This document shows positions 1 through 64,000 of a DNA stretch of 64,000 nucleotides, piece after piece. This DNA is from a virus. Numbering within the stretch: the stretch's first letter is position 1; each line of letters opens with the position of its first letter. The position numbers and the translations under genes are program-made. The notes under the pieces were generated by a model. That model searched no databases and was not told where the DNA came from. It saw nothing but the letters and a program-made list of their open reading frames with translations. The DNA lies in the IMG/VR virus record IMGVR_UViG_3300042988_001550; one strand, given 5' to 3'.

Positions 1-74
1 AGATAACTGCCTCGTTCAGCAACATTCGTAACCCGTCCGCCCTAGGACTCAGAGCAGACGGTGTCGGTCTGCGG

Positions 75-1865
75 ATGAATAGCGCGACGCCGCGACTACT
101 GACCAGTCAGACCATGAGAGGTATTCGCCAGCTAGATCGTGAGCGCGGCTTCTCTCTTACGGACGAAGACGCCACATCAATTGCCGGCATGGTCAGCGAC
201 ACGCTGGCGATGGACACTGGCATGCAGGCAACGGCCATGTCCGGACCGACCGGGTCCAATAAAGTGGTAAACCAACTGCTTTCGGCCTTCTCCTCGCTTG
301 AGCGGTCTCTACAGGCTAACGCCACTGAGGTGCGCCGACTGAGCCTGGAAGGCCTTAAGATGGGTCTCACCCCAGAACAGATAACCAAGCTGGGAGAGAC
401 TGTCGGGAGAATGACCTTCAACTCCCAGTTCTCTAACGCTCAAGAAGCCACAGTAATGATGGGCTTGCGCCGAGAAGGTATATCAGGATACTACGGAAAC
501 GGTGACCGGTATGCTGTCCTTCAACGTAACCAAGCTGAGGCCATAAAGAATCAGCTACTTAGTCAAGGCAGAGGAACTGAGCTGTTTAGATATGGTGGCG
601 AGAATGCTACAGAAGCTGGGCTGCTCTACCAAGGCAGGATTGCTGCAAGAGGTGAGCAGTGGTTACAGAACAACGCCGGATCATTGGGAGTGCTGGCCGC
701 TCGCGGACAAATGCCTTCCAGCTTCTCGGATCTCGGGAACCAGCTAGGTCAGGTGTACTCTGCCGACCCGTTCGCTATGATCAATATGATGGCGGACCCA
801 GAGGCCAGACTAGATGCCGTCACTAATGCTGAAATCGCCTCATACCAGTTTGGTAAGATGGCTGGCAAGCAGATGCCGCAGCACGCCAGAGCAATAGCTA
901 TCCAATCAATTGCTAGACAAAATGGCGTCTCCATACCGGAGGCTGCTGAGATCTACAGACGATACCAGGCCCGAGAAGGTAGCCTAGCACTCATGTCAAA
1001 CAACATGGGCGTATCCGTAGATTCAATGCTGTTCACTGCTGCTAAGTACGATAGAGCAGGGTTGGCTCTCCCGGCGATCAGTTCTTCTGGATTAGCAAAA
1101 GCTGTTCAGAGCGGTAGCCTAGTCGACATGGTGATGGCGTATGATTCAGCCGATATCGGCGGCATTGGCGCCAAGATGATCAAATCTCGTACATCTTCTC
1201 TGCTCTCAGTCAAAGAACTTCAAGATCTCACGCCAACAGAACTGGTTAAGTACCTAGAGAAAGAGGTCAACGCTGGGAAGATATCCGTCGAGCAAGCTAA
1301 AGAACTAATACCGTCACTTCAAGTAAGCGATGTAGACGGAATGACTAGACTGTCGATTGATACCGTCGGGTTTAACTTATCAGAGCAGGCCCGCATCTCG
1401 TCTGAATACGTCGCTGCTGGCCGAGGCGGTTGGATAGGCGCGGTCATCGACGGCATGAACGAGAAAGCAAGTTCCGCATTTAACGCGCTTCACTGGTCCG
1501 TTGGTGATAGCGGACCTATCGGAAGCAAAATTGCTGGGTGGTCTGCTATAACGGGTGACGGTGCCCTGAGGGATAAGACACTTCTTAGAAAGAGTGTCGA
1601 GGGACTAACCGACGATACAGAGGAGCAGCGCCGAATAATGGATAGCATCGTTTCAATCCTCAATCAGGATGCCGGTGCTCCAGTATCTATAGAAGATCTG
1701 AACGGTGTCGGCGCTCTGGATAGTCGGGCTACCAAGGACGAGTTAATCAAGACAAACGTCTTCATCGACGCGTACAGAGCGATGAACAAGGTTAACAACC
1801 CTCCTCCGACTAGGGTGTACATCGCCGGTATTGATGAGACAGTCGCCACTGAGCTTCGAAGATGA
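75..1865 (+). CDS. hypothetical protein, 596 aa, possibly virion structural
   Basis: Long uninterrupted ORF at the head of a co-directional block with translationally coupled neighbours. No motif I recognise. Confidence 0.6.
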   Translation: MNSATPRLLTSQTMRGIRQLDRERGFSLTDEDATSIAGMVSDTLAMDTGMQATAMSGPTGSNKVVNQLLSAFSSLERSLQANATEVRRLSLEGLKMGLTPEQITKLGETVGRMTFNSQFSNAQEATVMMGLRREGISGYYGNGDRYAVLQRNQAEAIKNQLLSQGRGTELFRYGGENATEAGLLYQGRIAARGEQWLQNNAGSLGVLAARGQMPSSFSDLGNQLGQVYSADPFAMINMMADPEARLDAVTNAEIASYQFGKMAGKQMPQHARAIAIQSIARQNGVSIPEAAEIYRRYQAREGSLALMSNNMGVSVDSMLFTAAKYDRAGLALPAISSSGLAKAVQSGSLVDMVMAYDSADIGGIGAKMIKSRTSSLLSVKELQDLTPTELVKYLEKEVNAGKISVEQAKELIPSLQVSDVDGMTRLSIDTVGFNLSEQARISSEYVAAGRGGWIGAVIDGMNEKASSAFNALHWSVGDSGPIGSKIAGWSAITGDGALRDKTLLRKSVEGLTDDTEEQRRIMDSIVSILNQDAGAPVSIEDLNGVGALDSRATKDELIKTNVFIDAYRAMNKVNNPPPTRVYIAGIDETVATELRR

Positions 1866-2449
1866 GACGCACAATCGCTAGGCTTCAGTTTCCGCCGACA
1901 CCGTTAAAGCCGTCACTACCGGTCGATCCCAACAGAGATACAACCGTGAATCTAGAGGCGGTTCCTACAACGGCGTACTCTGCGTTTGCTACAACAATCG
2001 GCCGAGGCGACGAATATCGAACACTTGCGATCGATCTCGTCAGCGTAGACCGCACGGGTAAGGAGGTAGTAGTTATGAAGACATACACCGACTTTATCCT
2101 CGCAGGAGTAACTGAAGGTCGCGCAGAGCGAGCAGACCCAACCTACACCTTTGGTCATCCTGTTACGCACACATCATCAGGTGAACAACCAAAAATCTAT
2201 GTATTCCAGCTGAACTGCCTGATCAACAAGATTGACGGAGACAGCGCCCTAGCCCTGATGGAAACATTCAAGAGTGATATCCGCGCGTCACTTCTTGCCA
2301 AGAATGGGTCGAGAATGGTGAGAATGCAGTACCGTAACCGCGTCGTATACGGTGCTCCGGTCTCCATCGATATTCAGTACAGCGCAGAGCAGCCCGCAGT
2401 CGTAGCAGCCGTTCTTTCAGTGTTTGTTACAGACGAGTACACTAGATGA
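1862..2449 (+). CDS. hypothetical protein, 195 aa; N-terminus paralogous to the next gene
   Basis: Stop/start overlap with both neighbours. N-terminus MRRTIARLQFP matches MRRTLARLQAP of the following ORF. Confidence 0.6.
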   Translation: MRRTIARLQFPPTPLKPSLPVDPNRDTTVNLEAVPTTAYSAFATTIGRGDEYRTLAIDLVSVDRTGKEVVVMKTYTDFILAGVTEGRAERADPTYTFGHPVTHTSSGEQPKIYVFQLNCLINKIDGDSALALMETFKSDIRASLLAKNGSRMVRMQYRNRVVYGAPVSIDIQYSAEQPAVVAAVLSVFVTDEYTR

Positions 2450-3036
2450 GAAGAACCCTTGCCAGGCTACAGGCCCCCACACGGTTGCCCAGCACGACCG
2501 ACGGTTTCGTACCCGACGACGTTCTGACGGTACTGCAGAACTCTGTTCGGCTTTACGGCAGTCAGGCGCAGACGCTGTACGAGAACAACCGGTCTAGATT
2601 CCGCCTATTGGATCTAGATGCCACCGGAACACCAGCAATCCCGGTAACCTCGTTCGATCAAATGATCGTCTCGTCGGTATCCGAGTCGCTCAAAGACCGT
2701 ATTCAGCTCATGAGCAGCTCAGACGCCCAGAAGATGTACACATTCGGCGAGGAACATAGAATCCTGATGGTGGAGATGGTTTTGATTGACACCAACTCCG
2801 GAACCACAGTTGTTGGTGACTACGATAGATGGACCGGCGCAACCTTCCGCTCGTGGGAGAGCTTCTACGAGAAGGCTAGAATATCTGAGTGTGCTAAGAA
2901 CTCCCAGCTGGTTGAATTCCGATACGGTGGGTCGTTACTGTACGGTGCCATGCTGTCAGAGAACGTCTTGTTTAATGCTCAGAATCCAAACCAACTTCGC
3001 GTCTCTATCTCCATGATAGTGTCAGCATCCTTCTGA
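2446..3036 (+). CDS. hypothetical protein, 196 aa, tandem paralog
   Basis: ATGA overlap with the preceding ORF and a shared N-terminal motif. Confidence 0.6.
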   Translation: MRRTLARLQAPTRLPSTTDGFVPDDVLTVLQNSVRLYGSQAQTLYENNRSRFRLLDLDATGTPAIPVTSFDQMIVSSVSESLKDRIQLMSSSDAQKMYTFGEEHRILMVEMVLIDTNSGTTVVGDYDRWTGATFRSWESFYEKARISECAKNSQLVEFRYGGSLLYGAMLSENVLFNAQNPNQLRVSISMIVSASF

Positions 3037-5180
3037 TGGAATCCTTTGTATACAGTCGATGGCGCGTACTCCTTGACGGGGTTGAGGTTCCCTACCAGGA
3101 GCTGTCAACTTCTTTTAGCACCGGAGCAGGTGCACAAGCGGTCATCAGCCTAGAACCGGACGCGCTGATCGCCGACATCAACGCCCAAACGATAGTCCAC
3201 ATCTTCATCAGAGATCACGCAGCCACTGGCGACAGTCCCGAAGATTACCTCCTGTTCTTTGAGGGAATGGTTATCGGGTATGAGCACTCGAAGAGCCCAA
3301 CGTCTAGATCGCTAACACTACAGTGTGTCGGCCTGATTAACATCCTAGACCAGTTTAAGGCGTACGCTCTAGCTATCGGGCCGCTGCTGTACTCCAGCCT
3401 GCTAACCGGAAGTACGCAGCTACCTATCTTCATACCGAACAACGAGATATCGGTTAATCAGCCGCAGATCAGTGCGTTGGTGGAGATGGCCGGTGTAATG
3501 TCCGCCGAGGGCGCGGTAGTATACGCTGACAAGCTCGTTCAGGTAGTAGAGAAGACCGCGAAGTACAACGTACTCCTAAGACAGCATCTGCTGCGCTTTA
3601 GGCTTCTTGACAGATTTGTCGGAATACCAGATAACGTCATTGGGTCACTACTATCCGCCGAAGTAGTGTCGTCGCTGATCTCTAATATTGACGCCGCTGT
3701 CTCAGCAGAGTTCTCTGTGATGGACATAGTACAGTACTTCGCCAGTATTGGTTTCTATATCACGTCCCCGATACCGCTACCCCACACCCCAAAACAACCG
3801 CCAACATCTGGAACGCTACCACCGGATCAATACACGATCACGCGAACGCACCAAAGAAACGATCACGTTATCCATCCCCAGATGTACACGATACTTCCGC
3901 CGCCGTGTAACATCGTGTTCCCGGAAAGCCTAATCAGCCTCTCAGTTGTTCGTAACAAGCTGGTTGAGCCAACCCGGTACATGATGTTTGATCCGGCAGC
4001 AGCTTATGGCGGGTATCGGATGCTTAGCTACTTTGCGCCAGCGGACATCGTCGATAGAGCGGATGCTACCACGCCACAGCAGCTCGCAGGTATTCCACTA
4101 AGGACACCTAATACCACGAATCCGTACACTGAGCAGGGAGAAGCTGGAGAGATAAACCTCCTTAAGTCCTTCTCTGCCAGGGAGTTAGAGAAAGGGCTCC
4201 TAGCAAGTGTTCAGAATATGCAGACCAGAGAACACAGCTTCTCTCTCATAGCTGCGAAGCTCATAACTGACCGCAATGAAGCAGTTAGTCAGAACATTGA
4301 CCTAGTAAACCACTTCTACGAGTTGAAGCAGTTCTCTGGCACGTCCGCAACCGTAGTCATCACGGGACACCGCTGGATCGTCCCAGGCTTCTCGTGCGTA
4401 ATCCACGACAACGATATCATCTACCACGGGAACGTTGTATCCGTCAACTTCAGCAGGTCTACGAATGGTAGCGAAACCACTACCGTGGTTATGGACTACG
4501 TCAGACCGCTGTCGCAACTGCAGGTACGGTCAGGGGAACTAGCAGCGGATATCCAGCGAGTGGAGCAGGAGTTTTTGAATGTAGCCACTCCTCCCAATGT
4601 GTCGCTGCTGCAGGAGTTGTCGACAAAGTACGCGCTACCAGTACCGCCCTACTTCACGAGTGACGCGCTGATCGATCTCAAGCAACTCGATGATACTTAC
4701 GCGACGGTGCTAGGGTGCAAGCGGTTCTACTCTACAACCAGTGCCCAACCAGCGCTCGACGGGGCGTTAACCGCAGATATACCACAGAGACGGCTGATAC
4801 TCCTGAAAGAGTACCTAGTGGGAGTTCAGCGCATTCTTGACATCTTCAAGAATCGTCCGAAGACGCTAACTGAGCAGGAAGCTAGAATATGCTCCAGAGA
4901 CGCTACGACTCTGTCCACTTTCCTGGTTCAGAATGAGCTAGAGCTTCAATCAATCGGATCAGCTTCGTCGTGGGTACTGTTGCCTAAAAAAAGCGTCAAC
5001 GGGTGGGACGACAGTATCTTTAGCAAGCTAGTGGCGGACGATAAGGACGCTACTGGCGCGATCGCTTCTGCCAGAGAAAAGTTTAGTACAGCAGGTCAGT
5101 TGAAGACCGGCAACAGACAAGCGCCTATAATTCTCTACGCACTGAAACACTTCACAAAACGACTGTTTGATGGTGGTTGA
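3036..5180 (+). CDS. hypothetical protein, 714 aa, likely structural
   Basis: Long ORF coupled to the upstream gene. No motif I recognise. Confidence 0.6.
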   Translation: MESFVYSRWRVLLDGVEVPYQELSTSFSTGAGAQAVISLEPDALIADINAQTIVHIFIRDHAATGDSPEDYLLFFEGMVIGYEHSKSPTSRSLTLQCVGLINILDQFKAYALAIGPLLYSSLLTGSTQLPIFIPNNEISVNQPQISALVEMAGVMSAEGAVVYADKLVQVVEKTAKYNVLLRQHLLRFRLLDRFVGIPDNVIGSLLSAEVVSSLISNIDAAVSAEFSVMDIVQYFASIGFYITSPIPLPHTPKQPPTSGTLPPDQYTITRTHQRNDHVIHPQMYTILPPPCNIVFPESLISLSVVRNKLVEPTRYMMFDPAAAYGGYRMLSYFAPADIVDRADATTPQQLAGIPLRTPNTTNPYTEQGEAGEINLLKSFSARELEKGLLASVQNMQTREHSFSLIAAKLITDRNEAVSQNIDLVNHFYELKQFSGTSATVVITGHRWIVPGFSCVIHDNDIIYHGNVVSVNFSRSTNGSETTTVVMDYVRPLSQLQVRSGELAADIQRVEQEFLNVATPPNVSLLQELSTKYALPVPPYFTSDALIDLKQLDDTYATVLGCKRFYSTTSAQPALDGALTADIPQRRLILLKEYLVGVQRILDIFKNRPKTLTEQEARICSRDATTLSTFLVQNELELQSIGSASSWVLLPKKSVNGWDDSIFSKLVADDKDATGAIASAREKFSTAGQLKTGNRQAPIILYALKHFTKRLFDGG

Positions 5181-5181
5181 T

Positions 5182-5892
5182 ATGAGTTTACTTCAAAAAT
5201 CGATGTTGAATGATGCCGCACTGGTGACCCGAGCAAAGAGTGGTGATAAGATTGCCATCAATGAGCTCATCCGTCAGAACAAGGATCTGATTGACGCTAA
5301 GGTGGCCAACTACCGTAAGGCGCCAGTGCCGTCTGCTGCTGTAGAGGGCGAGGCGCTAAACCTGTTCCTGATCGCATTGGATAAGTACACGCCAGCCAGC
5401 GGCGCGAACTTCCGTACGTACTTTGAGCACATGTTAAGAGGACTTAACCGGTACGTTAACACGAACAAGAACATTGCCCGCATCCCGGAGAACAAGTTCT
5501 TGCGGATGAGACACTACATGAACATCCGGTCCCTGCTAACCGCGCAACTAAACAGACAGCCGAACCTCGATGAGCTTTCTGATGAGACTGGTTGGAACAA
5601 AACCGACGTGCAGGCTATGGAGCAGGCGCTCCAGCAGAAGGACCTGGCCGCGATGGATTTTGAGGAGCAAGGGAAGGCAAAGCAGCTGGAATCGAGGATG
5701 TACGAGACCAGCGAGTTCCTATACGCATCTCTGACCCCGCAAGAAAAGCAGATCTACGATTTTTCGCTTGGCGCTCACGGAAAGGCCACTATAACTAGTG
5801 TAGAAGAGTTAGCTAAGAAAACCGGAATGTCCAGCGACCAGGTTTACAAGATTCGCCGACAGATCTCTCAACGAATCGCCCAACACCTGTGA
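5182..5892 (+). CDS. sigma-70 family RNA polymerase sigma factor-like protein
   Basis: The N-terminal segment INELIRQNKDLIDAKVANYRK resembles sigma region 2. The C-terminal TSVEELAKKTGMSSDQVYKIRRQISQRI resembles the region-4 helix-turn-helix. The ORF frame opens at TTG 5167; I chose ATG 5182, which follows a GGTGG ribosome-binding site. Confidence 0.6.
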   Translation: MSLLQKSMLNDAALVTRAKSGDKIAINELIRQNKDLIDAKVANYRKAPVPSAAVEGEALNLFLIALDKYTPASGANFRTYFEHMLRGLNRYVNTNKNIARIPENKFLRMRHYMNIRSLLTAQLNRQPNLDELSDETGWNKTDVQAMEQALQQKDLAAMDFEEQGKAKQLESRMYETSEFLYASLTPQEKQIYDFSLGAHGKATITSVEELAKKTGMSSDQVYKIRRQISQRIAQHL

Positions 5893-5917
5893 TCTGGTCC
5901 GTTAACAAAGGATCAAA

Positions 5918-6640
5918 ATGTCAGATGTAAAAGACCGGATGTTCATCATCAGCGACATCCACGTTCCCTTCCACAATAGAGCCGCTACCGCCACTGCCCT
6001 CGACTACATCAAAGCAGAGAAGCCGAAGTACTTAACAATCAACGGAGACGCTATTGACTTTTACGCGGTCTCCAAGTACTCCAGAGATCCGAAGCGTCGA
6101 CTGCAAGTACAGCACGAAATTGATGAGTTCCACGACTTTCTAGACCAGGTTCGCGATGCGGTGCCTAATGCTCAGATCTTCTTTGTTGAGGGAAATCACG
6201 AGCAGCGCTGGAACAAGTACCTGAGAGAGTGCGCGTCAGAGCTTGAAGGAGTAACCGGCATGTCGTTGACAGAAGTCCTGTCGCTCGATAAGCGCCGCAT
6301 CAGCTTCACGCCGTCTGGTCTAACGTACGGCAGCTGCTCTATCGTCCACGGAGACGGCCTGTTCGGCGGAAAAGCCGGGTTCACGGCCACAAAGTGGATG
6401 GAGAGATATATGGGTAGCGTGGCTGTTGGGCACATCCACCGACTGGCTATCGTCCACCGCCGAACCGCCAACAAAGAGCGCGTATTCGGTTTGGAATGTG
6501 GTACACTCAGTTCACTAGATCCCGGCTACGAGAAGACATCGTTTGCCGACTGGCAGACTGGTTTCGCTAGCCTGACGCGCTACAAGAACGGGGTAATCGT
6601 CCCCAACATCTACGAAGTGATCGACGGCAACGTATTCTAA
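5918..6640 (+). CDS. calcineurin-like metallophosphoesterase
   Basis: Ordered motifs SDIHVP (DxH), INGDAIDF (GD), EGNHEQR (GNHE), HGD and GHIH (GHxH). Confidence 0.75.
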   Translation: MSDVKDRMFIISDIHVPFHNRAATATALDYIKAEKPKYLTINGDAIDFYAVSKYSRDPKRRLQVQHEIDEFHDFLDQVRDAVPNAQIFFVEGNHEQRWNKYLRECASELEGVTGMSLTEVLSLDKRRISFTPSGLTYGSCSIVHGDGLFGGKAGFTATKWMERYMGSVAVGHIHRLAIVHRRTANKERVFGLECGTLSSLDPGYEKTSFADWQTGFASLTRYKNGVIVPNIYEVIDGNVF

Positions 6641-6945
6641 TGAAGCCGACATGGTCCCCGCCCATTCAGTTCGCGAGAATAACACGGATCTATCCTCCGT
6701 GGCCTAAGAACTGGTTAAGAGATAGTAAGCCGGGGCACATGTTCCTGTTTGACCCGCTGCACGACAAAGACCGTGGCGGAATCCTGCGCCTGACCCGTGA
6801 AGGTTTGTATGTGTCTGTGACCCGTGAACAGGCCTATCGTGGTGAGATCATTCCGTGGCCAGGTAGGGATCCGCAGTATGCCGGTATAAAGGTCTGCGGC
6901 GATGTTTACGAAATAGTCGAGCTAAAAAAAGATGCCAGGGGTTAA
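6640..6945 (+). CDS. hypothetical protein, 101 aa
   Basis: ATGA-coupled to the upstream phosphoesterase gene. Confidence 0.45.
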   Translation: MKPTWSPPIQFARITRIYPPWPKNWLRDSKPGHMFLFDPLHDKDRGGILRLTREGLYVSVTREQAYRGEIIPWPGRDPQYAGIKVCGDVYEIVELKKDARG

Positions 6946-6957
6946 CCTGGCATCCGT

Positions 6958-7680
6958 CTAGGAGGGCGTCTCGTTGCTAGCAGGCTCAACGACGGGGATC
7001 GTCGTCGTAGCCGCATCAGTAGCGAGAACATCAGTGTTGGCAGGCGTGTTCGTCAGAAACACGCGATCGATGCCAAGATTCTTGTTGACCTTGTCCAGGC
7101 TGAACATCTCCGCGATCTTCGCCATCAGCTTGGGGTTCTGGCTCAGTCTACGACCGTTCGCGCTCTTCTTCATGTCCACCACGTAAGCATCGTGGTAGCG
7201 TTTGGCGAAGCGAGCCGGTTCGCTAGCCCAGCGACCGTAGTAGCAGTAGTACCCGCGATTCGTCGCCGGATCAACCGTAACACGGTCAATCTGGTCAACC
7301 ACCACGTGCGTCCAACCCGGAGGCGGAAGGTCCGGGAGGAAAATACGCATACCAATGTACTCGCCAGGCTTGCGAGCATTCTCCAGCCAGTTCGTGCAGA
7401 AGCGATGGGCCTTGTCCCAATTCGCCACATCATACATGAGAGGCAGAACGCCGAGGTTCTCGATATCGCCGGATACGGCGTAAGCGACATAGCCCAACAC
7501 GATCGTGTTGCCCAGGCTCATGGGAGGCTGTTCGCGAACGTCAATATCGTGCGCCATCAGGCCGGCTTCCGCATGCACAGTCGCAGGACGCCAGATAGCG
7601 TCACCGTGGCTCAGTCGGCGGTAGAACTGTTGTTCCTCTGTGAGGAAGTTGCTTCCGCTGTTGTTGTTGTCGTAAGTCAT
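6958..7680 (-). CDS. hypothetical protein, 240 aa
   Basis: Long ORF whose stop overlaps the start of the next minus-strand gene. Confidence 0.55.
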   Translation of the reverse strand: MTYDNNNSGSNFLTEEQQFYRRLSHGDAIWRPATVHAEAGLMAHDIDVREQPPMSLGNTIVLGYVAYAVSGDIENLGVLPLMYDVANWDKAHRFCTNWLENARKPGEYIGMRIFLPDLPPPGWTHVVVDQIDRVTVDPATNRGYYCYYGRWASEPARFAKRYHDAYVVDMKKSANGRRLSQNPKLMAKIAEMFSLDKVNKNLGIDRVFLTNTPANTDVLATDAATTTIPVVEPASNETPS

Positions 7681-8456
7681 AGTTTAACAGTCTTGAGGAC
7701 GTCGAAGTCGGGGTTAAGACCGTCAGGTGTATACCCTCTCGGATTGCTGAGAAGGGTTGTCTGACCGATAGTAATGTGAACATTTTCATGTTGGTGGCCA
7801 AATATCCAGAGGTCGGCCTTCTCAATGAGTGAGTCACAATCAGTGCAGAAATAAGCCCAGGAGACCTCGTCGCGACGGTTACGCCATTTTGGGTGAATCG
7901 CCGTCTCGTGGGGTAGGTGATGCGTTACCACAACAGTCTTGCCGTCGAAAGGTTTGGCTAGCTCGTCGGCCAACCAATCTACGCAGAGCGTGTGAATGTT
8001 GTAGATGTCGACCGGTAACAAACGCCGACCCTCATTTTTGATGAGAGCGTAGTCGTTCATTCTGTTACCCGCAACCATCATCTTGAGAGGGTTGCCGCCG
8101 TCAAAGTCCGTCCACATCGTTGTACCGAGGAAGCGCACTCCGTCGATTACAACAGCTTCCCTCTCCAGAACATGGACGTTTGGGAGGTCGCTTAGCAGCT
8201 CCTTGATATTGTCCAGCAGGTTATTCATGTCGTGGTAGTAGAACTCGTGGTTCCCTAAAACGTAAACAACATGGCGGACGATGGACGCCCATGTCCTGAT
8301 GGTTTCAACTGCTTTAGTGCCGACATGGACATCCCCAGCCAGCACTAGCACGTCCACATTGGATAGATCCGGATTAAAGAGAATCGGGTATCCGTAGGAG
8401 TCAAAGAAACCCTCATCAAACTCCAGATGAAGGTCGCTCATCGCTCGTATCTTCAA
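7677..8456 (-). CDS. calcineurin-like metallophosphoesterase
   Basis: Ordered motifs SDLHLEF, LAGDVH, GNHEFY, THHLP and GHQHEN. Confidence 0.75.
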   Translation of the reverse strand: MKIRAMSDLHLEFDEGFFDSYGYPILFNPDLSNVDVLVLAGDVHVGTKAVETIRTWASIVRHVVYVLGNHEFYYHDMNNLLDNIKELLSDLPNVHVLEREAVVIDGVRFLGTTMWTDFDGGNPLKMMVAGNRMNDYALIKNEGRRLLPVDIYNIHTLCVDWLADELAKPFDGKTVVVTHHLPHETAIHPKWRNRRDEVSWAYFCTDCDSLIEKADLWIFGHQHENVHITIGQTTLLSNPRGYTPDGLNPDFDVLKTVKL

Positions 8457-8496
8457 GTTAGTGATCCTTCAAAAAAAGAGTGTTGATCGGCATACT

Positions 8497-8505
8497 CTTA
8501 TGACA
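8497..8505 (+). promoter_or_regulatory. CTTATGACA motif copy (divergent intergenic region)
   Basis: Exact 9-mer. A TATAGCATAG box lies 46 nt downstream, then a ribosome-binding site and ATG 8573. Confidence 0.4.
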
Positions 8506-8572
8506 AGAATTTCCAGTTTTTTCTATGTTTCTGCTCATGGTGCAATACCATTATAGCATAGGAGACAGTTGA

Positions 8573-8851
8573 ATGAGCACACACCCGCTGGTCGATCAGT
8601 TTTGCCAGGCAGCCGACAAGTTTGCAGCAGTTACCGAAATTGCCGACAACCTTCAGAAGAAACGTATCGGTCTTTTTGAAACAATGATTACGATCTGGAA
8701 AGAGCTGCCACCGGCTGGCCGGGCTGAGGCTAGCGACCACCTTGTCAACCTCAATAAAGAGAGTAAACTTTCATTGCCGGGCGAGCACGCTTTTGTGGCT
8801 AGATTCAAGGACGCCGTGGCGAAATCGACTCAACTAAGGAGACAGGTATGA
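8573..8851 (+). CDS. hypothetical protein, 92 aa
   Basis: AGGAGA ribosome-binding site 8 nt upstream. A CTTATGACA motif and a TATAGCATAG box lie further upstream. Confidence 0.5.
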   Translation: MSTHPLVDQFCQAADKFAAVTEIADNLQKKRIGLFETMITIWKELPPAGRAEASDHLVNLNKESKLSLPGEHAFVARFKDAVAKSTQLRRQV

Positions 8852-9042
8852 AAGAAGGATGGAAGACAACTGAGGCGTGGGTTGTGGCTATTGTCAGCTA
8901 CCTAACGTCCGATGTGGTCATGAGCGAGAACGACGCCCAGGTCAAGATGGTTGCTTTAGCGTGCGGAACGCTCGCGGCCATGATGTACATCTGGAGCAGA
9001 ACGAAGGTCAAGGAAGTGGTCGGAGAAGAGGTGCAAGAATGA
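8848..9042 (+). CDS. small membrane protein, holin-like (two TM segments, charged C-terminus)
   Basis: Hydrophobic stretches AWVVAIVSYL and MVALACGTLAAMMYIW, then a charged tail KVKEVVGEEVQE. Translationally coupled to the upstream ORF and to the downstream lipoprotein. Confidence 0.45.
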   Translation: MKEGWKTTEAWVVAIVSYLTSDVVMSENDAQVKMVALACGTLAAMMYIWSRTKVKEVVGEEVQE

Positions 9043-9380
9043 AGCATCTTCTACTCCTTCCGCTGCTACTTATCCCTCTAGGGTGTGCAGCGATCGCTGA
9101 CCTTCTGAGTACACCGACAGAACCGCCCCCGGCCACGGCTCCCGAAGAACCGGGCACAGGGGAACCGCCCCCGACAGCTGCTCCCGCACCGGCCCCCGAG
9201 GGCACGGTTGGGGGCACGCTAGCCGACATCGTTGGTGGACTTATCGGCGCACTGACGGGTAACCCTGTCGCCACGGTGGCTACTACAGCCGCAGTGTCGA
9301 TCGGTATCGGATCCTTTGTCAAGAAGTACCAGTCCAAGAAGAAAGAACCGGCCGCACCCACCAAGACTGAGGCTAAGTAA
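9039..9380 (+). CDS. lipoprotein with Pro-rich linker and a C-proximal glycine-zipper hydrophobic segment (spanin-like architecture)
   Basis: The internal start MKHLLLLPLLLIPLGCAA is a lipoprotein signal with lipobox LGC. It is followed by TEPPPATAPEEPGTGEPPP and then GGLIGALTGNPVATVATTAAVSIGIGSFV. The track's longer ORF (8877 start) is an N-terminal extension. Confidence 0.55.
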   Translation: MKHLLLLPLLLIPLGCAAIADLLSTPTEPPPATAPEEPGTGEPPPTAAPAPAPEGTVGGTLADIVGGLIGALTGNPVATVATTAAVSIGIGSFVKKYQSKKKEPAAPTKTEAK

Positions 9381-9643
9381 CTCAGTCTGTTTGCCGGCGT
9401 TATTTTGACCCCTAAGTGGCGGATATTTCTATAGCATAGAAGTGTCCGCTTTTGTTTTTATGACACACTACACGCGAGCTCAAGACGTTGTTCCCGGAGA
9501 CTACCTCCTCAACCAGAAGACTACTGTGAAAGTAACCAGAGTCGAGAGACACGACGCAGAGATCATTCTGCACCTTTCAAACGGCAAGGTAGACCGCTTG
9601 AAGCCCAATGACAATGTTGCCCTCCTCCCTACCTACGATGACG

Positions 9644-10210
9644 ATGAAGCGTAAGCCGCTATACGTCCTGTTTTACACTGTAAACACTCCGTATGCTGAC
9701 GAGGCAGCGGAGTGTGTAAAAACACTGCGAGAGTTTCACCTCGACTACCACATCTACCCGGTACACAGCGAGGGATCGTGGGAGAAGAACACTCAGATAA
9801 AGGCTCGTGTTATTCAGCAAGCCCTGAAATCCACAGATCGGCCAATCGTGTATGTTGACGCAGACTCGCGTATCAAAAGTTATCCGATCTTATTGGATCA
9901 AATCGAGTGCGACGTGGCTTTCCACTACTTCCGTGGGGTGGAGCTACTCTCTGGTACGCTGTACTTTGGCAACACTGAGCGAGGCCGCAAGCTCGTAGAC
10001 GAGTGGGTTGCCGAGAACATCAAGTACCCCGGAGAGTGGGATCAAAAGGTGCTTCAACATGTTGTCGAGCGCCAGCACGATATTGAGTGGCTAATGCTTC
10101 CAGAAGAATACGTGTACGTTAGCCACCTATCGTCCACAAACAAAACCCCAGTCATTTTTCACACCCAGGCCAGCAGACGGCTCAAGGATCAAGTCAATGC
10201 AACCGCCTAA
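9644..10210 (+). CDS. nucleotide-diphospho-sugar transferase-like protein
   Basis: VYVDADS (DxD-like) motif with a GT-A-like layout. I moved the start to MKRKPLYVLFY. Confidence 0.4.
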   Translation: MKRKPLYVLFYTVNTPYADEAAECVKTLREFHLDYHIYPVHSEGSWEKNTQIKARVIQQALKSTDRPIVYVDADSRIKSYPILLDQIECDVAFHYFRGVELLSGTLYFGNTERGRKLVDEWVAENIKYPGEWDQKVLQHVVERQHDIEWLMLPEEYVYVSHLSSTNKTPVIFHTQASRRLKDQVNATA

Positions 10211-10961
10211 GAAGTACTTTATCGTGTCCGGCGTCTTCAACGCTGAACGGTATATCCGAAGATGCGTCGAGGCTGTCAATGATCAGGTGATCGACGGCTT
10301 CGAGGTGACACATGTAATCATCGATGACGGCTCAACCGATGCTACCGCGTCGGTTATAGCTAAAGTGCCACAAGTACCCCATATTCGCCGACACGTAATC
10401 ACCCACCCGAGAAATCTAGGGTCGGTAGACGCGCAAATGGCCGGCTTTGCTTATGCTCAGAACAATGGCCACGATCACGACGTTATCATCCAACTGGACG
10501 GAGATGATTGGTTTTGCACAGACGAAGCGATCAAAACTGTTCATGATACGTACGTAGAGACCGGTTGCGGTGCGACGTATGGAGATTGGGTTGGAACTTA
10601 CGGTGGCAAATCTAATTGCCGCCTACCAAACTGGTCTAATCTGCACGAGGACCTGAGGAGTAACGGCTGGTGCTTCTCGCACCTTAGAACATTCAGAACA
10701 GGCTACACCCGTCACCTTGACGTCGAGGATTTTAAGGACCCGACAAGAGGCGGTGCGTTCTTTAACGCGGCGTACGATGCGGTAGTCTGTCTGCCGATCT
10801 TCGAGTTTGCCGGAAAAGACAAGGTGGTCTGGATACGTACCCCATTGATCTACTACAACCAAGAGAATCCTCTGGCGGAAGCTCGGTTGCGCCTGAATGA
10901 TCAGAATCACTGTGCATTCGCTAGCTATGACAAAAAAATGCGCGCCCAGGTTGATATTTGA
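10197..10961 (+). CDS. family 2 glycosyltransferase
   Basis: Classic GT2 signature HVIIDDGSTDAT, plus DGDDWF. Confidence 0.7.
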   Translation: MQPPKKYFIVSGVFNAERYIRRCVEAVNDQVIDGFEVTHVIIDDGSTDATASVIAKVPQVPHIRRHVITHPRNLGSVDAQMAGFAYAQNNGHDHDVIIQLDGDDWFCTDEAIKTVHDTYVETGCGATYGDWVGTYGGKSNCRLPNWSNLHEDLRSNGWCFSHLRTFRTGYTRHLDVEDFKDPTRGGAFFNAAYDAVVCLPIFEFAGKDKVVWIRTPLIYYNQENPLAEARLRLNDQNHCAFASYDKKMRAQVDI

Positions 10962-11881
10962 TGCGTCCCATGAAAAGTACCTTCGACACCGTCGCTAGAA
11001 CCACGTTCGATTACAGGAAGCTCGTCGCATCTAGATCCTTTGGAATAGGTACAAGCGGAGACCTCACTGTTGTAATACCTGCCAGATCTCGCGCGTCTTT
11101 CCTTAAACCCACTATACGGTGCTTCAAGGCTGCGGAGCAACTTCTACTAGAGTCAGCAAACCCGAAACGGATAAACTACGTTTTGGTAGAATACTCGCAT
11201 CAGCGTGAGCATGAGGATAGCTGTAAGGATCTAGGTATTGGGTACATTTGGATAGCGTCTAGACCGGATCAGCAGTTCAATAAGTGTCTGGCAATGAACT
11301 GTGGTGCGGTCGCATTCCCGACGTCAAGTTTTTACCTTTTTCATGACATCGATTGTCTAGTACAACGGTCGTTCTTCGTAGATCTGTTCGACAACATTAA
11401 AGCCAGAGACTGTCGCGCAATCCAGGCCTTCTACGGAAGACGCCTGCTTTACCTAAACAAGTCAGCAACAGAGTGCGCGATTGCCGGAGCACTCAATGTT
11501 GATGACATCGACGCTAGTACGCCCGGCATTGTTGTTGGACCTGCCGGAGCACCCGGTGGATCAATCGCCATCGATAGAGAGCTGTTTATAGAGGTTGGCG
11601 GGTTTGATGACGAACTGTTTGCTGGATATGCTCCAGAAGACCGGTTTTTTTGGAACAAGCTGGAGTTGTTAACCAAGGTAGACACGGCGCACAATCCGGT
11701 AATAGAGATGGTGCATATGCACCACGAGTCTGCTATCGGCACAAATCCGTTAAGGAGCCAGTATATTAAGACTTGTGCAGAATTTGATGCCGCAAAACAT
11801 GCGGACAAGATGCGCCTGCTGACGATGAAGAAAAGTAAGCTGATTCCTCACATAACCGCCGAGACGATCAGGTCGTCGTGA
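10958..11881 (+). CDS. glycosyltransferase-like protein (GT-A type)
   Basis: LTVVIPARSRASFL near the N-terminus, FHDIDC, and a later FDDELFAGYAPEDRFF. Confidence 0.45.
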   Translation: MMRPMKSTFDTVARTTFDYRKLVASRSFGIGTSGDLTVVIPARSRASFLKPTIRCFKAAEQLLLESANPKRINYVLVEYSHQREHEDSCKDLGIGYIWIASRPDQQFNKCLAMNCGAVAFPTSSFYLFHDIDCLVQRSFFVDLFDNIKARDCRAIQAFYGRRLLYLNKSATECAIAGALNVDDIDASTPGIVVGPAGAPGGSIAIDRELFIEVGGFDDELFAGYAPEDRFFWNKLELLTKVDTAHNPVIEMVHMHHESAIGTNPLRSQYIKTCAEFDAAKHADKMRLLTMKKSKLIPHITAETIRSS

Positions 11882-12693
11882 TCTTCGTCAACATAAAGGG
11901 CGGGCTATGTAACTCGATGTTCCAGATAGCCGCCGCACATGCTATGGCTATCGAGACTAATTCTGAGTTCTCGGTGCCGAACTTTGACTATCACCTTGAG
12001 TTCATCAATAGCCGCTGGCACATACAGGCGGCCGACGCAACCCATAACAGTGTCAACAATGCTCAAGAGTATCGACAGTTTCTAAAAGTCAAAACAGCTA
12101 AACCTCCGCCACGTTGCGGTCAATACACTTACCCGTTCCACTTTGTTGACACAATTCCTAGAGACGAGCATTTTACAATTGACGGATACTTCCAATCTGA
12201 GAAGTACTTTCGAGGCAAACACGCGGCGGTTAGAGAGCTGTTTCGCATTCCAGAAACGTTAGAGAACACCATTCAGTCAAAGTACCGACAGCTGCTTGAT
12301 GGAACAACGATCGCACTACATGTGCGCCGAGCAGACTACATGTTGTACCCTAATCACCACCCGACGTTGTCGGCTGACTATTATGAGAAGGCTGTAGACG
12401 CCATCGGCAAGTATGACCGAGTGCTGGTATTCTCTGACGATAAAAACTGGAGCAACAGTTCCCTGAAATTTGACAACATGGTTCCCATAACTCAAGAGAA
12501 GGACTATATCGAGCTATTCCTGATGTCGAAGTGTTCTCACAACATCATCAGTAATTCAAGCTTCTCGTGGTGGGGGGCATGGTTAAATCAATCGATTGAC
12601 AAGAAAGTGGTTGGACCTTCTCGGTGGTTTGGTAAGGCATATGATCACTTCAATACAGCCGACATTCTTCCAACTAACTGGATACGTATCTGA
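11878..12693 (+). CDS. alpha-1,2-fucosyltransferase-like protein (GT11 family)
   Basis: GT11 motifs IALHVRRADYM (HxRRxD) and ISNSSFSWWGAWLN. Confidence 0.65.
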   Translation: MIFVNIKGGLCNSMFQIAAAHAMAIETNSEFSVPNFDYHLEFINSRWHIQAADATHNSVNNAQEYRQFLKVKTAKPPPRCGQYTYPFHFVDTIPRDEHFTIDGYFQSEKYFRGKHAAVRELFRIPETLENTIQSKYRQLLDGTTIALHVRRADYMLYPNHHPTLSADYYEKAVDAIGKYDRVLVFSDDKNWSNSSLKFDNMVPITQEKDYIELFLMSKCSHNIISNSSFSWWGAWLNQSIDKKVVGPSRWFGKAYDHFNTADILPTNWIRI

Positions 12694-13109
12694 TGGATAC
12701 CTTTTACTCTCGCGTCTCTCCGAACGATCTGCTGCACATCGTCTATCGCGCAGACGACTTCAAACAGCCGCGTCAAGAAATCGTCCCTGGCAGCAACTTC
12801 ATTCAATGTGCGGCACTGCGACTACCTAAAGAGAAAACGTTCAGAGCACATAAGCACATCACTAAACAACGCTCGTACGATAATCAGATCGCCCAAGAGT
12901 CGTGGATAGTGGTTAAGGGAAGTGTGCGGTGCTTCTTTTACGACTTAGATGATACCCTACTCTCAACATCGACACTGGGTCCCGGTGACGCGAGTTTCAC
13001 CTTAAAGGGTGGTCATAACTATCTAGTACTTGAAGACGATACTATCGTGTACGAGTACAAGACAGGTCCGTATGAAGGGCAGTCACTAGATAAGGTGTTT
13101 TTGTCTTGA
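12693..13109 (+). CDS. cupin-fold protein (sugar epimerase or WbuC-like)
   Basis: Small beta-rich ORF inside the sugar cluster with a histidine-containing cupin-like core. Assignment is tentative. Confidence 0.35.
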   Translation: MDTFYSRVSPNDLLHIVYRADDFKQPRQEIVPGSNFIQCAALRLPKEKTFRAHKHITKQRSYDNQIAQESWIVVKGSVRCFFYDLDDTLLSTSTLGPGDASFTLKGGHNYLVLEDDTIVYEYKTGPYEGQSLDKVFLS

Positions 13110-14059
13110 AGTTGCACCATGTCACCATCAGTGGAACAGGGTCTTACCTGCCGACTACTGTCGTAACAAACGAGAGTCTAGAAAAGACTGTAGATACTAC
13201 AGCGGATTGGATTTTTTCTAAGCTAGGGATCAAAGAGCGGCGTGTAGCACAAGAGGAACTGCCGTCATATATGGGACTTGAGGCGGCAAAGATGGCGATG
13301 GCCTCCGCAGGGATCAGTAAAGAGGATCTCGGCATGATCATAGTGGCCACGTCTAGCCCAGAGCAGATTTCTCCGGCCACCGCCTGCGTGATCCACAACA
13401 AACTCGGGATTCGCAAGAACGTTCCAGCGTTTGATATAAACGCTGTCTGTTCTGGCTTCTTGTACGCTGTGTCTCTGGCGGCCACCATGGTAAGCCATGG
13501 AACGTATGATCACGTTCTTGTTATCGCAACTGAGGCCTACTCGAAGATTACAGACTGGCACGATAAGCACTGTGTCTTCTTCGGAGACGGTGCCGGTGCT
13601 GTCGTTGTTAGTAGATCAGAAACAGGCTGGATGTCGTTTCTCCTAGAGGCAAACGGCTCCGGTACCGGGATGACCGGGTTCAAGCTACCGTTAAACTCGG
13701 TGTTTACGATGCGTGGTAAAGAAGTTTGGGATCAGGCGGTTAAGGTCATCCCTGACTCCATTAGGCAAGTGATGGCTCAATGTGATATAGGAATTGATGA
13801 CATCAGCCTGATCATCCCACATCAACCAAGTATTCACATCCTCAAGCAGGTAGCCGAACAACTAAACTGCCCGTTCTCGAAGGTCAAGACCGTCATGGAC
13901 AGGTATGCAAACATTGCAGGAGCGTCAATTCCTATCGCACTAGACGAGGCTGTGCGTCAGCAACAGGTTCGTCGCGGAGACCTCATCGTTTTATCAGCTA
14001 TAGGCTCTGGATGGACGTGGGGTTCGATGGTAGTTAGGTACGAGGGAGCAACATGCTAG
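13106..14059 (+). CDS. 3-oxoacyl-ACP synthase III (FabH/KAS III)-like
   Basis: ISGTGSYLP, catalytic-Cys context DINAVCSGF, GDGAGAVVV, HQPS, and GNIAGASIPIALDEA with Asn. Confidence 0.75.
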   Translation: MKLHHVTISGTGSYLPTTVVTNESLEKTVDTTADWIFSKLGIKERRVAQEELPSYMGLEAAKMAMASAGISKEDLGMIIVATSSPEQISPATACVIHNKLGIRKNVPAFDINAVCSGFLYAVSLAATMVSHGTYDHVLVIATEAYSKITDWHDKHCVFFGDGAGAVVVSRSETGWMSFLLEANGSGTGMTGFKLPLNSVFTMRGKEVWDQAVKVIPDSIRQVMAQCDIGIDDISLIIPHQPSIHILKQVAEQLNCPFSKVKTVMDRYANIAGASIPIALDEAVRQQQVRRGDLIVLSAIGSGWTWGSMVVRYEGATC

Positions 14060-14589
14060 ATAAGTTCAAAAAAGTCGGCGTCGATGTGCGAGTCAGCGAT
14101 CTGGCGGTAATTACCAGACCACACTTGATCGAGCTTGGAGACCATATCTCCATCGACCAGTGGGTCTATTTTTCCACGCAGGCCCGTCTAGGCTCGTACA
14201 TCCATATCGCACCGTCGGTGTCAATTATTGGAGGAGCAGACGCGCTGCTGGTGATGGAAGACTTCACTAACATCGGGTCCGGTGGCCGCATCGTGTGCGC
14301 ATCCGACGACTTCACCCAGGGCCTAATCGCCCCAGTCGTCCCAATCGAGTTCAGGACAGTGATAAACAAGCCCGTGACATTCAAGCGGTACTCAACTCTT
14401 GGAGTGAACTGTTCAGTGCTTCCCGGAGTAACCCTTGCTGAGGGGAGCATCGTTGGCGCCAACTCTGTGGTAACGAAAGACACGGAGCCGTGGATGATCT
14501 ATGCCGGTACTCCGGCGAGACCAATCAAGATGCGAGAAAAGACACGAATCATCGAGAGTGGTAAGAAATTGATGAATTACCCGGACTGA
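14053..14589 (+). CDS. hexapeptide-repeat (left-handed beta-helix) acyltransferase
   Basis: Repeated [LIV]-G-x-x-x-x hexads (ISIDQWVYFS..., IGSGGRIV, VGANSVV). Typical of PerB/WbbJ-type N-acetyltransferases. Confidence 0.7.
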   Translation: MLDKFKKVGVDVRVSDLAVITRPHLIELGDHISIDQWVYFSTQARLGSYIHIAPSVSIIGGADALLVMEDFTNIGSGGRIVCASDDFTQGLIAPVVPIEFRTVINKPVTFKRYSTLGVNCSVLPGVTLAEGSIVGANSVVTKDTEPWMIYAGTPARPIKMREKTRIIESGKKLMNYPD

Positions 14590-14613
14590 TCCTATAAGAC
14601 CGAACACGTAGCC

Positions 14614-15216
14614 ATGAACCTTAGAGAGCTTGCGCGGTGGGAGCATGACAACGGCCCTACAACACATTTTGTACAGTATGACCTGACTCCAGAAAGTGTC
14701 TGTTTCGATGTCGGGGCATATATTGGACAATACGCGCAGCTGATGCACGACAGATATTCTTGCCGGGTGTTCTGCTTTGAACCAGTGCGGGCGCATTTTG
14801 AGCAGCTAGTTTCCCGGCTACAAGGTAGATCTGGTATACAGTGCTTCAATGTCGGTCTCGGTCCAGAGGACACTAACCAGATCATAGCCATCAATGCCGA
14901 CTCGTCGAGCCTATTTTGTCTTAGCGACCGTATTGAGCTTGTCACAATTAGGTCCATAGACGCTGTTATGCGCGAAACCGCAGTCGGACAGATTGATCTG
15001 ATCAAGATCAACATAGAAGGCGGAGAGTACGCACTGCTTGATCATTGCCTAGGTACCGGACTCATCACAAGGTTTAGAAACATCCAGGTACAGTTTCATG
15101 ACTTTTTTCCCGACGCTGTTCACAGACGCAATACAATTAGAGACAAACTGTCGCTGACACACGACATAACATATGATTACGAGTTTGTGTGGGAAAATTG
15201 GAAACTAAGAACCTAA
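14614..15216 (+). CDS. FkbM-family methyltransferase
   Basis: FDVGAYIGQY (SAM motif I), then a FEP...F...FNVGLG pattern. Confidence 0.6.
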   Translation: MNLRELARWEHDNGPTTHFVQYDLTPESVCFDVGAYIGQYAQLMHDRYSCRVFCFEPVRAHFEQLVSRLQGRSGIQCFNVGLGPEDTNQIIAINADSSSLFCLSDRIELVTIRSIDAVMRETAVGQIDLIKINIEGGEYALLDHCLGTGLITRFRNIQVQFHDFFPDAVHRRNTIRDKLSLTHDITYDYEFVWENWKLRT

Positions 15217-15234
15217 TCAGAACAGTAGAGGACT

Positions 15235-15831
15235 GTGATGTCTTTTGACAGTGTGAGAGAGTTTGAGGATCAACTAGCTGCCTTTTTTGGGGCACCGCAC
15301 GCCATCGCTGTAGACTCGTGCACGCACGGGATCGAGCTGTGTCTGCGATACACCAACGAACGCAGCATCAGTGTTCCAAAACGAACATACATCTCTATTC
15401 CATTCTTGGCGAAGAAGTTACAGATTGACCTCTTTTGGCGCGACGAGTCCTGGGTAGACCACTATCAGGTTGCTCCGTCTATCGTCGACGCAGCTGTTTT
15501 ATGGAAACCTAACAGCTACAAGCCTGGACACATGATGAGCGTGAGCTTTCAGTTTCAAAAACACCTGTCGCTTGGGCGTGGCGGAGTTATTCTTCTAGAC
15601 GACCCGGTCGCCGCCAAGGCACTGAAAAAGATGTCCTACGACGGACGTCTTCCCGGTATTCCGTGGAGAGAGCAGGACATCGAGACTGTCGGGTATCACT
15701 ACTACATGACGCCAGAAACAGCTCAACTCGGCTTGAGTAAGCTCCCAGCCGCGATAGCCACAACGCCACGACAGTGGGTTGTCACTGATTGGCCCGACCT
15801 CACTAAAATGACTGTGTTCAAGCCCTCATGA
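15235..15831 (+). CDS. DegT/DnrJ/EryC1-like aminotransferase, half-length form
   Basis: N-terminal EFEDQLAAFFGAPHAIAVDSCTHGIELCL and C-terminal SFQFQKHLSLGRGGVILLDD both match the DegT family. The central ~150 aa, including the PLP-lysine region, seem to be missing. Confidence 0.45.
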   Translation: MMSFDSVREFEDQLAAFFGAPHAIAVDSCTHGIELCLRYTNERSISVPKRTYISIPFLAKKLQIDLFWRDESWVDHYQVAPSIVDAAVLWKPNSYKPGHMMSVSFQFQKHLSLGRGGVILLDDPVAAKALKKMSYDGRLPGIPWREQDIETVGYHYYMTPETAQLGLSKLPAAIATTPRQWVVTDWPDLTKMTVFKPS

Positions 15832-16811
15832 AAACCGCACTGATCACCGGAATCTCTGGACAAGATGGTAGCTATCTATCTGAGCACCTATTGTCCCTGG
15901 GATATACCGTTCACGGCATTGTGAGAAGACACTCGGTTGCTGAGAATCAGGATGTGCGCATCCGATCACTCAACGTACACACCCACTATGGCGACCTGCT
16001 TGACATCTTCTCACTTCAGCGTGTGCTAGCAGAAGTCAAACCGGACGAGATTTACAACCTGGCTGCAATGAGTCATGTCAGAATTAGCTTCGACATGCCA
16101 TCGTTTACTATCCAGACCAACGCCCTAGGGGTCCTGAACATTCTGGAGGCGTACAGAACAGCTGTACCAACAGCACGATTCTATCAGGCTAGCTCGTCAG
16201 AGATGTTTGGAAACTCTGTCGATAGCGACGGCGTTCAACGACTAACTACCCCGATGAATCCCGTAAGCCCCTACGGGTGTGCAAAGCTACTAGGTTACAA
16301 TCTCGTGCGGCACTACCGCAATGCGTACAAACTTCACGCGTGTAACGGTATCCTGTTCAACCACGAGTCTCCAAGAAGAGGCACGAACTTCGTCACGAAC
16401 AAGGTTGTTCGTGGAGCAGTAGAGATCTATCTCGGCCAACGGAAGGAGCTCGTACTTGGTAACCTCGACTCCGTTCGAGACTGGGGACACGCAAAAGACT
16501 ACACGCGCGGTATGCACGCAATCGTTAACCACAGCACTCCCGATGACTTCATTATTGCGTCAGGAGAGGGCCGCTCTGTTCGTGACTTGTGTGAAGCGGT
16601 GTTCTCTAACCTAGGACTCGATTACCGAGACCTCGTCCGACAGGAGGGCCGATTCATGCGCCCAGAGGAGCTGAAATATTTGAGAGGCGATTCCAGTAAG
16701 ATCCGAGAGCAGCTCGGCTGGCGCCCAGAATACACTTTCGACAGTATGATCAAGGAAATGATTACGTACTGGATGAACACCTTACAGCTACCAAGTAAGG
16801 CGGTAAAGTGA
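15828..16811 (+). CDS. gmd: GDP-mannose 4,6-dehydratase
   Basis: N-terminal ALITGISGQDGSYLSEHLLSLGYTVHGIVRR, SSSEMFG, YGCAKL (YxxxK), NHESPRRG, and a GMD-like C-terminus. Confidence 0.85.
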   Translation: MKTALITGISGQDGSYLSEHLLSLGYTVHGIVRRHSVAENQDVRIRSLNVHTHYGDLLDIFSLQRVLAEVKPDEIYNLAAMSHVRISFDMPSFTIQTNALGVLNILEAYRTAVPTARFYQASSSEMFGNSVDSDGVQRLTTPMNPVSPYGCAKLLGYNLVRHYRNAYKLHACNGILFNHESPRRGTNFVTNKVVRGAVEIYLGQRKELVLGNLDSVRDWGHAKDYTRGMHAIVNHSTPDDFIIASGEGRSVRDLCEAVFSNLGLDYRDLVRQEGRFMRPEELKYLRGDSSKIREQLGWRPEYTFDSMIKEMITYWMNTLQLPSKAVK

Positions 16812-16823
16812 TTACACTTAGGT

Positions 16824-17138
16824 GTGAAATCTTACCCGAAGCAGTTCAAGTACGGCGGCATAAAGTACCGGATCATTTCTGAAGAAATGCCAGGGTTCTC
16901 TGGTATGGTTACCAAGGAACCGCCCGTAATCCGTATCTCTCCAAAAGACAACCAAACTGCGGAGGAGTATCGTAAGACGCTCCTCCACGAAATTCTTCAC
17001 GTGATTCTCTGGAATTGTGCCCAGAACAAACAGTCCTTCCTTAGACTTAAGGAAGAGACCTTGGTTGCCTTCTTAGAGAAGGAGATGTTCGAGGCCAAGC
17101 GTCTGAACCCTAAACTCTTCAAGTTTCTTTTTGGATGA
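16824..17138 (+). CDS. small HExxH metallopeptidase-like protein
   Basis: LLHEILHVIL contains HExxH. Otherwise unrecognised. Confidence 0.35.
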   Translation: MKSYPKQFKYGGIKYRIISEEMPGFSGMVTKEPPVIRISPKDNQTAEEYRKTLLHEILHVILWNCAQNKQSFLRLKEETLVAFLEKEMFEAKRLNPKLFKFLFG

Positions 17139-17515
17139 CCCTTCCCAAAACAATAACCATCGCCGTTCCTGATCGACCGCTATTTATGATCAAATCAAGA
17201 CGGCTACGTAAAAATTCAGACGGTGTGCAGATGACAGGGCAGCTAGACACCGAAAAGCAGGAGCTGATCATTCACGCTAGCCTAGACGAACGGCAACAGT
17301 CTGCCGCGCTCATAACCCTCTTGTCCATCCTTAACGAGGATCCAGCATACAAGGGACACCTGGCCCCAACACTTAATGAGAGCCTCTATAAGGTAGAGTG
17401 GTATACTTCAGGTAAGCCAGCTGCTGTGGCGACCAAACCGTCAAAGGACGCGACTAGGACCCAGGTTTTAGACATGGGTGACGACATCAAGATGATTAAG
17501 AGAGTAGGACACTAA
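17135..17515 (+). CDS. hypothetical protein, 126 aa
   Basis: Translationally coupled to neighbours. Confidence 0.5.
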   Translation: MTLPKTITIAVPDRPLFMIKSRRLRKNSDGVQMTGQLDTEKQELIIHASLDERQQSAALITLLSILNEDPAYKGHLAPTLNESLYKVEWYTSGKPAAVATKPSKDATRTQVLDMGDDIKMIKRVGH

Positions 17516-18864
17516 TGAGCACCCCGACACCGATCACTGATCCCGTAACTGTGGAAGACGTGGTCGATCCCGTAGAGACTGATCTGAGCCCCGGAGACAA
17601 CGGTTATCCGTGGCAGCTAGCTTTCGATAAGCACATTATCGTCGAGCCCGGCAAGATTACCCTGCCTGATGGCAAGGTTGTTACAACCGCCGCAGACGGC
17701 GGACCAATTAGATACGAGCTGGCAGAAGCTATTAGACTGTCTTGGACACACCGCTGCCTGAGCATTAAGTGCCGTGGCAGTATCCGTGGCGCCGTGCTTG
17801 GCGTATACGACAAGGGTAAGGCAGATCACGTTGCGTGGCCTATCCCGATCGGTGGCGTTGTGATTCGCAGCGATGATCCTAGAAATCCGGCCACAATTGA
17901 GCAGATCGATTTCGGCGGCGATACCCGCAATACTACGGGAAGCACTGGGGTTCGTCAGATCCTGATCAAGGGCGTAAAGCTCAAGAACACGTTCTGGCCC
18001 AGCACTGGTGCGTCCTCAAAGAGCCCTGTCCTCGTCCGAATGGGCTCGTGGCTAGGATTGATCGGTATTCACGACTGCGAGTTCATTTCATCCGACCCGG
18101 CAGCTTTCCAGGGCTGGGGAATGATGTGGGGTGTCCGTGGCCACGGTCGTGCCCGCTGGGACCTGCGTCGCAACAAGACGGTGAAGCTGCAAGAGCACTT
18201 CTTCTACCTAGACAGCCCAGGCGCAGACGGCGGCGGCCCGTCGTACTTCTGTGCTAACGTGCAAGGCGGACCAAGCGGTCGCACCGGCCTACAGATCGTC
18301 AATAGAGCCACGCCAGGAGCCCCCGACTACGGTGGACCTACTGGACTAGGCAGCCTGTACATCCAGCGTAACAGCTTCTGGTGTGCCGGCGGTGGCGGTG
18401 GCGCCAACATTACGATTGCCGGGCACCTTGGGGACGTCTTCATCGAGGACAACGACCTAACATGCTCTGGTCCCCACGGAGGCATCGTTATCTGGGCGGA
18501 CGGCGGTAAGGGACTTCACAAGACAGCCGACGGCTTCATTGTTCCCTACGCTCGACTGATCAATAACAAGATCTCGGCCACAGGCGTGGACCGCTCAGCT
18601 ATTGCCGTGTCCGGAACCGGCGAACTGATCATCGACGACTTCGATATTGAAACGAACCGCACGGCGATCGACCTGTTCAACTCCAACGGCGGTGGCGTAC
18701 CTAACGGTATTGTGACCGTAACGGCTGGGATCGATCGTGAGTCTCAGAAAGTAATCACGCCTCTTCCGCAGTACCCCGGCTTTGCCAAGGCGTGGGTCAA
18801 GATGAAGCTACGTGGGCGCGTCCTAACCAACGCAGAAATTCTGCAGTACCAGCGCTGGGCGTAG
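17515..18864 (+). CDS. right-handed beta-helix protein (possible tailspike or polysaccharide depolymerase)
   Basis: Gly- and Asn-rich repeats with pectate-lyase-like turns (IHDCEFISSD, NITIAGHLGDVFIEDNDL, NNKISATG). Confidence 0.45.
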   Translation: MSTPTPITDPVTVEDVVDPVETDLSPGDNGYPWQLAFDKHIIVEPGKITLPDGKVVTTAADGGPIRYELAEAIRLSWTHRCLSIKCRGSIRGAVLGVYDKGKADHVAWPIPIGGVVIRSDDPRNPATIEQIDFGGDTRNTTGSTGVRQILIKGVKLKNTFWPSTGASSKSPVLVRMGSWLGLIGIHDCEFISSDPAAFQGWGMMWGVRGHGRARWDLRRNKTVKLQEHFFYLDSPGADGGGPSYFCANVQGGPSGRTGLQIVNRATPGAPDYGGPTGLGSLYIQRNSFWCAGGGGGANITIAGHLGDVFIEDNDLTCSGPHGGIVIWADGGKGLHKTADGFIVPYARLINNKISATGVDRSAIAVSGTGELIIDDFDIETNRTAIDLFNSNGGGVPNGIVTVTAGIDRESQKVITPLPQYPGFAKAWVKMKLRGRVLTNAEILQYQRWA

Positions 18865-18899
18865 TGGCTTCCAGACCGAGTAATGACAAGCTGTTGACG

Positions 18900-19295
18900 A
18901 TGGAGGCGAGAATCGCCACCATCGAAGCTAATTACCTCCGTCTGCTTGAGAATACACACGCCACAGCCGACGCTCTTGAAAGACACGCAGAGCGCTCATC
19001 TGAGGCAATTGAAGGACTCATATCAAAGCTCGCTGCCGCCAAGGTTCCTCAATGGGGAGCCCTGGCGTCATGGGCAGCTGTGATTCTCACAATCGTTGGC
19101 CTTCTTCTAGCCAGCATCAACAGGGATCAGGCGAAGATCTCAACCGAACTCGATAAACAGCGAGAGCAGATTGAAGTGCTAAAAGAGAAGCTCTCCTCAA
19201 TGTCTACTGAGGTAGCTGAGCTAAAAACAAGGCAGCAGATCACGACTGATGTCATCTTGCCAGATATGCTAGACAAGATAAAGCAGACTAAGTAA
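18900..19295 (+). CDS. coiled-coil protein with one TM segment
   Basis: Started at internal MEARIATIEANYL. Has WAAVILTIVGLLLA and heptad-like stretches, and ends just before a strong terminator. Confidence 0.45.
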   Translation: MEARIATIEANYLRLLENTHATADALERHAERSSEAIEGLISKLAAAKVPQWGALASWAAVILTIVGLLLASINRDQAKISTELDKQREQIEVLKEKLSSMSTEVAELKTRQQITTDVILPDMLDKIKQTK

Positions 19296-19331
19296 AAAAG
19301 AAGGGGTGGTTTCGGCCACCCCTTCCCGTTT
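19295..19331. terminator. bidirectional rho-independent terminator
   Basis: AAGGGGTGG-tttcg-CCACCCCTT hairpin with an A-run on one side and a T-rich run on the other. Lies between convergent genes. Confidence 0.7.
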
Positions 19332-19635
19332 ATCTGACCGGACGTTCCTTGGAGAAGCGTCTAGGACGCATCGGGTCGAACATCCCGATCTCTTCTTCAA
19401 TGAACTGTTCCAGCTCGTACCAGTGGCACTTCATGTCGTAGTGCCCATCCTGTTCCGCGATAGCGCGCGTGACCTTACGCCCACCGACGTAGCACACAAG
19501 GTCAGTGCTCCATTCCGCGCGGTCCAGTCCGTACGTACGGAGAAAGCGCACAACCGCCTCAACGACACTAGGGCCGTTGGGGTAGTTTGCCTGGTTAGGC
19601 TGAGTGGTATTCACTCTTGTCGTTCTAGTAGCCAT
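19330..19635 (-). CDS. hypothetical protein, 101 aa
   Basis: ORF whose stop overlaps the start of the next minus-strand gene. Confidence 0.5.
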   Translation of the reverse strand: MATRTTRVNTTQPNQANYPNGPSVVEAVVRFLRTYGLDRAEWSTDLVCYVGGRKVTRAIAEQDGHYDMKCHWYELEQFIEEEIGMFDPMRPRRFSKERPVR

Positions 19636-20339
19636 TAGACTTTCGTCTCGTTTTCGGTAGCGTTTTCGGTAGCGTCTTCCTCATCGAAGATCGCCAGCTC
19701 GTCTTCGAGCTCTTTCGGGTATTTGCAGCCTGTGTGAACCATGTAGATGATGGCAATAGCGACAATCTGATTGTTGACGCGCTTGTATAGGCAAACGTAC
19801 CCACCGTCGCCGTATCCCGATGAAGAGACGACGCCGCGACTCAACGTACCAGCGTATTTCCGATCACCGCTATCACCGCAACAGGTGCGCTCGCAGCACC
19901 CACCGTAGAACGCGTCACCTAAACGCTCACTACGGTTCTTCCACATCTCGTCCTTGGGCTTGTCTGACTCTTCAAGAACGCCATCGTTGCGGTAGAACGT
20001 GTCGTCGAAGATACCAGCCTGGCCAGAATCAACCCCGACATGGAAATCCGCGACCTCCCACTGGCTGTAGTCGTTGGCGGCGCCAGCACTAATCAGTTCC
20101 TGGTGATCGGTGTGTGCAGCCATCAACTCGTGTACGCGATTGTATTCCCAGCGCGCAATAATGTCGGTGACATCAGCAGGGCAAGCCGGGCTGTGGACAA
20201 TAGCAGTCTCCCACGTTCCAGGAAGAACATCAGAGAGGCCGCCCATGCACCAGGTGCCGCGCTCATAGCACGGATCGGAAACAACAACCTTACCAGACGT
20301 AAGCTGGATACTGCCCAGCTTTTTGAAAAGAAGATCCAT
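19635..20339 (-). CDS. hypothetical protein, 234 aa, acidic C-terminus
   Basis: Long ORF. No motif I recognise. Confidence 0.55.
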   Translation of the reverse strand: MDLLFKKLGSIQLTSGKVVVSDPCYERGTWCMGGLSDVLPGTWETAIVHSPACPADVTDIIARWEYNRVHELMAAHTDHQELISAGAANDYSQWEVADFHVGVDSGQAGIFDDTFYRNDGVLEESDKPKDEMWKNRSERLGDAFYGGCCERTCCGDSGDRKYAGTLSRGVVSSSGYGDGGYVCLYKRVNNQIVAIAIIYMVHTGCKYPKELEDELAIFDEEDATENATENETKV

Positions 20340-20419
20340 TTTCTCGGTTTCTTACTAACAGAGCAAAAAAACAATGTGACAGTAATAAAAGGGTGGGAGA
20401 TTTCTCCCCCACCCCCTAT

Positions 20420-20807
20420 TGGTGACTTCGCTGGGATTTGAACCCAGGACCAACTGGTTAAACGTACCACTACAGCTTTCGCTGCCATACCAGACGCCAC
20501 AATCGTTAAACGCCCGCTGTTTGGTGGTCTGGACTATGCCTTTATCCAGGAGTCCGAGACGATGCTACGGAGCTGGATAGGTGATTATAGTCTCTACACG
20601 TCCTCACACGGCTTAGCGCCGAATTGTGACTGTACATACGATTACAGCCCTAGCAAGTTTCGCTCGGCGTTAGGGGTAGGTTCGAATGCCCCCTCTTTTA
20701 AGAGAGCCCTACTACCCATTCACCGAATTTACACCGTTTCACTGCACCATTACTGATACAGTGGCCCTTATTGAGCCAGTTGCTCTACCAGACTGAGCTA
20801 CGAAGTC
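20420..20807 (-). tRNA. tRNA-Lys(UUU) interrupted by a 311-nt group I intron (5' exon 20774..20807, 3' exon 20420..20462)
   Basis: The spliced exons give a canonical 77-nt cloverleaf: GACTTCG/CGAAGTC, GCTC/GAGC, ACTGG/CCAGT, CTGGG/CCCAG, loop CTTTTAA, and an encoded CCA. Confidence 0.75.
20463..20773 (-). other. group I intron within the tRNA-Lys anticodon loop (after U33)
   Basis: P1 pairs the exon end TGGCT with the internal guide GGCCA, including the U.G pair at the splice site. The intron ends in G. R-like (TAGAGACTATAA) and S-like (AAGGCATAGTCC) elements supply the P7 pairing GACTA/TAGTC. Confidence 0.7.
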
Positions 20808-20961
20808 GTTGTTTCAAAGAACGATACCGACCTGCTGGAACAGGTAGACCGATGCGTCAATTCTAGAGGCGAATCCGTCCCGCACAAACTCCCAAGAGCC
20901 TGTTTCGGGATTCTTCGCCTCAATTCCCCAGTTGTCCGCGAACAGCTTGATGCGGAACTCT

Positions 20962-21207
20962 CTAGCACCCGCGAATAACATCTTCGCCCCCTCGTCGGAA
21001 ACGTGCGATCGTCTGATCACCGGTTTGGCTGTGCCACTCCAGGATGTCTGTTTGAGGAACAGCTTGATTGGCCGGAGTAGCCTGCTTCTCAGCCTCCTCA
21101 GCAACACGTTCGATGGCGTCCATGATCACGCTACCAAGCAGCGTTCGATAGAACGCGTTGTTCATGGTTTTCAGGACAGCGATGTCCGACATGTTGAAGC
21201 CTGTCAT
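20962..21207 (-). CDS. hypothetical protein, 81 aa
   Basis: Coupled by ATGA overlap to the upstream small coiled-coil ORF. Confidence 0.4.
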   Translation of the reverse strand: MTGFNMSDIAVLKTMNNAFYRTLLGSVIMDAIERVAEEAEKQATPANQAVPQTDILEWHSQTGDQTIARFRRGGEDVIRGC

Positions 21208-21413
21208 ACTGTCCTCCTGAGGACATCTTTAGCATCCTCTAGCGCACGGATAGCTGTTCCCAGATCTTCTTCAGCCTCACAGGCATCGTTAGTTAGCTCT
21301 TCAGCCAACTCGACGAGTTTGTTCAGCTCATGCTGCTTATCTTGCAGCTGCTTTACGAGCTTCTCCAGCTTTTGGATCACCCGATCCTTGGCGTTTTTTT
21401 CTTTCTTGACCAT
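21204..21413 (-). CDS. small coiled-coil protein, 69 aa
   Basis: Lys/Glu-rich heptad sequence KLEKLVKQLQDKQHELNKLVELAEEL. Confidence 0.45.
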   Translation of the reverse strand: MVKKEKNAKDRVIQKLEKLVKQLQDKQHELNKLVELAEELTNDACEAEEDLGTAIRALEDAKDVLRRTV

Positions 21414-21430
21414 GTACTCCCTGTGGTTGG

Positions 21431-21452
21431 TGGTACCCCCGGCAGGATTCGA
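21431..21452 (-). pseudogene. 3' fragment of the same tRNA type (half T-loop, acceptor 3' strand, CCA)
   Basis: TCGAATCCTGCCGGGGGTACCA. The acceptor CGGGGGT is complementary, with a G.U pair, to the GCCCCCG of the 5' fragment. Confidence 0.5.
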
Positions 21453-21460
21453 GGGTAGTG

Positions 21461-21537
21461 TGGTGCGCCAGGTAGGACTCGAACCTACAACTTACCGGGT
21501 AGAAACCGGTGTGTCTATCCAATTGACTTACTGGCGC
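21461..21537 (-). tRNA. tRNA-Arg(UCU)
   Basis: GCGCCAG/CTGGCGC, ACCGG/CCGGT with loop TTTCTAC, GTAGG-TTCGAGT-CCTAC, and an encoded CCA. The D-stem is weak. Confidence 0.7.
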
Positions 21538-21539
21538 GG

Positions 21540-21956
21540 TTATGGAGCGAGTCGGTAATCAGATGCAAAACGCACCCCTACCAACTGCTTATTTCTAGGA
21601 GGCCTAGTTCTGAGTGTGACGGACTTTTCTACATCGTCCTTACCAACATAGTAGACCTCTTTTGTATTTGGACAGTAGATGGCAATCACGTCATACTCCG
21701 CCTTATCCATTGGAGTTATGTGCGTGCCGTGTCTATCATTCCAACATGAACGGAGATTGACGGTGATTGCGCCCTTTCTATCCACCTCGCGGTACTTAAC
21801 CTGAATTCTTGAGAATGCCTGACCGTCCCAAGAAACCAAATCAAATGTCTGAAATTCAGATAGAGGCACGAGCACAATCCGCCCCTGCTCAGCCAGATCT
21901 GCCGCAACCTTCATTACGCCCAGGTCGCCTTTAGTTTTAGTGTGATGATGCTTCAT
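21540..21956 (-). CDS. PD-(D/E)XK nuclease-like protein (Hjc-type resolvase or homing-endonuclease-like)
   Basis: The core GRIVLVPLSEF...FDLVSWDG...SRIQVKY fits a D...(E/Q)VK nuclease pattern. It sits between a tRNA 5' fragment and tRNA-Arg. Confidence 0.45.
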   Translation of the reverse strand: MKHHHTKTKGDLGVMKVAADLAEQGRIVLVPLSEFQTFDLVSWDGQAFSRIQVKYREVDRKGAITVNLRSCWNDRHGTHITPMDKAEYDVIAIYCPNTKEVYYVGKDDVEKSVTLRTRPPRNKQLVGVRFASDYRLAP

Positions 21957-21985
21957 GTGTAAAGCATAGCGACACCAGCAGATTA

Positions 21986-22021
21986 GGCAACCGTTGCTCT
22001 ATCCAGCTGAGCTACGGGGGC
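21986..22021 (-). pseudogene. 5' fragment of an Arg-type tRNA (acceptor, D-arm and half the anticodon arm)
   Basis: GCCCCCG-TA-GCTC-AGCTGGATA-GAGC-A-ACGGT-TGCC is a perfect tRNA 5' half. The matching 3' end sits at 21431..21452, with no anticodon 3' stem, variable loop or T-stem 5' strand between them. Confidence 0.55.
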
Positions 22022-22029
22022 ATTGTTAG

Positions 22030-22812
22030 TTAATGATCCGCAAACTGCGGATCATTATTTTGAAGACCTGCCTTACGCAGTTCTTTGGTGTTCAGTTGCT
22101 TACCAGGAGTGACATCGCGCTCTTCTCTGAAGAAGCGGTGCATTCTGGTATAGTGCCAATTTCCGTCCGCATCCTGCATATAAGACGAGTAATCGACCTC
22201 ATCGTATGCAACCGTTCTGGTCACGATGACAGCTCGGAACCAGCAACCGTTGCGGTACAGGAGATCGAGGCACTTGTTGTCTCTATAGGCCACGTCCGCG
22301 TCATCGAGCCGGATCTGACCTTTGTACTGATCTCCGCGCCACTTCATGTATGTACGGCGACTCTTCTGAAGGATACCACAAGCATCCACATAGAATCGCT
22401 CACCGGACACGTAGTACCACCTTGCCATCTCTTTGACGAGCAGGTGGCGGTAATCAGTTTCCACGCGACCCGTGAGGTAATGGAGCAGCCAACGACCTGA
22501 CGGCGATCTATAGTCGTACAGCCGACGCAGCTCGGAGTAAACCGCATCCCACGGTCTTCCAACATGGGCCTGGAGAAACTTCTCCAAAGGAGATATGCTC
22601 CAGAAAGGGCTCCGGCGGTCCAAGCGACCGTCAACGAAGATCATCGTTCGCTCCGGCAGGCTATCCTCGGGCAGGTGCTGGAGGTTACCGCGATTGATTC
22701 TACCACGGAACTTCGACCGCGACCTTCTACCCCTCGAACGACCGCGTTCGAGGATATCCTTATCAAGTCTCTTTGTGTCTCGCATCTGGCTTTCGTGTTT
22801 AGTGGTAAACAA
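22030..22812 (-). CDS. hypothetical protein, about 251 to 260 aa
   Basis: Long ORF. The track uses a TTG start; an ATG start at 22785 is an alternative. Confidence 0.55.
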   Translation of the reverse strand: MFTTKHESQMRDTKRLDKDILERGRSRGRRSRSKFRGRINRGNLQHLPEDSLPERTMIFVDGRLDRRSPFWSISPLEKFLQAHVGRPWDAVYSELRRLYDYRSPSGRWLLHYLTGRVETDYRHLLVKEMARWYYVSGERFYVDACGILQKSRRTYMKWRGDQYKGQIRLDDADVAYRDNKCLDLLYRNGCWFRAVIVTRTVAYDEVDYSSYMQDADGNWHYTRMHRFFREERDVTPGKQLNTKELRKAGLQNNDPQFADH

Positions 22813-22846
22813 AAGAGGTAGCCAAACAATCTGCAGACTACATAAG

Positions 22847-22855
22847 TCTTATGAC
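22847..22855 (+). promoter_or_regulatory. CTTATGACA motif copy (palindromic form CATAAG-T-CTTATG)
   Basis: Exact 9-mer between two minus-strand genes. Confidence 0.4.
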
Positions 22856-22895
22856 ACATATTGTTGGTGGTTGGCGGGGGAACCCGCCAACCACG

Positions 22896-23387
22896 TCACT
22901 TATTGTGCGGGTTTACTTTTGACTTCCAGCGTTTGCCTTGAGAGACTCTGCCGAAATCGATGCAAACCATCTTGCCGTTTATCGTACCGAGGTTGGCGTG
23001 GTGCAGGTCCCATGTATTCAGTTTAGCTTCCCGGATCTTATCCAGAAACGCCTCTGTGGGCGCACGTCTACCAACATTCTGAGCAACCTGCGTGAAGTAG
23101 CCGTAGACCTTGGTCCGATTAAGACCATCAAATCCACGCTCACCGTACGGTACAAAAAGGTGGAAGCGTTGCCCGACTGCTGGAGCTAGCTTCTTCTTGT
23201 GACCGTAGTATTGCCCATAGAACGAATGATCCCGCTCCTGCTTAGTTGGGAACAGTTTGATACCTGTCGAGTCGCTAATCCGGATGAACCCACTCTCCAC
23301 TCCAGTGGACATCTTGGATCCCCCCAATAGCGAGGACATTATCAGCAATTTGTTGTGCTTCGTCATCCGAAGCGATGCGATTGTCAT
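22896..23387 (-). CDS. small protein-kinase-like protein
   Basis: DLHHANLG (catalytic-loop-like HxDxxxxN) and VCIDFG (DFG). The N-terminus is probably shorter than the track shows, because it overlaps the upstream gene. Confidence 0.4.
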   Translation of the reverse strand: MTIASLRMTKHNKLLIMSSLLGGSKMSTGVESGFIRISDSTGIKLFPTKQERDHSFYGQYYGHKKKLAPAVGQRFHLFVPYGERGFDGLNRTKVYGYFTQVAQNVGRRAPTEAFLDKIREAKLNTWDLHHANLGTINGKMVCIDFGRVSQGKRWKSKVNPHNK

Positions 23388-23823
23388 TGACTTGTGTTGG
23401 CCAGTAGTAAGGAATGTCTGGTCCTTCTGTCCAACCGAATCTTCCGTAATATAGCGGGTCCTTCCTTAACAGGTTAGACCTATGTGATGCGTGAAAACGC
23501 TCGTTCCTGAACCAAGGAGGACACTCCATTAGTATTGGAGCTGGGGTCAGTGGCATCCTATTACGGCGACCACGCCTCTCCCATTCCCGTATGGACTCAT
23601 TGTAGTAGACGGCCAACATACGCTCATAACCTTGCCACATCAGCCTGGCTGGATGGTTTACCCATCCACGGCGAGAACGAGGTACGGTGCCGTCTACTTT
23701 CGGTAAATCTACGCCCAAACTGCGAAGAAGCTGTCCGGCCTCGATTCTCTGCTTACCTAGCCGCCTATTGTCTAGACACTGCAATGACAGGCGAATATCT
23801 GGGTAAGGGAGAAAGGTCTGCAC
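23275..23823 (-). CDS. hypothetical protein, 182 aa (weak resemblance to pyrimidine-dimer glycosylase N-termini)
   Basis: MQTFLPYPD...LDNRRLGKQRIEAGQLL has a T4 EndoV-like pattern. This is low-confidence recall. Confidence 0.5.
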   Translation of the reverse strand: MQTFLPYPDIRLSLQCLDNRRLGKQRIEAGQLLRSLGVDLPKVDGTVPRSRRGWVNHPARLMWQGYERMLAVYYNESIREWERRGRRNRMPLTPAPILMECPPWFRNERFHASHRSNLLRKDPLYYGRFGWTEGPDIPYYWPTQVNDNRIASDDEAQQIADNVLAIGGIQDVHWSGEWVHPD

Positions 23824-24677
23824 TACTTGTTGGGCATCGCCATGTTGAGCATGAGGCCGCTACCGTCGGTCATGAAGGTCGGCAGCCTGCCATCCCATTT
23901 CTGGAGGTACTCGTACGGGATGAGTGCCGGATTGTTTTCCAGAGCTCGCGCACGCTGCTCCAGTTCGAAGGAACGGGCCTCAGCAATCGTTCTGATTGAG
24001 ATAGCTTCCTGCTCCGCAGACTGCCGCTTCGCCGTAGCGATTTCGACCATCTGTTGGGCTTCAAGACGCTGTCTCTCCAGAATCGCGCGCTGCTGCTCGA
24101 CTTCCTGCTCAGCCTTCTTCTTCTGAACGATGGCGATCTGAACAGCCTCGGGAGGCGTCAGGTCTTTCGACAATACGCGCTCGATAGTAGCATGCTTACC
24201 CGCGTACTCTTGAAGCTGGTTCATGATGGCCAGCTGGAAAGCCTCTTGGCCCTCCTGCTTGAAGAAGTCTTCGCTAGCCTTGATTGTCTTGCTAGCCTCT
24301 CTACATGACGAGCGGAATCCCTGGACGATGACCTTGTCCTTCAGCTCCTGCATCCCACCAATCTCCAGGATGATCTCGTGGACATTAGCTAGGTTCGGGC
24401 GCCACTGGACAGAGAAATCACCGACGATTCTCTGCTGATCCTGAGCGAACAGCGACACGTCCTCCAGATCTTCACTTTGGAGGCGCCCGTCGAATTCAAC
24501 CCAGTCATAGAACGGGTTGGTCCACGCCGGTTCCGTCAGCGTTTCCTTCTGGAGTTCACCGAACAGCTTGGCCACCTTGACGTGACCAGGCTCGACGGTC
24601 TCCCACGCGTTGGCAGCAAACGCGATGCTGATGACCGCCACAATGGCTGCCACAACTAGTCCTACGATCTTTCCCAT
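23823..24677 (-). CDS. SPFH/band-7 (stomatin/prohibitin/HflC-like) membrane protein
   Basis: N-terminal TM segment, then an SPFH core (GHVKVAKLFGELQKETLTEPAWTNPFYDWVEFD...RIVGDFSVQWRP) and a long Glu/Gln-rich coiled coil. Confidence 0.7.
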   Translation of the reverse strand: MGKIVGLVVAAIVAVISIAFAANAWETVEPGHVKVAKLFGELQKETLTEPAWTNPFYDWVEFDGRLQSEDLEDVSLFAQDQQRIVGDFSVQWRPNLANVHEIILEIGGMQELKDKVIVQGFRSSCREASKTIKASEDFFKQEGQEAFQLAIMNQLQEYAGKHATIERVLSKDLTPPEAVQIAIVQKKKAEQEVEQQRAILERQRLEAQQMVEIATAKRQSAEQEAISIRTIAEARSFELEQRARALENNPALIPYEYLQKWDGRLPTFMTDGSGLMLNMAMPNK

Positions 24678-24868
24678 TAGAAGAAGTCCCCTTCTTTGAT
24701 CAGGTCAATGACCTGGTCTGGCGTCATCTTACTCTGATAACGCATCTGTTGCGTCAACTTGGAAATCATCGAACGCTTGAGGCTGGACTTTTCCAGCTCT
24801 CTGCCGATCATGATACCGACGAACACGCCGATACCAGCCACGGCAAGAATCATCAAAAACCAGAGCAT
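24677..24868 (-). CDS. small membrane protein, possible NfeD-like partner of the SPFH protein
   Basis: 63 aa with the N-terminal TM segment MLWFLMILAVAGIGVFVGIMIG. Its stop abuts the start of the SPFH gene. Confidence 0.45.
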   Translation of the reverse strand: MLWFLMILAVAGIGVFVGIMIGRELEKSSLKRSMISKLTQQMRYQSKMTPDQVIDLIKEGDFF

Positions 24869-24898
24869 TGCTCTCCTTGTTGGTTACTACTTTGAAGG

Positions 24899-24975
24899 TG
24901 GTCGGGGCGGCCGGATTCCAACCGACGACCTGCTGGACCCAAACCAGCCGCTCTAGCAAACTGAGCTACGCCCCG
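24899..24975 (-). tRNA. tRNA-Pro(UGG)
   Basis: CGGGGCG/CGCCCCG, GCTC/GAGC, GCTGG/CCAGC with loop TTTGGGT, GTCGG-TTGGAAT-CCGGC, and an encoded CCA. Confidence 0.75.
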
Positions 24976-24979
24976 AAGA

Positions 24980-25064
24980 TGGTAGGGATGACGGGAGTCG
25001 AACCCGTACGCCTTTCGACACAGCGGCCTAAACGCTGCGCGTCTGCCAATTCCGCCACATCCCC
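24980..25064 (-). tRNA. tRNA-Leu(UAG), long variable arm
   Basis: GGGGATG/CATCCCT (G.U), CAGCG/CGCTG with loop TTTAGGC, a 13-nt variable arm, ACGGG-TTCGACT-CCCGT, and CCA. Confidence 0.7.
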
Positions 25065-25070
25065 ACCCGA

Positions 25071-25460
25071 TTAATTGACTGTGTTGAAGTTTAGCACGGA
25101 GAACGGTATCTGCTCAGTATCACCGTACCCAGCCATCACCAGATCCGAATACATCACCGACGATCGGTATGTGTTCATTGAGTGGATGATGATATGAGGT
25201 ACACGCTCCTTGCAGATATCGCTAACATTCGCCACCATGTACCGAACCACCTCAGTACCTGAATTGACATCAGGCGGTTCGACACACTCTTGGTTCTCTC
25301 CCAGATCGTGGTCCAGGAATATTAGATCGAAGGTGTGCGCTTTCAGTAAGGACTTGGCCTCCTCAGCCGTCTTGCACATCTTCAGATCAGTCCCAACCAG
25401 ACAGCGGGTGAATTTCGCTATCCGGTTGGGATTGTCCTCTACGATGAGGATACGTGTCAT
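25071..25460 (-). CDS. stand-alone response-regulator receiver (CheY-like) domain protein
   Basis: The internal start MTRILIVEDNPNRIAKF gives a receiver fold, with an acidic pocket DLIFLDHDLG. The track's long N-terminal extension overlaps the upstream gene and is rejected. Confidence 0.6.
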   Translation of the reverse strand: MTRILIVEDNPNRIAKFTRCLVGTDLKMCKTAEEAKSLLKAHTFDLIFLDHDLGENQECVEPPDVNSGTEVVRYMVANVSDICKERVPHIIIHSMNTYRSSVMYSDLVMAGYGDTEQIPFSVLNFNTVN

Positions 25461-26089
25461 ACCTGGTAGGTCGGCTGCCACTTCACCGTGGTCTGGCCAT
25501 TCTCCACAACCGGCTTCGGAGCCCACACGTGTCGGGTCTTTGCCGGGCGAGGCCAGGTGGCCATGATGCCGCGAGGCTGAACAGTCAGATCGCGCAGACG
25601 GTAGAACGCCGCTGTCGGATCGAACTTCTCGTTCACAGCTTCCACGATCACGGTGTAGCCACCAGGAGTCGTCGAGACATTGCCGAAGCCCACGATGCGC
25701 ACGTGGTTGTACAGCTTGGCGTTCTGACCAAGAATGGTCTCCAAGCACCACGGACGATTCAGGAACCGCTCGATGCAGGTCAGGCGACCCTGGCGACGGT
25801 TGTACCCGTCACGCTTGGTCACGGTGACAGTTTCCATCTGCTTCGTCTTGCGGTTCTTGCGCGTCACCCGGACCTCGTACTCCTCTTCGAGGCAACGAGA
25901 GACTTCCATCGCCGGCTGCTTTGACGGGTAGTTGTCCGGCCAGAACGAGCAGATCGTGGCCCCACCGTGGAACGACGGAGTCAGCCGCCCACGGATGTAT
26001 TCCTCCGGACGGAGGTGGATCGTCGACATACCCGCCACAAGGCGCGGGAATTTGTCCTCCGAGCCTTTCACAAACACTGAGATTTCCAT
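25457..26089 (-). CDS. hypothetical protein, 210 aa
   Basis: ATGA-coupled to the downstream receiver gene. A CTTATGACA motif and a GATC hairpin lie upstream. Confidence 0.55.
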   Translation of the reverse strand: MEISVFVKGSEDKFPRLVAGMSTIHLRPEEYIRGRLTPSFHGGATICSFWPDNYPSKQPAMEVSRCLEEEYEVRVTRKNRKTKQMETVTVTKRDGYNRRQGRLTCIERFLNRPWCLETILGQNAKLYNHVRIVGFGNVSTTPGGYTVIVEAVNEKFDPTAAFYRLRDLTVQPRGIMATWPRPAKTRHVWAPKPVVENGQTTVKWQPTYQV

Positions 26090-26134
26090 GTTCGGTTACA
26101 GTACGCTAGTACTGCCCAAAAGAGTTACAAAAAA

Positions 26135-26173
26135 CAAGTGATCCAATACTAGAGGATCATTTCTCTTATGACA
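26135..26173 (+). promoter_or_regulatory. Composite element GATCCAAT-N6-GGATCA-TTTCTCTTATGACA
   Basis: Exact 9-mer with an adjacent 6-bp GATCCA/TGGATC hairpin. A near-identical block lies at 60203..60257. Confidence 0.45.
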
Positions 26174-26203
26174 TAAAAACAAGGACTTGTGGTCCTTGTT
26201 AGG

Positions 26204-26294
26204 TGGTGCTGACGGTAAGAGTCGAACTTACCGGGACCGGTTAGGTATCATCGGATTTACAGTCCGACCTCGCGCCCTACGAGACTACGTCAGC
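26204..26294 (-). tRNA. tRNA-Tyr(GUA), type II
   Basis: GCTGACG/CGTCAGC, TCGGA/TCCGA with loop CTGTAAA, a long variable arm, GTAAG-TTCGACT-CTTAC, and CCA. Confidence 0.7.
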
Positions 26295-26296
26295 TT

Positions 26297-26372
26297 TGGT
26301 GGGGATAGCGGGATTCGAACCCGCACTTAACGGATTTTAAGTCCGCTGCCTCGGCCGTTGGGCTATATCCCC
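26297..26372 (-). tRNA. tRNA with anticodon UAA (Leu by anticodon) but a short 5-nt variable arm
   Basis: A clean 76-nt type I cloverleaf: GGGGATA/TATCCCC, GCGGA/TCCGT with loop CTTAAAA, GCGGG-TTCGAAT-CCCGC, A73 and CCA. Confidence 0.6.
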
Positions 26373-26378
26373 ATTGGC

Positions 26379-26861
26379 CTATTTGAGCTCTGGACGCAAC
26401 TCACCGTTCGGTGTTAGGAAGTTACCGAAGGCGAAATACTTCCTGGCGCGTTCTCTGAACGATTCCGCAAAGGTTCCTTCAGCCGCCTCTTCGTCTGGCA
26501 GGTTGAGCCAATACTGCCATCTCTCTCGAATGTGCTCGTTTGCTTCTTTGAGAGGCCAGTAGCACGATTGCGCCGAGTGCCACGTACCTGCATCATCTAT
26601 GATGCAGACATTCGTTAAGACCCATGTCTTACGTCCGACGATGTTCCAGACGTACTCAATCTCTTTGATTTGACGATTGAAGCCGTCGCATACCATCACA
26701 TAATCACCGACGCGCAACTTGATGTAAGGTTCTAGCGCCGTCAAATCATGTGAATACTTCTTGGCGATGCGTCTACGACCCTTGTAAGTCCTTCCAGGGA
26801 TCTGTACGTCAGGACCGTCGGCAACTTCGAGGATGACCGTGATATCTTCGCGGTACTTCAT
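26379..26861 (-). CDS. hypothetical protein, 160 aa
   Basis: ORF nested between two tRNA pairs. Confidence 0.55.
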   Translation of the reverse strand: MKYREDITVILEVADGPDVQIPGRTYKGRRRIAKKYSHDLTALEPYIKLRVGDYVMVCDGFNRQIKEIEYVWNIVGRKTWVLTNVCIIDDAGTWHSAQSCYWPLKEANEHIRERWQYWLNLPDEEAAEGTFAESFRERARKYFAFGNFLTPNGELRPELK

Positions 26862-26874
26862 GTTTCTTGGTTGT

Positions 26875-26952
26875 TGGTGGGCCTTGAGGGGATCGAACCC
26901 TCGAACCTCCTCGATGTAAACGAGGCGCTCTAACCAGCTGAGCTAAAGGCCC
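26875..26952 (-). tRNA. tRNA-Val(UAC)
   Basis: GGGCCTT/AAGGCCC, GCTC/GAGC, CCTCG/CGAGG with loop TTTACAT, CGAGG-GTTCGAT-CCCTC, and CCA. Confidence 0.8.
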
Positions 26953-26960
26953 GTAAAAGG

Positions 26961-27052
26961 TGGCGGAAGGTGAGGGACTCGAACCCACAAGACCTTGTTG
27001 AAGGGTCCGCTGGTTTTCAAAACCAGTTGCTTGCCAATTCACACAACCTTCC
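26961..27052 (-). tRNA. tRNA-Ser(UGA), type II
   Basis: GGAAGGT/ACCTTCC, CTGGT/ACCAG with loop TTTGAAA, a 21-nt variable hairpin, discriminator G73, and CCA. Confidence 0.7.
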
Positions 27053-27061
27053 GCCTTGAAC

Positions 27062-27376
27062 CTAGAGAAGCTCCAGCGCCTTGTCGGACACCGAGCTGAG
27101 ATACGCCTTCGTGAAGATGCGCTCCGCTTCCTTCCGGTCGGAAAGAAGCAACCGCATTGCCGTCTTCTCGATGGTGCTCACCACCGGAAGCACGCGACGA
27201 GATCGCTTGTAGGCGACCCGGCCGTGGGCGTTCGAGTAGTAGTACGTCGCGACAGTGCTCGGCATGAGACCGAGCTCCTCGCTGACGGCGAAGAACGCCG
27301 CCCGCAGCGATTTCCCGTGGTCGAGAATCGCGGTCTGAACCATGCGCTTGACGCGCGCCTGTGTGGTAAACATGCT
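27062..27376 (-). CDS. HTH DNA-binding protein, paralogous to the next gene
   Basis: Started at internal MSMFTTQARV. The HTH-like segment is GKSLRAAFFAVSEELGLMPSTVATYY. The track's N-terminal extension (MARTG...KCHKS) runs through the CTTATGACA motif and is rejected. Confidence 0.55.
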   Translation of the reverse strand, partial: SMFTTQARVKRMVQTAILDHGKSLRAAFFAVSEELGLMPSTVATYYYSNAHGRVAYKRSRRVLPVVSTIEKTAMRLLLSDRKEAERIFTKAYLSSVSDKALELL

Positions 27377-27417
27377 CATTGATCTAGTCTCCTTGTAGGA
27401 CGAAATGTCCTTCAAAG

Positions 27418-27426
27418 ACTTATGAC
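27418..27426 (+). promoter_or_regulatory. CTTATGACA motif copy
   Basis: Exact 9-mer, 40 nt upstream (minus-strand sense) of the MSMF start of the HTH gene. Confidence 0.4.
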
Positions 27427-27428
27427 AC

Positions 27429-27821
27429 TTATAGATCGACTTTTGAGAAGATGTCCTGGATCCTGTCCTTGCCAATCATTTCTACCGCAGCGTCAAAGTC
27501 AGCCGCCAGAGCCTTAACGATTACCTTGAAGTGCCGTTGAGTTTCTGAGTCTGATTGGAAAGTAGTACGATCGCGGACAGGCTCTGTGGTATTAGCGGCA
27601 GCCGCTTGTTCGCTCTTATAGTGTTCCCACTTGTTGACGATAGTGCGACCAGACAGACCTACCTCGGCGCCAACAATATAGGCGGCACTGCGGATGGATT
27701 TTCCTTCCGCGAGGAGTTCCAGCATTCTCGCCTTGATAATACCGGTCTTATTGCTAACCGGTTTGTGATCAACTTCCGACCCAACAACGTGGAATGATTC
27801 AGGGAGAGGTATCTGCGACAT
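27429..27821 (-). CDS. HTH DNA-binding protein, paralog
   Basis: GKSIRSAAYIVGAEVGLSGRTIVNKW parallels the HTH segment of the previous gene. Confidence 0.55.
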   Translation of the reverse strand: MSQIPLPESFHVVGSEVDHKPVSNKTGIIKARMLELLAEGKSIRSAAYIVGAEVGLSGRTIVNKWEHYKSEQAAAANTTEPVRDRTTFQSDSETQRHFKVIVKALAADFDAAVEMIGKDRIQDIFSKVDL

Positions 27822-27851
27822 TTTCCTAGAAAGGCTTTCTGTTTCTTTAGT

Positions 27852-28640
27852 GTGCGCTTACAATTGGGTATGATACAGATACAGACAATAAGTGCCGCAG
27901 CCAGTTCTCTTCTAGAACCGAGAAACGGATTGGCTAGTTTCGCTATCAAGCCTAACTTCGACTTTAAGGATAAGGCTGTGGTTGTTCTCGGCAACTCACC
28001 AGCCGTCGGTAAAGTTGACGTTGAGCTGCTGAAACGGCTTCACACTATCGGTGTTAACCGTATCTTCAAAGCTATCACGCCGGACGTGTACCTGTTTACT
28101 GACAAGGTAATCGAGGAGGCGGAAGCTGAAAACATCAAGAAATTCGCTGGTCCGATCCTGACGTGGCAGAACTATGACAAGAGCTTTGTCCACGACATGC
28201 CGAATGCCCGGTACTTCTTGTTAGGGAATATGTCCAATCCAAACCTGTGGCACTGGCCGCAGAGCCTGAAGGATCCGCTGATCCGCGAGGGAACTACAAC
28301 CGCCTACTGCATCCAGCTAGCCATTCTTGGGCGGGCGCGGGCGGTCGGTATTCTTGGCGTGGACTTCTCAGTGCCCAACATCCAGTCCCTCGGTAAGACA
28401 GATACTCACTTCTACGGCTCTGGGGCTGCGACAAGATCCACGGGCGGCGGGGACTGGCAGATGCACGCACCGTTCTACTCTGCGATACCTAAATGGGCAG
28501 AGAAGTTCGGCGTCAAGGTGTTCAACCTATCACCGTTCGAATCTACTCCCATCCATAAAGCAGGTTGGCCAAAGCTGTCTCTAGAGGACTTTGCCAGAAA
28601 GTTCGGGGATCCTGATCCGGTAAAAGCGGATCAACTATGA
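27852..28640 (+). CDS. DUF115/MptE-like protein (motility-associated-factor-type putative glycosyltransferase)
   Basis: KAVVVLGNSPA...GVNRIF...DVYLFTD...EGTTTAYCIQLAILGRARAVGILGVDF matches the layout I recall for the DUF115 family. Confidence 0.4.
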   Translation: MRLQLGMIQIQTISAAASSLLEPRNGLASFAIKPNFDFKDKAVVVLGNSPAVGKVDVELLKRLHTIGVNRIFKAITPDVYLFTDKVIEEAEAENIKKFAGPILTWQNYDKSFVHDMPNARYFLLGNMSNPNLWHWPQSLKDPLIREGTTTAYCIQLAILGRARAVGILGVDFSVPNIQSLGKTDTHFYGSGAATRSTGGGDWQMHAPFYSAIPKWAEKFGVKVFNLSPFESTPIHKAGWPKLSLEDFARKFGDPDPVKADQL

Positions 28641-29041
28641 GGTATCTAGTACTACTGTTGCTGGCGTCTTGCCGGACATCAACGATTGAGTTCACCCCCT
28701 ACGAGGAAGTGATCCAATCTAGAAATGATCCGATCATTACAGCCGCGATAACAGAACCGCCTAGCACGCCGACAGAGCCGCCTAGCGTTCCTACAGAGTT
28801 ACCCCTACCAGAAGAAGTACAAGAGGTAGTAATTCCTCAAACAGTGGCAACCCCACCTTCGGTTTTAGTTGAGGACGCGGCTATAACAGCCGAACCTGCT
28901 CCGCACTGCGAACCTGCCCCAGATACGCAAGAGTTCGCGGTATGGAAGATCTGGCTTATAGTTATGGTAGTGGCTGTACTGTCTCTAACATGGGGAATAG
29001 TGTGCAAAAAGAACTCAGGTACCAGGGTTCCGCCAACGTAG
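28637..29041 (+). CDS. lipoprotein with Pro-rich linker and C-terminal TM segment (u-spanin-like architecture)
   Basis: MRYLVLLLLASC (lipobox LASC), PSTPTEPPSVPTELPLPEE, and a C-terminal VWKIWLIVMVVAVLSLTWGIV. Confidence 0.55.
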   Translation: MRYLVLLLLASCRTSTIEFTPYEEVIQSRNDPIITAAITEPPSTPTEPPSVPTELPLPEEVQEVVIPQTVATPPSVLVEDAAITAEPAPHCEPAPDTQEFAVWKIWLIVMVVAVLSLTWGIVCKKNSGTRVPPT

Positions 29042-29397
29042 TATCCCTGATCCTGCACGTCTGTAACAAGACGCTCGGGTTTCCTGTCGATGTAAAGCAC
29101 GGGACAGCCGCCAACGTATACGCGGAATATCAGTTTGAAGGCGGACTGTGTACACTGTTTACGAGATCGACTAAAGACCTGTACCACATCACCATCCACT
29201 TCAAACCGGTGGCTGAGGCAGAAGATGCGGTAACAAGAAAGATGAGTCAGGTCGGCGCGGCAGTTTCCGCTATCGTAGGTGTTCCCGATTTTTTGTCAGT
29301 TTTCTTCTTAGCACCGGAGGACAGTGATGGGACAACACGGCTGGCAGATCCGAATGGCTCTGGCAACGATGCACGACCAAGTAACCCGGATAGCTAA
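28942..29397 (+). CDS. hypothetical protein (start uncertain; overlaps the upstream gene)
   Basis: 151-aa ORF in a different frame. The overlap with 28637..29041 argues for a later start. Confidence 0.3.
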   Translation: MEDLAYSYGSGCTVSNMGNSVQKELRYQGSANVVSLILHVCNKTLGFPVDVKHGTAANVYAEYQFEGGLCTLFTRSTKDLYHITIHFKPVAEAEDAVTRKMSQVGAAVSAIVGVPDFLSVFFLAPEDSDGTTRLADPNGSGNDARPSNPDS

Positions 29398-29608
29398 TAA
29401 CTACTACCGAATCAATTCGAAGCTACCCGATTTTGACAAACTAGATGCCATGTGGCTGGCTGTGTCTGACGACATCAAAGACGCTAAGGTCAGAACCCAG
29501 CTTCGTCGGGTCAACTGTAACGGGTACCTACGTGGGCACAATAACGAGATAACGGTCATTTTGAGTATACCTGACAGTGTTAGCAACTACCTTCGGAGCG
29601 AGGAATGA
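29324..29608 (+). CDS. hypothetical protein, 94 aa
   Basis: Coupled to the next ORF. Confidence 0.45.
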   Translation: MMGQHGWQIRMALATMHDQVTRIANNYYRINSKLPDFDKLDAMWLAVSDDIKDAKVRTQLRRVNCNGYLRGHNNEITVILSIPDSVSNYLRSEE

Positions 29609-30084
29609 GCGCTAAGGACACCAACTACCTAAGCCACATTCGATTTGTTCATAGACCGTATAAGCGCCCAGACAAGCATTCCAGAGCCACCCCAAAACAA
29701 GCATTTGATCACACACGAGCATACCGGGTTCTGACCACCAACGTCTCCAATACCTTCGTCGATATCTCCACTAACCTCCACCAGGTTGTTGGGAAGATGG
29801 GCACGATTGATACCACCATCATCCCGATGTTCTACGTTGGAGCAGAAGAGGACATGGACAGGTTCCTGCGCTGGCTAAACAACGTCGGCATGCTCGATGA
29901 AGACGGTAAGCCGAGACCGCTATTCGTCATTGAACAGTACGTCGAAGACGTTCACGCAGAGAATAAAAACAACGTCCGGGAGGGTAGAGCCACTATTCAG
30001 CTCCTTTTCCCTAATCAGCTCGACTCTTTGATGGTTTTGACGGACTACTCGCCCAACAAATCAAAAAAGTACTCCATCTACTAA
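29605..30084 (+). CDS. hypothetical protein, 159 aa
   Basis: Followed by a GCCCG-cgtc-CGGGC plus T-run terminator. Confidence 0.55.
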   Translation: MSAKDTNYLSHIRFVHRPYKRPDKHSRATPKQAFDHTRAYRVLTTNVSNTFVDISTNLHQVVGKMGTIDTTIIPMFYVGAEEDMDRFLRWLNNVGMLDEDGKPRPLFVIEQYVEDVHAENKNNVREGRATIQLLFPNQLDSLMVLTDYSPNKSKKYSIY

Positions 30085-30096
30085 AAAATTGAGTTT

Positions 30097-30118
30097 GCCC
30101 GCGTCCGGGCCTTCTTTT
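30097..30118 (+). terminator. rho-independent terminator
   Basis: GCCCGCGTCCGGGC hairpin followed by CTTCTTTT. Confidence 0.6.
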
Positions 30119-30284
30119 AACCATCATAATTTACTCAACTGTCTCAGTTCTACTGATACAAACGATGGACTCTTTTTGTGACATATCCGGCGAGTTCGGG
30201 CCGGCTGGGAAGCAGAGAGGTAATCACCCGAATCTCCTTTCGGGGTGTGGGACAGTGGGGGCTAAAGCAAACAGAATTTCTTCT

Positions 30285-30302
30285 GTCATTAGTCTTATGA
30301 CA
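30285..30302 (+). promoter_or_regulatory. Palindromic TGTCATTAG-T-CTTATGACA site
   Basis: Two inverted half-sites with one mismatch; exact 9-mer core at 30294..30302; TAGAAT 12 nt downstream. Confidence 0.45.
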
Positions 30303-30320
30303 CGAAATGATTAGAATTTA

Positions 30321-30527
30321 GTGATGAGAACTCTCTATAAAGTCGCCATGGCTGTATACACAGGAATGGCGTATAATTCAAAACCAGAGCCGGACGCCAA
30401 GCATATACCCAGGTCACACCGGGGTACCGACATATCCGGAAACAACTCGTCGGTAAACCCAGGAATTTGGACAGAACATACCCCTAAAACTAAACCGAGA
30501 AAAGTGACCGATGTCTCACAGTATTAG
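30321..30527 (+). CDS. hypothetical small protein, 68 aa
   Basis: First ORF after the palindromic TGTCATTAG-T-CTTATGACA site. No ribosome-binding site seen; weak call. Confidence 0.35.
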   Translation: MMRTLYKVAMAVYTGMAYNSKPEPDAKHIPRSHRGTDISGNNSSVNPGIWTEHTPKTKPRKVTDVSQY

Positions 30528-30685
30528 GGTGAAGAAGATTCGACTGGTTGCGGGTAGACTTAAGGCTGGCCCTAATCCGGCTGGCTTCAATAAGCCGCAT
30601 CCTAAAACAACCCCAGGTAGCCCAGGCACGAACCACCCGACGGTTGTAGCTAAGAAACGTGCTTCCGCTTTTTTACGAGGACCAA

Positions 30686-30811
30686 ATGGACGAAGAATTT
30701 GACGATCTAGACGAGCTCGTTACTGACGAAGAGGACTCGAATGACGAGGACTACGACAGCGACGATGACGAAGATGATGACGAACTAGAACTCGATTATC
30801 CGACAGAGTAG
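30686..30811 (+). CDS. very acidic 41-aa peptide (MDEEFDDLDELVTDEEDSNDEDYDSDDDEDDDELELDYPTE)
   Basis: ATG at 30686 and TAG at 30809..30811, 27 of 41 residues Asp or Glu. Below the ORF-track length cutoff. Confidence 0.4.
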   Translation: MDEEFDDLDELVTDEEDSNDEDYDSDDDEDDDELELDYPTE

Positions 30812-30813
30812 CA

Positions 30814-30993
30814 ATGCCCGATCCCATCTCGATACCTGAGGTTCCCAGTGGACCTCTAGAGCCGAAGGCGAAGCTCAAGATCCCTGCTCACCCTCAGTTG
30901 AGGGAGAAACTGGACCAGGCGCTCGAAGCGGCGTTCGAGGCTAAGTACGAGAAGGAACAGGCTGAGGCAAAACGCGCCGGAGGGCGTAGATGA
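30814..30993 (+). CDS. hypothetical small protein, 59 aa
   Basis: Starts 3 nt after the acidic ORF, and its stop overlaps the next ATG. Confidence 0.4.
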   Translation: MPDPISIPEVPSGPLEPKAKLKIPAHPQLREKLDQALEAAFEAKYEKEQAEAKRAGGRR

Positions 30994-31196
30994 ACCTAGG
31001 CAAAGCCAGACACCTTTCGCGCAGATCCGGAGTTAGGTCCGGAATACCAGAGCATGTGGCTCTACCGAAATTCATGACACCTAACGAGATTAGAGTCGTA
31101 GTCGAATTGAAGCAGCGCCACCCGGATCGACCTTGGGAAGATCTTGTTGACGCGGTAATTAACACCACAGAGTTAAATGACGTCCGACACCTTTAG
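30990..31196 (+). CDS. hypothetical small protein, 68 aa
   Basis: ATGA coupling. Confidence 0.4.
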   Translation: MNLGKARHLSRRSGVRSGIPEHVALPKFMTPNEIRVVVELKQRHPDRPWEDLVDAVINTTELNDVRHL

Positions 31197-33138
31197 TCAA
31201 CAGATAAAACAGAAATCACTAGGCCGGAACTGTGTTACCGGCCTTATTGATTTTAGCGATATCTACAGTCGGTATAAAGACAGTTTGCAGGAGTCTAAGG
31301 CTACCGAACTGGAACTAGCCGATAACGCTAAGAACAACGAGTCGGCTTTCGGGAAGATGATGTCAAGCATCTTCAGCTCTACCGGAGCGAACACTTCTAG
31401 CAGCGTGAATGCCTTTGTGGGGCAAGATATTGATTCACTAGAGGATCTGTTATCAGCTGTCGGCTCTACAGTTGATACGATAATGGATCCGCTAGCGATA
31501 ACTGATGCGATCGCTACAACTGCCACAGCGACACTCGGAACAACTCTCGGGGCTGTAGGAGCATTTGATCCTAGTGTTCGCGACCTGCTTGTAAGCAATA
31601 CAAAAGAGCGCAGCAAGGGCGTCTGCGGTAAACGCAACATCCATCTCGCATCAAATACCTTTAGAGGGGTTGTCGCCTCCTATGGTCAGCTAAAGAGCGG
31701 TGCCCGCGAGATACAGCGCATAACTAAGGCGTTTGCAGCAGCTTCTGGCTCTGGTAACGGTTTTGGAGACGGCCTGAAATGGGTCGTCGGAAACACCTTA
31801 CTGGTCGGCTTGAATAACGAGCTGAGCATCCTGAAGCAGATCTGCGATACCGTTCAGGATCTGAACAAAGCGGTCGAGCGGCTGCGCCCATCAGACTACG
31901 TTACGAATCACCGCGAGATTGCGGCTGTTGTTAAGTTCCTGCTTGATAGAGCAGACACGTCTCTAGAGACTGTTAACAACATCATGCTGGCTGGTGGCGC
32001 TTTAGATGAGGCCGGCTACGAAGCTTCCAGGATTGACGTTGAGACTGCCAAAGACATCTTGAAAGGTGATTACTTTGGTGATCTGCTCAAGATCCTACCA
32101 ACGACCAGAATGCTTAAGGTTGTCGGCCTCTATGTAAAACTGTCCTTGCTGACAGAGACGTTCAACAAGACCTCAGATAGAAACAGAGAGGACGCGACCA
32201 ACTTCTTCGAGTTCGATCTGAACTTTACCAGAGCCACGCCCGGCATAGACGTCCTATACGGCCCGATAGTCAACGCTATCCGCTGCCGACTACAGCGTAC
32301 CGTCAGCGACATAACTGATACGATGTCAAAGGATCAATTACTGCTCTATCTCCTAAAAGAGAAGCAGTGGTATGCTGAGGCTTTGCTGACACTAGAGCTC
32401 TATAAAGGGCTGGAAGTGTTCGGTAAGGTGAAAAAAGCGCTCTCCTCAGGAGACCTAATGAAGGCACTGAACTTCCAGGTCGAGCTAGATACTGGGAGGA
32501 TGACAACAAGCTACTCAGGCTTGCGCGACAAAGACACCATCGTCGCCTACCTCACACTCTACATGGACTTCGTGAGGAAGAAGATCAACATGAACGTGCC
32601 AAGCTCGCTCGTCACATCTTACGGCGACCTTGCTACGTTTGAGATTGCGGAGTACATTAAGGAACGACCGGCGTTCCACGGAGCGTCGTTCGTCAAAGTG
32701 TTTGGTAGCAGTCTACCTCCAAATCTTCAAAACTTCGCCGCCAGTGCGCTTAGCAATCCGATAGAAGAGGCGCTTAGCCACCTAAGTCAGGACGCCCAGA
32801 ACGGTATCCTGTTAGCCCAAATGTACCTGGCCTTCCTTTCAGACGAGGATGCTGACTTAGCTACCGAGGCGCTTTCAAGAGGCGATCTGGTCACCTTCTT
32901 CAGTTTTGACTCAGTGGTCAATAAGCTCGGTCAGCACCTAGCGGAGCAATCCCTGTCCTTAGTTGCGTGCATCAGAAATGATCCGCGCCCTAACGTGGCC
33001 GCAATGACAGCTGCCAAGAGTGCCTACGAGGAGGCCCAGGATCAGGTAAGGGCTTCATCAATTTGGAAAGACGTCTACTACAATTCCCACGAGAAGCACA
33101 TCCAGACGACAATCCTCACAGATTTGGATGTTCAGTAG
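31177..33138 (+). CDS. hypothetical protein, 653 aa
   Basis: Long ORF followed by a terminator. Confidence 0.6.
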   Translation: MTSDTFSQQIKQKSLGRNCVTGLIDFSDIYSRYKDSLQESKATELELADNAKNNESAFGKMMSSIFSSTGANTSSSVNAFVGQDIDSLEDLLSAVGSTVDTIMDPLAITDAIATTATATLGTTLGAVGAFDPSVRDLLVSNTKERSKGVCGKRNIHLASNTFRGVVASYGQLKSGAREIQRITKAFAAASGSGNGFGDGLKWVVGNTLLVGLNNELSILKQICDTVQDLNKAVERLRPSDYVTNHREIAAVVKFLLDRADTSLETVNNIMLAGGALDEAGYEASRIDVETAKDILKGDYFGDLLKILPTTRMLKVVGLYVKLSLLTETFNKTSDRNREDATNFFEFDLNFTRATPGIDVLYGPIVNAIRCRLQRTVSDITDTMSKDQLLLYLLKEKQWYAEALLTLELYKGLEVFGKVKKALSSGDLMKALNFQVELDTGRMTTSYSGLRDKDTIVAYLTLYMDFVRKKINMNVPSSLVTSYGDLATFEIAEYIKERPAFHGASFVKVFGSSLPPNLQNFAASALSNPIEEALSHLSQDAQNGILLAQMYLAFLSDEDADLATEALSRGDLVTFFSFDSVVNKLGQHLAEQSLSLVACIRNDPRPNVAAMTAAKSAYEEAQDQVRASSIWKDVYYNSHEKHIQTTILTDLDVQ

Positions 33139-33174
33139 TTGCGCTACCCAATTAGCACACTAGAATCAATAGTA

Positions 33175-33211
33175 GAGGGTTAAAGCTTTCCCTCCTAATC
33201 ACTTTTTTTTT
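33175..33211 (+). terminator. rho-independent terminator
   Basis: GAGGG-ttaaagcttt-CCCTC hairpin, then CTAATCACTTTTTTTTT. Confidence 0.6.
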
Positions 33212-33220
33212 GGAGTAACC

Positions 33221-33490
33221 ATGGTTAACGATCTCGATCAAGTTTTTGCACAGGGCGTTGTTGACGGCATTGAAAAGACGGCTGCGAAGCGTAAGCCGAA
33301 ATCGATGCTCAAGGGCCTCGGTAAGAAGATCTCCGGCGCAGCCGGTTCGGCGAAGAAGTCGGCCGGTAAAGTGGGCAAGTGGGTGATGAAGAATAAGGGC
33401 AAGTCAGCTCTTATCGGTGCTGGTGCGGCAGCCGCCGGATACGGTGGTTACAAGCTGTATAAGCACATGAAGAACAAGAACAAAGAGTAG
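33221..33490 (+). CDS. Lys-rich small protein with a Gly/Ala-rich C-terminal hydrophobic patch
   Basis: GGAG ribosome-binding site; 89 aa, KK-rich; C-terminal SALIGAGAAAAGYGGY. Confidence 0.5.
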   Translation: MVNDLDQVFAQGVVDGIEKTAAKRKPKSMLKGLGKKISGAAGSAKKSAGKVGKWVMKNKGKSALIGAGAAAAGYGGYKLYKHMKNKNKE

Positions 33491-33532
33491 TCCAGTTCTA
33501 GTCGCTACCTAGGACCGCGCCCACGCAGAAAT

Positions 33533-33961
33533 GTGTGGGCGCTATACTTTCATAACATGGACTACAAGATACTGTCGGTTGACAGCGCAGGATCGGTGTC
33601 GCTGTCGTCTGGTAGCAATCCAGAGAGAGTGTCCGGGATCCAGGCTCTCGTACAGGTTGTACTGATTGAGCTACTGTCGTCGTTCGATCCCAGAACATCT
33701 AGAGGTTCTGATTTGATCAAGAATGCTAATGACGTGGCAATACAAGACCCGAGTCAATTCAAGAGTATTGCCGCAAAAGCACTAAACACTGCTCAAGCGC
33801 ACATTATAGCTAACCAGTCGCAATCTCAGTGGCTTTCCACATCTGAGAGACTGATAAAGCTGGAGATGCTGGACGCAAAAATGAACAGTGGTACGTTCTC
33901 TCTGGCGTTTAAACTCACTAACGCGGATAATCAGGACATCACTGTACAGCTTCCGCTATGA
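33533..33961 (+). CDS. hypothetical protein, 142 aa (faint gp25/GPW-like baseplate motif)
   Basis: LVQVVLIELLSSFDPRTSRGSDL resembles the gp25 family core, weakly. Confidence 0.5.
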   Translation: MWALYFHNMDYKILSVDSAGSVSLSSGSNPERVSGIQALVQVVLIELLSSFDPRTSRGSDLIKNANDVAIQDPSQFKSIAAKALNTAQAHIIANQSQSQWLSTSERLIKLEMLDAKMNSGTFSLAFKLTNADNQDITVQLPL

Positions 33962-35424
33962 ATCAGATCACTAACAGCATCCTTAGCGGGCTGATCAAGT
34001 TCGCGGAACTGAAGGATGGCGTGCAGCTGCAAGAGCAGCAAGAGCGCATAAAGAAGAAGCTCAAGAAAGCTCCCGGCCTCTTAGTGTATCACGGATTAGG
34101 ATCTGGTAAGACCTTGGCGAGTATTGCGGCGGGTGACGACCTGGGTGGGAAGGTCAACGTAGTTGTTCCGGCCGCGCTCCGCGAGAACTACCGCAAAGAA
34201 ATCAATCAGTACGTCGGGAAACCCAAAGCTGACTTCGATGTTTCCTCATACGAGAAGGCATCCAAAGACGGCTTCAAGCATGATCGTGCTTCTCTGACGG
34301 TGTTTGACGAAGCCCACAGAATGGGTGATCCGTCGTCAGCCAGAGGAGATCTGCCTAGAAAGGCTCCCGGCAAGGTTCTACTACTCACCGGCACCCCGGT
34401 TAAGAACAAGCCGTCAGAAGCGTTACCTCTCCTTCGAGGTATTGCGAGAGACCGTAAGCTGCCTAAGAATGTCCAAGACTTCGATCAGCGATTTGTTGGC
34501 GAGAAGGTGGTAAAGCCGGGACTGTTCGCACGATTGCGCGGAGTTAAGCCTGGTGTTGAGAAGTACCTCAAGAACAAGGGACAGTTGGCCGAGCTCATTC
34601 GCGGCAGAGTGGACTACCACCCGTCTCGTGGAGAGTTCCCCGAGGTTAGCCACGAGTTTGTTGAAACTGAGATGACACAGACCCAGTCCGATATCTACAA
34701 AGGACTGATGAGCAAGAACCCTCTGCTAGCGTACAAGATCAAGAATAACCTTCCTCCCGATAAGAAGGAATCAGAGCAGCTGAATGCCTTCCTGTCCGGC
34801 ATACGCCAGATATCGAATGACCCGGCTACCTATGACGTTCGGCAGACAGCCCGCCCTAATGAGCGTAGCCCGAAGATTCGCAAGATGTTCACAAACATCA
34901 TGGGCAACCTCTCTAAGGATCCCGGACATAAGCATCTCGTCTACTCTAACTACCTGCGGGCCGGTGTCATGCCGTTAGCGGAGGAACTATCCGCAGCCGG
35001 CGTTTCCTATGGCATCTTCCACGGTGGGCTGAGCGATAAGCAGCGTAAGCAGGTAGTCGATGACTACAACAACAACAAGCTGCAAGTGATTCTTATCAGC
35101 GGTGCTGGCGCTGAAGGCCTGGACCTAAAAGGTACGCGCACAGTACAGGTTATGGAGCCTCACTGGAACGCGGCCAGAATACGCCAGGTCGTCGGACGCG
35201 CCGTCCGAAACAAGAGTCACTCCCATCTTCCGCCCGACCAGCGCAACGTCAAGGTAGAGTACCACATGGTACGTCCTCCTCCGCAACAGAGAATGATGGG
35301 ACTTATCCCGTCTAAGTACGAACAGGGAGCAGACCGCTATCTGCTCTCACTGGCCCAGAAGAAACAGCGACTGGTTGACGAGATGTTGAACATCTTCCAA
35401 GAAGAAGGCATGCGCCATGAATAG
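33958..35424 (+). CDS. SNF2/RAD54-family superfamily-2 helicase
   Basis: Walker A GLGSGKT, DEAH-like FDEAHR, LLTGTPVKN, and C-terminal motifs V/VI (LISGAGAEGLDL, QVVGRAVR). Confidence 0.7.
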   Translation: MNQITNSILSGLIKFAELKDGVQLQEQQERIKKKLKKAPGLLVYHGLGSGKTLASIAAGDDLGGKVNVVVPAALRENYRKEINQYVGKPKADFDVSSYEKASKDGFKHDRASLTVFDEAHRMGDPSSARGDLPRKAPGKVLLLTGTPVKNKPSEALPLLRGIARDRKLPKNVQDFDQRFVGEKVVKPGLFARLRGVKPGVEKYLKNKGQLAELIRGRVDYHPSRGEFPEVSHEFVETEMTQTQSDIYKGLMSKNPLLAYKIKNNLPPDKKESEQLNAFLSGIRQISNDPATYDVRQTARPNERSPKIRKMFTNIMGNLSKDPGHKHLVYSNYLRAGVMPLAEELSAAGVSYGIFHGGLSDKQRKQVVDDYNNNKLQVILISGAGAEGLDLKGTRTVQVMEPHWNAARIRQVVGRAVRNKSHSHLPPDQRNVKVEYHMVRPPPQQRMMGLIPSKYEQGADRYLLSLAQKKQRLVDEMLNIFQEEGMRHE

Positions 35425-35734
35425 TTCTGCCATTGCAGCAAAGCTCGCCATCCACACGATCGCGGGTCTGACAAAGTCCGCTGGGATACCGGCACCCGCT
35501 ATTATCCGAAGAGGCCTGGAGCGGTTAGCTAGAAATCGCCGAGTCCCGAAGTTCGTTAGTGGTTCAGCAACAGGGGTCAAGAAACACCTCGTGCCTATCA
35601 ACTCAGCGAACGTCTCGGATACTGCAACAGACCTCGCTATTGGCGCCGGCATGGCGGTAGCTTCCGACCGTGTTGCTAAGCACGTGATCGATAAGCTGGA
35701 CGACAATAAGAAGAAAAAGTCACAGCAAACGTGA
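35417..35734 (+). CDS. hypothetical protein, 105 aa
   Basis: Short overlap with the helicase gene. Confidence 0.45.
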   Translation: MNSSAIAAKLAIHTIAGLTKSAGIPAPAIIRRGLERLARNRRVPKFVSGSATGVKKHLVPINSANVSDTATDLAIGAGMAVASDRVAKHVIDKLDDNKKKKSQQT

Positions 35735-35762
35735 TGTGATTTAATCACGTTTGAATCTACGA

Positions 35763-35795
35763 AGACTTACAGTGAAACGGCTGTAAGTCTTTTTG
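35763..35795 (+). terminator. rho-independent terminator
   Basis: AGACTTACAG-tgaaacgg-CTGTAAGTCT followed by TTTTG. A 9-bp inverted repeat AAACGTGAT/ATCACGTTT precedes it. Confidence 0.6.
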
Positions 35796-35842
35796 TAGTA
35801 GGATTCTATTGACTGTATACTTAACTGATTCGAGACGCACCT

Positions 35843-37816
35843 ATGGCCGTAGTAGAAAATCCCAATAGATTCAGCCTTCCGGTAGAGACGACTATTCGTC
35901 AGCTGCTGCTGGAGAAGCACCCCAAGCTAAACACAGCGCCGGGCTCGGCCATTTATGATCTAATCATAACACCTGCCGCTATCATCCAGCAGCAGATGCG
36001 CGACCGCATGCGTGTAATCCAGCGCAACCAGTCAATCGCTAACTTCGCTACGATGCTCCCAGAGGAAATGGATCGTCTGGCATCTAACTTCTTCGTCACC
36101 AGAAGAAGCGGAAGTAAGGCTACTGGACAGCAGCGAGTCTATTTCTCTACGCTACAGAACGTGACGATTTCCACCAGCGCGCAGTTCACGGACGAGACCG
36201 GCCTAACGTTCAATCCGTCACAGAACGTCTTCGTTTCCGCAGCAACCCTGGCGCTGAACAACGTGCCAGAGACCGGCGAGTACTACGTAGATGTCCCGAT
36301 AGTGTCCGAAGAGGTAGGAGAGAACTACAGACTCAAGGCAGGACAGATTGTTAGAGTCTCGGGAATTTCTGGAGCCTCTAGAACGATCAACCTATACGAC
36401 ATGAGCGGTGGCTCGTATCCGGAATCTAATAGCGAGCTCTACGTCAGAATCAAGAAGTCGTTGGCATCCAGGGACACTGTCAAAGCAGACAGCATTCGCT
36501 CACTGATCCTGGACAACTTCCCGTCGATCAAAGACGTGATTGTGCAAGGGTACGGCGACACACTGATGACAAGAGATGTCGCCAGCGTCGTGATGTCTGT
36601 TGATCGGATGTTTGAAGGATCTTTCGCTCAAAAGACTAACCTACCGCTCAATGCTAACGGGGACGTTGTGTGGACAGACGATTCTGGTGAAGTGATCGTA
36701 GCACCTATCGGCGGATACGTCGGAGCGATCTACGACCTCACCGGTAAGGACTTTAACAACCTTCGTATATCACTCGACGGTCGAGCATACGAGAACATCT
36801 CAATCCAGCCAGGGTTCAAGGTTCGTTTCCTAGATGACGCAGACTCGGACAGTGGTAAGTACTTCTTGGTCACCAAAGTAGAGGAGGTGCCTGTAGAACC
36901 AGGCGGAGATCCTATCAAGGTGATTAGACTAGACAGACCACTAACGTCTCTGACATCCGCCAGCACCGCCGCTGACGGTGCGGAATACACCATCTACGGC
37001 CACGTCAATACAAACACTTTCCACATCGGCGGGAAGGTGGACGTGTACATTAAGTCGGTTGAGGACCAGACGAAGTCAGTTGTTATCGGATCACTCCCGG
37101 CTACGCACGGCGACGCTATCTGCGAAGTACCGCTAGACTCGTCGTTCATTAGTGAGACCGGTCAGAACTACTTTGAACAAGGTATCGGCTTTGATAAGCC
37201 GGTGATCACGATTGTCAAGGTTGAGGAGATCGATCCGGTCGAGAACGATAGCGTGGTGAGAACGCTGATTCCAGATGTACACTACCGCGTCATCCGCAAA
37301 GAAATGCGCGGACGGTTTACTACCGCAGTATCAGATGTTCTGCGAATTGAAGGGACAGACACGTTCGCAGAGTCGGGGATCACTATCCCGACCTTCACTG
37401 GGGCACGGATCAAGGTCACTTACGTGACTAACCCGGACATCAACCTTATTCAGGAGTACATCAATCTTCCCACCAACAGGGACATTACTGGTGACACACT
37501 CGTGCTGCCGCCAGAAGTGGTTCAGTTGAACGTGACAATGTCATACAAAGGATCTAGATCCGTTAATGAGCTGTCAGAGCTAGTATCCCGATTCATTCAA
37601 AGTAAGGGATTCGCTCCGACTATCAGCGTGAACGAGTTGCTAACTGTTCTCTCATATTTCGGCGTAACGGACGTTACATTGCCGGTACTGTTCACCGCTA
37701 TCAAAGACAACGGCGACGGTACGTATACAGTCACCAATAGTGAAGACCGTATTCAGCTAGAAAGCACGCAAGTGTTTAAACCGGTTGCACAGTTAGCAAT
37801 CACTAAGACAGCCTGA
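35843..37816 (+). CDS. putative baseplate/tail structural protein, 657 aa
   Basis: Its position immediately upstream of the giant fiber-like ORF, with ATGA coupling, suggests a baseplate wedge protein. Confidence 0.55.
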   Translation: MAVVENPNRFSLPVETTIRQLLLEKHPKLNTAPGSAIYDLIITPAAIIQQQMRDRMRVIQRNQSIANFATMLPEEMDRLASNFFVTRRSGSKATGQQRVYFSTLQNVTISTSAQFTDETGLTFNPSQNVFVSAATLALNNVPETGEYYVDVPIVSEEVGENYRLKAGQIVRVSGISGASRTINLYDMSGGSYPESNSELYVRIKKSLASRDTVKADSIRSLILDNFPSIKDVIVQGYGDTLMTRDVASVVMSVDRMFEGSFAQKTNLPLNANGDVVWTDDSGEVIVAPIGGYVGAIYDLTGKDFNNLRISLDGRAYENISIQPGFKVRFLDDADSDSGKYFLVTKVEEVPVEPGGDPIKVIRLDRPLTSLTSASTAADGAEYTIYGHVNTNTFHIGGKVDVYIKSVEDQTKSVVIGSLPATHGDAICEVPLDSSFISETGQNYFEQGIGFDKPVITIVKVEEIDPVENDSVVRTLIPDVHYRVIRKEMRGRFTTAVSDVLRIEGTDTFAESGITIPTFTGARIKVTYVTNPDINLIQEYINLPTNRDITGDTLVLPPEVVQLNVTMSYKGSRSVNELSELVSRFIQSKGFAPTISVNELLTVLSYFGVTDVTLPVLFTAIKDNGDGTYTVTNSEDRIQLESTQVFKPVAQLAITKTA

Positions 37817-40800
37817 TGAGCACGAACAAGTTCGATCCGACGCCGTTATTCGACGCGCTCCCGTCCTTTTGGAAGGATTACTACAAGGACAAGGATGTTC
37901 TATCGACTGTGTATGAGGCATTGCTTCGTATTCAGGAGATCGACTACAATCGACTGTTCACAGTAGATGATTCAAAAACGCTGTCGTCTGTCCCAGTACT
38001 GACTCGATACCCCGTTGTCTACGATCAACTGAATGATTGGGAAACAACTGGTCAGAAGCACGCACACACAAAGATCAGCGTAGCCTTCGATCCGACACTG
38101 GTTACGCCCTTTGACGCGACCACACAGTACTATAGAATCCGCTTCCCAGACACGATCTTCAAGTACGATTCCCAGCTCTACTTAGATGGCCGAGCAATCC
38201 CGGCATCCTTCTACACGAAGGTTTTCGAGCCGTACTATTCTGGAGAGTTCACAGACGGGGAAACAGTGGGAACAACTGTTTACCTGCACGCGCAGCGCCT
38301 AGCACAATTGTTCGCAAAGCCGCTGTCAACTGAAGACTATGAGCTGATCACAGAAGATCCCGACCAGTTCGATAACTACGGAAATGTGTCCGAAGACCCG
38401 GAAGCGTTCGCAGACTACGGCAATCTCGGGTGGAGCGCTATAGAAGCTGTAACAACAGCGACAATGTATGCGTTCAAGTCTGTTCTCCCACTGAAAGCCG
38501 TTACAGACGGCAGCACTTCTAGCTTTGAGCTTGATCTGTCCCCTCAGACGTTATCCACGGATGAGTCTACGGTAGTTGTAGAGAGCGTGGACGTGACTGG
38601 CCGTGTGGCCGTCTCGTATGATTCGGCGTATACCACGGTAACTCCGGTAGGCAGCTTCTCGTGGCAGACTGGCCAGACGTTCAAAGTGACTTGGCAGGAC
38701 GGAACCATCCAGCAGGTTAGCGCCGCCACTGGCCTTCCGATCTATCTAACCAAACTTGATCCGATAGCATCGGTCCAACTTCTAACAAACTTCCAGATCT
38801 ACCCGTCAGTAACGACGGTAGATATCAACGGGGTTTCGGTCGGAAACAACCAGCTGTACCCTGGAACGATCGTTCGAGTTGTGGACAGCGTCGGTACCCA
38901 AAGCGCCGTAATCACTGACGCAACTAACCGGGTCACGTTCGAAAGACCGATCGACACAAACACCGCCAAGGTGTTTTTCCACGGAATCGACCTGCTCTCT
39001 GTAGATCTGACCGAGACGGCTCTCGACTTCAACACGCCACCGAACAAGTCAGTAACACTGCGGATCGATGGTGTGATCTCGAACGATCACCAGCACGTAA
39101 CTGAAACATTTGATATCGAGGTTATCACCCGGAATATCGTCCTAGCGAACACTCCAGCGACCGGTGCGATGACCGGTAACGAGTCTGAATTCCTTCCGTG
39201 CAGGGTGTTTAAGGACGGTCAGCTGCTACTGGCCGGAACCGACTATTCGCTGGTCGGATCGATCCTTATTTTTGAAGAGGATTTGCTGCCTCCGTGCAAA
39301 GTCTCCGTGTACTACGAGATCAGCGGTGAGGTTGCGCATACGCACTACCACCAGGTTTTCCAGAACCTGGCGTCCAATAACCGACTAACCATTGATAGAG
39401 AGGTATCTGCCGATGATACGTTCGAACTATACTACGACTCCCTGCTTAATACACACCAGAGTCAGCTTGATCTGGTCGGCGGCAGAAGCATCACTCTTGA
39501 CAATGTCTTCCCCGAAAACATCACCATTGTTTTCCACGGTATTCAGCGCGGTTGGGCATATCGGCATGTTATTGCCGACCGCATGGATGCGCGATACGGG
39601 TATAGAGGACACGTCAAATCAATTGGCTTTATCCAAGACGGCCTTATTACGGCTTCCGCAACGCTCTCGTCGCAAGACGGGGACATTGCTGTAGTTGAGG
39701 AAAACGGCGATACAGTCCTCTACTCGAACACCAAAGTAATAGATGCGTGGATGTTCGATGTCGATGTAGACGAGCAGCTTATCAGCAATGTGTGGGGGGC
39801 TCTAGTAGATAACGTAGAAGCCTCCACAGATGACCAAGCTGTTCGTATTACGAGCCTCCTTGCCGCCGCTAGATCTCCAGCGTTTGTCGCTAACATGGAG
39901 AACTTCGGATCAATTGTACTAGGGTCCAGGTTTCTCGAAGAAGACGGCGTCTCTCTAGGAATCCGTACAGACGATAACGGAGACCGGGTTGTATCTATCC
40001 GTCCTACCGATACCCAGAGTGACAACTTCGACGTCCAGCTGATCGATGGCGCCGAGGTCCGCATAACGGACGGAAGCGTTCTCCCGCGCCTGTTCGCTGT
40101 CAATAAACTGCTCTCGGTTATTGACAAAGACCTGTCATCTGTTCCTTGGCTCGCCTTCATGGCTGAGTCATTGTCTAGCGACTTCAGGTTTGCTAAGAGA
40201 CTCGACGCAAAGACGTCTAAGAAGCTGACTAGTGACAACGGCCAGTTCGATCAGGTTACCGGAGTCCTAACGGACTATTCGATCAACTTCTATGAAGAAG
40301 AAGTTCGCGTAGGTGACCAGATCCGCCTCGAATTCGCTATCTTCGACTTCACTCTACCCGATAACCCTCTTGAAGAGAGAGATCCGGTTGTAGCGAACGT
40401 TCTGGAAGTAATCAATCCTAACCAGATACGTATCAAGTCCCCAGAGATTGTCGACATCGCCGGATTCGGAGAAAACTCTTACGGCTCCGGACCGTTCGGT
40501 GGCGGGATCTATACGCCGTCTCTCAGATCCTATACCGTCTGGACACGTGTAACTAGGAAGCTAGACAGCTTCTATAAGCTCGACACCGCCCTAGCATCCG
40601 CCCAAGCGTTTGTGTCTGGTGAGGACGTTCAGCTGACGAACGAGGAGCTAGCTAAGCTCTTAAGACACCACGTCTTCGTTCTGAAGCTCAATTGGGATCG
40701 TATGGTATCAGCTGAGCAGCTGGCGACGTTGCAGCAGCTGATCAGAACCCTAAAGCCCGCTAAGACGACGGCTCTGGTGTATACCGAACTGGAAGATGGT

Positions 40801-43800
40801 AATGGTATTGCAGAGACGCTGGGATCTGAGCTAACAGAAGGTTCGCCTGAGCTAAGTGTTGCAGGTGATCGAGTAGCAGATGAGTTCTACACTGGAACCA
40901 GTTATCTTGGTGCGGATTACAGAACGCAGTCTTCCACAAACACGCTGCTCTACGATCCCGCCTCGTTCACTGTGGGACCGGCAGCATTCGCCCTTACTAA
41001 CGAACCCGACCTAGTTCCTAAGGACTCGCAGTACTACCTGACAGCTTCCAGAAACAGCATGATTGATGCTGGATCTGCCTGGGCAACTCTATACTCAGGT
41101 CAGCACGGTCTGGAAGGATTACTCCTCAAATCGACTCTAGTCACTGGGGTAGCCTCTTATGAGGTGTACCCCGTGTTCGGGTACCGCCCCAACGGGTTTG
41201 CTATCGAGTTCAACGGACAGCGCCGCCTGAACGTACCGTGGGTCTATCTAGCTGACGACTTCACGTTCCGCACATGGATGACGGTTCCCAGCGGCTCAAT
41301 TGGCGCTGGAGAAAGCCCGCAACTTCTAGCTCTTGGAAGCACAGGATTCCGTATCGGTCTTGGGTATGTGTCTGCATCGACATATGAAGTGGCGATCTAC
41401 CCGAGCCCGTCGCAGAGAATTGTTGTTGCTGAGTTCTCACCAGACACTGAGACATTCCTTTCAGTGACCTATCGCGAAGATGACAGTCAGTTTGAGACGA
41501 TCATCGCTGGTGGTAGGAACGGAAGCGGCACTACTTCTACGGATGCCGGCGTCACCGCGTCGTTCACTGGAACGCTGTTCCTTGGTGCTGGAAATACTGA
41601 TCCGATTCAAGACTCTGGTATCACCGCCACACTCGACGAGACAGTTCTGCTAGGCAGAGCAGCGTCTCCTGAGGAAGTTGCGTCGTGGTACTCTACCCGA
41701 TATTGGAGCGGTCCGCTGGGCGTCAGCGCTAACGGCTCTCCGCTATCCGAGCTGGGCGCGCAAATCGTCCTTCACTTCGATAAGGAAGACGCCCTTAGCA
41801 CCACGGTGTTCGATTACTCTGGAGAAGGTAATAACCTCTCGAAAGAGTCTGACGATGTTGATGACCTGGACAGCGACTGGTTCGTTTCTGGAATCATCGA
41901 CACGCCGCTGCCGTCTGAGAAAGACTACTTCCAGCTCGATCGTCGCGGCTACTACATCACGGATGGTAGAAGAGTAACCATTCCTGTCCTCGACGAGGAT
42001 GGTGTTCCGACTACGGTGGAATACACCGCCCGTTCTGGTGAAATCGCATACACCGCTCCCAATGTCGCTTACTACTTCACAGGGAGTAGCTGGCTCAAGG
42101 TAGATGCTTTCCCGTCCACCAGCTCGTCAGCCGTCAGCGTTAACCGCTGGACCGGACCTTATCAAGGGTTCTTTGAGAACGGGTACATTGACCCCAACAA
42201 CCAGGTTCGTTCTAGCGTCATACGGTTTGATGCAACACTCGGAACTGATCCCGCGTTCAAGTTCTCAGCTAAAAACAATGCCGCTATCAGCTCGATCAAG
42301 ATCGGCGGTACCGAGATCCTCGAAGTAGACACGAAAGCCGACATCGTCCAGCAACGTTGGGAAGTCGGTAACTCTTTCGTTCTTGCGGAAGCTGGTGCAG
42401 ATAACCAATCACCGAGAGAACAGTCGCTCTCCAGATACGTGTCGTCTACCTTCACCACAACTGGTGGAGTGGTTAGATCTTATCCAGCGTTCTCGCAGCT
42501 ATACACAGAGGTAAGCCCACCGCTAGAAGCGTCAGGCGACCTCTTCACGAAGCGGGTGAAGCTCGGCGTTGTAAACAACAATCACATTCTAGAGATAGAA
42601 TCATCGCTACAGCCGTATGCCTCGCTAAACAACGCTTACGTCGGCTGGGTCTATCAGCTGAGCCTATCTGATGCGCTGACCGAGGCGTTCTCTTTCCAGG
42701 TAGGGACTCAAGGTGCTGGTTACGGCCAGCCGATCTATCTTGGTAAGGCTGAGGAATCGGATAATCAGATCGAGACCACCTTTAAGGGCGGGGTCATTCT
42801 GACGAGTGTAGACAGAACGCTGGCAATCGGTATCTACCACCACGGACCGAGCAGACCGAACTACCGTATCGCCACTGATATCGAGTATCTGAGTACCCCG
42901 AACAGGGTTCTGCTGTCGTCTACGGAATACATCAGAAACTCTGGCGGCGTGGCCGGAGAGATGAGCAAGAAGCGCTATATCTGCGCCGGTAACTTTGTCG
43001 AAGTGGTATCGGCATTCGCGGAGCTGTATGCGCACCTGGAAGGACTTCCGGCTCCGACCTTCTCCTTCCCGGCGATAGCAATGCAGGCGGCTATTACCTC
43101 GCCGCTTAACCAGAACATCCTACTGAACCAGACAGTTGATTTTAACGTTCGCGCCATCAGTGCCTACGGAACGATCGACGCGCTGTACGCGGAGGATGTG
43201 ACAGCGACGGTTACCGACATTACAACCGGAACAGCTACGGACTACGTGGAGACGTTCGTTAACGGCGTGGCCGACTTCTCGGCTATACCGATGACGCAGA
43301 ACGGCTCTAAGTCAGTGTTCCTCACCAGCGGTTCGCTGCAGCCGGCTACTCTTTCACTAGATGTGTGGTGGCCTAAGCCTATCATCACTAGTATCACGCC
43401 CACTACAAGTGTTACCGGTACAGCGGACACTACCGTTCGGATCTTTGGCTCGCAGTTCTACTCTCCTCACGTAGCACAATGGCGGGCACCTGGATCAAAT
43501 ACATGGGTTGACCAAACAACCACATACGTCAGTCCTGGAGAGGTGCAGTTCTCTCTGCTGACCAGCATGAAGACGGTCGGTCGTCACGTGATTCGTGTAT
43601 CGACGCCGAGACTGCTGGGCGCTATATCTAACTCGGTGTTCCTACAGGTAACTGCGTCCGCGCCGGTATGGTCTCCGCACTACCTGTCGATCGACACCTA
43701 TCCGTCGACAACACTAATCAATTCCAGTAATCAGTACGCTGTGTCTCTAAGACACAGCCCGTCTGGTAACCTGGCCACAATCAACAGCGGTCGCGTAACA

Positions 43801-46800
43801 CTGACTGCTCAGCCGACTGGCTCGTTTACTGGAACCATGAGTGCGTGGGCATCGCCGGTTAACGGTGTCGCTCTGATTAACGGCTCAGTCAACAAGGCAG
43901 GTATCTACGACCTCCGCGCGGTCCACTCGCCACTGTCCGGTGGAGCAGCTAGAACGGACGTAGAGTATGCTGTACTTACTGTACAGAACCCGGACCCGGT
44001 TCTTAGCCGAGTGTCTCCGCCGTGGTTCTCACCTGAAGCGGCGTCTTTTGACGAGTTCCGGCTATTCGGCGCGAACTTTATCCAGAACGACAGTGTTGTA
44101 GAGTTCTGCCTTACTTCGCCGAACCACCCGAGCTTCTCTGGTTGGACAACCAGAACGACGGTATTTGATACCAGCTCTCAGATAATCGGTTATCTCACGA
44201 CCGGTGACATTGCATACGACTCGACAGAGAGATACAGATATGCGAGAGTGTCTACACGATACTCTGTGTCTGGCCTACCTTCAGCGTCAGTAAGCATTCT
44301 CGTGTCCCCCACCGCCGGAGTTCCGCCGGTCCCGACAGTATACAGCCCGTTCTTCCTAGGTGAAGTCGTCGAAGTCGGGTCGCTCACGTACAACGATCAG
44401 TTCGTTAACGAGACGGTCGACGTTCTAGTTCCTGTACTACACTCACTCATTCCGCTAGTATCGGCGTCAACAGCAACCGGATTGGTTAGAGTGGTGGCTT
44501 CCCCAGAGCTTCCTGAGTACACTGGCTCAGGCTCGGATAGCGCTGTTCCGCAAGTCGGCAACCAGATCGCCTTCCTATCTCCTCAGATATCGTCGTACGG
44601 TAGATATCGTCTATCCGCGACATACTCCCCCGGCGTCGGTGAGACAGCGGTTGTCGGTTCAGCCAGTGATTACTTCAACGTCTATCTAAGACCCGCCACG
44701 ATTAGCCGCGTGTCCCCGGTCATAACGAGCCCGCTCGGAACGCAGACGATCACGATCACTGGCGCAGGCTTCAACGTATCGAACAAGGTTTACCTGACGA
44801 ACGCCACCGCTAGCACGACTGTAACAGCTAGCCCGTCCTTCACGTCGGCTCAGAGCATTTCGTTCCAGCTATCCCCAGGAAACTACACAGGACAGCAGGA
44901 TCTTCTGCAGATCCAGGTAGGTACGCCGACTTGGAGCTACGCACTATCAAACAGTAGTTACCTAACACTGTATCCGACACCTAGCACCTACACGGTGTCT
45001 CTAAACCCAGACGTAAACAATCCGCCGCCTATCCTGACACAGACGATCGTTGTCGGAAACACGCTACCGACGATCGACGCACATGTCTTCGATAACGCCG
45101 GACAGCCTGCAACGTCTGTAACTGGCTTAGTGTCCCTCGCCATCACCAAGACCACAGGCGGTGTGGCTTACAGCGGAGCAGATTCGCCGGTCAACGGCTA
45201 CGCCTCCTTCTCTGGTATCACCGCTCCGGCGGCAGGTATCTACAACATCTCGGCTGAGTTCTCTCCGACCGGCGGAACTCCTGTAACAGCAGACGAGATC
45301 CAGTTCTACTCGCTAAACCCCGTCGGATACGCTACAAGCGTAAGCCCATCCACATTCGCGGCCAACGGTGTTCCGAGAACGATTAAGGTGTACGGCCAGA
45401 ACTTCCTTTCTGGAAGCACCGCTGTCCTGGTTAACGGAAGCGAGTCGGCTGCGTTTGTGCAGACAGTACACAGCCCGAAGGCGCTCACAGCAACACTAAG
45501 TACGTTCGCTTCTAACAGCGTCGGTACTCATCAGATCTCTATCAAGACGCAGTTTGCTGCTCCTGGCGGGCAGCCAGCTTATAGTGGTGTTTCTGTTCCT
45601 CTAACCATCACAGCTAACCCGTCGGCTCCAGCCGCTGGATCTGAGGAGAACCTGCCTGCTACCATCATCGTCTCTCCTCTAGGATATGCGAGAGTACGTT
45701 CACCTTCCGGACCAATCACGCCGATCTGGACACCTGTAGCTGTTCCAGGACAGGATCGCGGTAGCGATAGCCTGTGGCAGGCGTGCATCAATCGCGTTGG
45801 CCAGTACAACACGGCCAATCCTCCCGGTACTATCCAACCTACAGCGACCAGCCCCGGCGCTGCGGACGTGGTTGAAGTCACAGCCGGTATGTACTCTCAC
45901 GTCAAGTTCTACACCGGGAATGCAAGCGGTCCCCACGAGACAACAAACGCACAGGCTAGAGGACTCAGCCTAAGACAGCCCCTTATCATTCGTGCACGCA
46001 AGACTAACGGTGTTGCCGAGCCTGTAGTTATTCGCCCCTTCTCGTTCATCGACCCAGCAGACACGACATACGCGTGCATAACCTTCCAGGCAACACCAAC
46101 GTACAAGCCTGGCTTCATGCACTTCTACGATATTGGTTTCATGGGACGTCACTACGGTGTCGAGCATGTTCGATCAACGAACATGACCGGCTCGGTGGAC
46201 TACTACTATGAAGATCATCAGTTCCATCGTTGCCGTATCCTCGGCACGTATGACCATCGAACAATAGCGTTGGCGCCGTATAGGGTGACTCAATCAACCC
46301 AAAGTAATGTCCTCACTAATCAGAAGCACTGGAATTACCTAGGTCAGGAACTAATTGCTCCATCAACTAGCCCGTCCAATAGCTTCTTATGGAGAATGGA
46401 TATTCCAGCAGACCAGGTACATCGGGCGCTACATAGAAACCGTTATTGCGTCAGTGTGCCGGTCACCAGTCCGGCAGATCTGAATCCATTGCCCACCTGC
46501 CTAGGGGTTGTAATCGGCGCGGCACCGTCTAGTGAGTTTGTTTACACATCTAGCCAGAGCGTCTCGACTAGCAAGCTAATTCACCTCGGCCTTGATAAGG
46601 GAACCGGCGGCTCACCGCACTATGTTGAGCTGACATTGATGGCAGACGGTGAAAACGGCGGCGCAGGTGTAGCGAATTCCCGGTCAAATGTCTCTGTATG
46701 GAGCGGTTCTTGGCAGCTTCTCACTGTTACAAACGGAGTGGTTCCTGTCGGCACCGTTTACGACAATACTAAGTACCCCTTGACTGGTAGAGTTATTGGC

Positions 46801-49110
46801 GGCACGGCACTCTACCCGAACATCATCTTCCGCAATCCAGGGTACTACCACTTTACCGCTAGATTGCTGAACGGAGCTGGCGTAGAGATTCCGCTACCTA
46901 GTCCTGCCAAGAACATCTATGTTCAGGCAACCACACCGGGTATCTCTCAAAAAGAGACGTACATTGATAACAACTTCGTTGCAGTAAACCCCAACAACGC
47001 GGCTATTACATACGCTAAGACGTCTCTACCAAAACTAAAGGTAGTGAATAATCTCACAAGCATCTTCACCTTGCCTGTGAACGCTCTCTGTAACTACAAT
47101 CTGCTTCTAGCAGAGCAGCAGCCGGTTCAGGCTCCGATGATCACCGGTACGCTCGACTATACGATGGATTTGACCAGCTATAACGCTGGTTGGAGATGGG
47201 CGGACTCCTTCGGAACGCTCCTGTCCGGTAATCCAAGAGTATTGACCGGACAGATGATCAATGGTTTCGGTAACGTCTACTCGTCGCCGTCGCCGTCTGT
47301 AGCTGTCTATGGTAGACAAGGTCTGCGCTTAAAGTACACCGGTACGTCGACCACTTTCCTAAGTAACGCTGTAGCCGTCGTTGTCACTAAGCGGTCGGTA
47401 ACTCCTGCAGAAACAACACTAACAGTACCCACAAGCAACACACCGCCGCTAAAATACACGTTGGAATTTGTTGCTGGCGGATCAAGCACGACATACCAGA
47501 ACACTTCCGCGTCTGGTGCGTGGTGGCACTCAGTCAACGGTGGATACTCTGGATCGACTAACCTCGGCAGAGGTCGTGTCTTCTGTGCCAGCTGGCCAGG
47601 TAGCCCGAACCACCCGAACTACGATCCTGACACAACCGGCGTATTCTATCCCCATCCAGACGACTGCCCTTATCTGACGTACCCAGAAGGGCGCTCGATG
47701 AAACAGGGTAACCAGGTTTACACTGGCCAGGATTACCTGTGGGATGGTGGTTTCGTTGGCCACATCGCCGAAGAGCACGGGTTCTACTTCCACAACAACC
47801 GTAACGTGACAGTTAGAAATACACTGATCAAGTACACCGGTCGTACTGGAATCCAGAGTCTCAACTGGTGGCAAGATAACAAGCCAAGTGATACTGTCGG
47901 GGACCTTAACCACCCGAATAACCGAGAGAACGTGTCGCAGTTCGGCTACTCTCTGGTGTTCGAGAAGAACACGTTGAAGGATTGTGGGATTACCACACCG
48001 ACACGTCAGCTCACGGTAGCTGACTACGCGGGCAGTGTATACATCCGTAACAACAAGATGTTGTTAGGATTCAACGGCAAGCTGCGCCACTGGGAATCGA
48101 TCAATGCTGGCGCAATCGTCGTGTACGATGGTAGAGCCTTCGTACAGGCATTAGGCCTGCCTAATGATCACTGGAACATCTATCCAGATCACTTCATGGT
48201 CGATCAGTTCGATAACCCTGCGGTTGACTGGCAACACATTAAATTGGCCAATCTAGAGTACACACCAATAGGGTCGAGAGACTACTATCCTGGTGGAGCT
48301 GTGAACCCTTACATAGGATTGAGCCCGTCGCACCCGTACTACTACCTACGCAGACTGTTTGAAAACTATCCCAGACTCGGGTTTGCTTCAGGACAGCAGT
48401 ATCAGGTCGTGCAGAACGGTCTGGTAAACTGGACACCCAACCACCCGTATTACAACCGGGCGTACGGTCACCCTAGATTCTCTGCCGCGCCGTTCACTAA
48501 GTCGATCACCTTAACAAAGCCCCCGCCCAGTGGAACCGGTCCAAGCGTCAGCGTGACGTTAGGATCTCCGACAGTAGGGTTCTATGGTGGTACTCAAAAG
48601 GTTGGTGCCGTCTACGTAAGTGACAACATCATCTGGGGAAACAGCTGGATCTCCGGCGCTAGACCCCTAGCAACCGCACTATCAGGAGACCCGTACTTCA
48701 GCGAGTTTGTTCATGCTGACTGGGTTTCTCCTGGTATACGCCCACAAGGCATGATCGCCCTGGATACGACGGGTGGATATACTGGAACAGTGTTGCAGGA
48801 AGGAACAGGATTCCAGCACCCGCTGGTGGCCTTCGGAGGAATGCGTAACCTCATCCTTAACCACAACTCGATCAAGCCTGGCAACACAGTAGTCGGTAAG
48901 ATTGACCTGAATCCGAAACAGGCCACTGGCAACGACCTGTACTATCCTCCCATCCTATCAGTAACCGGCTCGCACAACATCTTTGCGACTGCTCCTGGTA
49001 AGTCCGCCGGATTCCGTTACTACTTCACGGACACGACAAATCCGATTGTAGCTGCCCTACGCAGCCAGCTTTTGAGCAGCGTCTCTCCCAGCCCTAACCT
49101 GTATTTCTGA
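37816..49110 (+). CDS. giant tail-fiber/adhesin-like protein, 3764 aa, with LamG-like, repeated IPT/TIG-like and beta-helix-like segments
   Basis: One 11.3 kb ORF. A LamG-like segment near nt 41260..41600 (TGTLFLGAGNT). At least four IPT/TIG-like units between nt 43380 and 45470 (PIITSITPTTSVTGTADTTVRIFGSQF, LSRVSPPWFSPEAASFDEFRLFGANF, ATISRVSPVITSPLGTQTITITGAGF, VSPSTFAANGVPRTIKVYGQNF). A beta-helix-like NNRNVTVRNTLIKYTG segment near nt 47560..48900. Confidence 0.8.
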   Translation: MSTNKFDPTPLFDALPSFWKDYYKDKDVLSTVYEALLRIQEIDYNRLFTVDDSKTLSSVPVLTRYPVVYDQLNDWETTGQKHAHTKISVAFDPTLVTPFDATTQYYRIRFPDTIFKYDSQLYLDGRAIPASFYTKVFEPYYSGEFTDGETVGTTVYLHAQRLAQLFAKPLSTEDYELITEDPDQFDNYGNVSEDPEAFADYGNLGWSAIEAVTTATMYAFKSVLPLKAVTDGSTSSFELDLSPQTLSTDESTVVVESVDVTGRVAVSYDSAYTTVTPVGSFSWQTGQTFKVTWQDGTIQQVSAATGLPIYLTKLDPIASVQLLTNFQIYPSVTTVDINGVSVGNNQLYPGTIVRVVDSVGTQSAVITDATNRVTFERPIDTNTAKVFFHGIDLLSVDLTETALDFNTPPNKSVTLRIDGVISNDHQHVTETFDIEVITRNIVLANTPATGAMTGNESEFLPCRVFKDGQLLLAGTDYSLVGSILIFEEDLLPPCKVSVYYEISGEVAHTHYHQVFQNLASNNRLTIDREVSADDTFELYYDSLLNTHQSQLDLVGGRSITLDNVFPENITIVFHGIQRGWAYRHVIADRMDARYGYRGHVKSIGFIQDGLITASATLSSQDGDIAVVEENGDTVLYSNTKVIDAWMFDVDVDEQLISNVWGALVDNVEASTDDQAVRITSLLAAARSPAFVANMENFGSIVLGSRFLEEDGVSLGIRTDDNGDRVVSIRPTDTQSDNFDVQLIDGAEVRITDGSVLPRLFAVNKLLSVIDKDLSSVPWLAFMAESLSSDFRFAKRLDAKTSKKLTSDNGQFDQVTGVLTDYSINFYEEEVRVGDQIRLEFAIFDFTLPDNPLEERDPVVANVLEVINPNQIRIKSPEIVDIAGFGENSYGSGPFGGGIYTPSLRSYTVWTRVTRKLDSFYKLDTALASAQAFVSGEDVQLTNEELAKLLRHHVFVLKLNWDRMVSAEQLATLQQLIRTLKPAKTTALVYTELEDGNGIAETLGSELTEGSPELSVAGDRVADEFYTGTSYLGADYRTQSSTNTLLYDPASFTVGPAAFALTNEPDLVPKDSQYYLTASRNSMIDAGSAWATLYSGQHGLEGLLLKSTLVTGVASYEVYPVFGYRPNGFAIEFNGQRRLNVPWVYLADDFTFRTWMTVPSGSIGAGESPQLLALGSTGFRIGLGYVSASTYEVAIYPSPSQRIVVAEFSPDTETFLSVTYREDDSQFETIIAGGRNGSGTTSTDAGVTASFTGTLFLGAGNTDPIQDSGITATLDETVLLGRAASPEEVASWYSTRYWSGPLGVSANGSPLSELGAQIVLHFDKEDALSTTVFDYSGEGNNLSKESDDVDDLDSDWFVSGIIDTPLPSEKDYFQLDRRGYYITDGRRVTIPVLDEDGVPTTVEYTARSGEIAYTAPNVAYYFTGSSWLKVDAFPSTSSSAVSVNRWTGPYQGFFENGYIDPNNQVRSSVIRFDATLGTDPAFKFSAKNNAAISSIKIGGTEILEVDTKADIVQQRWEVGNSFVLAEAGADNQSPREQSLSRYVSSTFTTTGGVVRSYPAFSQLYTEVSPPLEASGDLFTKRVKLGVVNNNHILEIESSLQPYASLNNAYVGWVYQLSLSDALTEAFSFQVGTQGAGYGQPIYLGKAEESDNQIETTFKGGVILTSVDRTLAIGIYHHGPSRPNYRIATDIEYLSTPNRVLLSSTEYIRNSGGVAGEMSKKRYICAGNFVEVVSAFAELYAHLEGLPAPTFSFPAIAMQAAITSPLNQNILLNQTVDFNVRAISAYGTIDALYAEDVTATVTDITTGTATDYVETFVNGVADFSAIPMTQNGSKSVFLTSGSLQPATLSLDVWWPKPIITSITPTTSVTGTADTTVRIFGSQFYSPHVAQWRAPGSNTWVDQTTTYVSPGEVQFSLLTSMKTVGRHVIRVSTPRLLGAISNSVFLQVTASAPVWSPHYLSIDTYPSTTLINSSNQYAVSLRHSPSGNLATINSGRVTLTAQPTGSFTGTMSAWASPVNGVALINGSVNKAGIYDLRAVHSPLSGGAARTDVEYAVLTVQNPDPVLSRVSPPWFSPEAASFDEFRLFGANFIQNDSVVEFCLTSPNHPSFSGWTTRTTVFDTSSQIIGYLTTGDIAYDSTERYRYARVSTRYSVSGLPSASVSILVSPTAGVPPVPTVYSPFFLGEVVEVGSLTYNDQFVNETVDVLVPVLHSLIPLVSASTATGLVRVVASPELPEYTGSGSDSAVPQVGNQIAFLSPQISSYGRYRLSATYSPGVGETAVVGSASDYFNVYLRPATISRVSPVITSPLGTQTITITGAGFNVSNKVYLTNATASTTVTASPSFTSAQSISFQLSPGNYTGQQDLLQIQVGTPTWSYALSNSSYLTLYPTPSTYTVSLNPDVNNPPPILTQTIVVGNTLPTIDAHVFDNAGQPATSVTGLVSLAITKTTGGVAYSGADSPVNGYASFSGITAPAAGIYNISAEFSPTGGTPVTADEIQFYSLNPVGYATSVSPSTFAANGVPRTIKVYGQNFLSGSTAVLVNGSESAAFVQTVHSPKALTATLSTFASNSVGTHQISIKTQFAAPGGQPAYSGVSVPLTITANPSAPAAGSEENLPATIIVSPLGYARVRSPSGPITPIWTPVAVPGQDRGSDSLWQACINRVGQYNTANPPGTIQPTATSPGAADVVEVTAGMYSHVKFYTGNASGPHETTNAQARGLSLRQPLIIRARKTNGVAEPVVIRPFSFIDPADTTYACITFQATPTYKPGFMHFYDIGFMGRHYGVEHVRSTNMTGSVDYYYEDHQFHRCRILGTYDHRTIALAPYRVTQSTQSNVLTNQKHWNYLGQELIAPSTSPSNSFLWRMDIPADQVHRALHRNRYCVSVPVTSPADLNPLPTCLGVVIGAAPSSEFVYTSSQSVSTSKLIHLGLDKGTGGSPHYVELTLMADGENGGAGVANSRSNVSVWSGSWQLLTVTNGVVPVGTVYDNTKYPLTGRVIGGTALYPNIIFRNPGYYHFTARLLNGAGVEIPLPSPAKNIYVQATTPGISQKETYIDNNFVAVNPNNAAITYAKTSLPKLKVVNNLTSIFTLPVNALCNYNLLLAEQQPVQAPMITGTLDYTMDLTSYNAGWRWADSFGTLLSGNPRVLTGQMINGFGNVYSSPSPSVAVYGRQGLRLKYTGTSTTFLSNAVAVVVTKRSVTPAETTLTVPTSNTPPLKYTLEFVAGGSSTTYQNTSASGAWWHSVNGGYSGSTNLGRGRVFCASWPGSPNHPNYDPDTTGVFYPHPDDCPYLTYPEGRSMKQGNQVYTGQDYLWDGGFVGHIAEEHGFYFHNNRNVTVRNTLIKYTGRTGIQSLNWWQDNKPSDTVGDLNHPNNRENVSQFGYSLVFEKNTLKDCGITTPTRQLTVADYAGSVYIRNNKMLLGFNGKLRHWESINAGAIVVYDGRAFVQALGLPNDHWNIYPDHFMVDQFDNPAVDWQHIKLANLEYTPIGSRDYYPGGAVNPYIGLSPSHPYYYLRRLFENYPRLGFASGQQYQVVQNGLVNWTPNHPYYNRAYGHPRFSAAPFTKSITLTKPPPSGTGPSVSVTLGSPTVGFYGGTQKVGAVYVSDNIIWGNSWISGARPLATALSGDPYFSEFVHADWVSPGIRPQGMIALDTTGGYTGTVLQEGTGFQHPLVAFGGMRNLILNHNSIKPGNTVVGKIDLNPKQATGNDLYYPPILSVTGSHNIFATAPGKSAGFRYYFTDTTNPIVAALRSQLLSSVSPSPNLYF

Positions 49111-49133
49111 GATATACTTGATCAGAGCCTAGC

Positions 49134-50558
49134 ATGAAAATCCTCAATTTTACCGATGGGATGAAGCCGCTGACAGCGGACATGAACAACATTCACCTTT
49201 ACACGGAGGATGCTGTCTACACGCTGTTGCAGGCTATGGGAAGTTCTGCCGGTAAGGTGCTTTTTGAAGCAATCGAACCGACCGCCGCTGTAGATGGTGA
49301 CGGCATCCTTTCAGTCGCTGTTGACGAACAACACTTCGCTATCGAAGGCGCCGTAACTACTGTTCCAGTAACGACTAATCTCTTCACTGGCCTAGATGTT
49401 TCAGATGCAAAGGTAGCCGTTTACTTCATTCTGAAGAAACAAGCTGTAGAGGAAGAGCGTAACTTCATTTCTCTAGAGAACGCCAACAACTACCTGATCC
49501 AACAGGATTTGACAACTGTTGTAGCGTATGAAGACGTCGGTCGTGTAGAAATGAACATTACGAAGGACGGCAGCACCCCGGCTGTTCCTATGCTAGGTGT
49601 TCAAGACACAGGATACGTTCTGCTAGGTACGTACGACTGGGACTATCTCACAGAAGAATTGACCTTCACGCTAAACACAGCGGAAGTGTTTACCCTGCCA
49701 GCAAACTTCCAGCAGCCGGTAACCGATCACGCCTCAAGCCACTTACCCGGCGGCGGAGACGCGATTCAACTAGCTGCTCTAGGTAACGTGTCTGGGGGTA
49801 GTCAGCCAGGCCTGATGCCTGCTGGAGCCTTAACCGCTGTCATGGGCAGCGTACAGGACATCGTCGCAACAGACGACTTCATTCAGATCGTAGCGACCGG
49901 TGACAACGAAGTATCGGGAAACGCGATCGATCCTAAGACGGTCGAGATCCACTTAGCCCTAGACGGATCTTTGGAGCAGAAAGAGGACGGCACCTTAGGT
50001 ATCGTCTTTAAGTCGGCCTCAGCGCTTAACGGTACCGATGACATCCCGGCCAGAGCGAACCATATTCACTCGCTGGTTGAGACGGGGATCATCTCCTACT
50101 CCCTGACAGCGGCAGTACCGCAAGACGGTTCTCTGCTTGGCAAGATGCTGGGACCATACACTGTATCGTCTTCGTATTCTGGCGGGACAGGAACCAGTGA
50201 CGTTGGCCGAATCATATCCGTCAGCGTGTCTTGGATCCCTCCGGGAATCCCCGGAAACTACTACGGGATTGATTGTGGATGGTCCGTCGTATCTGAGGCG
50301 GGAAGAGAAACAGTTGGTTGCCGACCGGTTGTTATGGGACGTTCAGCCTTCTACCTAGAAACAGGAAGCAAGGGACTAGCGTACCTGACACAGACGATGG
50401 TCGACCACATAAACGGGATAACCAACGGTATCGCAGGTACGCAGCCGAGAAGTCAGCCGAACTGGCTGTCCGGAACATACGCTGACGGTGGCAGACTACG
50501 CGTTGACGTGATTGCTGTTAGAGTCGGCGCCCACTCCGATCAGGTCGAGGTGCTATGA
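49134..50558 (+). CDS. hypothetical tail-associated protein, 474 aa
   Basis: Same operon as the giant ORF. Confidence 0.6.
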   Translation: MKILNFTDGMKPLTADMNNIHLYTEDAVYTLLQAMGSSAGKVLFEAIEPTAAVDGDGILSVAVDEQHFAIEGAVTTVPVTTNLFTGLDVSDAKVAVYFILKKQAVEEERNFISLENANNYLIQQDLTTVVAYEDVGRVEMNITKDGSTPAVPMLGVQDTGYVLLGTYDWDYLTEELTFTLNTAEVFTLPANFQQPVTDHASSHLPGGGDAIQLAALGNVSGGSQPGLMPAGALTAVMGSVQDIVATDDFIQIVATGDNEVSGNAIDPKTVEIHLALDGSLEQKEDGTLGIVFKSASALNGTDDIPARANHIHSLVETGIISYSLTAAVPQDGSLLGKMLGPYTVSSSYSGGTGTSDVGRIISVSVSWIPPGIPGNYYGIDCGWSVVSEAGRETVGCRPVVMGRSAFYLETGSKGLAYLTQTMVDHINGITNGIAGTQPRSQPNWLSGTYADGGRLRVDVIAVRVGAHSDQVEVL

Positions 50559-51094
50559 AACTAGCCGAGACCGCCACAGCCGTTATCAGCGGACACATCC
50601 GCGTATTCACAGCACCAGCAGAAAGTGATCCGCTGTCTCTGGATCAGTTGACAGCAATCATCGATCACAAGAACTTGATTGTCGATTCTGCCGAGACCGT
50701 GATGCTAGGTCTGCTCTCAAGAGACTTCTCTAACTACGCTCCCTACTACATCTGTATTGGTAGTGGTGGTGATACCGACAGAGATACCGGCTTCGACGCA
50801 GGAGAGCGCGTACCCCCCGACGTTAGCGATACGGCTATTAGATCACTTGTACTGCGCATCCCTATCATCCAGACGGACGTTGTGGATAACACGGTGACAT
50901 ACACCGCGATAGCCAGACCACACCAAGGACTTACTTCTGCGCTAAACGAGCTCACCCTCGAAACCATGAATAACACGCTCATTTCGCACTACGTTGAGCA
51001 GTCTGCGCCGGGTGAGGTTAGAGCGAAGAAGCACGTCAAGTCGTCTCTGGAATATCTCGTCATCCGCTGGTCGCTGACCTTTACGCTGAACTAA
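50555..51094 (+). CDS. hypothetical protein, 179 aa
   Basis: ATGA coupling. Confidence 0.55.
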   Translation: MKLAETATAVISGHIRVFTAPAESDPLSLDQLTAIIDHKNLIVDSAETVMLGLLSRDFSNYAPYYICIGSGGDTDRDTGFDAGERVPPDVSDTAIRSLVLRIPIIQTDVVDNTVTYTAIARPHQGLTSALNELTLETMNNTLISHYVEQSAPGEVRAKKHVKSSLEYLVIRWSLTFTLN

Positions 51095-51095
51095 A

Positions 51096-53420
51096 ATGCA
51101 AGAGATCTCAATCCAATACGGTGCTCTCGACACCTCTGCCCTACATAATGATCGATTCACCTCGATCATTGCGCCTGGAATCTACGCCGGTTACCAGGTT
51201 CGGCCAAGCACCGCTCCTGGGTATGTAGACATTATGCCCGGCTCCGATGACGTCTCGGTGCTGGTGACAGAAGAAGGCATCATCGTTCGGGAGACTAGCG
51301 GTGTTTACAGCGCCGTCCAGATCGCCGCTGCCGACCCTAACCTGCTAAGATACGATCTGATCGTTGCAGAGTTCCGCAGATCCTCTGTAGGTACATCGGA
51401 GCAAGATTACAAGGTAATTCGAGGACGTAACCAGGCTGACCTGGACACTGAACCAGTCAAGCCCTCAGCCGGAGCGTATCAGATACCTCTAGCCTATGTG
51501 CGGGTTCGGCCAAGATCTCAGTTCCCTGGATCATCCGCTGTACAGATAACGCTAGCCGATATTTACCAGATGCCCGCAGTTAGCTGGACGGCTGTATCTA
51601 GGCACGCAGACCTTAAACCTGTAATCTCGTCAGCCGACTCTCGAAGACTATATGTGTATCCAGGAGTCATGACTAACTCCGAGGGCACACGGTTTATCGA
51701 ATTCGCTGGCGGATTCTCAAGCGTCATTGACGACAATACTGTGGCCGAGAACAGCTACCAGTATTACCTGTTTGGTGTGTCTGATAGTGGCGAGGTTGCT
51801 GTCATCAGCCAATCTGATGACAAGGCTACGCTACCGGATCTGACAAACGACCTTCTTCCTGTGGCTATTGTGAAGGCACAGAAAATCGGCGGTAGCATTC
51901 GCCTACTAGAAGTCACAGACGTCCGTATTGGTATCGCTCGAAACATTAGTCCTATCGACAAGAGTCTGAGCTATCACGCGCTGTTCGCGAACTCGATCTT
52001 CAAGTACATGCGGATCGAGGCCTTTGACGACGACAGCGGGATTGACCTCTCGACTATCGAACTTCAAACGTCTGGTGAAAGTGATCTGCTGACCGCCGAG
52101 ATCAGCGGAGTTGACAGCTCGCTAACGATCACCTGGACTGGCACATCAAACCTGCCCACAGAACCTGTTGTCATCACAACAGAGGATCTAATGGCTGGTG
52201 GCAATCTAGGAACCATCAAGCACTTTATGATGGTGGCCGATAGCGCCATCAGCGGGCTACAGTTCTACTACTCAGGCTCGTCCAAAACTGGCGGGTTCAG
52301 TACCACAGCAATCAGCCCCGGATCAATTGTCAGAACTCCGGGACAAGGCGTTCGTAAACTGTTCTTGCAGATGGTTATACAGCCCTCTGCTTTTACAACG
52401 AACAAGCAGATCAAGATCAATAGTTTCGGAGTGTTCTTCCAGATCTCTGACGCCAGCCTGAGCGTACTATCTCTCAACGAGATTGGCCTCCTGTCGTTCT
52501 CCAAGACAATCCCGAACCTGATTGCTAACGGCGACTTCTACCACTGGTCGAAGAACCAAACAGACGGTTCCCGCCTACAGCTAAACTCCCAGGAGCCGGC
52601 CACATTCACACTCAACGAGTCGTCGAGGGTGCTGGCCGATGGTTGGTACGCCTCCCACTTAGGGTTCGGTATGAGTGGGGAGACCGTTCAGCGAGTGGTT
52701 AGAGACACCAGCGATTTCGCGGTAACAACAGCTATCGAGCTTGTTGCTGACGCAGTCCTAGACACAACCAATAGCGTGACAGTGCTAGAGTACCGTGTCG
52801 CGGCAGCTCAGGAACTAGTCGGTAAAGAAGTCACATTCGCTATCGGATACGAGAGCAGCCAACCAGCAACAGTGTCGATTGGCGTGGCACAATTCCGTCG
52901 CGGTGACAACGGACTTGAGGTGTTCGCAACAACCTCGGCAACCGGATCGCTACCTGTTGGAGAGATCATCGTAAACTCGGTACCTGTGTCTTCGTCGTGT
53001 GAGCAGATCAGCTTCTACGTCATGCTGACGCACTCAGTTGGTGCCGTGTACCGGCTGTACAACGCTAGAGCAGCTGCTGGCATGTTCAACAGCCTGGAAT
53101 ACAACCAAGCTCCGGACGCTAGATCTATCTTGCGGCAATACTACGAACGCGGTAGAGTTCTGAGTGCTACAAGATCCACGACTGGCGGACTGGTCGGAGC
53201 TTCTGCTCAGTTTGGAACACCCAAGGCAACAGAACTTGGTAGCGTCACTATTCGTCTTGCGGACGAAAGCACGTCTAACCGATCTGTAGGCGTCGGGGAG
53301 ATAACATTCGACGCGGACGCTGACGGCTTTGTAGTAACGACAACATCGACCGCTAACGGTGACGCAACGGTTGACCTAGACTGGGAAGCGTTCGTAGCTT
53401 ATGAGGGATCTGTGATATGA
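51096..53420 (+). CDS. hypothetical tail-fiber-like protein, 774 aa
   Basis: Long Ser/Thr/Gly-rich ORF in the tail block. Confidence 0.6.
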   Translation: MQEISIQYGALDTSALHNDRFTSIIAPGIYAGYQVRPSTAPGYVDIMPGSDDVSVLVTEEGIIVRETSGVYSAVQIAAADPNLLRYDLIVAEFRRSSVGTSEQDYKVIRGRNQADLDTEPVKPSAGAYQIPLAYVRVRPRSQFPGSSAVQITLADIYQMPAVSWTAVSRHADLKPVISSADSRRLYVYPGVMTNSEGTRFIEFAGGFSSVIDDNTVAENSYQYYLFGVSDSGEVAVISQSDDKATLPDLTNDLLPVAIVKAQKIGGSIRLLEVTDVRIGIARNISPIDKSLSYHALFANSIFKYMRIEAFDDDSGIDLSTIELQTSGESDLLTAEISGVDSSLTITWTGTSNLPTEPVVITTEDLMAGGNLGTIKHFMMVADSAISGLQFYYSGSSKTGGFSTTAISPGSIVRTPGQGVRKLFLQMVIQPSAFTTNKQIKINSFGVFFQISDASLSVLSLNEIGLLSFSKTIPNLIANGDFYHWSKNQTDGSRLQLNSQEPATFTLNESSRVLADGWYASHLGFGMSGETVQRVVRDTSDFAVTTAIELVADAVLDTTNSVTVLEYRVAAAQELVGKEVTFAIGYESSQPATVSIGVAQFRRGDNGLEVFATTSATGSLPVGEIIVNSVPVSSSCEQISFYVMLTHSVGAVYRLYNARAAAGMFNSLEYNQAPDARSILRQYYERGRVLSATRSTTGGLVGASAQFGTPKATELGSVTIRLADESTSNRSVGVGEITFDADADGFVVTTTSTANGDATVDLDWEAFVAYEGSVI

Positions 53421-53962
53421 GCTTTATTGTAAGCCAAACCATCGGTACTAGAAAGCTGTCTGGATTCTACCGAAAGGTAGATACAGAGGGAGCTGCTTCC
53501 AGATTCCAAAGTCAAGAGGCCGGTTATCAAGAGGTATTCGAGGTAGCTGATCTTACAGTGGAGAGTGCTACCAGTTACCTGATAACACTAAGCTCGTCGT
53601 ACATCGTCGGCGCACACCAGCTTATAGTGGCGCTGCGCTTTACCGACCAGCTTGGGTACCTTGTTCTTCCCCCTAGAGACCAAGACACAACCGGCCTGTC
53701 CTATGAGGAAGTCGACTCTCTAACGGTCCGCATCTACGGTGTCCTCGGTGGAGCAAATGACTTTACGCACGCGATGGTAGTTATCCCGCACACCGCGACG
53801 CCAGCCGTAAACCGTGAGAAGGTTGTCGTGCGTGACCAAGGCGATAACACAGCGATTGAGTTAGAAGGCCACGGAGACGGTGTCATGGTCCGCTCACCTA
53901 ACGGCAGCAAGTGGCTTATCCGCGTCGATGATAGCGGAAACCTCGTAACAGAGTCGAGGTAA
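53417..53962 (+). CDS. hypothetical protein, 181 aa
   Basis: ATGA coupling; last gene of the + block. Confidence 0.55.
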   Translation: MSFIVSQTIGTRKLSGFYRKVDTEGAASRFQSQEAGYQEVFEVADLTVESATSYLITLSSSYIVGAHQLIVALRFTDQLGYLVLPPRDQDTTGLSYEEVDSLTVRIYGVLGGANDFTHAMVVIPHTATPAVNREKVVVRDQGDNTAIELEGHGDGVMVRSPNGSKWLIRVDDSGNLVTESR

Positions 53963-53982
53963 AAAAGGGGGACAAGCCCCCG
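53961..53982 (-). terminator. rho-independent terminator for the minus-strand operon
   Basis: GGGGG-acaag-CCCCC hairpin followed, on the minus strand, by TTTTTT. Confidence 0.6.
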
Positions 53983-53986
53983 ACGA

Positions 53987-54349
53987 TCACCCGAAGCCGT
54001 TTCCTCTGGTGAGGGTCTGCGGCTCCGGATCTGGCACGCTGTTGTCAAACAGCTGGACGATATTACCGATCACGCCAATAGCGTGGTGTACGGTAATGTT
54101 GTTCTGGATGAGATCCAGTTGAACACCGCAGAGTGCCGTGAGAAGAGAAGCAATCTCTGCAATGATGCTGGCGCTGTCCTTGCTGAGGATAGACATACGA
54201 CCGTTGTTGCTTGTCAGCATACGACCGATATCTGACAGCGGGCTGTGTATCACGATCGACGCATCCTTGACGAGAGTTGAACAGTTCAACTGCACGGAGA
54301 AATGCTGTCCGGTGATATTGTAGGTGAGGTTTTTGGGGGGAGCTTCCAC
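53987..54349 (-). CDS. hypothetical protein, 120 aa
   Basis: Last gene of the minus-strand pilin-like operon. Confidence 0.5.
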   Translation of the reverse strand: MEAPPKNLTYNITGQHFSVQLNCSTLVKDASIVIHSPLSDIGRMLTSNNGRMSILSKDSASIIAEIASLLTALCGVQLDLIQNNITVHHAIGVIGNIVQLFDNSVPDPEPQTLTRGNGFG

Positions 54350-54624
54350 TAGCTCTTTACCTTGCTAAGGATGATCTGCTTTGTGGTGTGAAGGATGGTA
54401 GCGGCTAGCAGGTGAGCCGCTACGGTCACAAATACGGTTCTCATCTCAGCTTTGGCCTTCGCATCCAGCTCCCTAGTTAGCTGCTTAGCAGCCTCTATCG
54501 CTGTTAGCGCGTTTCGCTGTAGATGATTTTGCTTGGACAACTCAAAAAGAGCGTTGTAGTCGGTCACCGTAAAGGTTTCTGTTAGGTGGAATGCGGGGGA
54601 TCCAAGCAGCTTCGCGAGCCGCAA
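54349..54624 (-). CDS. hypothetical protein with C-terminal hydrophobic segment, 91 aa
   Basis: Ends in TVFVTVAAHLLAATILHT. Its stop overlaps the next start. Confidence 0.45.
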   Translation of the reverse strand: MRLAKLLGSPAFHLTETFTVTDYNALFELSKQNHLQRNALTAIEAAKQLTRELDAKAKAEMRTVFVTVAAHLLAATILHTTKQIILSKVKS

Positions 54625-54945
54625 GGATCCCCCTCTGGTGCCACGCGGACACCTCTCTGCTTACCAGATGTCACCCTGGTAAGTGTTCAATCAAGCGGCT
54701 TTCACCGCTTGTGTGGGAATCTCCCACAAGGCGTAACCACTTGCGTGGCTGGAGAGTAGCCTGTTATCTCTCTCCACTATTCTTATGCCACATCCACCAT
54801 CACTTCTTGCCGAAGATGACAGTGAAGCACCAGAGGTAGATGCAGAGATGCCATCGTTTTACCGACAGCACTGCACCTAACTCTTTGTGTGTCCAGTCGA
54901 CACTGGCGAAGAACGCTAGGCGCCAGAAGCGCCAGTAGACGTAGT

Positions 54946-55188
54946 TCACTGGTGAAGCGGGCACCGCCACGTCCGCTGCGCGTTCTCGATGAAGGACGCG
55001 AAGGCCGGATCGTTTGCGTCCCCACGGTACACAGACGTTTCTTCGCAGAACGTCCGGCCACATTTCAGCGTGACCGCCAGCTGCTGGCCCGACCTCTTCG
55101 GTACCGGTGCCAGCAGGATGGCCGCAGTGGCAACGACAAACAGGCCGATGACGAAGATCGACCCGTACACGAGGATCTTTTGGATCAC
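54946..55188 (-). CDS. small membrane protein, 80 aa
   Basis: TM segment ILVYGSIFVIGLFVVATAAILLA. Overlaps the stop of the pilin-like gene. Confidence 0.45.
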   Translation of the reverse strand: MIQKILVYGSIFVIGLFVVATAAILLAPVPKRSGQQLAVTLKCGRTFCEETSVYRGDANDPAFASFIENAQRTWRCPLHQ

Positions 55189-55703
55189 GGAAATTCCTCC
55201 AGTTGGCGGCGGAACCTGTGTCCCACCGCTTCGGTTGCGGTTTCGAACGTTCCCCAGTCGTCGAGCCGGATTCGCTCAGCCAACCACTCGACATCCCCAG
55301 GAAGGACGTCGAGCTTGTGCTTCACGACCCATTCGACAACCTGACGACGAACAATCTCGTCGTTGATTACCTGATACTCCACGTTGCTGTAGAGCTGGTC
55401 ACGGCGGAAATTGGCTTCGAGATCAGTGATGGCCTGTTTCTGTAGGGCCACCAGCTGTTCAAGACGCTCGACTTCTGTACTGAGGTCTTTGGCCTCTGGT
55501 GCAGGGTCACTCGGCCGGCTCCGAACGGAGAAGCCGATTGATGCTCCAACGCTGGAGCGTTCTGGTGCTTCCACCACAGGGATCACCGCCGCTTCTCCAG
55601 GATGAGGAGAGGCAATCCAGTAGATGAAGCCGAAGATCCCTCCGACCACGGCCATGAAGGCGACCATGATCACGAGTTCAATCAGAGTGAATCCCTTCTT
55701 CAT
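55185..55703 (-). CDS. type IV pilin/pseudopilin-like protein (class III signal peptide)
   Basis: The internal start MKKG-FTLIELVIMVAFMAVVGG matches the prepilin cleavage and N-methylation motif (G|FTLIEL with Glu at +5). The track's 5' extension overlaps the upstream gene and is rejected. Confidence 0.6.
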   Translation of the reverse strand: MKKGFTLIELVIMVAFMAVVGGIFGFIYWIASPHPGEAAVIPVVEAPERSSVGASIGFSVRSRPSDPAPEAKDLSTEVERLEQLVALQKQAITDLEANFRRDQLYSNVEYQVINDEIVRRQVVEWVVKHKLDVLPGDVEWLAERIRLDDWGTFETATEAVGHRFRRQLEEFP

Positions 55704-56173
55704 GAGTTCACCGTGACATTGCTGCCGGGAGGAATCGTGGTGGTATAGCCACCAGCCGTGTACGAGACGTTGTCTCCACCCGGCGGAGCGTCGTTGTAGA
55801 TCGTCACCGAGGTGCCGCTGCCGTTGAATTCGACAGTACCGCCGGTTGCGTGGATCTCGCCCTTGCAGCCAGTGGAGACCTTGACGGTATCGCCGGCCTC
55901 GACGCCCTTCACCTCGAATTTCGCGTTGTTGCCGAACGAGACCTCCGAGTTGGTGGTGCAGAAGCAGTCGACGTGGTCGACCTTGCCGCAAGGAGCGGCG
56001 GTCTTCGGCGTGACCTTGGCCTTGCCACGGGAGTCCTTGCGGTTCTCCACCTGGACATCCTTGTTGTCATGCTTCTCGCCGGGCTTGACTTCCTGGTACC
56101 CCGCTCCCGTGCTCTGCGCAAAAGCAAAGATCGAGAGCACGAACAGCGCCACAATTGCTGCGATGTGTTTCAT
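55700..56173 (-). CDS. secreted Cys-containing Gly/Thr-rich protein with signal peptide
   Basis: MKHIAAIVALFVLSIFAFA|QS signal peptide and six Cys. Stop and start overlap the pilin-like gene (ATGA). AAAGGA ribosome-binding site; motif plus terminator upstream. Confidence 0.55.
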   Translation of the reverse strand: MKHIAAIVALFVLSIFAFAQSTGAGYQEVKPGEKHDNKDVQVENRKDSRGKAKVTPKTAAPCGKVDHVDCFCTTNSEVSFGNNAKFEVKGVEAGDTVKVSTGCKGEIHATGGTVEFNGSGTSVTIYNDAPPGGDNVSYTAGGYTTTIPPGSNVTVNS

Positions 56174-56202
56174 GTGTAGAGGGTCCTTTATCCCTCATAG
56201 TA

Positions 56203-56211
56203 CTTATGACT
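56203..56211 (+). promoter_or_regulatory. CTTATGACT variant motif
   Basis: Minus strand reads terminator, TCTTTTT, AGTCATAAGTAC, 22 nt, AAAGGA, ATG 56173. Confidence 0.4.
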
Positions 56212-56243
56212 AAAAAGAGGGTACTAGTTGTTACTAGTACCCC
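56211..56243 (-). terminator. rho-independent terminator
   Basis: Minus strand reads GGGTACTAGT-aacaa-CTAGTACCC then TCTTTTT. Confidence 0.6.
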
Positions 56244-56247
56244 CAGA

Positions 56248-57081
56248 TCACGAAACAGTCTTGAACGTCTTCTGGAGAAGCGCGAACTTCTTGCGAAGCT
56301 CCTTGTTCTCTTGACGAATGGACTCGATCTCCTTCACGAAGTTGGTGACCGTCATGAGGGCACGCACCAGGTCAGATGTCTGGTCGCCCTTCACCTTTGC
56401 CGCCTTCTTCGTGACCGGCTGAACCGGCGCGGGCTGCGTAGTCGTTGCCGGAGCAGCACTGACTTCCAGCACTTGCTCCTTGACGACCTTGTTGTCAGGC
56501 TTGTCGGCCTTGTGGACGTTGTTGACCTGCAGCCACTTCATGACTGCGAAGCCAATCGACGACGGCGATGAGCTGAGACCGAATTCGCGGGCAATCGGAC
56601 CCAACTTCTCTGCGATCTTCGAGATGGTGTCTCCCGCTTCTCGGGAAGACCGGACCATGTCGGAATGGAGCTCGACGAATGCCTTGAGCTCCCCACGCTC
56701 TGCTTTTGCTGTCATCATCATCGGTTCCGGCTGTGTTGCAACCGGCTTGGAGATTACCTGTTCACGCGTCTCGACGATCTCCTTAGCGTCGAGCCACGCA
56801 GCCAACGAGCGACTCAATGCCCTTGGCTTGAAAACACCATTGAACGTTCTGTCAGAATACACCTTCCGACAGTGGGTAAACACGTTGTGATTGCAAAAAG
56901 TCGTAAACACAACCAACGCAATCTCGGCATCCACACCGGGAGGATAGTGTTTCCTGTCACGAAAAATAACGCGCGAGGACCTGCGCACCTCGGGAGAAAA
57001 CTTGTTCTCTCCTCCTCCCACCACAAGAACCCGTGATCCTGAAGGCAATGCCGCTAACCGCTGATCAAGTGTTTGATTCAT
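56248..57081 (-). CDS. DUF2325-like N-terminal domain protein with C-terminal coiled coil
   Basis: Started at MNQTLDQ, which follows an AGGAGGG ribosome-binding site. RVLVVGGG...AEIALVVFTTFCNHNVF resembles DUF2325. The MCHK extension is rejected. Confidence 0.5.
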   Translation of the reverse strand: MNQTLDQRLAALPSGSRVLVVGGGENKFSPEVRRSSRVIFRDRKHYPPGVDAEIALVVFTTFCNHNVFTHCRKVYSDRTFNGVFKPRALSRSLAAWLDAKEIVETREQVISKPVATQPEPMMMTAKAERGELKAFVELHSDMVRSSREAGDTISKIAEKLGPIAREFGLSSSPSSIGFAVMKWLQVNNVHKADKPDNKVVKEQVLEVSAAPATTTQPAPVQPVTKKAAKVKGDQTSDLVRALMTVTNFVKEIESIRQENKELRKKFALLQKTFKTVS

Positions 57082-57105
57082 TAAGCCCTCCTGTGGCTCA
57101 ACGAT

Positions 57106-57114
57106 CTTATGACA
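57106..57114 (+). promoter_or_regulatory. CTTATGACA motif copy
   Basis: Minus strand reads terminator, TTTCTTTTTT, AGCTAGAATGTGTCATAAGAT, 16 nt, AGGAGGG, ATG 57081. Confidence 0.5.
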
Positions 57115-57123
57115 CATTCTAGC

Positions 57124-57152
57124 TAAAAAAGAAAGCCACTTTCGTGACTTTC
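57124..57152 (-). terminator. rho-independent terminator
   Basis: Minus strand reads AAGTCAC-gaaa-GTGGCTT then TCTTTTTT, immediately before the GTCATAAG motif. Confidence 0.55.
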
Positions 57153-57159
57153 CTTGTAG

Positions 57160-57468
57160 CTAGAAGCGGATATCCGGACAGACGACCTTGACCAGCTGTA
57201 GATTGAGGTCATCCACTTGCTTCGACGAGATCCTCGTGACTGGGTATCTTCCCGATTTGACCAAGTCGATGCGACTCATGCAGACCACCCCTCGGGCATT
57301 CGCGTACACCGTCTCGTCGCCGAGTCGGAACTCGAAGTCGTCGGGGCTAAACCGGTCCCGACTGATTGGGAGGATAACGCACTTCATCTTCCCCGCTGGC
57401 GTCATTTGTGCGATGACAACGTGGCGCAAGAGCGCTACCTGATTCAGAACAGAACCAACATTGATCAT
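57160..57468 (-). CDS. CcdB/MazF-fold toxin-like protein
   Basis: 102 aa with the pattern HVVIAQMTPAGKMKCVILPISRD...ETVYANARGVVCMSRIDLVKSG...RISSKQVDDLNLQL. An AAGGAG ribosome-binding site and its own motif plus terminator flank it. Confidence 0.4.
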   Translation of the reverse strand: MINVGSVLNQVALLRHVVIAQMTPAGKMKCVILPISRDRFSPDDFEFRLGDETVYANARGVVCMSRIDLVKSGRYPVTRISSKQVDDLNLQLVKVVCPDIRF

Positions 57469-57488
57469 GTGTATTCTCCTTCTTGTAT

Positions 57489-57497
57489 CTTATGACA
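57489..57497 (+). promoter_or_regulatory. CTTATGACA motif copy
   Basis: Minus strand reads terminator, TTTCTTTTT, AGCTGGAATGTGTCATAAGAT, ACAAG, AAGGAG, ATG 57468. Confidence 0.5.
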
Positions 57498-57507
57498 CAT
57501 TCCAGCT

Positions 57508-57536
57508 AAAAAGAAAGCCACCGGTTAAGGTGGCCT
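57508..57536 (-). terminator. rho-independent terminator
   Basis: Minus strand reads GCCACC-ttaacc-GGTGGC then TTTCTTTTT. Confidence 0.65.
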
Positions 57537-57541
57537 TCTAA

Positions 57542-57570
57542 GATGGAGCCGACGATGGGATTTGAACCCA
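57542..57570 (-). pseudogene. tRNA 3'-end fragment (T-arm, acceptor 3' strand, CCA) with no matching 5' half
   Basis: ATGGG-TTCAAAT-CCCAT-CGTCGGC-T-CCA. I could not find the complementary acceptor strand within 120 nt. Confidence 0.4.
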
Positions 57571-58375
57571 TAACCCCTTCATTACCTGCCCACTTTGAAC
57601 TTTCGTTCGACTACATTACACTAGTCTAGTGGGATGGACTTTCTCTTCACCCTCGTCTTTACGTTAGGGTGCGCCGTGTAAAGTCTCTACACTTGCCCGG
57701 TTCTTTTAGGAACCTGCTAGCTCGGGATTGCCATTTTAAAGGTTTCCCCGACTTAGCGGCGTCCACTTTATAGGTTTCCCTAGAAAGGTCCGTAATCATG
57801 ACTTACTGCTGCGCTGAGTGTCAAACAACGTTCTCTCGAAAGGACAAAGCACGTTCTGTAAACGCATTCTGTTCTCGATCTTGTGCCGCCAGCTATAACA
57901 ACAGGAAGAAACCTAAGAGGGCGCGAAGCCGTCGGGATTCTAGTTGTGTTAGTTGCGGAAAAAGTACCCATAACCGTAGATTCTGCGATTTGGTGTGCTT
58001 CCACAGACTTAGGGCCGATACAAAGATCGCCAACTGGTTGTCAGGCCACGAGACGCGCGTCACCTCTCATCGAAGAGACGCTATCCGCTCCTGGCTGTTG
58101 AAGGACCAGCTAGAGAAGTGTGCCTTGTGCGCCCAATCAGGAAATTGGAACGGCAAGCCACTGCTTTTTGTTTTGGACCATATCAATGGAGACCACACCG
58201 ATAACAGCAGAACCAATCTACGCCTTATCTGTCATAACTGTGACTCACAGTTACCTACGTACAAAGGCAGAAATCGCGGTTTCGGGCGATACATCAGAAG
58301 ACAACGATACGCAGACGGTAAATCGTTCTAACAAATGAAGAGCTCTGCCAATTGAGCTACATCGGCAATTGAAAG

Positions 58376-58452
58376 TGGTGGCGGGGGTGAGATTCGAACT
58401 CACGACCTTCAGCTTATGAGGCTGACGAGCTACCGGACTGCTCTACCCCGAC
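58376..58452 (-). tRNA. tRNA-Met(CAU) (elongator-type, or Ile2 if lysidine-modified)
   Basis: GTCGGGG/CCCCGCC (one mismatch), GAGC/GCTC, TCAGC/GCTGA with loop CTCATAA, GTGAG-TTCGAAT-CTCAC, and CCA. Confidence 0.65.
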
Positions 58453-58455
58453 ACC

Positions 58456-58531
58456 TGGTCCACCCACTAGGATTTGAACCTAGGACCTTCCGCGTATCAG
58501 ACGGATGCTCTACCAACTGAGCTATGGGTGG
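58456..58531 (-). tRNA. tRNA-Ile(GAU)
   Basis: CCACCCA/TGGGTGG, GCTC/GAGC, loop CTGATAC, CTAGG-TTCAAAT-CCTAG, and CCA. Confidence 0.75.
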
Positions 58532-58533
58532 AT

Positions 58534-58609
58534 TGGTGGAGGCTAAGGGACTTGAACCCTTGGCCTATAGCTTGCAAAGCTATTGCTCTACCAGCTGAGC
58601 TAAGCCCCC
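58534..58609 (-). tRNA. tRNA-Ala(UGC)
   Basis: Acceptor GGGGGCT/AGCCTCC with the G3.U70 Ala identity pair; ATAGC/GCTAT with loop TTTGCAA; CCA. Confidence 0.8.
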
Positions 58610-58610
58610 A

Positions 58611-58688
58611 CTATTCTTTTGTTCTGTTGATTCGGAGGTCGATGGATGCGAGCGCCAGTACGACTAGAAAGACGATGACGTATTTCAT
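58611..58688 (-). CDS. 25-aa hydrophobic micro-ORF inside the tRNA array (MKYVIVFLVVLALASIDLRINRTKE)
   Basis: ATG preceded by AAAGGAA. The ORF exactly fills the tRNA-Asn/tRNA-Ala spacer. Confidence 0.3.
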   Translation of the reverse strand: MKYVIVFLVVLALASIDLRINRTKE

Positions 58689-58707
58689 GCATTCCTTTCT
58701 TGTTGGA

Positions 58708-58782
58708 TGGCTGTGGGGGCAGGACTTGAACCTACAACTGGCGCATTAACAGTGCGCTGCTCTACCATTGAGCTACCCCACA
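58708..58782 (-). tRNA. tRNA-Asn(GUU)
   Basis: TGTGGGG/CCCCACA, GCGCA/TGCGC with loop CTGTTAA, G73, and CCA. Confidence 0.75.
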
Positions 58783-58790
58783 GTGAGAGA

Positions 58791-58867
58791 TGGCGGAACT
58801 GACGGGACTTGAACCCGCGATCTTCGCCGTGACAGGGCGACGCTTTAGCCAACTAAGCTACAGTTCC
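58791..58867 (-). tRNA. tRNA-Asp(GUC)
   Basis: GGAACTG/CAGTTCC, TCGCC/GGCGA with loop CTGTCAC, G73, and CCA. Confidence 0.75.
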
Positions 58868-58990
58868 GAAAAAGAACTACCGTACTAACAGACATGTCTG
58901 CCAATTCCATCACTGCGTCCAGGTGAGACTCGAACTCACACGCAGCCGTCGCCGGTACTGCATCTGTGCTCCGGTAGTTCCTGAAAGGTG
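58868..58990 (-). other. degenerate tRNA-like element (intact T-arm, Leu/Ser-like D-loop remnant, partial copy of the tRNA-Asp 5' end)
   Basis: GTGAG-TTCGAGT-CTCAC flanked by CTGCGT/ACGCAG. Downstream lies TG-GAATTGGCAGAC. The pieces do not fold into a canonical cloverleaf in this order. Confidence 0.3.
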
Positions 58991-59064
58991 GGTGACCGGT
59001 GGGACTCGAACCCACAACCCCCAGGACCACAACCTAGTGTTCTAACCAATTGAACTACGGCCAC
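58991..59064 (-). tRNA. tRNA-His(GUG)
   Basis: GTGGCCG/CGGTCAC (G.U), CTAGG/CCTGG with loop TTGTGGT, C73, CCA not encoded. Confidence 0.65.
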
Positions 59065-59249
59065 ATCACAAGAAAAGGCGAGCAAGGTGTCCTGTAAGGG
59101 TTGTTTTACAAAGGTAACCCTCACAGAGCGGCTCGCCAGGACCCAAGTCTGCTAAACGTGGGTGTAACGATGTAAGCAAATTCGCCTAGGAACGATGGAT
59201 ATCTGCGAGATCGCGGAAGGTAACGTTCATAGTTCGGCTTACATCTATA

Positions 59250-59325
59250 TGGTGATCCCAGAGAGATTCGAACTCTCGTTGTCGGGTTGAAAACCCGGTG
59301 TCCTGACCGACTAGACGATGGGACC
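59250..59325 (-). tRNA. tRNA-Glu(UUC)
   Basis: GGTCCCA/TGGGATC, CCGGG/CCCGA with loop TTTTCAA, GAGAG-TTCGAAT-CTCTC, and CCA. Confidence 0.65.
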
Positions 59326-59446
59326 GTTGGTACGAAGGTGTCTAAGCTTCCCGTCACCCTATGAATTCCGATGCCCTCATCGGCGCTTTGCGGGCGCTCA
59401 CGGCTGTTGCTTAGACGATTACAGTAGGGTCTGTCTCCCTTATGGA

Positions 59447-59792
59447 TGGTGGACCTGGTCGGAGTCGAACCGACGTGTTTGAACTGTCGTTAGTATTCTT
59501 CTACACGCTTGTCCGATTTTTGTTCCACTGTCCAGGCATTAACCGGCAACTATCCCGGCAGTGGTTCCGCAGTATACGCCCTAGGTCGAAGCGGGTCTCT
59601 CCAGGGTGTCCTAATAGTTGCAGCCACTCCCTTATTAGGAATCAAGGGTGGCTGGGATTAGCGGAGTCTAGGCCGCCATCGCGAGCTGAGGTTCAGCATT
59701 TTAGTTTTCCCAAGAAGGATTAACGAGCTTACTTGAGATGCTCGGCGTGCTTCACTACATTTGACTGAACAAATCGAAACCAGTTCAGGCCC
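59447..59792 (-). ncRNA. ssrA: tmRNA (ssrA-like), 346 nt, tag ORF 59668..59697
   Basis: 5' GGGCCTG pairs with 3' CAGGTCC-A-CCA and includes the G3.U70 Ala identity pair. The T-arm is GTCGG-TTCGACT-CCGAC. GUGAAGCACGCCGAGCA parallels E. coli GGUGCAUGCCGAGG. The tag frame is aaaactaaaat-GCT GAA CCT CAG CTC GCG ATG GCG GCC TAG, giving (A)AEPQLAMAA. Confidence 0.7.
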
Positions 59793-60060
59793 GTGTTTTA
59801 CTATGTTCTACAGCTTTTTTGACAAAGAACAGGATCAACGCTTCGCGCTGCTCCTTATTAACAAGCACTTCATCAAAGTGCCCGTAAGGGCAAGTATAGC
59901 CGAAGATGTATTTAATGCCAGCGACAAGACGTCTCCAAAACGTAAACTTGGTGAGGTTTACGGAGAGCATAAGCTCGTCAGTTTTTGGAAAGTAGTGCCA
60001 GTGTAGCGTGTGTTCCGGTGTGGAACACGAACAGATTGTGTGGAAAGTTTCCATGTGTTT

Positions 60061-60173
60061 TGGTCGGCCCGGAGGGACTCGAACCCCCAACCCTCCGCAT
60101 ATCAGACGGCGCCCAGTTGTTACACCAGGGGCGGATCATAAATCCACTGCTCTACCATTGAGACTACGGGCCG
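60061..60173 (-). tRNA. tRNA-like gene with anticodon UAU (Ile-type) and a ~41-nt insertion between the anticodon stem and T-arm
   Basis: CGGCCCG/CGGGCCG, GTGGA/TCCGC with loop TTTATGA, GGGGG-TTCGAGT-CCCTC, A73, and CCA. It is 113 nt long. Confidence 0.4.
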
Positions 60174-60202
60174 GATTGTAGAGAAGTGAGGACAAAAGAA
60201 GT

Positions 60203-60257
60203 CCTTAAAGGAGAGATGTTTTTGATCCAATGAGAGTGGATCAATTTCTTATGACAC
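60203..60257 (+). promoter_or_regulatory. Composite element GATCCAAT-N6-GGATCA-ATTTCTTATGACA upstream (minus-strand sense) of the tRNA-like gene
   Basis: Same composite architecture as the block at 26135..26173. Confidence 0.45.
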
Positions 60258-60259
60258 AA

Positions 60260-60646
60260 TTATAGCTTAGTCTTGGTCTTCGTGGTCTGAAAAGTTGTGG
60301 TTTTTTCGACCAGCGTTTCAATTGGATAGCCTTTGCGCATCCAGTCAGCGGAGTTAATCGCCTGCAACCAGTCCGCTACCGTCGGGATGAATCCGCAATC
60401 TTCTTTGACGTGCTGCTCCCCAATCAACCGGGTAGGGATGACCTTACCATCACTGTTGGTGATCGTAGGACCAAAAGCAGCCTCAAGCATGAAGATGCCA
60501 GCCGAATGGTGCAGCATCGCTCGGTGACGGAAATCGGCGATATGTGCTTTTGACTGATCGAACCACAGATGTAGATCGTAATAGTCTTCCCACTTACCGC
60601 CAAAAAGAACCGCAGAGGATCTTGCGTGATCGTAGCAGGTACCCAT
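60260..60646 (-). CDS. hypothetical protein, 128 aa
   Basis: ATGA-coupled to the upstream ORF. Confidence 0.5.
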   Translation of the reverse strand: MGTCYDHARSSAVLFGGKWEDYYDLHLWFDQSKAHIADFRHRAMLHHSAGIFMLEAAFGPTITNSDGKVIPTRLIGEQHVKEDCGFIPTVADWLQAINSADWMRKGYPIETLVEKTTTFQTTKTKTKL

Positions 60647-61038
60647 TACTCACCTATCTTCAGGTGGCTAGACGACGTATCATATGTGATGGTGGCTTGG
60701 TTAACTGTAAGGACGGCGTCCCCGTTCCTAAGGTTGATGACAACCGAACCGTTCCCTCCCTCATTATTCCACCAATCTGGACCACCGTGGGCGACTTCCA
60801 TGGCGGCGTCCTTCAAGCTTCTATAAGCGTCACGTGCTGATTGAGCTGATACCTGTTTTTCAACAAGGATAGCTGTTAACCAGTCTGGGACGATCCTTTC
60901 AAAGTTCTGAGCCGGATGATGCGGGTGCGTTACATATGAGTCGTCAATATCACCGCTATCTCCACTCCCACTGAAAATGACCTCCATCGACTCAAAGCCT
61001 AGTTTCCTCAGAAGTCTTCTTGCTCTTTTTGTTTCCAC
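60646..61038 (-). CDS. hypothetical protein, 130 aa, acidic
   Basis: First ORF downstream (on the minus strand) of the long non-coding stretch. Confidence 0.5.
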   Translation of the reverse strand: METKRARRLLRKLGFESMEVIFSGSGDSGDIDDSYVTHPHHPAQNFERIVPDWLTAILVEKQVSAQSARDAYRSLKDAAMEVAHGGPDWWNNEGGNGSVVINLRNGDAVLTVNQATITYDTSSSHLKIGE

Positions 61039-61376
61039 GTTTTCCTTAGTAAAAGAATGGGGTAGCTACTCCCCATCCAGTGTTGACTTGTATTCCCAGT
61101 CGGTCACGTTTCACCGAACGGTCAACAGCAGAGCTGGTCGTCTTTGTTTTGTGTCGTCAGCCCTAGGTGTGAGACCGCTACAGTCACCTAGAACTTATCG
61201 TGCCGTGAGCTCACAGCACGAGACCATGGATTTCTCCCGCGCTAGTACTTAAGGTCGGTTTAGCGTCCACTAGCAGGACGTGTTAGTGCCCCCTACAGAT
61301 TGCTCTGTAGGGGGCGACCGTTAACCCTTTAAGCAGTTCAGCTGCTCATAGATCTTATGCCACAAATCCGCTGGAT

Positions 61377-62963
61377 TTAGTCCTTGGCGAAATTGCTGAT
61401 GAGAGCCGGAGTCTCGGTATCGTACCCGACGATGTCCAGCTGGTGCGGGTCTTGAGGATCCGCGATGGTGAAGCCGGTAGCCGTCATGCCGACGACGATG
61501 GCCTTGGCGTTGGGGCGGTTGCGTTCCTTGCGGAATCGATTCAGCGCCTGGTACGGCTGCACGCCGCCGTTCGTCTCATTGTCAGTCATGATGACGAAGC
61601 AATCCACGTCACGCTTCTGGGAGGTCGCGTACGAGTAGGCCGCCGAGCAGTCGGTTGATCCGAAGTTGTTCATGACAACCTTGTGCATAGCAGTCGCCAG
61701 GGTATCGTTTGCATGGATACCCAGGTCCTTGATCGTGCTGGCGAAGCCAACGATCTCGTGGTAGGGCTCACGTCGAGCCAAAACCATTGCCAGGCACGCG
61801 GTACCCATCGCCGGGGTGAACCCAGGGAAGACGGAGCCCGCCGAGCCGTACCCACCACCAGCCATCGACCCCGAAACGTCAAGCGCCAGCAAGAAGTTCT
61901 TGTTGGACGGTTCGACGTTGTTGAAGGCGTGGTAGAACAGCGCTTCCGTGACATCGGTGATGGTGCTCACCGGGGTCCAAGACAGGCTGCCCTTGATGCC
62001 ATGACCCTGACGGTACGTGTAGTAGGCGGCCAGCGCCTGCATCGGATGGATACGCGACTTTTTGATCGCTTCCTTATCCGACAGCTTCTGCTGGACCAAC
62101 TTCGTAGCCGAGCTGAGAGGCTTCAGCAAGCCGTTCGCCGTCATGCGCGCCAGGTTGCGGGTTAGCGCATTCAGCGGCATGTTCGGCAGCAAGGCTTCCC
62201 AGATCTCCGGATTCCCCAGCTGCTCCGTCGGAATCATTTCCCAGGTGATCGACTTGTTGCGTCGAATCACAGCGAGGATACCATTCTTGTCCGCCTTGCT
62301 GATTTCCTCCAGATCCGCGACGATCTGAGGAATACCTTCAGCAATCACATTCTTGCACGCCCACTGGAACAGTGCCTGCTGTTCCTTGAGAAGCGGCTTC
62401 GGGTGAGCCATGCGCAGCACGTCACGATGCGTCCACCCGTTGCGGTTGCGGTACTTGGCCATCTGATAGGCGAGGTCGTCGCCCTTCTTGTTGATGTACC
62501 AATCACCAACCGTCGTGCAGAGCATACGCCCCCAGCCGCGCATGTTCTGGACCTCTTCCGTGAACTGGAACAGGTGGGTACCCGTCCGGATCACCTGATA
62601 GAAGACGGCCTTGGCAGCCACCTTCGTCGCGAGGTCCTTGCTGCTCATCGCCATTGCCAAAGCAAAAATTGCGGGGTCTTGCTTCGGCGCACGCCCACCG
62701 ACGCTGATGTCGCGGATGACACCAACCGTCTTGGGACCGTCAGCATTGAGGCAGCGGGTCACCACCTCAGCATTGTCCACAGTCAGCTTGCGCTCGGACA
62801 CGTAGTACGTGCCGCCGCTCGACCCGAGAATCAGAAATCGTTCCAACCGCTTCCAGTCGTCAGTCTGGAACACATACCCACCGGTGTTGTTCAGTACCTG
62901 GTCTGAACGTGTCTTCTCGTGCACCGGTGCAGGAGTGTTCAGGATCTTGCCGTAGTTCTTCAC
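61377..62963 (-). CDS. rsr: Ro60/Rsr ortholog (TROVE domain plus C-terminal vWA/MIDAS)
   Basis: N-terminus NNTGGYVFQTDDWKRLERFLILGSSGGTYYVSERKLTVDNAEVV matches Ro60. The C-terminus has LALDVSGSM...TDNETNG (MIDAS). GTG start follows an AGGAGGG ribosome-binding site. Confidence 0.8.
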   Translation of the reverse strand: MKNYGKILNTPAPVHEKTRSDQVLNNTGGYVFQTDDWKRLERFLILGSSGGTYYVSERKLTVDNAEVVTRCLNADGPKTVGVIRDISVGGRAPKQDPAIFALAMAMSSKDLATKVAAKAVFYQVIRTGTHLFQFTEEVQNMRGWGRMLCTTVGDWYINKKGDDLAYQMAKYRNRNGWTHRDVLRMAHPKPLLKEQQALFQWACKNVIAEGIPQIVADLEEISKADKNGILAVIRRNKSITWEMIPTEQLGNPEIWEALLPNMPLNALTRNLARMTANGLLKPLSSATKLVQQKLSDKEAIKKSRIHPMQALAAYYTYRQGHGIKGSLSWTPVSTITDVTEALFYHAFNNVEPSNKNFLLALDVSGSMAGGGYGSAGSVFPGFTPAMGTACLAMVLARREPYHEIVGFASTIKDLGIHANDTLATAMHKVVMNNFGSTDCSAAYSYATSQKRDVDCFVIMTDNETNGGVQPYQALNRFRKERNRPNAKAIVVGMTATGFTIADPQDPHQLDIVGYDTETPALISNFAKD

Positions 62964-63007
62964 ATGCCCTCCTGTTGTTGGAAAAAAAAGAGCTAGAGCT
63001 CGAAAGT

Positions 63008-63016
63008 CTTATGACG
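63008..63016 (+). promoter_or_regulatory. CTTATGACG variant motif upstream of rsr
   Basis: Minus strand reads GTGGGGTGA-ttaagt-TCACCCCAC, TTTTTTT, AGCTCAAATATATCAGCAAACACGTCATAAGAC, 38 nt, AGGAGGG, GTG 62963. Confidence 0.45.
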
Positions 63017-63293
63017 TGTTTGCTGATATATTTGAGCTAAAAAAAGTGGGGTGAACTTAATCACCCCACAATCCGCCGCATAGACACTACCTAAAGTGCT
63101 CTCCGGGCCTAGTTGTCTTTTAGACGGTGGCCACTTACGAGACGGGACCGTAGTCCAGCAGGTCGTTGTCGTATTGAAGCGATATAGGGGTGAGCAAATT
63201 TGTGTGCGAGGGTGTTTTCTTGACCAGATAACCCTCACACTTCGGCTCACTTTTTCTATTTGTACAAGGCACTGGCGAAGCAAACCAGCTCAG

Positions 63294-63466
63294 CTAATAT
63301 ATCTGCAGAGCTCTTAAAGTTAGTTACCTCCAGTTCGTGACCAAAGGTCACGTGGTAATTTACACCTCCGAAGGAGGTGCACTTTTACCGTCGGTAAAGA
63401 GTGTTACGAGTGACCGAAGGTCAGAACTGGGGTAACTAACTTTAAGAGCTCTGCAGATATATTAGC
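63294..63466. repeat. 173-nt inverted-repeat element: 36-bp perfect stem plus a 6-bp extension, enclosing four short hairpins
   Basis: 63294..63329 (GCTAATATATCTGCAGAGCTCTTAAAGTTAGTTACC) is exactly complementary to 63431..63466. CAGTTC pairs with GAACTG after a 2/1-nt bulge. The inner loop contains GTGACCaaaGGTCAC, CACCTCCgaaGGAGGTG, TACCGtcGGTA and TGACCgaaGGTCA. Confidence 0.85.
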
Positions 63467-64000
63467 AGGGTGGTCCTTTGCGCATACATGTAGCTGTTCG
63501 GAAACGGGGGCGTATCGTCCGCGTTATGCCTCTGACTCATGCGCAGTAAATCAGAACATCTGCCGTTGTTTCGAATGATGCCCCAGCTAGGGCAGTGAAT
63601 GGGATCGGCACTTAGTGGAACGATGCAAGCGATTACCAGAGGTAGGTGTAGAGCCGGTCGCGTGCTGAAGCGTAGTTTACGGAGCTTCAGTAGCGCCGGC
63701 TCGTAACCTACCGGGGGTAATCGCAGAGCACCATTGTAGTACTGGTAGTTAGGTGAGCCTCAGCAACGTATCGTTGCCGTATGTCTATTCAGGCAGTACT
63801 GGTCCTAAATAAAGATCTGCCGATTTGTTCGATGGAAAAAGATGTGGCGGTGTTTCTGCGATCTTGCGTGAATCTGCCGCAGGATCTCCCTGCGTACCAT
63901 GCCGCACACACTGGGGCGCCAATGTCGTGGAAGACTTACCGGGGCCACCGAGAGGACAGCAACTGGCGCTAGCTGGCTGATGTCCTGTAGGTCCTGATCA

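What the first reader, a model, noticed from the sequence alone, without database searches (positions are those of the whole stretch)
59447..59792. Phage-encoded tmRNA with tag (A)AEPQLAMAA
The minus-strand RNA has a tRNA-Ala-like acceptor formed by its 5' end (GGGCCUG) and 3' end (CAGGUCC-A-CCA), including the G3.U70 alanine identity pair. It has a perfect T-arm, and a 5' region that parallels E. coli tmRNA (GUGAAGCACGCCGAGCA versus GGUGCAUGCCGAGG). A short in-frame tag begins after aaaactaaaat and ends LAMAA-TAG, which is the hydrophobic Ala-Ala C-terminus expected for ClpXP or tail-specific-protease targeting. The ORF track's + strand ORF 59442..59723 overlapping this locus is spurious. A viral tmRNA implies the phage adjusts ribosome rescue, possibly to suit the decoding load of its own tRNA set.
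Basis: partly seen in the sequence, partly recalled or inferred. Interest (0 to 1): 0.65.

Follow-up and report, generated by a model that had tools for sequence, protein, structure and literature searches.

The report
Phage tmRNA carrying a bacterial-type degradation tag
This is a genuine, intact ribosome-rescue RNA (tmRNA) encoded in the RNA-gene cluster of an uncultivated large tailed phage; phage tmRNAs are already known, but this one's nine-residue tag matches the tag used by Abyssubacteria-like and planctomycete bacteria, which points to the likely host.

Summary
**Observation confirmed.** ARAGORN and Rfam RF00023 (101.1 bits, gathering 47, E 2.6e-38, full length) both call a tmRNA at 59447..59792 (-) with tag AEPQLAMAA.

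**Structure.** The acceptor stem with G3:U70, A73 and CCA, the T-arm, P2, helix 5 and all four pseudoknots can be drawn (94/94 pairs).

**Conservation.** Two metagenomic relatives carry a 346-nt tmRNA at the same position (Ro60 – tRNA-like RNA – tmRNA – tRNAs).
- Window versus the closer relative shows 9 double compensatory changes, against 0-1 in shifted controls.
- There are no substitutions across the resume context, tag ORF and helix 5.

**Context.** It looks like a large tailed phage: baseplate J, a 3,764-aa ORF, 14 tRNAs plus an intron-split tRNA-Thr, homing-endonuclease ORFs and no housekeeping genes. No SmpB was found in about 70 kb.

**New information.**
- The tag AEPQ[L/F]AMAA occurs in only 14 of 185,579 species genomes. 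These are Planctomycetota, Abyssubacteria-like MAGs and one Acidimicrobiales MAG.
- The rest of the RNA is only 35-46% identical to theirs. This suggests selection to match a host degron.

**Verdict.** Phage tmRNAs are known (Bxz1-like mycobacteriophages, phage G, huge phages), so this is a new member of a known kind. The antisense ORF is spurious.

The parts
59447..59792 (-). tmRNA gene (standard one-piece form, 346 nt, CCA encoded)
   Evidence: ARAGORN. Rfam RF00023 101.1 bits, E 2.6e-38. Orthologues found in L004 and L005.
59786..59792 (-). 5' strand of acceptor stem, GGGCCUG (G3 of the G3:U70 pair)
   Evidence: 7/7 pairs; the G:U pair is invariant in 3 sequences, and positions 4-6 covary.
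59447..59474 (-). T-arm (GUCGG-UUCGACU-CCGAC), 3' acceptor strand CAGGUCC, discriminator A, CCA
   Evidence: Two of the T-stem pairs covary.
59709..59744 (-). Pseudoknot PK1 (tmRNA 49-53/65-69 interleaved with 56-61/79-84)
   Evidence: 5/5 and 6/6 pairs. An equivalent knot is present in L005.
59668..59697 (-). Resume codon GCU and tag reading frame AEPQLAMAA, stop UAG
   Evidence: No substitutions between window and L004 across tmRNA 71-141 (P = 7e-5). The same tag occurs in bacterial tmRNAs.
59656..59680 (-). Helix 5 enclosing the stop codon (tmRNA 113-114/136-137 and 115-120/129-134)
59513..59654 (-). Pseudoknots PK2 (tmRNA 139-184), PK3 (187-226), PK4 (229-280)
   Evidence: all stems fully paired in the window. 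There are compensatory changes in L004, and equivalent knots with different sequence in L005.
59442..59723 (+). Antisense ORF, spurious
   Evidence: stop codon in L004, and no codon-position bias in substitutions.
58376..59325 (-). Seven tRNA genes directly downstream on the same strand (Glu, His, Asp, Asn, Ala, Ile, Met)
57544..58366 (-). tRNA-Thr(UGU) gene split in the anticodon loop by a 747-nt group I intron (57586-58332). The intron carries an antisense HNH-like ORF (57798-58331, +).
   Evidence: Rfam RF00028 57.6 bits at 57617-57809. Halves read. The in-silico spliced RNA is called tRNA-Thr(tgt) by ARAGORN. HNH_3 hit is weak.
57512..57539 (-). Intrinsic terminator-like hairpin closing the RNA-gene array
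   Evidence: 11-bp stem, T run.
60064..60173 (-). Conserved 100-110-nt tRNA-like RNA upstream of the tmRNA. It is a cloverleaf with two extra hairpins in the variable region, a UAU anticodon-like triplet and an ACCA end.
   Evidence: Rfam tRNA 44.2 bits. Orthologues in L004 and L005. 7 of 28 predicted pairs covary. Not called by ARAGORN, and no YrlA match.
60260..61038 (-). DUF6915 and DUF6878 genes between Ro60 and the RNA array
   Evidence: Same order in L004.
61377..62963 (-). Ro60-like (TROVE + vWA) RNA-binding protein heading the module
   Evidence: Homologues at 72% and 55% identity head the same module in L004 and L005.

Best explanation
This is a functional, standard one-piece tmRNA encoded by an uncultivated large tailed phage. 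It lies inside a same-strand array of RNA genes: a tRNA-like RNA, the tmRNA, seven tRNAs, and an intron-split tRNA-Thr followed by a terminator. The array sits downstream of a Ro60-like gene.

**Shown**
- The RNA has every sequence and structure element of tmRNA.
- These elements are kept by compensatory substitutions in two related phage contigs.
- The tag reading frame and its surroundings are under the strongest constraint.
- The tag equals the tag of certain bacterial tmRNAs, while the rest of the molecule does not resemble them.

**Inferred**
- The precursor is cut out by host RNase P and 3' processing enzymes.
- It is charged with alanine by host AlaRS through G3:U70 and A73.
- It is delivered to stalled ribosomes by host SmpB and EF-Tu. 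No phage SmpB was found in the sequence available.
- It adds (A)AEPQLAMAA to the nascent chain.
- Because the tag copies the host-type degron, tagged products would be fed to the host's own proteases.
- The likely benefit is to keep ribosome-rescue capacity up during infection. At that time host ssrA expression may fall, and cleaved or degraded mRNAs and tRNAs may multiply stalled ribosomes.
- The tag match suggests a host among Abyssubacteria-like (Hydrogenedentota) or Planctomycetota bacteria.
For: - **tmRNA calls.** ARAGORN and Rfam agree.
- **Structure.** The full model gives 94/94 pairs in the window and 85/86 in spliced L005.
- **Covariation.**
  - Window versus L004 (307/346 identical) shows 9 double compensatory changes, 4 single changes that keep the pair, and 4 broken pairs. 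Shifted controls give 0-1 double changes.
  - RNAalifold finds 25 covarying pairs among 91.
- **Constraint on the tag.** There are zero substitutions in tmRNA 71-141 (P = 7e-5).
- **Synteny.** The order Ro60 – tRNA-like – tmRNA – tRNAs holds in L004 and L005.
- **Phage context.**
  - Baseplate J / PHROG baseplate wedge.
  - Its only tblastn relatives are large myoviruses.
  - Sigma factor, phosphoesterases and glycosyltransferases.
  - No housekeeping genes in the window or 7 kb beyond it.
- **Tag match.** The fully degenerate pattern for AEPQ[L/F]AMAA hits 14 of 185,579 species genomes, and every hit is inside a tmRNA gene.
  - Eleven are Planctomycetota (ten by record title; L090 because its tmRNA is 96% identical to that of Phycisphaerales L092).
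  - L084 (exact tag) is Abyssubacteria-like by its FtsZ. L096 is assigned to that group from a shared radical-SAM neighbour and an FtsZ hit on a contig of its length.
  - Overall identity to the window tmRNA is only 35-46%.
- **Terminator.** A terminator follows the last RNA gene.
Against: - There are no expression, aminoacylation or tagging data.
- No SmpB was found, so function depends on an unverified fit to a host SmpB.
- No capsid, portal or terminase gene was identified in the window, so the viral origin rests on the baseplate gene plus overall gene content.
- The host inference is indirect.
  - The tag family spans at least two phyla plus one Acidimicrobiales-labelled MAG.
  - The relative L005 has a different tag (ANRPVLAAAA).
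- ARAGORN does not call L005's tmRNA even after in-silico splicing. Rfam scores the interrupted gene at 58 bits.
- Only three family members were found, so covariation rests on few sequences.
Confidence: 0.85

Rival explanations
1. The tmRNA is the bacterial host's own ssrA gene. On this view the window is a bacterial chromosome or a prophage junction, and the tmRNA marks the edge of an integrated element.
For: - ssrA is a frequent integration site for prophages and genomic islands (PMC11915505).
- Baseplate J proteins also occur in bacterial tailocin-like clusters (my own knowledge).
Against: - The gene is full length and embedded between a tRNA-like RNA and seven tRNAs on the same strand.
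- Both flanks have the same composition and the same kind of unannotatable ORFs.
- No housekeeping gene and no integrase family appeared in the Pfam scans.
- By contrast, real bacterial tmRNA loci such as L084 sit next to ftsZ and ftsA.
- The same module recurs in two other contigs with phage-type content, including a 123-kb one.
- The RNA is only 35-46% identical to the bacterial tmRNAs retrieved by tag.
Confidence: 0.05
2. The RNA acts as a decoy or inhibitor of host trans-translation, for example by titrating SmpB, rather than as a working tagger. This has been proposed for the TLD-only tmRNA-like RNA of mycobacteriophage DS6A.
For: - A TLD-only molecule strongly inhibits tmRNA, perhaps by titrating SmpB (PMC4131195, PMC11915505).
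- No phage SmpB was found, so the phage RNA must compete with host tmRNA for host SmpB.
Against: - The mRNA-like part is complete: resume context, in-frame tag, stop in helix 5 and PK1-PK4.
- That part is the most conserved region, with 0 of 39 substitutions falling in tmRNA 71-141.
- The tag matches a bacterial degron residue for residue. A decoy would not need any of this.
Confidence: 0.07
3. The tmRNA-like sequence serves as an attachment (attP-type) homology for integration into the host ssrA gene.
For: Many temperate elements carry a copy of the 3' end of ssrA (PMC11915505).
Against: - The longest exact block shared with any tag-sharing bacterial tmRNA is 11 nt, and none is at the 3' end.
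- The gene is complete, not a 3' fragment.
- No integrase family was detected in the window.
Confidence: 0.02

Closest known systems
Bacterial standard (one-piece) tmRNA / SsrA, Rfam RF00023
   Same: - The full architecture is present: a tRNA-Ala-like domain with G3:U70, A73 and CCA; P2; PK1; resume codon; a short tag ending in Ala-Ala; the stop in helix 5; and PK2-PK4.
- It scores 101 bits, well above the gathering score.
- The tag AEPQLAMAA is identical to that of an Abyssubacteria-like MAG (L084). It differs by one residue from the planctomycete tag AEPQFAMAA.
   Different: - It is encoded in a phage-like genome within a tRNA array.
- It is only 35-46% identical overall to the tag-sharing bacterial tmRNAs.
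- No cognate SmpB gene is nearby.
Phage-encoded tmRNAs: Bxz1-like mycobacteriophages, Bacillus phage G (PMC4131195), and huge phages from metagenomes (PMC7162821)
   Same: - A complete ssrA gene in a large tailed phage that also carries many tRNA genes.
- Bxz1-like phages also encode a Ro-like protein.
   Different: - There is no detectable nucleotide similarity to any of the 50,697 phage records searched.
- Here the tmRNA is in one module with Ro60. In Dandelion no tmRNA is annotated within 20 kb of Ro.
- Some huge phages also carry SmpB (PMC7162821); none was found here.
- A tag match to a specific bacterial tag family is shown here. I have not checked whether it holds for the known phage tmRNAs.
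Intron-form tmRNA genes, with a group I intron in the T-loop (PMC11915505)
   Same: - This applies to the relative L005, not to the window. Its tmRNA gene is interrupted by 651 nt between T-loop nucleotides 6 and 7, which is the main 'position 7' site.
- A U.G pair can form at the 5' splice site, the intron ends in G, and it holds an ORF with a LAGLIDADG-like motif.
   Different: - The window's own gene is uninterrupted.
- The L005 insert is not matched by Rfam RF00028 at E<1.
- Its endonuclease ORF is antisense.
- The intron-form genes catalogued in that paper are bacterial. It names none in a phage (its 'phage' and 'virus' passages mention only the DS6A form).
TLD-only tmRNA-like RNA of mycobacteriophage DS6A
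   Same: It is a phage-encoded relative of tmRNA.
   Different: DS6A lacks the tag reading frame and is thought to inhibit tmRNA (PMC4131195). The present RNA has a complete, strongly conserved tag frame.

Membership tests
tmRNA (standard one-piece form) | The 5' and 3' ends pair into a 7-bp acceptor stem next to a T-arm (the tRNA-like domain). | tested here: met
   7/7 and 5/5 pairs; acceptor positions 4-6 and two T-stem pairs covary in three sequences.
tmRNA (standard one-piece form) | Alanine identity: G3:U70 wobble pair, discriminator A73, 3' CCA. | tested here: met
   G:U is invariant in all three family members.
tmRNA (standard one-piece form) | An internal tag reading frame without a start codon. 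It begins at an Ala or Gly resume codon and ends in hydrophobic residues plus a stop in helix 5. | tested here: met
   GCU resume codon, AEPQLAMAA, and UAG in the loop of helix 5. The frame is intact, with no substitutions, in L004. L005 encodes ANRPVLAAAA.
tmRNA (standard one-piece form) | PK1 upstream of the resume codon, and PK2-PK4 downstream. | tested here: met
   all eight stems are fully paired in the window. Compensatory changes occur in L004, and equivalent knots are present in L005. The pseudoknots were drawn by hand and checked by script, not predicted de novo.
tmRNA (standard one-piece form) | Covariance-model score above the curated threshold. | tested here: met
   RF00023 101.1 bits against 47, full-length match.
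tmRNA (standard one-piece form) | Works with SmpB; is aminoacylated and tags stalled chains. | not testable with these tools
   No SmpB family was found among the window ORFs scanned, and no Pfam family recorded for the upstream genes suggests SmpB. The host partner is unknown.
Phage-encoded gene (virus of a bacterium) | Virion hallmark genes on the same contig. | tested here: inconclusive
   - Baseplate J / wedge is present, followed by a 3,764-aa ORF with a TIG domain.
- No capsid, portal, sheath or terminase was recognised.
- Four large ORFs have no PDB sequence match.
Phage-encoded gene (virus of a bacterium) | Absence of cellular housekeeping genes, with gene content typical of large phages. 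| tested here: met
   - 14 tRNAs plus a split tRNA, a group I intron and an HNH-like ORF are present.
- Most ORFs have no family match.
- There are no ribosomal or core metabolic genes in the window or 7 kb upstream.
YrlA / bacterial Y RNA (considered for the tRNA-like RNA at 60064-60173) | Match to the YrlA covariance model, and a Ro-binding stem formed by the 5' and 3' ends. | tested here: not met
   There is no RF02553 match at that locus at E<1. The RNA has normal tRNA topology with an ACCA end. For comparison, Dandelion has a sub-threshold YrlA hit next to its Ro gene.

The most novel reading that the evidence does not exclude
The Ro60 gene, the unusual 100-110-nt tRNA-like RNA, the tmRNA and the tRNA array could form one conserved phage 'RNA damage-control' module. 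In this reading the tRNA-like RNA is a new kind of Ro60 partner (a Y-RNA substitute with normal tRNA topology). The tmRNA, carrying a copy of the host degron, clears ribosomes stalled by host RNA-cleaving defences, and its tag can be used to predict hosts in poorly known phyla (Abyssubacteria/Hydrogenedentota or Planctomycetota).
Probability: 0.15. Interest if true: 0.6.

Novelty: new member of a known kind. Interest (0 to 1): 0.33.

Why it matters
Phage tmRNAs are known, so the existence of this one changes little. Three points add some value.

- **Host clue.** The tag is kept identical to a rare bacterial tag family while the rest of the RNA has diverged. This argues that the phage RNA really tags proteins for the host's proteases. 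It also gives a simple host clue for an uncultivated phage lineage, pointing to Abyssubacteria-like or planctomycete bacteria, for which I know of few described phages.
- **Conserved module.** The gene sits in a conserved module with a Ro60-like protein and an unusual tRNA-like RNA. That module is worth testing as a unit.
- **Intron-form relative.** A relative carries an intron-form tmRNA gene. The catalogue consulted describes such genes from bacterial genomes and names none in a phage.

Tried and rejected
- **blastn against reference phages.** The tmRNA gave no match against 50,697 phage records. Megablast of 14 kb matched only a tRNA-Asn.
- **IMG/VR scans.**
  - The 3' end pattern gave 0 hits.
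  - Ro60 peptide patterns gave 0 confirmed hits.
  - Two conserved 16-mers gave 75 loci. All were chance matches: ARAGORN and an nhmmer profile found no tmRNA in them.
- **JGI metagenome scan.** A two-block tmRNA pattern gave 0 hits, so that collection lacks even the source contig.
- **Host taxonomy from the GDP-mannose dehydratase.** The closest homologues carry no organism names.
- **Extending the contig.** Exact-protein look-ups of the edge ORFs were not on record. A third look-up gave 7 kb more upstream with no informative genes.
- **PDB sequence searches.** Four large unknown ORFs gave nothing.
- **SmpB search.** This is weak on its own, but the Pfam scans agree.
- **Rejected readings.**
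  - Host ssrA or prophage junction.
  - attP fragment (longest shared block 11 nt).
  - Coding antisense ORF.
  - YrlA identity for the tRNA-like RNA.
- **L005 spliced tmRNA.** ARAGORN does not call it even after in-silico splicing.

Full report
**1. Observation**

ARAGORN calls a tmRNA at 59447..59792 on the minus strand. Its tag is AEPQLAMAA*, coded at positions 96-125 of the RNA. Rfam RF00023 matches the same coordinates over the whole model (1-374): 101.1 bits against a gathering score of 47, E 2.6e-38.

- 5' GGGCCUG pairs with 3' CAGGUCC, including G3:U70.
- The discriminator is A, and CCA is encoded.
- The T-arm GUCGG-UUCGACU-CCGAC is perfect.
- The GCACGCCGAG block aligns with the consensus CAUGCCGAGG.
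- The reading frame GCU GAA CCU CAG CUC GCG AUG GCG GCC UAG follows AAAACUAAAAU.

**2. Anatomy**

I wrote out a full tmRNA model and checked it by script. All positions are in tmRNA numbering; window coordinate = 59792 - p + 1.

| Element | Positions |
|---|---|
| P1 (acceptor) | 1-7 / 336-342 |
| P2 | four segments within 20-48 / 285-315 |
| PK1 | 49-53 / 65-69 interleaved with 56-61 / 79-84 |
| Helix 5 | 113-120 / 129-137, with the UAG stop in its loop |
| PK2 | 139-149 / 160-172 with 153-160 / 177-184 |
| PK3 | 187-192 / 209-214 with 199-202 / 223-226 |
| PK4 | 229-239 / 257-268 with 247-252 / 275-280 |
| T-arm | 319-323 / 331-335 |

All 94 pairs are standard pairs. That test is passed.

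**3. Relatives and conservation**

The window matches contigs of JGI metagenome 3300047552 and Logan runs SRR35181315/16, so this is uncultivated sequence. The tmRNA has no blastn match in 50,697 phage records. Pattern scans of IMG/VR and the JGI metagenome collection gave no relatives.

Relatives came from the neighbouring Ro60-like protein.
- **L004** (Ro60 72% identical) has Ro60, DUF6878, DUF6915, a ~100-nt tRNA-like hit and then a 346-nt tmRNA. That tmRNA has the same tag and scores 113 bits in Rfam. tRNAs follow.
- **L005** (Ro60 55% identical, on a 123-kb contig) has Ro60, the tRNA-like RNA, and an Rfam tmRNA hit of 58 bits that ARAGORN misses.

In L005 the 3' part of the T-arm and acceptor was missing from the hit. 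From the 5' strand GGGGGUG I predicted ...CACCUCCACCA, and found TCCCAGCACCTCCACCA 651 nt downstream. Once spliced, the RNA is again exactly 346 nt, with tag ANRPVLAAAA.

Window and L004 differ at 39 of 346 positions.
- In my model, 9 pairs changed on both sides and stayed paired, 4 changed on one side and stayed paired, and 4 are broken.
- Sliding the 3' partners by 1-3 positions gives 0-1 double changes and 19-23 broken pairs.
- None of the 39 differences falls in positions 71-141, which hold the end of PK1, the resume context, the tag frame and helix 5 (P = 7e-5 under uniform placement).

L005 forms the same helices with different sequences (85/86 pairs). RNAalifold on the three sequences finds 25 of 91 nested pairs with double-sided changes, and the G3:U70 pair is invariant. 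The gene is therefore under selection as a structured RNA with a protected tag frame.

The + strand ORF 59442..59723 is not conserved. It has a stop in L004, substitutions fall 11/10/12 over codon positions, and 20 of 92 residues differ.

**4. Genomic context**

The tmRNA lies in a same-strand array of RNA genes, in this order:
- a tRNA-like RNA (60064-60173);
- the tmRNA;
- seven tRNAs (59325-58376);
- a tRNA-Thr(UGU) gene split in its anticodon loop by a 747-nt group I intron;
- a strong terminator-like hairpin at 57539-57512.

The intron's Rfam RF00028 core is at 57617-57809 (57.6 bits), and an antisense HNH-like ORF lies within the intron. These points rest.

Upstream lie DUF6915, DUF6878 and the Ro60-like gene.

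Elsewhere the window has:
- a second tRNA cluster;
- a baseplate J / wedge protein whose only tblastn relatives are large myoviruses such as Salmonella phage Arash, Bacillus phage G and Gordonia phages;
- a 3,764-aa ORF with a TIG domain, an SNF2 helicase, a sigma-factor-like protein, phosphoesterases and sugar-modifying enzymes.

Most ORFs have no family match. No housekeeping gene, integrase or SmpB was seen in the window or 7 kb beyond it. I take the contig to be part of a large tailed phage genome (about 0.9 confidence). The caveat is that no capsid or terminase gene was recognised.

**5. The tag and the likely host**

A fully degenerate DNA pattern for AEPQ[L/F]AMAA plus stop was scanned over one genome for each of 185,579 species. 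It matched 14 contigs, and every match lies inside a tmRNA gene (for L091 the pattern position is shown).

| Group | Loci | Tag |
|---|---|---|
| Planctomycetota (Phycisphaerales, Gemmataceae/Gemmatales); ten by record title, L090 by 96% tmRNA identity to L092 | 11 contigs | AEPQFAMAA |
| Abyssubacteria-like (phylum Hydrogenedentota in NCBI taxonomy) | L084 | AEPQLAMAA (exact) |
| Abyssubacteria-like | L096 | AEPQFAMAA |
| Acidimicrobiales-labelled MAG contig, 74% GC | L095 | AEPQLAMAA (exact) |

The Abyssubacteria assignment rests on L084. Its tmRNA sits next to ftsZ and ftsA, and its FtsZ is 92% and 83% identical to Candidatus Abyssubacteria proteins. L096 is placed in the same group less directly. 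It shares the radical-SAM neighbour, and an FtsZ hit lies on a contig of its length.

Overall identity of these tmRNAs to the window's is only 35-46%. L084 and L096 are the highest, and they are also closest in GC (56.7% and 53.7% against 52.3%). The longest shared exact block is 11 nt, so the phage gene is not a recent copy and not an attachment-site fragment.

A nine-residue tag kept identical while the rest of the RNA has diverged is best explained by selection to match the degron read by the host's proteolytic machinery. This is inference. It gives a host lead (Abyssubacteria-like or Planctomycetota) with perhaps 0.4-0.5 confidence. An attempt to get independent host evidence from a sugar-metabolism gene failed for lack of names.

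**6. Mechanism**

Shown: an intact, conserved tmRNA gene with alanine identity elements, a resume context, a tag frame and four pseudoknots, inside a tRNA array that ends in a terminator.

Inferred from established knowledge of trans-translation:
- processing by RNase P and 3' exonucleases;
- charging by host AlaRS;
- delivery by host SmpB and EF-Tu;
- tagging with (A)AEPQLAMAA;
- degradation of the tagged chains by host proteases.

Why a phage would carry it is not established. The most likely reading is that it maintains rescue capacity during infection.

A decoy role like that proposed for the TLD-only DS6A RNA (PMC4131195) is unlikely, because the tag region is the most conserved part.

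**7. Comparison with what is known**

- Phage ssrA genes are on record for eight Bxz1-like mycobacteriophages, Bacillus phage G and DS6A (PMC4131195).
- tmRNAs and SmpB are reported in huge phages from metagenomes (PMC7162821).
- Ro-like proteins are annotated in 375 phage records. In the Bxz1-like phage Dandelion, no tmRNA is annotated within 20 kb of the Ro gene, and a weak YrlA-like hit lies just upstream of it.
- Intron-form tmRNA genes with a T-loop group I intron, some with LAGLIDADG genes, are catalogued in bacteria (PMC11915505).
  - L005's interruption is at the main site ('position 7').
  - It has a U.G splice-site pair, a terminal G and a LAGLIDADG-like ORF.
  - Rfam's group I model does not match it.

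**8. Verdict**

It is a new member of a known kind.

The added value has three parts:
- the match to a rare bacterial tag family, which gives a host lead;
- the conserved Ro60 / tRNA-like RNA / tmRNA / tRNA module;
- the intron-form gene in a relative.

Interest is about 0.33.

Noticed in passing
window 57544-58366 (-): A tRNA-Thr(UGU) gene is split in the anticodon loop by a 747-nt group I intron (57586-58332; Rfam core 57617-57809). The intron carries an antisense HNH-like ORF (57798-58331, +). ARAGORN calls the in-silico spliced 76-nt RNA as tRNA-Thr(tgt); neither tool calls the genomic form.
   Followed up: yes
window 60064-60173 (-); L004 4360-4459; L005 12940-13041: A conserved 100-110-nt tRNA-like RNA lies between the Ro60 module and the tmRNA. 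It has a C1:G72 acceptor stem, D-, anticodon- and T-arms, a conserved UAU triplet in the anticodon position, two extra hairpins in the variable region and an encoded ACCA. 7 of 28 predicted pairs covary. It is not called by ARAGORN and is not a YrlA match. It could be an odd tRNA-Ile(UAU) or a Ro60 partner RNA.
   Followed up: partly
L005 13088-14084 (relative, Logan SRR13612670 contig of 123 kb): The orthologous tmRNA gene is interrupted in the T-loop, between loop nucleotides 6 and 7, by a 651-nt insert. The insert has group I splice-site features (U.G pair in P1, terminal G) and an antisense 146-aa ORF with a LAGLIDADG-like motif (AAGLIDGEG). The spliced RNA is 346 nt with tag ANRPVLAAAA. 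Rfam RF00028 does not match the insert. This is an intron-form tmRNA in a phage-like contig.
   Followed up: partly
window 61377-62963 (-), with 60260-61038 (-): A Ro60-like protein (TROVE + vWA) is followed by DUF6878 and DUF6915 genes. The same order occurs in L004. Ro-like proteins occur in 375 reference phage records.
   Followed up: partly
window 61039-61376 (-); L004 3107-3469: The intergenic region after Ro60 holds a long hairpin with compensatory changes and a ~45-nt block that is nearly identical in L004 (GTCCTGCTAGTGGACG.TAAACCG..CTTAAGT.CTAGCGCGG). It ends at a terminator-like hairpin (61078-61055). It may be a small RNA, but with only two sequences this is unresolved.
   Followed up: partly
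L083-L096 (bacterial genome contigs): The tag AEPQ[F/L]AMAA is confined to 14 of 185,579 species genomes: Planctomycetota, Abyssubacteria-like MAGs (L084, L096) and one 74%-GC contig binned as Acidimicrobiales (L095). The last is odd for an actinobacterium and may be misbinned.
   Followed up: partly
window 37816-49110 (+): A single 3,764-aa ORF directly follows the baseplate J gene. Its only Pfam hit is one IPT/TIG domain (residues 2295-2375). It is presumably a giant tail fibre or host-recognition protein.
   Followed up: no
window, one of the 44 ORFs scanned (not located): One ORF matches PF20274 cREC_REC (cyclic-phosphate processing receiver domain, E 2.8e-13), a domain linked to RNA-repair systems. 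Others match PD-(D/E)XK endonuclease, pyrimidine dimer glycosylase, KAS III and GDP-mannose dehydratase.
   Followed up: no

What the first reader, a model, noticed from the sequence alone, without database searches (positions are those of the whole stretch)
61040..61360. Second 320-nt ORF-less, highly structured interval on the 3' side of rsr
Between the rsr stop (61377) and the next credible minus-strand start (61038) there are about 320 nt with no supportable ORF; the + strand 60977..61252 ORF is hydrophobic, Ser-rich and overlaps hairpins. The interval contains a 10-bp perfect hairpin CCCCCTACAG-agcaat-CTGTAGGGGG (61288..61313), a near-perfect 22-nt palindrome CGTGCCGTGAGCTCACAGCACG (61200..61222), GGGGTAGCTACTCCCC (61060..61078), and a CTTATGCCA motif variant beside an AAATCC-gct-GGATTT hairpin (61354..61380). 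Phage intergenic spacers elsewhere in this window are under 60 nt, so this is either a small structured RNA or a cis-acting DNA site. Y RNAs can lie on either side of rsr.
Basis: seen in the sequence. Interest (0 to 1): 0.6.

Follow-up and report, generated by a model that had tools for sequence, protein, structure and literature searches.

The report
Pistol-like ribozyme RNA beside phage rsr
The gene-free stretch after the phage's Ro60 (rsr) gene most likely encodes a separate, roughly 300-base structured RNA whose conserved centre has the fold and catalytic bases of a pistol self-cleaving ribozyme; it is not a Y RNA, and self-cleavage is untested.

Summary
Window 61039-61376 has no supportable ORF and folds much better than shuffles, best on the minus (gene) strand.

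The Y-RNA reading is not supported. The interval lacks a CGAA motif, a tRNA-like arm and a terminal 5'-3' stem, and gives no YrlA hit. Weak YrlA hits lie upstream of rsr in two relatives.

The interval looks like its own transcription unit:
- It starts at a phage-specific promoter-like motif (TGNCATAAGA; 9 copies, all minus strand, 0.37 expected).
- It ends at an intrinsic-terminator hairpin (61078-61055).
- The unit recurs in four other metagenomic phage contigs. In two of them a new promoter follows, so it is not just a leader for the next gene.

The invariant 59-nt core (61280-61222) has pistol-ribozyme architecture:
- It has P1, a 6-bp pseudoknot, P2 and P3.
- It has a 7-nt A-rich linker, UUAAG, the G40-C41-G42 triplet and a 2-nt junction.
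- On five sequences, 97.7% of cells pair and 8 of 18 pairs carry compensatory changes.

Rfam's Pistol model hits only the most distant homolog, below threshold (27.7 vs 34.5 bits). It misses the window copy, which has a 3-bp P3 and an A-U rather than G-U junction.

The predicted cut is between 61227 and 61226. This is a new variant of a known kind.

The parts
61346..61365 (-). Promoter-like motif TTGTGGCATAAGAtctATGA (core TGGCATAAGA at 61362..61353). The inferred transcription start is near 61346.
   Evidence: TGNCATAAGA occurs 9 times, all on the minus strand, against 0.37 expected. Copies sit after terminators and before RBS/ATG or RNA genes. The same motif heads the homologous unit in L001, L003 and L004. 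Promoter function is inferred, not shown.
61332..61346 (-). 5' hairpin AGCAG-CUGAA-CUGCU, immediately after the inferred start.
   Evidence: Every homolog has a hairpin of unrelated sequence at the same position.
61288..61315 (-).
   Evidence: The helix is kept in 4 sequences, with two pair types at 8 of 11 positions. One G-U pair in L004 fits only this strand.
61222..61280 (-). Pistol-like ribozyme core. P1 is 61280-61277 with 61267-61264. The pseudoknot is 61274-61269 with 61246-61241. The linker CUAAACC is 61263-61257. P2 is 61256-61253 with 61225-61222. UUAAG is 61252-61248. G40-C41-G42 is 61240-61238. P3 (GGA-GAAA-UCC) is 61237-61228.
   Evidence: Covariation: 97.7% of cells paired, 8 of 18 pairs with changes on both sides, 0 of 500 shuffles as good, slid controls 24-42%. 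The Rfam Pistol alignment of homolog L097 maps each element.
61226..61227 (-). Two-nucleotide P3-P2 junction A-U. The predicted scissile bond lies between A61227 and U61226.
   Evidence: Position follows from the Rfam Pistol alignment of L097 and the pistol cleavage site described in PMC4604425. Cleavage itself is not tested.
61199..61220 (-).
   Evidence: L097 also has a hairpin followed by AUAAGUU at this position.
61079..61198 (-). 3' domain of unknown function (AUAAGUU, a CUAGGUG/CACCUAG helix, an A-rich ACAAAACAAAG stretch).
   Evidence: L001, L004, L096 and L003 share a different but mutually conserved 3' domain, which includes a hairpin with a covarying stem and the loop ACCACCA. Alignment between the window and those sequences is unreliable here.
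61045..61078 (-). Intrinsic-terminator-like hairpin GGAUGGGG-AGUAGCUA-CCCCAUUC followed by UUUU.
   Evidence: Terminator scan hit. A terminator hairpin plus U-tract ends the unit in L001, L004, L096 and L003, with covariation.
61364..61378 (-). Hairpin AAAUCC-AGC-GGAUUU overlapping the rsr stop codon. It has no U-tract, so it is at best a weak terminator for rsr.

Best explanation
The interval is a stand-alone, non-coding transcription unit on the gene (minus) strand. It runs about 300 nt, from a phage-specific promoter-like motif (61362-61353) to an intrinsic terminator (61078-61045).

Its strongly conserved centre (61280-61222) folds as a pistol-class self-cleaving ribozyme. The loop of the P1 hairpin forms a 6-bp pseudoknot with the strand between P2 and P3. 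A 7-nt linker carrying three A's follows P1. The unpaired UUAAG and G-C-G segments would form the active site. A 2-nt junction links P3 to P2.

The inferred mechanism is that of known pistols. The G at 61240 (G40) would act as general base, and the 2'-OH of A61227 would attack its 3' phosphate. The transcript would be cut between 61227 and 61226, giving two products:
- a 5' piece of about 120 nt (two hairpins plus the ribozyme) ending in a 2',3'-cyclic phosphate;
- a 3' piece of about 175-180 nt (hairpin, 3' domain, terminator) beginning with a 5'-OH.

In the window, L001 and L096 any terminator read-through also carries the DUF6878-DUF6915 mRNA.

Shown here: the anatomy, the conservation, the covariation and the absence of coding. 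Inferred: promoter use, catalysis, and what the products do.
For: 1. Non-coding. There is no ORF conserved among homologs on either strand, and the conserved 'CAUG' is CAUA in L004.
2. Strand. Fold z is -5.65 on the minus strand against -3.63 on the plus strand. G-U pairs fit only the minus strand. The promoter-like motif and terminator are both on the minus strand.
3. Independent unit. In L003 the unit has its own promoter and terminator, is followed by another promoter, and is separated from rsr by two small ORFs. In L004 it is followed directly by the next promoter, with no DUF6878/6915 genes.
4. Conservation. A 59-nt core is 85% identical across phages whose Rsr proteins are only 55-72% identical. 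A model built from four sequences finds a fifth, L097, which was not in the training set, at 54.4 bits (E 4.6e-13).
5. Pistol identity. Rfam Pistol RF02679 aligns end to end (model positions 1-68) with the L097 copy at 27.7 bits, E 0.0011. P1, the linker UUAAACA (consensus AUAAAuA), P2, UUAAG, GCG, P3, GU and P2' all fall in register.
6. Covariation. All four helices covary in the five sequences: 97.7% of cells paired, 8 of 18 pairs changed on both sides, 0 of 500 shuffles as good, slid controls 24-42%. P2 reads GACC/GGUC, GGUC/GACC, GAGC/GCUC and GCUC/GAGC in four of them.
7. Catalytic residues. Those named in the literature are invariant here: the three loop-1 adenines, purine-32, the G33-C41 pair, G40, G42, and U29/U+1 (PMC6154101, PMC8495972).
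8. Junction length. The junction is 2 nt, the feature described as strictly conserved in PMC4604425.
9. Context. Pistols are reported to be phage-associated (PMC4604425).
Against: - Rfam's Pistol model gives no hit at E<=10 on the window, L001 or L003 copies, even on 75-111-nt slices. The L097 hit is below the gathering score (27.7 vs 34.5).
- In four of five sequences P3 is only 2-3 bp plus a tetraloop.
- In those four the nucleotide 5' of the predicted cut is A, not the usual G.
- There is one extra nucleotide (U) between G33 and the pseudoknot strand compared with the Rfam consensus.
- L004 has a C-A mismatch in the innermost P2 pair.
- Only five distinct sequences exist, four of them related, so covariation counts rest on few events.
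- The alignment used for counting was fitted to the model.
- No cleavage or expression data are available. Promoter function of the motif is inferred from position only.
Confidence: 0.6

Rival explanations
1. It is a structured non-coding RNA that keeps a pistol-like fold but no longer cleaves, or never did. The pseudoknot core would serve as a scaffold or protein-binding module of a roughly 300-nt phage RNA, possibly one that works with Rsr.
For: The Rfam Pistol model does not detect the window, L001 or L003 copies. P3 is minimal and the nucleotide 5' of the junction is A, not G. The flanking hairpins and the 3' domain are also conserved, which a bare ribozyme would not need. The unit lies next to rsr in three of the four loci whose upstream side is known, and within 450 nt in the fourth.
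Against: Every residue assigned a catalytic or active-site role in pistols is invariant across five diverged sequences, while neighbouring positions vary. The 2-nt junction and the U+1/U29 positions are kept. Linkage to rsr may be simple synteny among related phages. No copy was found in 80 other rsr-bearing viral contigs.
Confidence: 0.2
2. It is a cis-acting 5' leader that regulates the downstream DUF6878-DUF6915 genes, for example through ligand- or protein-controlled read-through of the terminator at 61078-61045.
For: In the window, L001 and L096 the terminator is followed within about 15-20 nt by an RBS and the DUF6878 start. No promoter motif lies between them, so those genes must be expressed by read-through.
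Against: In L004 the same RNA is followed by a new promoter and an RNA gene. In L003 it is followed by a new promoter and an unrelated membrane protein. The DUF6878-DUF6915 cassette occurs in another phage without this RNA (R1 search of L093, R2 searches of L093 and L094). No riboswitch family matches at E<=10.
Confidence: 0.1
3. It is a Y RNA (YrlA/YrlB-like) that binds the phage Rsr through a conserved stem and tethers an effector.
For: It is on the same strand as rsr and within 4 kb, as reported Y RNAs are (PMC4201824). It is highly structured.
Against: There is no GNCGAAN0-1G motif in 3 of 4 homologs, and the single match sits in the P3 tetraloop of L003. There is no T-loop motif and no tRNA-like domain. 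No YrlA hit appears at E<=10 or E<=1 in relatives. The RNA ends are locked in their own hairpins rather than in a 5'-3' stem. At about 300 nt it is roughly three times the usual Y RNA size. Weak YrlA hits sit upstream of rsr in L001 and L003 instead.
Confidence: 0.05
4. It is a DNA-level element (origin, packaging or recombination site) made of palindromes.
For: Several inverted repeats are close to perfect at the DNA level.
Against: The plus strand folds less well. G-U pairs in L004, L096 and the window hairpin at 61220-61199 become A-C mismatches on the other strand. A pseudoknot and a helix with distant partners (P2) covary, which duplex DNA has no use for. The unit is bracketed by a promoter-like motif and a terminator.
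Confidence: 0.03

Closest known systems
Pistol self-cleaving ribozyme (Rfam RF02679; Weinberg 2015, Harris 2015 PMC4604425)
   Same: Same connectivity: a P1 hairpin whose loop forms a 6-bp pseudoknot with the P2-P3 left junction, followed by P2 and P3. Also shared are the 7-nt linker with three A's, UUAAG (purine-32, G33), G40-C41-G42, a 2-nt P3-P2 junction with U at +1, and a phage context.
   Different: P3 is 2-3 bp with a tetraloop in four of five sequences, against about 8 bp in the Rfam consensus. The junction is A-U rather than G-U in those four. One extra U lies between G33 and the pseudoknot strand. The Rfam model does not detect the window copy. The ribozyme sits inside a conserved 300-nt RNA with its own promoter and terminator, next to rsr.
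Pseudoknot-containing hammerhead ribozyme (PMC11300833)
   Same: The secondary structure and connectivity are essentially identical to pistol, and therefore to this element.
   Different: The hammerhead core strands (CUGANGA and GAAA, with cleavage after NUH) are absent. The junction strands here are UUAAG and GCG, as in pistol. 'CUGAUG' occurs in L004 only and is not conserved.
Bacterial and phage Y RNAs (YrlA RF02553; Yrl1/Yrl2 of Thermus phage phiLo, PMC12135203)
   Same: A non-coding RNA gene on the rsr strand, within a few hundred nt of rsr.
   Different: It has no CGAA motif, no tRNA-like domain, no terminal stem and no model hit, and it is about three times longer. The Y-RNA-like hits in relatives lie on the other side of rsr.
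H-type pseudoknot riboswitch aptamers (e.g. preQ1-I)
   Same: A hairpin loop pairs with downstream sequence, and an A-rich strand follows the first stem.
   Different: No Rfam riboswitch hit at E<=10. Here the pseudoknot is enclosed by P2 and followed by P3, which those aptamers lack.

Membership tests
Pistol ribozyme | [quoted passage not shown] | tested here: met
   P1 has 4 pairs, 2 of them with changes on both sides, and one column shows all four Watson-Crick pair types. The pseudoknot has 6 pairs, 100% paired, 1 with a double change. The Rfam alignment of L097 places P1 in register.
Pistol ribozyme | P2 helix formed by the segment after the A-rich linker and the segment right after the cleavage junction | tested here: met
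   3 of 4 pairs change on both sides and 95% of cells are paired. L004 has one C-A mismatch.
Pistol ribozyme | P3 hairpin between G42 and the junction | tested here: met
   P3 is present in all five sequences and covaries (GGA/UCC, GCC/GGC, GC/GC). It is only 2-3 bp plus a GAAA or UAAC loop in four of them, and 6-7 bp in L097.
Pistol ribozyme | Loop 1: a linker between P1 and P2 with three conserved adenines | tested here: met
   The linker is 7 nt in all five (CUAAACC, AUAAACC, UAAAACA x2, UUAAACA), against the Rfam consensus AUAAAuA. AAA is invariant. The role of these adenines is from PMC8495972.
Pistol ribozyme | Active-site nucleotides: purine-32, G33-C41 pair, G40, G42 | tested here: met
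   UUAAG ... G-C-G is invariant in all five sequences. Roles are taken from PMC6154101 and PMC8495972.
Pistol ribozyme | Two-nucleotide junction between P3 and P2 (length strictly conserved, G-U modestly conserved) holding the scissile bond | tested here: inconclusive
   The length of 2 nt is kept, and U at +1 is invariant. The identity is A-U in the window, L001, L003 and L004, and G-U in L097. PMC4604425 says the identity varies somewhat. Whether A at -1 is active is not known to me.
Pistol ribozyme | Score at or above the Rfam RF02679 gathering threshold (34.5 bits) | tested here: not met
   Window slice: no hit at E<=10. L001 and L003 slices: none. L097: 27.7 bits.
Pistol ribozyme | Mg2+-dependent site-specific self-cleavage giving a 2',3'-cyclic phosphate and a 5'-OH | not testable with these tools
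   Needs an in vitro transcription and cleavage assay.
Y RNA / YrlA | GNCGAAN0-1G (CGAA) Rsr-binding motif near the 5' end | tested here: not met
   Absent in the window, L001 and L004. The single match in L003 is the P3 tetraloop. The definition is from PMC4201824.
Y RNA / YrlA | tRNA-like domain (T arm, acceptor-like stem, D arm) | tested here: not met
   No T-loop motif. No YrlA or tRNA hit in the interval at E<=10.
Y RNA / YrlA | Stem formed by the 5' and 3' ends of the RNA | tested here: not met
   In all four folds the 5' end is in its own hairpin and the 3' end is in the terminator hairpin. No conserved terminal stem appears in the consensus fold.
Y RNA / YrlA | Encoded within 4 kb of rsr on the same strand | tested here: met
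   Directly 3' of rsr in the window, L001 and L004, and 450 nt away in L003.
Y RNA / YrlA | Binds Rsr/Ro60 | not testable with these tools
   Needs co-purification or a gel-shift assay.
PK-hammerhead ribozyme | Hammerhead core strands CUGANGA and GAAA flanking the pseudoknot | tested here: not met
   The conserved strands are UUAAG and GCG. The definition is from PMC11300833.

The most novel reading that the evidence does not exclude
The whole 300-nt unit is a new class of phage non-coding RNA. In this reading a minimal pistol ribozyme matures a roughly 175-nt 3' RNA with a 5'-OH end, and leaves a hairpin-capped 5' RNA with a 2',3'-cyclic phosphate. One or both products would be ligands or substrates of the adjacent phage Rsr (Ro60). 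That would tie self-cleaving ribozymes to Ro60-type RNA surveillance and to the cyclic-phosphate/5'-OH chemistry of the bacterial rsr-rtcBA operons.
Probability: 0.1. Interest if true: 0.8.

Novelty: new variant of a known kind. Interest (0 to 1): 0.5.

Why it matters
The biological roles of pistol and other small self-cleaving ribozymes in phages are still unknown. Here a candidate sits in a defined setting: its own promoter and terminator, conserved flanking RNA domains, and an 'RNA island' holding rsr, a tRNA-like gene, tmRNA and tRNAs, with Y-RNA-like elements upstream of rsr in the relatives. That gives a concrete system in which to ask what the cleavage is for.

It also shows that the curated Pistol model misses a short-P3, A-U-junction variant. 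Pistol-class ribozymes may therefore be under-counted.

For annotation, it warns against calling every structured RNA next to rsr a Y RNA.

Tried and rejected
- GenBank phages: megablast of 60200-63800 and sensitive blastn of the interval gave no match.
- IMG/VR by single-protein Rsr search: nothing.
- IMG/VR exact patterns from the core: two gave nothing. A third gave L097.
L005, L006, L008 and L009 lie upstream of what looks, from its translation, like a LacI-type regulator gene (not searched); L007 is inside a repetitive stretch.
- The genome scan gave only another copy of that same regulator-upstream sequence (L090). My model scores it 20.6 bits only because the search pattern forced the match.
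- 80 other rsr-bearing IMG/VR loci: no copy by nhmmer or by covariance models R1 and R2. The RNA is therefore confined to a small phage clade and is not a general rsr companion.
- A second Rsr search from L003's protein found no closer relatives.
- Searching with DUF6915 recovered the same phage in two more samples with an identical interval (L091, L092). It also gave a 3' fragment (L096) and an unrelated phage with the cassette but no RNA.
- Small-peptide reading: the 10-27-aa ORFs starting at the conserved CAUG are not conserved, and L004 has CAUA.
- Riboswitch and other Rfam families: none at E<=10.
- A common 3'-domain structure across all homologs could not be derived, because the alignment is unreliable.
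- RNA-repair genes near the locus: Pfam scans of nine neighbouring ORFs found none.
- PHROGs on eight large ORFs identified only a helicase and a baseplate protein. The host remains unknown.

Full report
**1. The observation**

The window's genes around the finding all run on the minus strand:
- rsr at 62963..61377, with TROVE and Ro60-vWA domains (E 7e-41 and 3e-47);
- a DUF6878 gene at 61038..60646;
- a DUF6915 gene at 60646..60260;
- a tRNA-like gene, a tmRNA and a tRNA cluster.

Between the rsr stop and the DUF6878 start lie 338 nt (61039-61376). The + strand 91-aa ORF has no family hit and is not conserved in homologous loci.

As RNA, the minus strand folds at -130.1 kcal/mol against -100.1 +/- 5.3 for shuffles (z -5.65). 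The plus strand gives z -3.63. A crude ORF tiling gives a median spacer of 19 nt. The interval is therefore unusual, although eleven other gaps exceed 150 nt.

**2. Relatives**

Nothing similar is in GenBank phages. Searching with the Rsr protein led to three contigs:
- L001: Rsr 72% identical, with the same gene order and a 363-nt gap at the same place.
- L002: the contig ends just after rsr.
- L003: Rsr 55% identical, on a 123-kb phage contig.

An exact-pattern scan of metagenomes added L004. A DUF6915 search added three more loci. L091 and L092 are the same phage from two further samples, with an identical interval. L096 carries only the 3' half. A relaxed pattern in IMG/VR added L097, from a 130-kb viral contig.

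No copy was found in 80 other rsr-bearing IMG/VR loci by nhmmer or by two covariance models.

**3. A separate transcription unit**

The motif TGNCATAAGA occurs nine times in the window, always on the minus strand, against 0.37 expected. A tenth variant precedes rsr.

Copies follow terminator hairpins and precede an RBS plus start codon, or RNA genes. The same motif heads the homologous unit in L001, L003 and L004. I read it as a phage-specific promoter. This is inferred from position, not shown.

The interval ends with a hairpin plus U-tract that the terminator scan reports (61078-61055). Its counterparts in four homologs covary.

Two contexts argue against a simple leader. In L003 the unit is separated from rsr by two small ORFs and is followed by another promoter and an unrelated gene. 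In L004 it is followed directly by the next promoter, with no DUF6878/6915 genes. The RNA is therefore a module of its own. In the window, L001 and L096 it also lies upstream of DUF6878 with no promoter in between.

No ORF is conserved on either strand.

**4. Not a Y RNA**

Published criteria for bacterial and phage Y RNAs are a GNCGAAN0-1G/CGAA motif, a 5'-3' terminal stem and, for YrlA, a tRNA-like T/D-arm domain (PMC4201824, PMC12135203). None of these holds here:
- The motif occurs in only one of four homologs, inside a tetraloop, and there is no T-loop motif.
- The RNA ends sit in their own hairpins.
- Rfam YrlA gives no hit at E<=10.

Sub-threshold YrlA hits lie upstream of rsr in L001 (36.8 bits) and L003 (37.7 and 30.5 bits). 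L003 also has a hit to a nematode sRNA family that I recall, from memory, to be Y-RNA-related. By synteny, the window's own equivalents would lie at or beyond its end at 64000.

**5. The conserved core is pistol-like**

Alignment of the homologs shows a 59-nt block that is 85% identical, while the flanks diverge. By eye it forms an H-type pseudoknot.

The fifth homolog, L097, was not used to build my model and scores 54.4 bits with it. Rfam's Pistol ribozyme model (RF02679) hits L097 over its full length at 27.7 bits. That is E 0.014 in the 1.7-kb locus and 0.0011 in a 141-nt slice.

That alignment assigns every piece of my pseudoknot to a pistol element:
- my stem 1 is P1;
- my stem 2 is the pseudoknot;
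- the A-rich strand is the 7-nt linker (consensus AUAAAuA);
- the four variable bases after it are P2;
- next come UUAAG, the pseudoknot 3' strand and G-C-G;
- next comes a hairpin, P3;
- next comes a 2-nt junction;
- last comes the P2 partner.

Counted on the model-guided alignment of five sequences, 97.7% of cells pair and 8 of 18 pairs carry changes on both sides. No shuffle out of 500 reaches any of the five measures, and slid controls pair at 24-42%. In four of the five sequences P2 reads GACC/GGUC, GGUC/GACC, GAGC/GCUC and GCUC/GAGC. One P1 column shows all four Watson-Crick pair types.

The residues given catalytic or structural roles in pistols are invariant here. They are the three loop-1 adenines, purine-32, the G33-C41 pair, G40, G42, and the U29/U+1 pair (PMC6154101, PMC8495972).

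The hammerhead core strands are absent. This excludes the pseudoknot-hammerhead, which shares the same secondary structure (PMC11300833).

**6. Where it departs from known pistols**

- Rfam's model gives no hit at E<=10 on the window, L001 or L003 copies, even on 75-111-nt slices.
- The L097 hit is below the gathering score.
- In the four rsr-linked sequences P3 is only 2-3 bp capped by GAAA or UAAC, where the model expects about 8 bp.
- In those four the junction is A-U rather than G-U.
- One extra U separates G33 from the pseudoknot strand.

Harris et al. state that the junction's length is strictly conserved while its identity varies somewhat (PMC4604425). The A-U junction is therefore not disqualifying, but activity is unproven. 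I file this as a variant of the pistol class, not as a confirmed member.

**7. Mechanism proposed**

Transcription would start near 61346 and produce, in order:
- a 5' hairpin (61346-61332);
- an 11-bp hairpin (61315-61288; 8 of 11 positions covary);
- the ribozyme (61280-61222);
- a 9-bp hairpin (61220-61199);
- a 120-nt 3' domain;
- the terminator.

The ribozyme would cut between A61227 and U61226. This gives a 5' piece of about 120 nt with a 2',3'-cyclic phosphate and a 3' piece of about 175-180 nt with a 5'-OH.

The hairpin at the rsr stop has no U-tract. Read-through rsr transcripts could therefore also be trimmed here, leaving rsr mRNA with a structured 3' end. This is speculation.

The 3' domain is conserved within the L001/L004/L096/L003 group. 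It includes a hairpin with a covarying stem and an ACCACCA loop. It partly resembles L097 in the window, where AUAAGUU follows the hairpin. I could not derive a common structure, and its function is unknown.

**8. Verdict**

The interval is a structured RNA gene, not a Y RNA and not a DNA site. Its core is best explained as a divergent pistol-class self-cleaving ribozyme embedded in a larger conserved phage RNA.

My confidence that it self-cleaves as described is about 0.6, and about 0.2 that the fold is retained without catalysis. Pistols near phage genes are expected, so surprise is moderate. The interest lies in three points: the variant form that the curated model misses, the defined transcription unit, and the position beside rsr.

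No paper in the searchable library links pistol ribozymes with Ro60.

Noticed in passing
window 60064-60173 (minus); L001 4360-4459; L003 8940-9041: A tRNA-like gene with a roughly 38-nt insertion in the variable region and an apparent UAU anticodon. Rfam tRNA scores it 44.2 bits, but ARAGORN does not call it. It is conserved in both relatives, just upstream of the tmRNA.
   Followed up: partly
window 63289-63470 (minus), upstream of rsr; L001 about 985-1210: A very long, nearly perfect hairpin of about 180 nt, which gives a spurious plant-microRNA hit. L001 has a hairpin of similar size but different sequence at the same relative position.
   Followed up: no
window 8496, 22847, 26164, 30293, 54781, 57105, 57488, 60247, 61353 and 63007 (all minus): A recurring motif (T)GTGNCATAAGA, often followed about 4 nt later by ATGA. 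It occurs only on the minus strand, 9 times against 0.37 expected. It is probably a phage-specific promoter, although large + strand ORFs in the window carry no copy. The copies at 60247 and 26164 are followed by an ATGATCC...GGATCA hairpin.
   Followed up: partly
L001 287-419; L003 5035-5138, 5200-5258, 5440-5508: Sub-threshold YrlA (Y RNA-like) hits upstream of rsr on the same strand in the relatives, plus in L003 a hit to a nematode sRNA family (ceN72-3_ceN74-2) that I recall, from memory, to be Y-RNA-related. By eye, L001 holds two T-arm/stem/D-arm units. The window's own copies would lie at or beyond position 64000.
   Followed up: partly
window 57617-57809 (minus) and 57798-58331 (plus): A group I intron hit above the Rfam threshold (57.6 bits), next to an ORF with a weak HNH endonuclease match. 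This looks like a homing-endonuclease intron, but the host gene was not identified.
   Followed up: no
window 37816-49110 (plus): A single open reading frame of 3764 codons, next to a baseplate-wedge-like gene. It was not analysed.
   Followed up: no
window 60260-61038; L001 3470-4272; L096; L093 2610-3388: The DUF6878-DUF6915 gene pair is present after the RNA in some relatives and absent in others (L004, L003). It also occurs in an unrelated phage contig without rsr. It behaves as a mobile two-gene cassette.
   Followed up: partly
L097 about 560-1410 (minus strand): In the IMG/VR homolog the pistol-like core is followed by roughly 850 nt without a convincing ORF. This stretch holds several strong hairpins, a weak DUF3800-VI RNA hit (24.3 bits) and a second terminator-like hairpin near 800-855.
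   Followed up: no

What the first reader, a model, noticed from the sequence alone, without database searches (positions are those of the whole stretch)
61377..63800. Phage-encoded Ro60 (TROVE-vWA) ortholog beside ~800 nt of hairpin-dense non-coding DNA with a 36-bp perfect inverted repeat: candidate Y-RNA-like locus
ORF 61377..62963 carries the Ro60/Rsr N-terminal signature (GGYVFQTDDWKRLERFLILGSSGGTYY) and a C-terminal vWA MIDAS motif (DVSGSM...TDNETNG). Ro60 proteins work with non-coding Y RNAs that present a long terminal stem. In bacteria those RNAs are encoded next to rsr and often carry tRNA-like modules. Immediately 5' of rsr on its coding strand there is no convincing ORF from 62964 to about 63780; the track's 62993..63283 and 63096..63317 ORFs have no ribosome-binding site and sit on hairpins. 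That region contains (i) a terminator-like hairpin GTGGGGTGA/TCACCCCAC, (ii) the CTTATGACG promoter-like motif, and (iii) a 173-nt element (63294..63466) whose ends form a 36-bp perfect duplex plus 6 more base pairs after a small bulge, enclosing four short GNRA-like or tri-loop hairpins. A stem with a bulge and a structured internal module is the Y-RNA architecture. The perfect complementarity of the stem argues for strong selection or a recent origin.
Basis: partly seen in the sequence, partly recalled or inferred. Interest (0 to 1): 0.85.

Follow-up and report, generated by a model that had tools for sequence, protein, structure and literature searches.

The report
Phage Ro60 locus; hairpin not Y RNA

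Summary
ORF 61377-62963 (-) is a canonical Ro60 (TROVE + Ro60 vWA). About 1 kb upstream of it has no credible ORF. The inverted repeat 63293-63328 / 63431-63466 is 36/36 complementary, and it is the only long inverted repeat in the 64 kb.

I built a covariance model only from Ro60-adjacent hairpins of other contigs (stem, CGAA bulge, stem, UUAYC loop). It finds three hits in the whole window, all on the rsr strand:
- 63253-63187, E 1e-13, 224 nt upstream of rsr
- 59139-59075
- 59245-59169, with the previous one inside the tRNA cluster

The 174-nt inverted-repeat element is not hit, even with filters off. It has no Rfam Y_RNA, YrlA or sbRNA match, no CGAA bulge on the rsr strand and no tRNA-like module.

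The nearest relative (72% Ro60 identity) has a long hairpin with a similar layout but unrelated sequence at the same position, so the hairpin is maintained. Six other rsr loci have none. My best guess, at low confidence, is a co-transcribed double-stranded RNA processing hairpin inside a multi-RNA operon. A DNA-level role is not excluded. Phage Ro60 with Y-like RNAs is already published.

The parts
61377..62963 (-). rsr: Ro60 ortholog (TROVE ring + Ro60-type vWA/MIDAS), 528 aa
63007..63018 (-). rsr promoter: phage promoter motif (ACGT)CATAAGA.
   Evidence: All 12 CATAAGA copies in the window are on the - strand, several just after terminators. The motif precedes rsr in L001 and L002 too.
63039..63069 (-). 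Intrinsic terminator GTGGGGTGA-loop-TCACCCCAC + T7. It ends the upstream non-coding RNA transcription unit.
   Evidence: Four stem pairs (five sequence cells) keep pairing through changes on both sides in L001/L002.
63073..63182 (-). Conserved 3' domain of 'RNA C': a long closing stem and a three-way core (CUGCUGGACUACGGUCC..GUAAGUGGCCACCG..GGCCCGGAGAGCACUU)
   Evidence: Alignments A1 and A4 with L001 and L002. 18 of the 56 predicted pairs across the whole aligned stretch (Y-like hairpin, this domain and the terminator) show compensatory change. No Rfam match.
63187..63253 (-). Y-like RNA hairpin: stem GUGAGC/GCUCAC, 5' bulge CGAA (GCCGAAG fits GNCGAAN0-1G), stem GUGUGAGGGU/ACCCUCGCAC, UUAUC... 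apical loop, A-rich 3' bulge ACAAAUUU. This is the probable Ro60-binding RNA.
   Evidence: Model R1, built from non-window loci only, scores it 58.7 bits, E 9.5e-13, full length.
63293..63466 (.). The flagged element: 36-bp perfect AT-rich inverted repeat (63293-63328 / 63431-63466) enclosing 102 nt with four triloop mini-hairpins. With outward pairing it spans about 63270-63490. The functional strand is undetermined.
   Evidence: Not hit by Rfam Y families or R1. A counterpart of similar layout is at L001 998-1207.
63606..63824 (-). 'Domain B': closed structured domain (AUCGGCA.../...UGCCGAU) containing a long interrupted hairpin, 63724-63629
   Evidence: The same stack of four helices is built from different sequences in L001 754-860. 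CGGCAGAT occurs 3 times in 63558-63879.
61051..61359 (-). 'RNA D': independent small-RNA gene directly after the rsr stop codon. Promoter TTGTGGCATAAGA (61353-61365), terminator stem 61078-61055 + U run. Conserved core GUCCUGCUAGYGGAC..CUUAAGURCUAGCGCGG.
   Evidence: (z = -5.65). The core is conserved even in L003, whose Ro60 is 55% identical.
59075..59139 (-). Second Y-like hairpin, inside the tRNA cluster
   Evidence: R1 47.2 bits, E 8.5e-10
59169..59245 (-). Third Y-like hairpin, next to tRNA-Glu
   Evidence: R1 37.5 bits, E 2.5e-7

Best explanation
The locus is a phage Ro60 / Y-RNA cassette of a known kind.

Shown, about 0.85 confidence: rsr has its own promoter. Directly upstream, on the same strand, lies a non-coding RNA transcription unit that ends at the terminator 63069-63046. 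Its last RNA starts with a 61-67-nt stem / CGAA-bulge / stem hairpin (63253-63187). This hairpin belongs to a family found next to Ro60 genes in unrelated phages and bacteria, and it is the probable Ro60 ligand. Two more copies sit among the tRNA genes.

Inferred, about 0.35 confidence: the 36-bp inverted-repeat element is a different thing. It is a long hairpin specific to this lineage, lying between two structured RNA domains. In this window I found no promoter motif or terminator between it and the downstream Y-like hairpin; in the closest relative (L001) there is no promoter motif anywhere between the unit's start and the rsr promoter. I therefore infer that it is co-transcribed on the rsr strand. 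There it would form a perfect AU-rich double-stranded RNA of at least 26-36 bp. The most likely role is a processing or structural hairpin (RNase III-type cleavage) that separates the upstream RNAs from the downstream Y-like RNA and releases a capped hairpin of roughly 130-150 nt. It is not itself a Y RNA.
For: Ro60 identity.

Promoter and terminator map:
- All 12 CATAAGA motifs in the window are on the - strand.
- The same motif occurs only on the rsr strand in L001-L003. L001 has none between position 275 (just before its YrlA-like RNA) and 1473 (the rsr promoter), so about 1.15 kb is one unit ending in the conserved terminator.

Y-like family:
- The motif GAGCCG..GGGTTAYC lies on the rsr strand beside rsr in L001, L003, L005, L006 and L008/L009.
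- In the 11-sequence non-window alignment, 90.3% of cells pair, 12 of 16 pairs change on both sides, and slid controls give 37-48%.
- Model R1 finds only three hits in the 64 kb, on both strands searched, and all three are on the rsr strand.
- R1 also hits just upstream of rsr in the cultured phages Cashline, FuzzBuster and Colt.
- R1 matches the stretch around an Rfam YrlA tRNA-like hit in L008 (R1 6871-7004; YrlA 6910-6976).
- Short modules reach or approach the Rfam nematode small-RNA model RF01656.
- The CGAA / GNCGAAN0-1G motif and stem-bulge-stem layout are the published criteria (PMC4201824; PMC12135203).

Inverted-repeat element:
- A long hairpin at the same position in L001 (66-nt arms, 86% complementary, 26 bp perfect at the base, four triloop mini-hairpins) has unalignable arm sequence but homologous flanks, TGCGCAAA and CTTCGnnAGTGCC.
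- The neighbouring domains B and C keep their helices through compensatory change, so the whole region behaves as RNA.
- There is no U tract after the hairpin on either strand.
Against: - There are no transcript data.
- Only two genomes carry the hairpin, so covariation cannot be tested.
- All four transition-type mismatches in the main stems (three in L001, one in the window) are A.C on the rsr strand, which is G.U on the opposite strand. The opposite strand also folds better in both genomes: -130.1 vs -122.5 and -138.9 vs -124.0 kcal/mol. This is the reverse of what selection on the rsr-strand RNA predicts, and it fits an opposite-strand or DNA-level role.
- The arms are AT-rich (about 33% and 30% GC in a 52% GC genome) and contain nested 8-bp palindromes, as DNA-binding or unwinding sites would.
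- Perfect arms can be kept by template switching without any RNA function.
- RNase III cleavage and the host are unknown.
Confidence: 0.5

Rival explanations
1. One reading: the 174-nt inverted-repeat element is itself a Y-like RNA bound by the phage Ro60. The long terminal stem would be the Ro60 site and the mini-hairpin cluster the effector module.
For: It lies 330 nt from rsr within an RNA-gene cluster. Published bacterial loci hold a second Y RNA that is 'a long hairpin' (PMC4201824). The conserved flanks at the base of the stem contain CGAAG, but only on the strand opposite rsr: GGCGAAG at 63274-63280 (+), and AUCGAAG at the matching place in L001.
Against: - No hit to Rfam Y_RNA, YrlA or sbRNA at E <= 10, nor to R1 with filters off.
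- No CGAA on the rsr strand near the base.
- GNCGAAG occurs about once per kb, 64 times in the window.
- The element is 174-221 nt, against 80-130 nt for Y RNAs.
- The duplex is a perfect 36 bp with no bulged helix.
- There is no T arm or tRNA-like module.
- Long inverted repeats are absent from six other rsr loci that do have R1-type hairpins.
- A genuine family member sits 40 nt away.
Confidence: 0.12
2. DNA-level element. The palindrome would work as double- or single-stranded DNA: a replication origin or unwinding element, a single-strand priming signal, a cruciform, or a dimeric protein binding site. Alternatively it is a quasi-palindrome kept perfect by template switching with little function.
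For: - The outer arms are AT-rich in both genomes.
- The arm holds nested 8-bp palindromes, TCTGCAGA and AGAGCTCT.
- All interior hairpins are perfect short palindromes with 3-nt loops. On the + strand several are C-GAA-G or C-GCA-G, which I recall as very stable DNA mini-hairpins. GCGAAGC sits at the base at 63275-63281.
- The mismatch pattern shows no preference for G.U on the transcribed strand.
- The 8-mer CGGCAGAT occurs 3 times within 320 nt next to it, with 2 copies (CGGCAGATT) at the matching places in L001.
- Cumulative GC skew flattens around 57-64 kb.
Against: - It sits inside what looks like one non-coding RNA transcription unit.
- The neighbouring domains B and C show RNA-type compensatory change.
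- One CGGCAGAT copy is explained as the closing stem of RNA domain B.
- No iterons or direct repeats were found around the palindrome itself.
- There are no target-site duplications and it is single copy, so it is not a transposon-like element.
- The skew signal is weak and the window ends at 64 kb.
Confidence: 0.25
3. The functional molecule is an RNA made from the + strand, antisense to rsr. Its 5' end would lie near GGCACUGGCGAAG and it would have a giant stem.
For: The + strand fold is more stable in both genomes, and all four transition-type mismatches become G.U on that strand. The flanks GGCACU..CGAAG (5') and CCUU(G)UUUGCGC (3') are conserved between the window and L001.
Against: - No promoter-like or terminator-like site on the + strand.
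- All 12 phage promoter motifs are on the - strand.
- Published Y RNAs are on the rsr strand (PMC4201824).
- Four out of four mismatches is only p about 0.06-0.12.
Confidence: 0.08

Closest known systems
Bacterial and phage Y RNAs (YrlA/YrlB, Yrn1/Yrn2; Rfam RF02553) encoded beside rsr (Chen et al. 2014, PMC4201824)
   Same: The RNAs are encoded within a few kb of Ro60 on the same strand, with several per locus. [quoted passage not shown] Some copies carry a permuted tRNA-like domain: L001 287-419 (RF02553, 36.8 bits), L003 and L008. The paper already counted 22 phages.
   Different: The three copies in this window are minimal hairpins of 61-77 nt with no tRNA-like domain. They score below Rfam thresholds and needed a purpose-built model. 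Two are interleaved with tRNA genes. The 36-bp inverted-repeat element matches none of the defining features.
Thermus phage phiLo phiRo60 with Yrl1/Yrl2 (NAR 2025, PMC12135203; PDB 9KOP, 9L5Y)
   Same: A phage Ro60 has short stem / CGAA-bulge / stem hairpins encoded just upstream. Binding was shown there experimentally, and host PNPase is recruited.
   Different: The window's Ro60 is far closer to canonical RO60 and Rsr (E 1e-97 to 1e-104) than to phiRo60 (E 4e-8). As far as I read, that paper does not describe a giant hairpin.
Nematode small RNAs ceN72-3/ceN74-2 (Rfam RF01656). From my own knowledge these are stem-bulge RNAs regarded as Y-RNA homologues.
   Same: Relatives' short modules reach or approach this model: L003 5035-5138 scores 39.2 bits against a cut-off of 38, and four L006 modules score 33-37 bits. 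The stem-bulge-stem layout is shared.
   Different: The window's own hairpins were not reported by Rfam at E <= 10. This is a resemblance of the Ro-binding helix, not membership.
RNase III processing stems in polycistronic stable-RNA precursors, such as rRNA operon stems and T7 early RNA sites (own knowledge)
   Same: A perfect duplex of more than 20 bp lies between separately functional RNAs of one transcript.
   Different: No cleavage data exist. The stem is longer and more perfect than classical sites and encloses a 102-nt hairpin cluster. This is analogy only.
Stable RNAs of unknown function and large ornate RNAs in phage tRNA regions, such as T4 species 1/2 RNAs, GOLLD and ROOL (own knowledge)
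   Same: These are structured non-coding RNAs embedded in phage tRNA or stable-RNA clusters.
   Different: There is no Rfam hit to any of them. This is a thematic resemblance only.

Membership tests
Y RNA / Y-RNA-like: the 36-bp inverted-repeat element 63293-63466 | Encoded close to Ro60 on the same strand | tested here: inconclusive
   It lies 330 nt from rsr. The element is palindromic, so the strand is undetermined. The only promoter motifs are on the rsr strand, but the fold and mismatch pattern favour the other strand.
Y RNA / Y-RNA-like: the 36-bp inverted-repeat element 63293-63466 | 5'-3' closing stem interrupted by a bulge carrying CGAA / GNCGAAN0-1G (PMC4201824, PMC12135203) | tested here: not met
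   There is no CGAA near the base on the rsr strand. GGCGAAG occurs only on the opposite strand, where the fold predicts it paired. The duplex is 36 bp without a bulge.
Y RNA / Y-RNA-like: the 36-bp inverted-repeat element 63293-63466 | Match to curated or family covariance models (Rfam Y_RNA, YrlA RF02553, RF01656; model R1) | tested here: not met
   None at E <= 10. R1 with filters off reports nothing in 63293-63466.
Y RNA / Y-RNA-like: the 36-bp inverted-repeat element 63293-63466 | Size 80-130 nt, with a large internal loop or tRNA-like module | tested here: not met
   It spans 174-221 nt. Neither ARAGORN nor Rfam finds a tRNA or T-arm signal in it.
Y RNA / Y-RNA-like: the 36-bp inverted-repeat element 63293-63466 | Bound by Ro60 | not testable with these tools
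   This needs immunoprecipitation or gel shift.
Y-RNA-like hairpin family: 63253-63187 (and 59139-59075, 59245-59169) | Same strand as rsr, and adjacent to rsr or in the same stable-RNA cluster | tested here: met
   All three R1 hits are on the - strand. The first ends 224 nt before the rsr start codon.
Y-RNA-like hairpin family: 63253-63187 (and 59139-59075, 59245-59169) | Stem / CGAA bulge / stem with a GNCGAAN0-1G motif | tested here: met
   GUGAGC|CGAA|GUGUGAGGGU ... ACCCUCGCAC|ACAAAUUU|GCUCAC, containing GCCGAAG. The copy at 59245-59169 also carries GCCGAA, but the copy at 59139-59075 has CGCU in place of CGAA.
Y-RNA-like hairpin family: 63253-63187 (and 59139-59075, 59245-59169) | Homology with covarying helices to Ro60-adjacent RNAs elsewhere | tested here: met
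   The model was built without window sequences. It scores the three hairpins at E 9.5e-13, 8.5e-10 and 2.5e-7. The same model matches the stretch around an Rfam YrlA hit in L008 and hits upstream of rsr in three cultured phages.
Y-RNA-like hairpin family: 63253-63187 (and 59139-59075, 59245-59169) | Bound by Ro60; tethers an effector such as PNPase | not testable with these tools
   Binding was shown only for the phiLo Yrl RNAs (PMC12135203).
RNase III-type processing hairpin | Uninterrupted duplex of at least about 20 bp inside a longer transcript | tested here: inconclusive
   The duplex length is met: 36 bp in the window and 26 bp perfect at the base in L001. Co-transcription is inferred only from the promoter and terminator map. 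Cleavage cannot be tested here.
Intrinsic terminator | GC-rich hairpin followed by a U tract | tested here: not met
   No T run follows the inverted repeat on either strand, and the terminator scan does not report it.
Miniature transposable element | Multiple copies and target-site duplications | tested here: not met
   It is single copy in 64 kb, and there are no flanking direct repeats.

The most novel reading that the evidence does not exclude
The roughly 1 kb upstream of rsr is one multi-domain non-coding RNA unit. Within it sits a giant hairpin: 26-36 bp of perfect AU-rich duplex capped by four triloop mini-hairpins. Its position and layout are kept between two phages, but not its sequence. 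On this reading the hairpin is a new class of phage structured RNA, or a single-stranded-DNA element, that works with the Ro60 / Y-RNA system. It might be a double-stranded RNA substrate, decoy or scaffold rather than a mere spacer.
Probability: 0.15. Interest if true: 0.6.

Novelty: new member of a known kind. Interest (0 to 1): 0.35.

Why it matters
Phage Ro60 with adjacent Y-like RNAs is already established, by bioinformatics in 2014 and by biochemistry and cryo-EM for phage phiLo in 2025. The core of the finding is therefore a new instance, not a new phenomenon.

Three things are useful here:
- A compact covariance model recognises minimal Y-like hairpins beside Ro60 genes across very different phages and bacteria, where Rfam thresholds miss them.
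- In this phage lineage, Y-like hairpins are interleaved with tRNA genes and a tmRNA gene, and are co-transcribed with other conserved structured RNAs. This points to shared processing.
- The giant hairpin is a well-defined unexplained element that a single strand-specific RNA-seq experiment could classify.

Tried and rejected
- Searching GenBank phages with the locus by megablast and blastn found no match. tblastn found only Ro60 proteins at 42.5% identity or less.
- Looking for relatives in IMG/VR and JGI metagenomes led nowhere. I tried the Ro60 protein and three conserved RNA patterns. There were no true hits, and the single IMG/VR hit (L004) was a chance match.
- Trying to see beyond the window end failed. 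The look-up with the window's own Ro60 returned only a 2.5-kb identical contig. The 63-aa ORF at 63781-63972 is not on record.
- The Rfam hit of the inverted repeat to plant MIR2670 (41.7 bits against a cut-off of 117) reflects only a long hairpin, so I dismissed it. The weak YrlA hit at 24950-25008 lies across two adjacent tRNA genes, and I take it to be tRNA cross-talk.
- My first idea that the interior hairpins carry cUUCGg tetraloops, which would favour the rsr strand, was wrong. In register they are 3-nt UUC loops.
- An automatic helix-assignment script mis-paired several modules. The first MAFFT alignments were out of register. Alignment A7 replaced them.
- Terminator, transposon-like element and coding readings of the inverted repeat were rejected.
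Full report
**Observation**

The minus-strand ORF 61377-62963 encodes a 528-aa protein with the quoted Ro60 signatures. Pfam gives TROVE (E 6.8e-41) and the Ro60-specific vWA domain (E 2.9e-47). The nearest solved structures are RO60 9nen, D. radiodurans Rsr and Xenopus Ro, at E 1e-97 to 1e-104.

The window is from a large phage. It has 14 tRNA genes called by ARAGORN plus a tmRNA gene, a group I intron, a baseplate wedge homologue, a helicase and a 3764-aa ORF. It has no nucleotide match among 50,697 GenBank phage records.

The inverted repeat is exactly as described. The arms 63293-63328 and 63431-63466 are 36/36 complementary and 102 nt apart. The fold z-score is -18.4. It is the only inverted repeat in the 64 kb with a perfect arm longer than 15 nt, and it is single copy. 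The interior holds four perfect mini-hairpins, all with 3-nt loops. A public short-read assembly identical to 60857-63328 stops at the inner end of one arm. ORFs in the upstream kilobase match no protein family.

**Transcription map**

- CATAAGA occurs 12 times in the window, always on the minus strand, several times right after a terminator.
- One copy precedes rsr (63007-63013). One lies directly after the rsr stop codon (61353-61359). One precedes an odd tRNA-like gene (60247-60253).
Its stem covaries in relatives.

So rsr has its own promoter. Everything from beyond the window end down to 63046 looks like one non-coding transcription unit. The 61359-61051 flank is a separate small-RNA gene with its own promoter and terminator.

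**Relatives**

Only three close relatives exist in the protein collection:
- L001, 72% Ro60 identity, with the same downstream gene order (DUF6878, DUF6915, tRNA-like, tmRNA)
- L002, 71%, a short contig
- L003, 55%, from a 123-kb contig

In L001 the promoter motif occurs at 240 and 275, then not again until the rsr promoter at 1473. Between them lie, in order:
- an Rfam YrlA-like permuted tRNA mimic (287-419, 36.8 bits, full length)
- a second such RNA (497-628)
- a structured domain B
- a long inverted repeat (998-1063 / 1142-1207, 66 nt, 86% complementary)
- a conserved RNA C ending in the terminator

L001's two tRNA-mimic RNAs (287-628) lie upstream of its domain B. In the window the 176 nt upstream of domain B (63825-64000) show no such RNA. 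If this phage has a counterpart, it lies beyond position 64000, where the window ends.

**The real Y-like RNAs**

All YrlA-like RNAs in L001 and L003 share one basal architecture:
- a closing stem ending in GAGC
- a 5' bulge CGNN
- a second stem ending in GGG
- an apical UUAYC
- an A-rich 3' bulge (..CAAYUUG)

The same architecture without the tRNA-like insert forms hairpins of about 60 nt in several places. There are tandem arrays beside rsr in unrelated contigs: L005 has three, L006 five, and L008/L009 three plus one YrlA-like. It also occurs at 63250-63190 in the window. The bulge sequence GCCGAAG fits the published GNCGAAN0-1G motif (PMC4201824). It also fits the 'CGAA bulge between two stems' criterion used for the experimentally bound Yrl1/Yrl2 of Thermus phage phiLo (PMC12135203).

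I aligned 11 modules from other loci only (A7). The two helices pair in 90.3% of cells, 12 of 16 pairs change on both sides, and slid controls give 37-48%. The covariance model R1 built from that alignment finds exactly three hits in the whole window on both strands, all on the rsr strand:
- 63253-63187, 58.7 bits, E 9.5e-13
- 59139-59075, E 8.5e-10
- 59245-59169, E 2.5e-7

R1 also recognises sequences it was not trained on:
- further L006 modules
- L003 5036-5138
- the stretch of L008 that contains the Rfam YrlA hit
- sites directly upstream of rsr in the cultured phages Cashline, FuzzBuster and Colt

Several short modules reach or approach Rfam RF01656, a nematode small-RNA family. From my own knowledge these are stem-bulge RNAs regarded as Y-RNA homologues.

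**The inverted-repeat element**

With filters off, R1 reports nothing in 63293-63466. Rfam reports only a meaningless long-hairpin match. The element has no CGAA bulge on the rsr strand and no tRNA-like module. It is larger than Y RNAs, and its perfect 36-bp duplex is unlike the bulged Y-RNA helix. Six other rsr loci that do carry R1-type hairpins have no comparable inverted repeat. It therefore fails membership of the Y-RNA family.

It is nevertheless maintained. L001 has a hairpin of similar overall size at the same position, 29 nt upstream of its Y-like hairpin, against 39 nt here. That hairpin has 26 bp perfect at its base, AT-rich outer arms and four triloop mini-hairpins. Its flanks are homologous (TGCGCAAA on one side, CTTCGnnAGTGCC on the other), but its arm sequence cannot be aligned with the window's.

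**Mechanism**

The element lies between domains B and C, which keep their helices through compensatory change. In L001 there is no promoter motif anywhere between the unit's start and the rsr promoter; in the window none lies between the element and the downstream Y-like hairpin. I therefore infer that it is transcribed on the rsr strand as part of a multi-RNA precursor. A perfect duplex of 26-36 bp in such a precursor would be an RNase III-type substrate. This rests on my own knowledge of the enzyme and was not tested. Cleavage would separate the upstream RNAs from the downstream Y-like RNA.

This is my best guess, at about 0.35, and there is evidence against it:
- All four transition-type mismatches in the two stems are A.C on the rsr strand and G.U on the other.
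- The opposite strand folds better in both genomes.
- The arms are AT-rich with nested palindromes.
- On the + strand several triloops are of the C-GNA-G type, which I recall as stable in DNA.

A DNA-level role (about 0.25), an antisense RNA (about 0.08) or a true Ro60 ligand of a new shape (about 0.12) remain open. With two genomes and no expression data the tools cannot decide.

**Comparison and novelty**

Phage Ro60 genes with adjacent Y-like RNAs were reported for 22 phages in 2014 (PMC4201824). Binding was demonstrated biochemically for phage phiLo in 2025 (PMC12135203). This locus is a new member of that kind.

The parts that add something are the minimal Y-like hairpin model, the interleaving of Y-like hairpins with tRNA genes, and the unexplained giant hairpin.

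**What led nowhere**

Scans of IMG/VR and JGI metagenomes with the protein and with conserved RNA patterns found no relatives. Attempts to read beyond the window end also failed.

Noticed in passing
window 60064-60173 (-); L001 4360-4459; L003 8940-9041: A conserved tRNA-like gene that ARAGORN does not call (Rfam tRNA 44.2 bits). It has acceptor, D and anticodon arms (loop UUUAUGA). In place of the variable region it has a mini-hairpin plus a second anticodon-like stem-loop (CGCCGUCUGAUAUGCGG). A T arm and an encoded ACCA follow. It covaries across three phages and has its own CATAAGA promoter at 60253.
   Followed up: partly
window 59075-59139 and 59169-59245 (-): Two further Y-like hairpins lie between tRNA-Glu and tRNA-His, next to the tmRNA gene. 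L001 5343-5418 has one at the matching place after its tRNA-Glu. Y-like RNAs appear to share a transcription unit with tRNA genes.
   Followed up: yes
window 61051-61359 (-); L001 about 3125-3460; L003 about 8032-8400: A small-RNA gene starts directly after the rsr stop codon, with its own promoter and terminator (fold z = -5.65). Its core GUCCUGCUAGYGGAC..AAACCG..CUUAAGURCUAGCGCGG is conserved down to 55% Ro60 identity. The P1 stem covaries (GUCC/GGAC against CUUC/GAAG), and its loop GCUAGY can pair with the downstream RCUAGC, which would give a pseudoknot. It has no Rfam or R1 match.
   Followed up: partly
window 63606-63824 (-); L001 about 660-880: A closed structured domain (AUCGGCA.../...UGCCGAU) contains a long interrupted hairpin (63724-63629). 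Its four stacked helices differ in sequence but not in layout between the two phages. CGGCAGAT occurs 3 times within 63558-63879, against 3 times in the other 63.7 kb.
   Followed up: partly
window 63073-63182 (-); L001 about 1310-1420; L002 about 85-195: A highly conserved 3' domain is fused to the Y-like hairpin in one terminated transcript. It has a GGAC-UACG-GUCC hairpin and a GUAAGUGGCCACCG core. It could be the effector-binding module of a tandem rather than nested Y RNA. It has no Rfam match.
   Followed up: partly
whole window; L001-L003: A lineage-specific promoter motif, about TGTGTCATAAGA followed by nnnnTGA. All 12 CATAAGA copies in the window are on the - strand. In the three related contigs it occurs only on the rsr strand.
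   Followed up: yes
L010 (Logan SRR35181315) = window 60857-63328: A public short-read contig identical to the window ends at the inner edge of the inverted-repeat arm. I read this (inference) as a perfect 36-bp repeat breaking the assembly graph. The same phage is therefore present in that run.
   Followed up: yes
window 57617-57809 (-), 59447-59792 (-), 37816-49110 (+): A group I intron (57.6 bits), a phage tmRNA with tag AEPQLAMAA (the same tag as in L001), and a 3764-aa ORF.
   Followed up: no
L006 4433-4888; L005 1115-1363; L008 6635-7004: Tandem arrays of three to five Y-like hairpins at spacings of about 75-105 nt sit beside rsr in unrelated contigs. L006 also encodes ribosomal protein S2 and EF-Ts, so it looks bacterial. 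L005 and L008 carry phage genes: L005 terminase subunits, L008 a weak head-tail connector match. Rfam scores the short hairpins just below its RF01656 cut-off, and the YrlA-like copy in L008 below the YrlA (RF02553) cut-off.
   Followed up: partly
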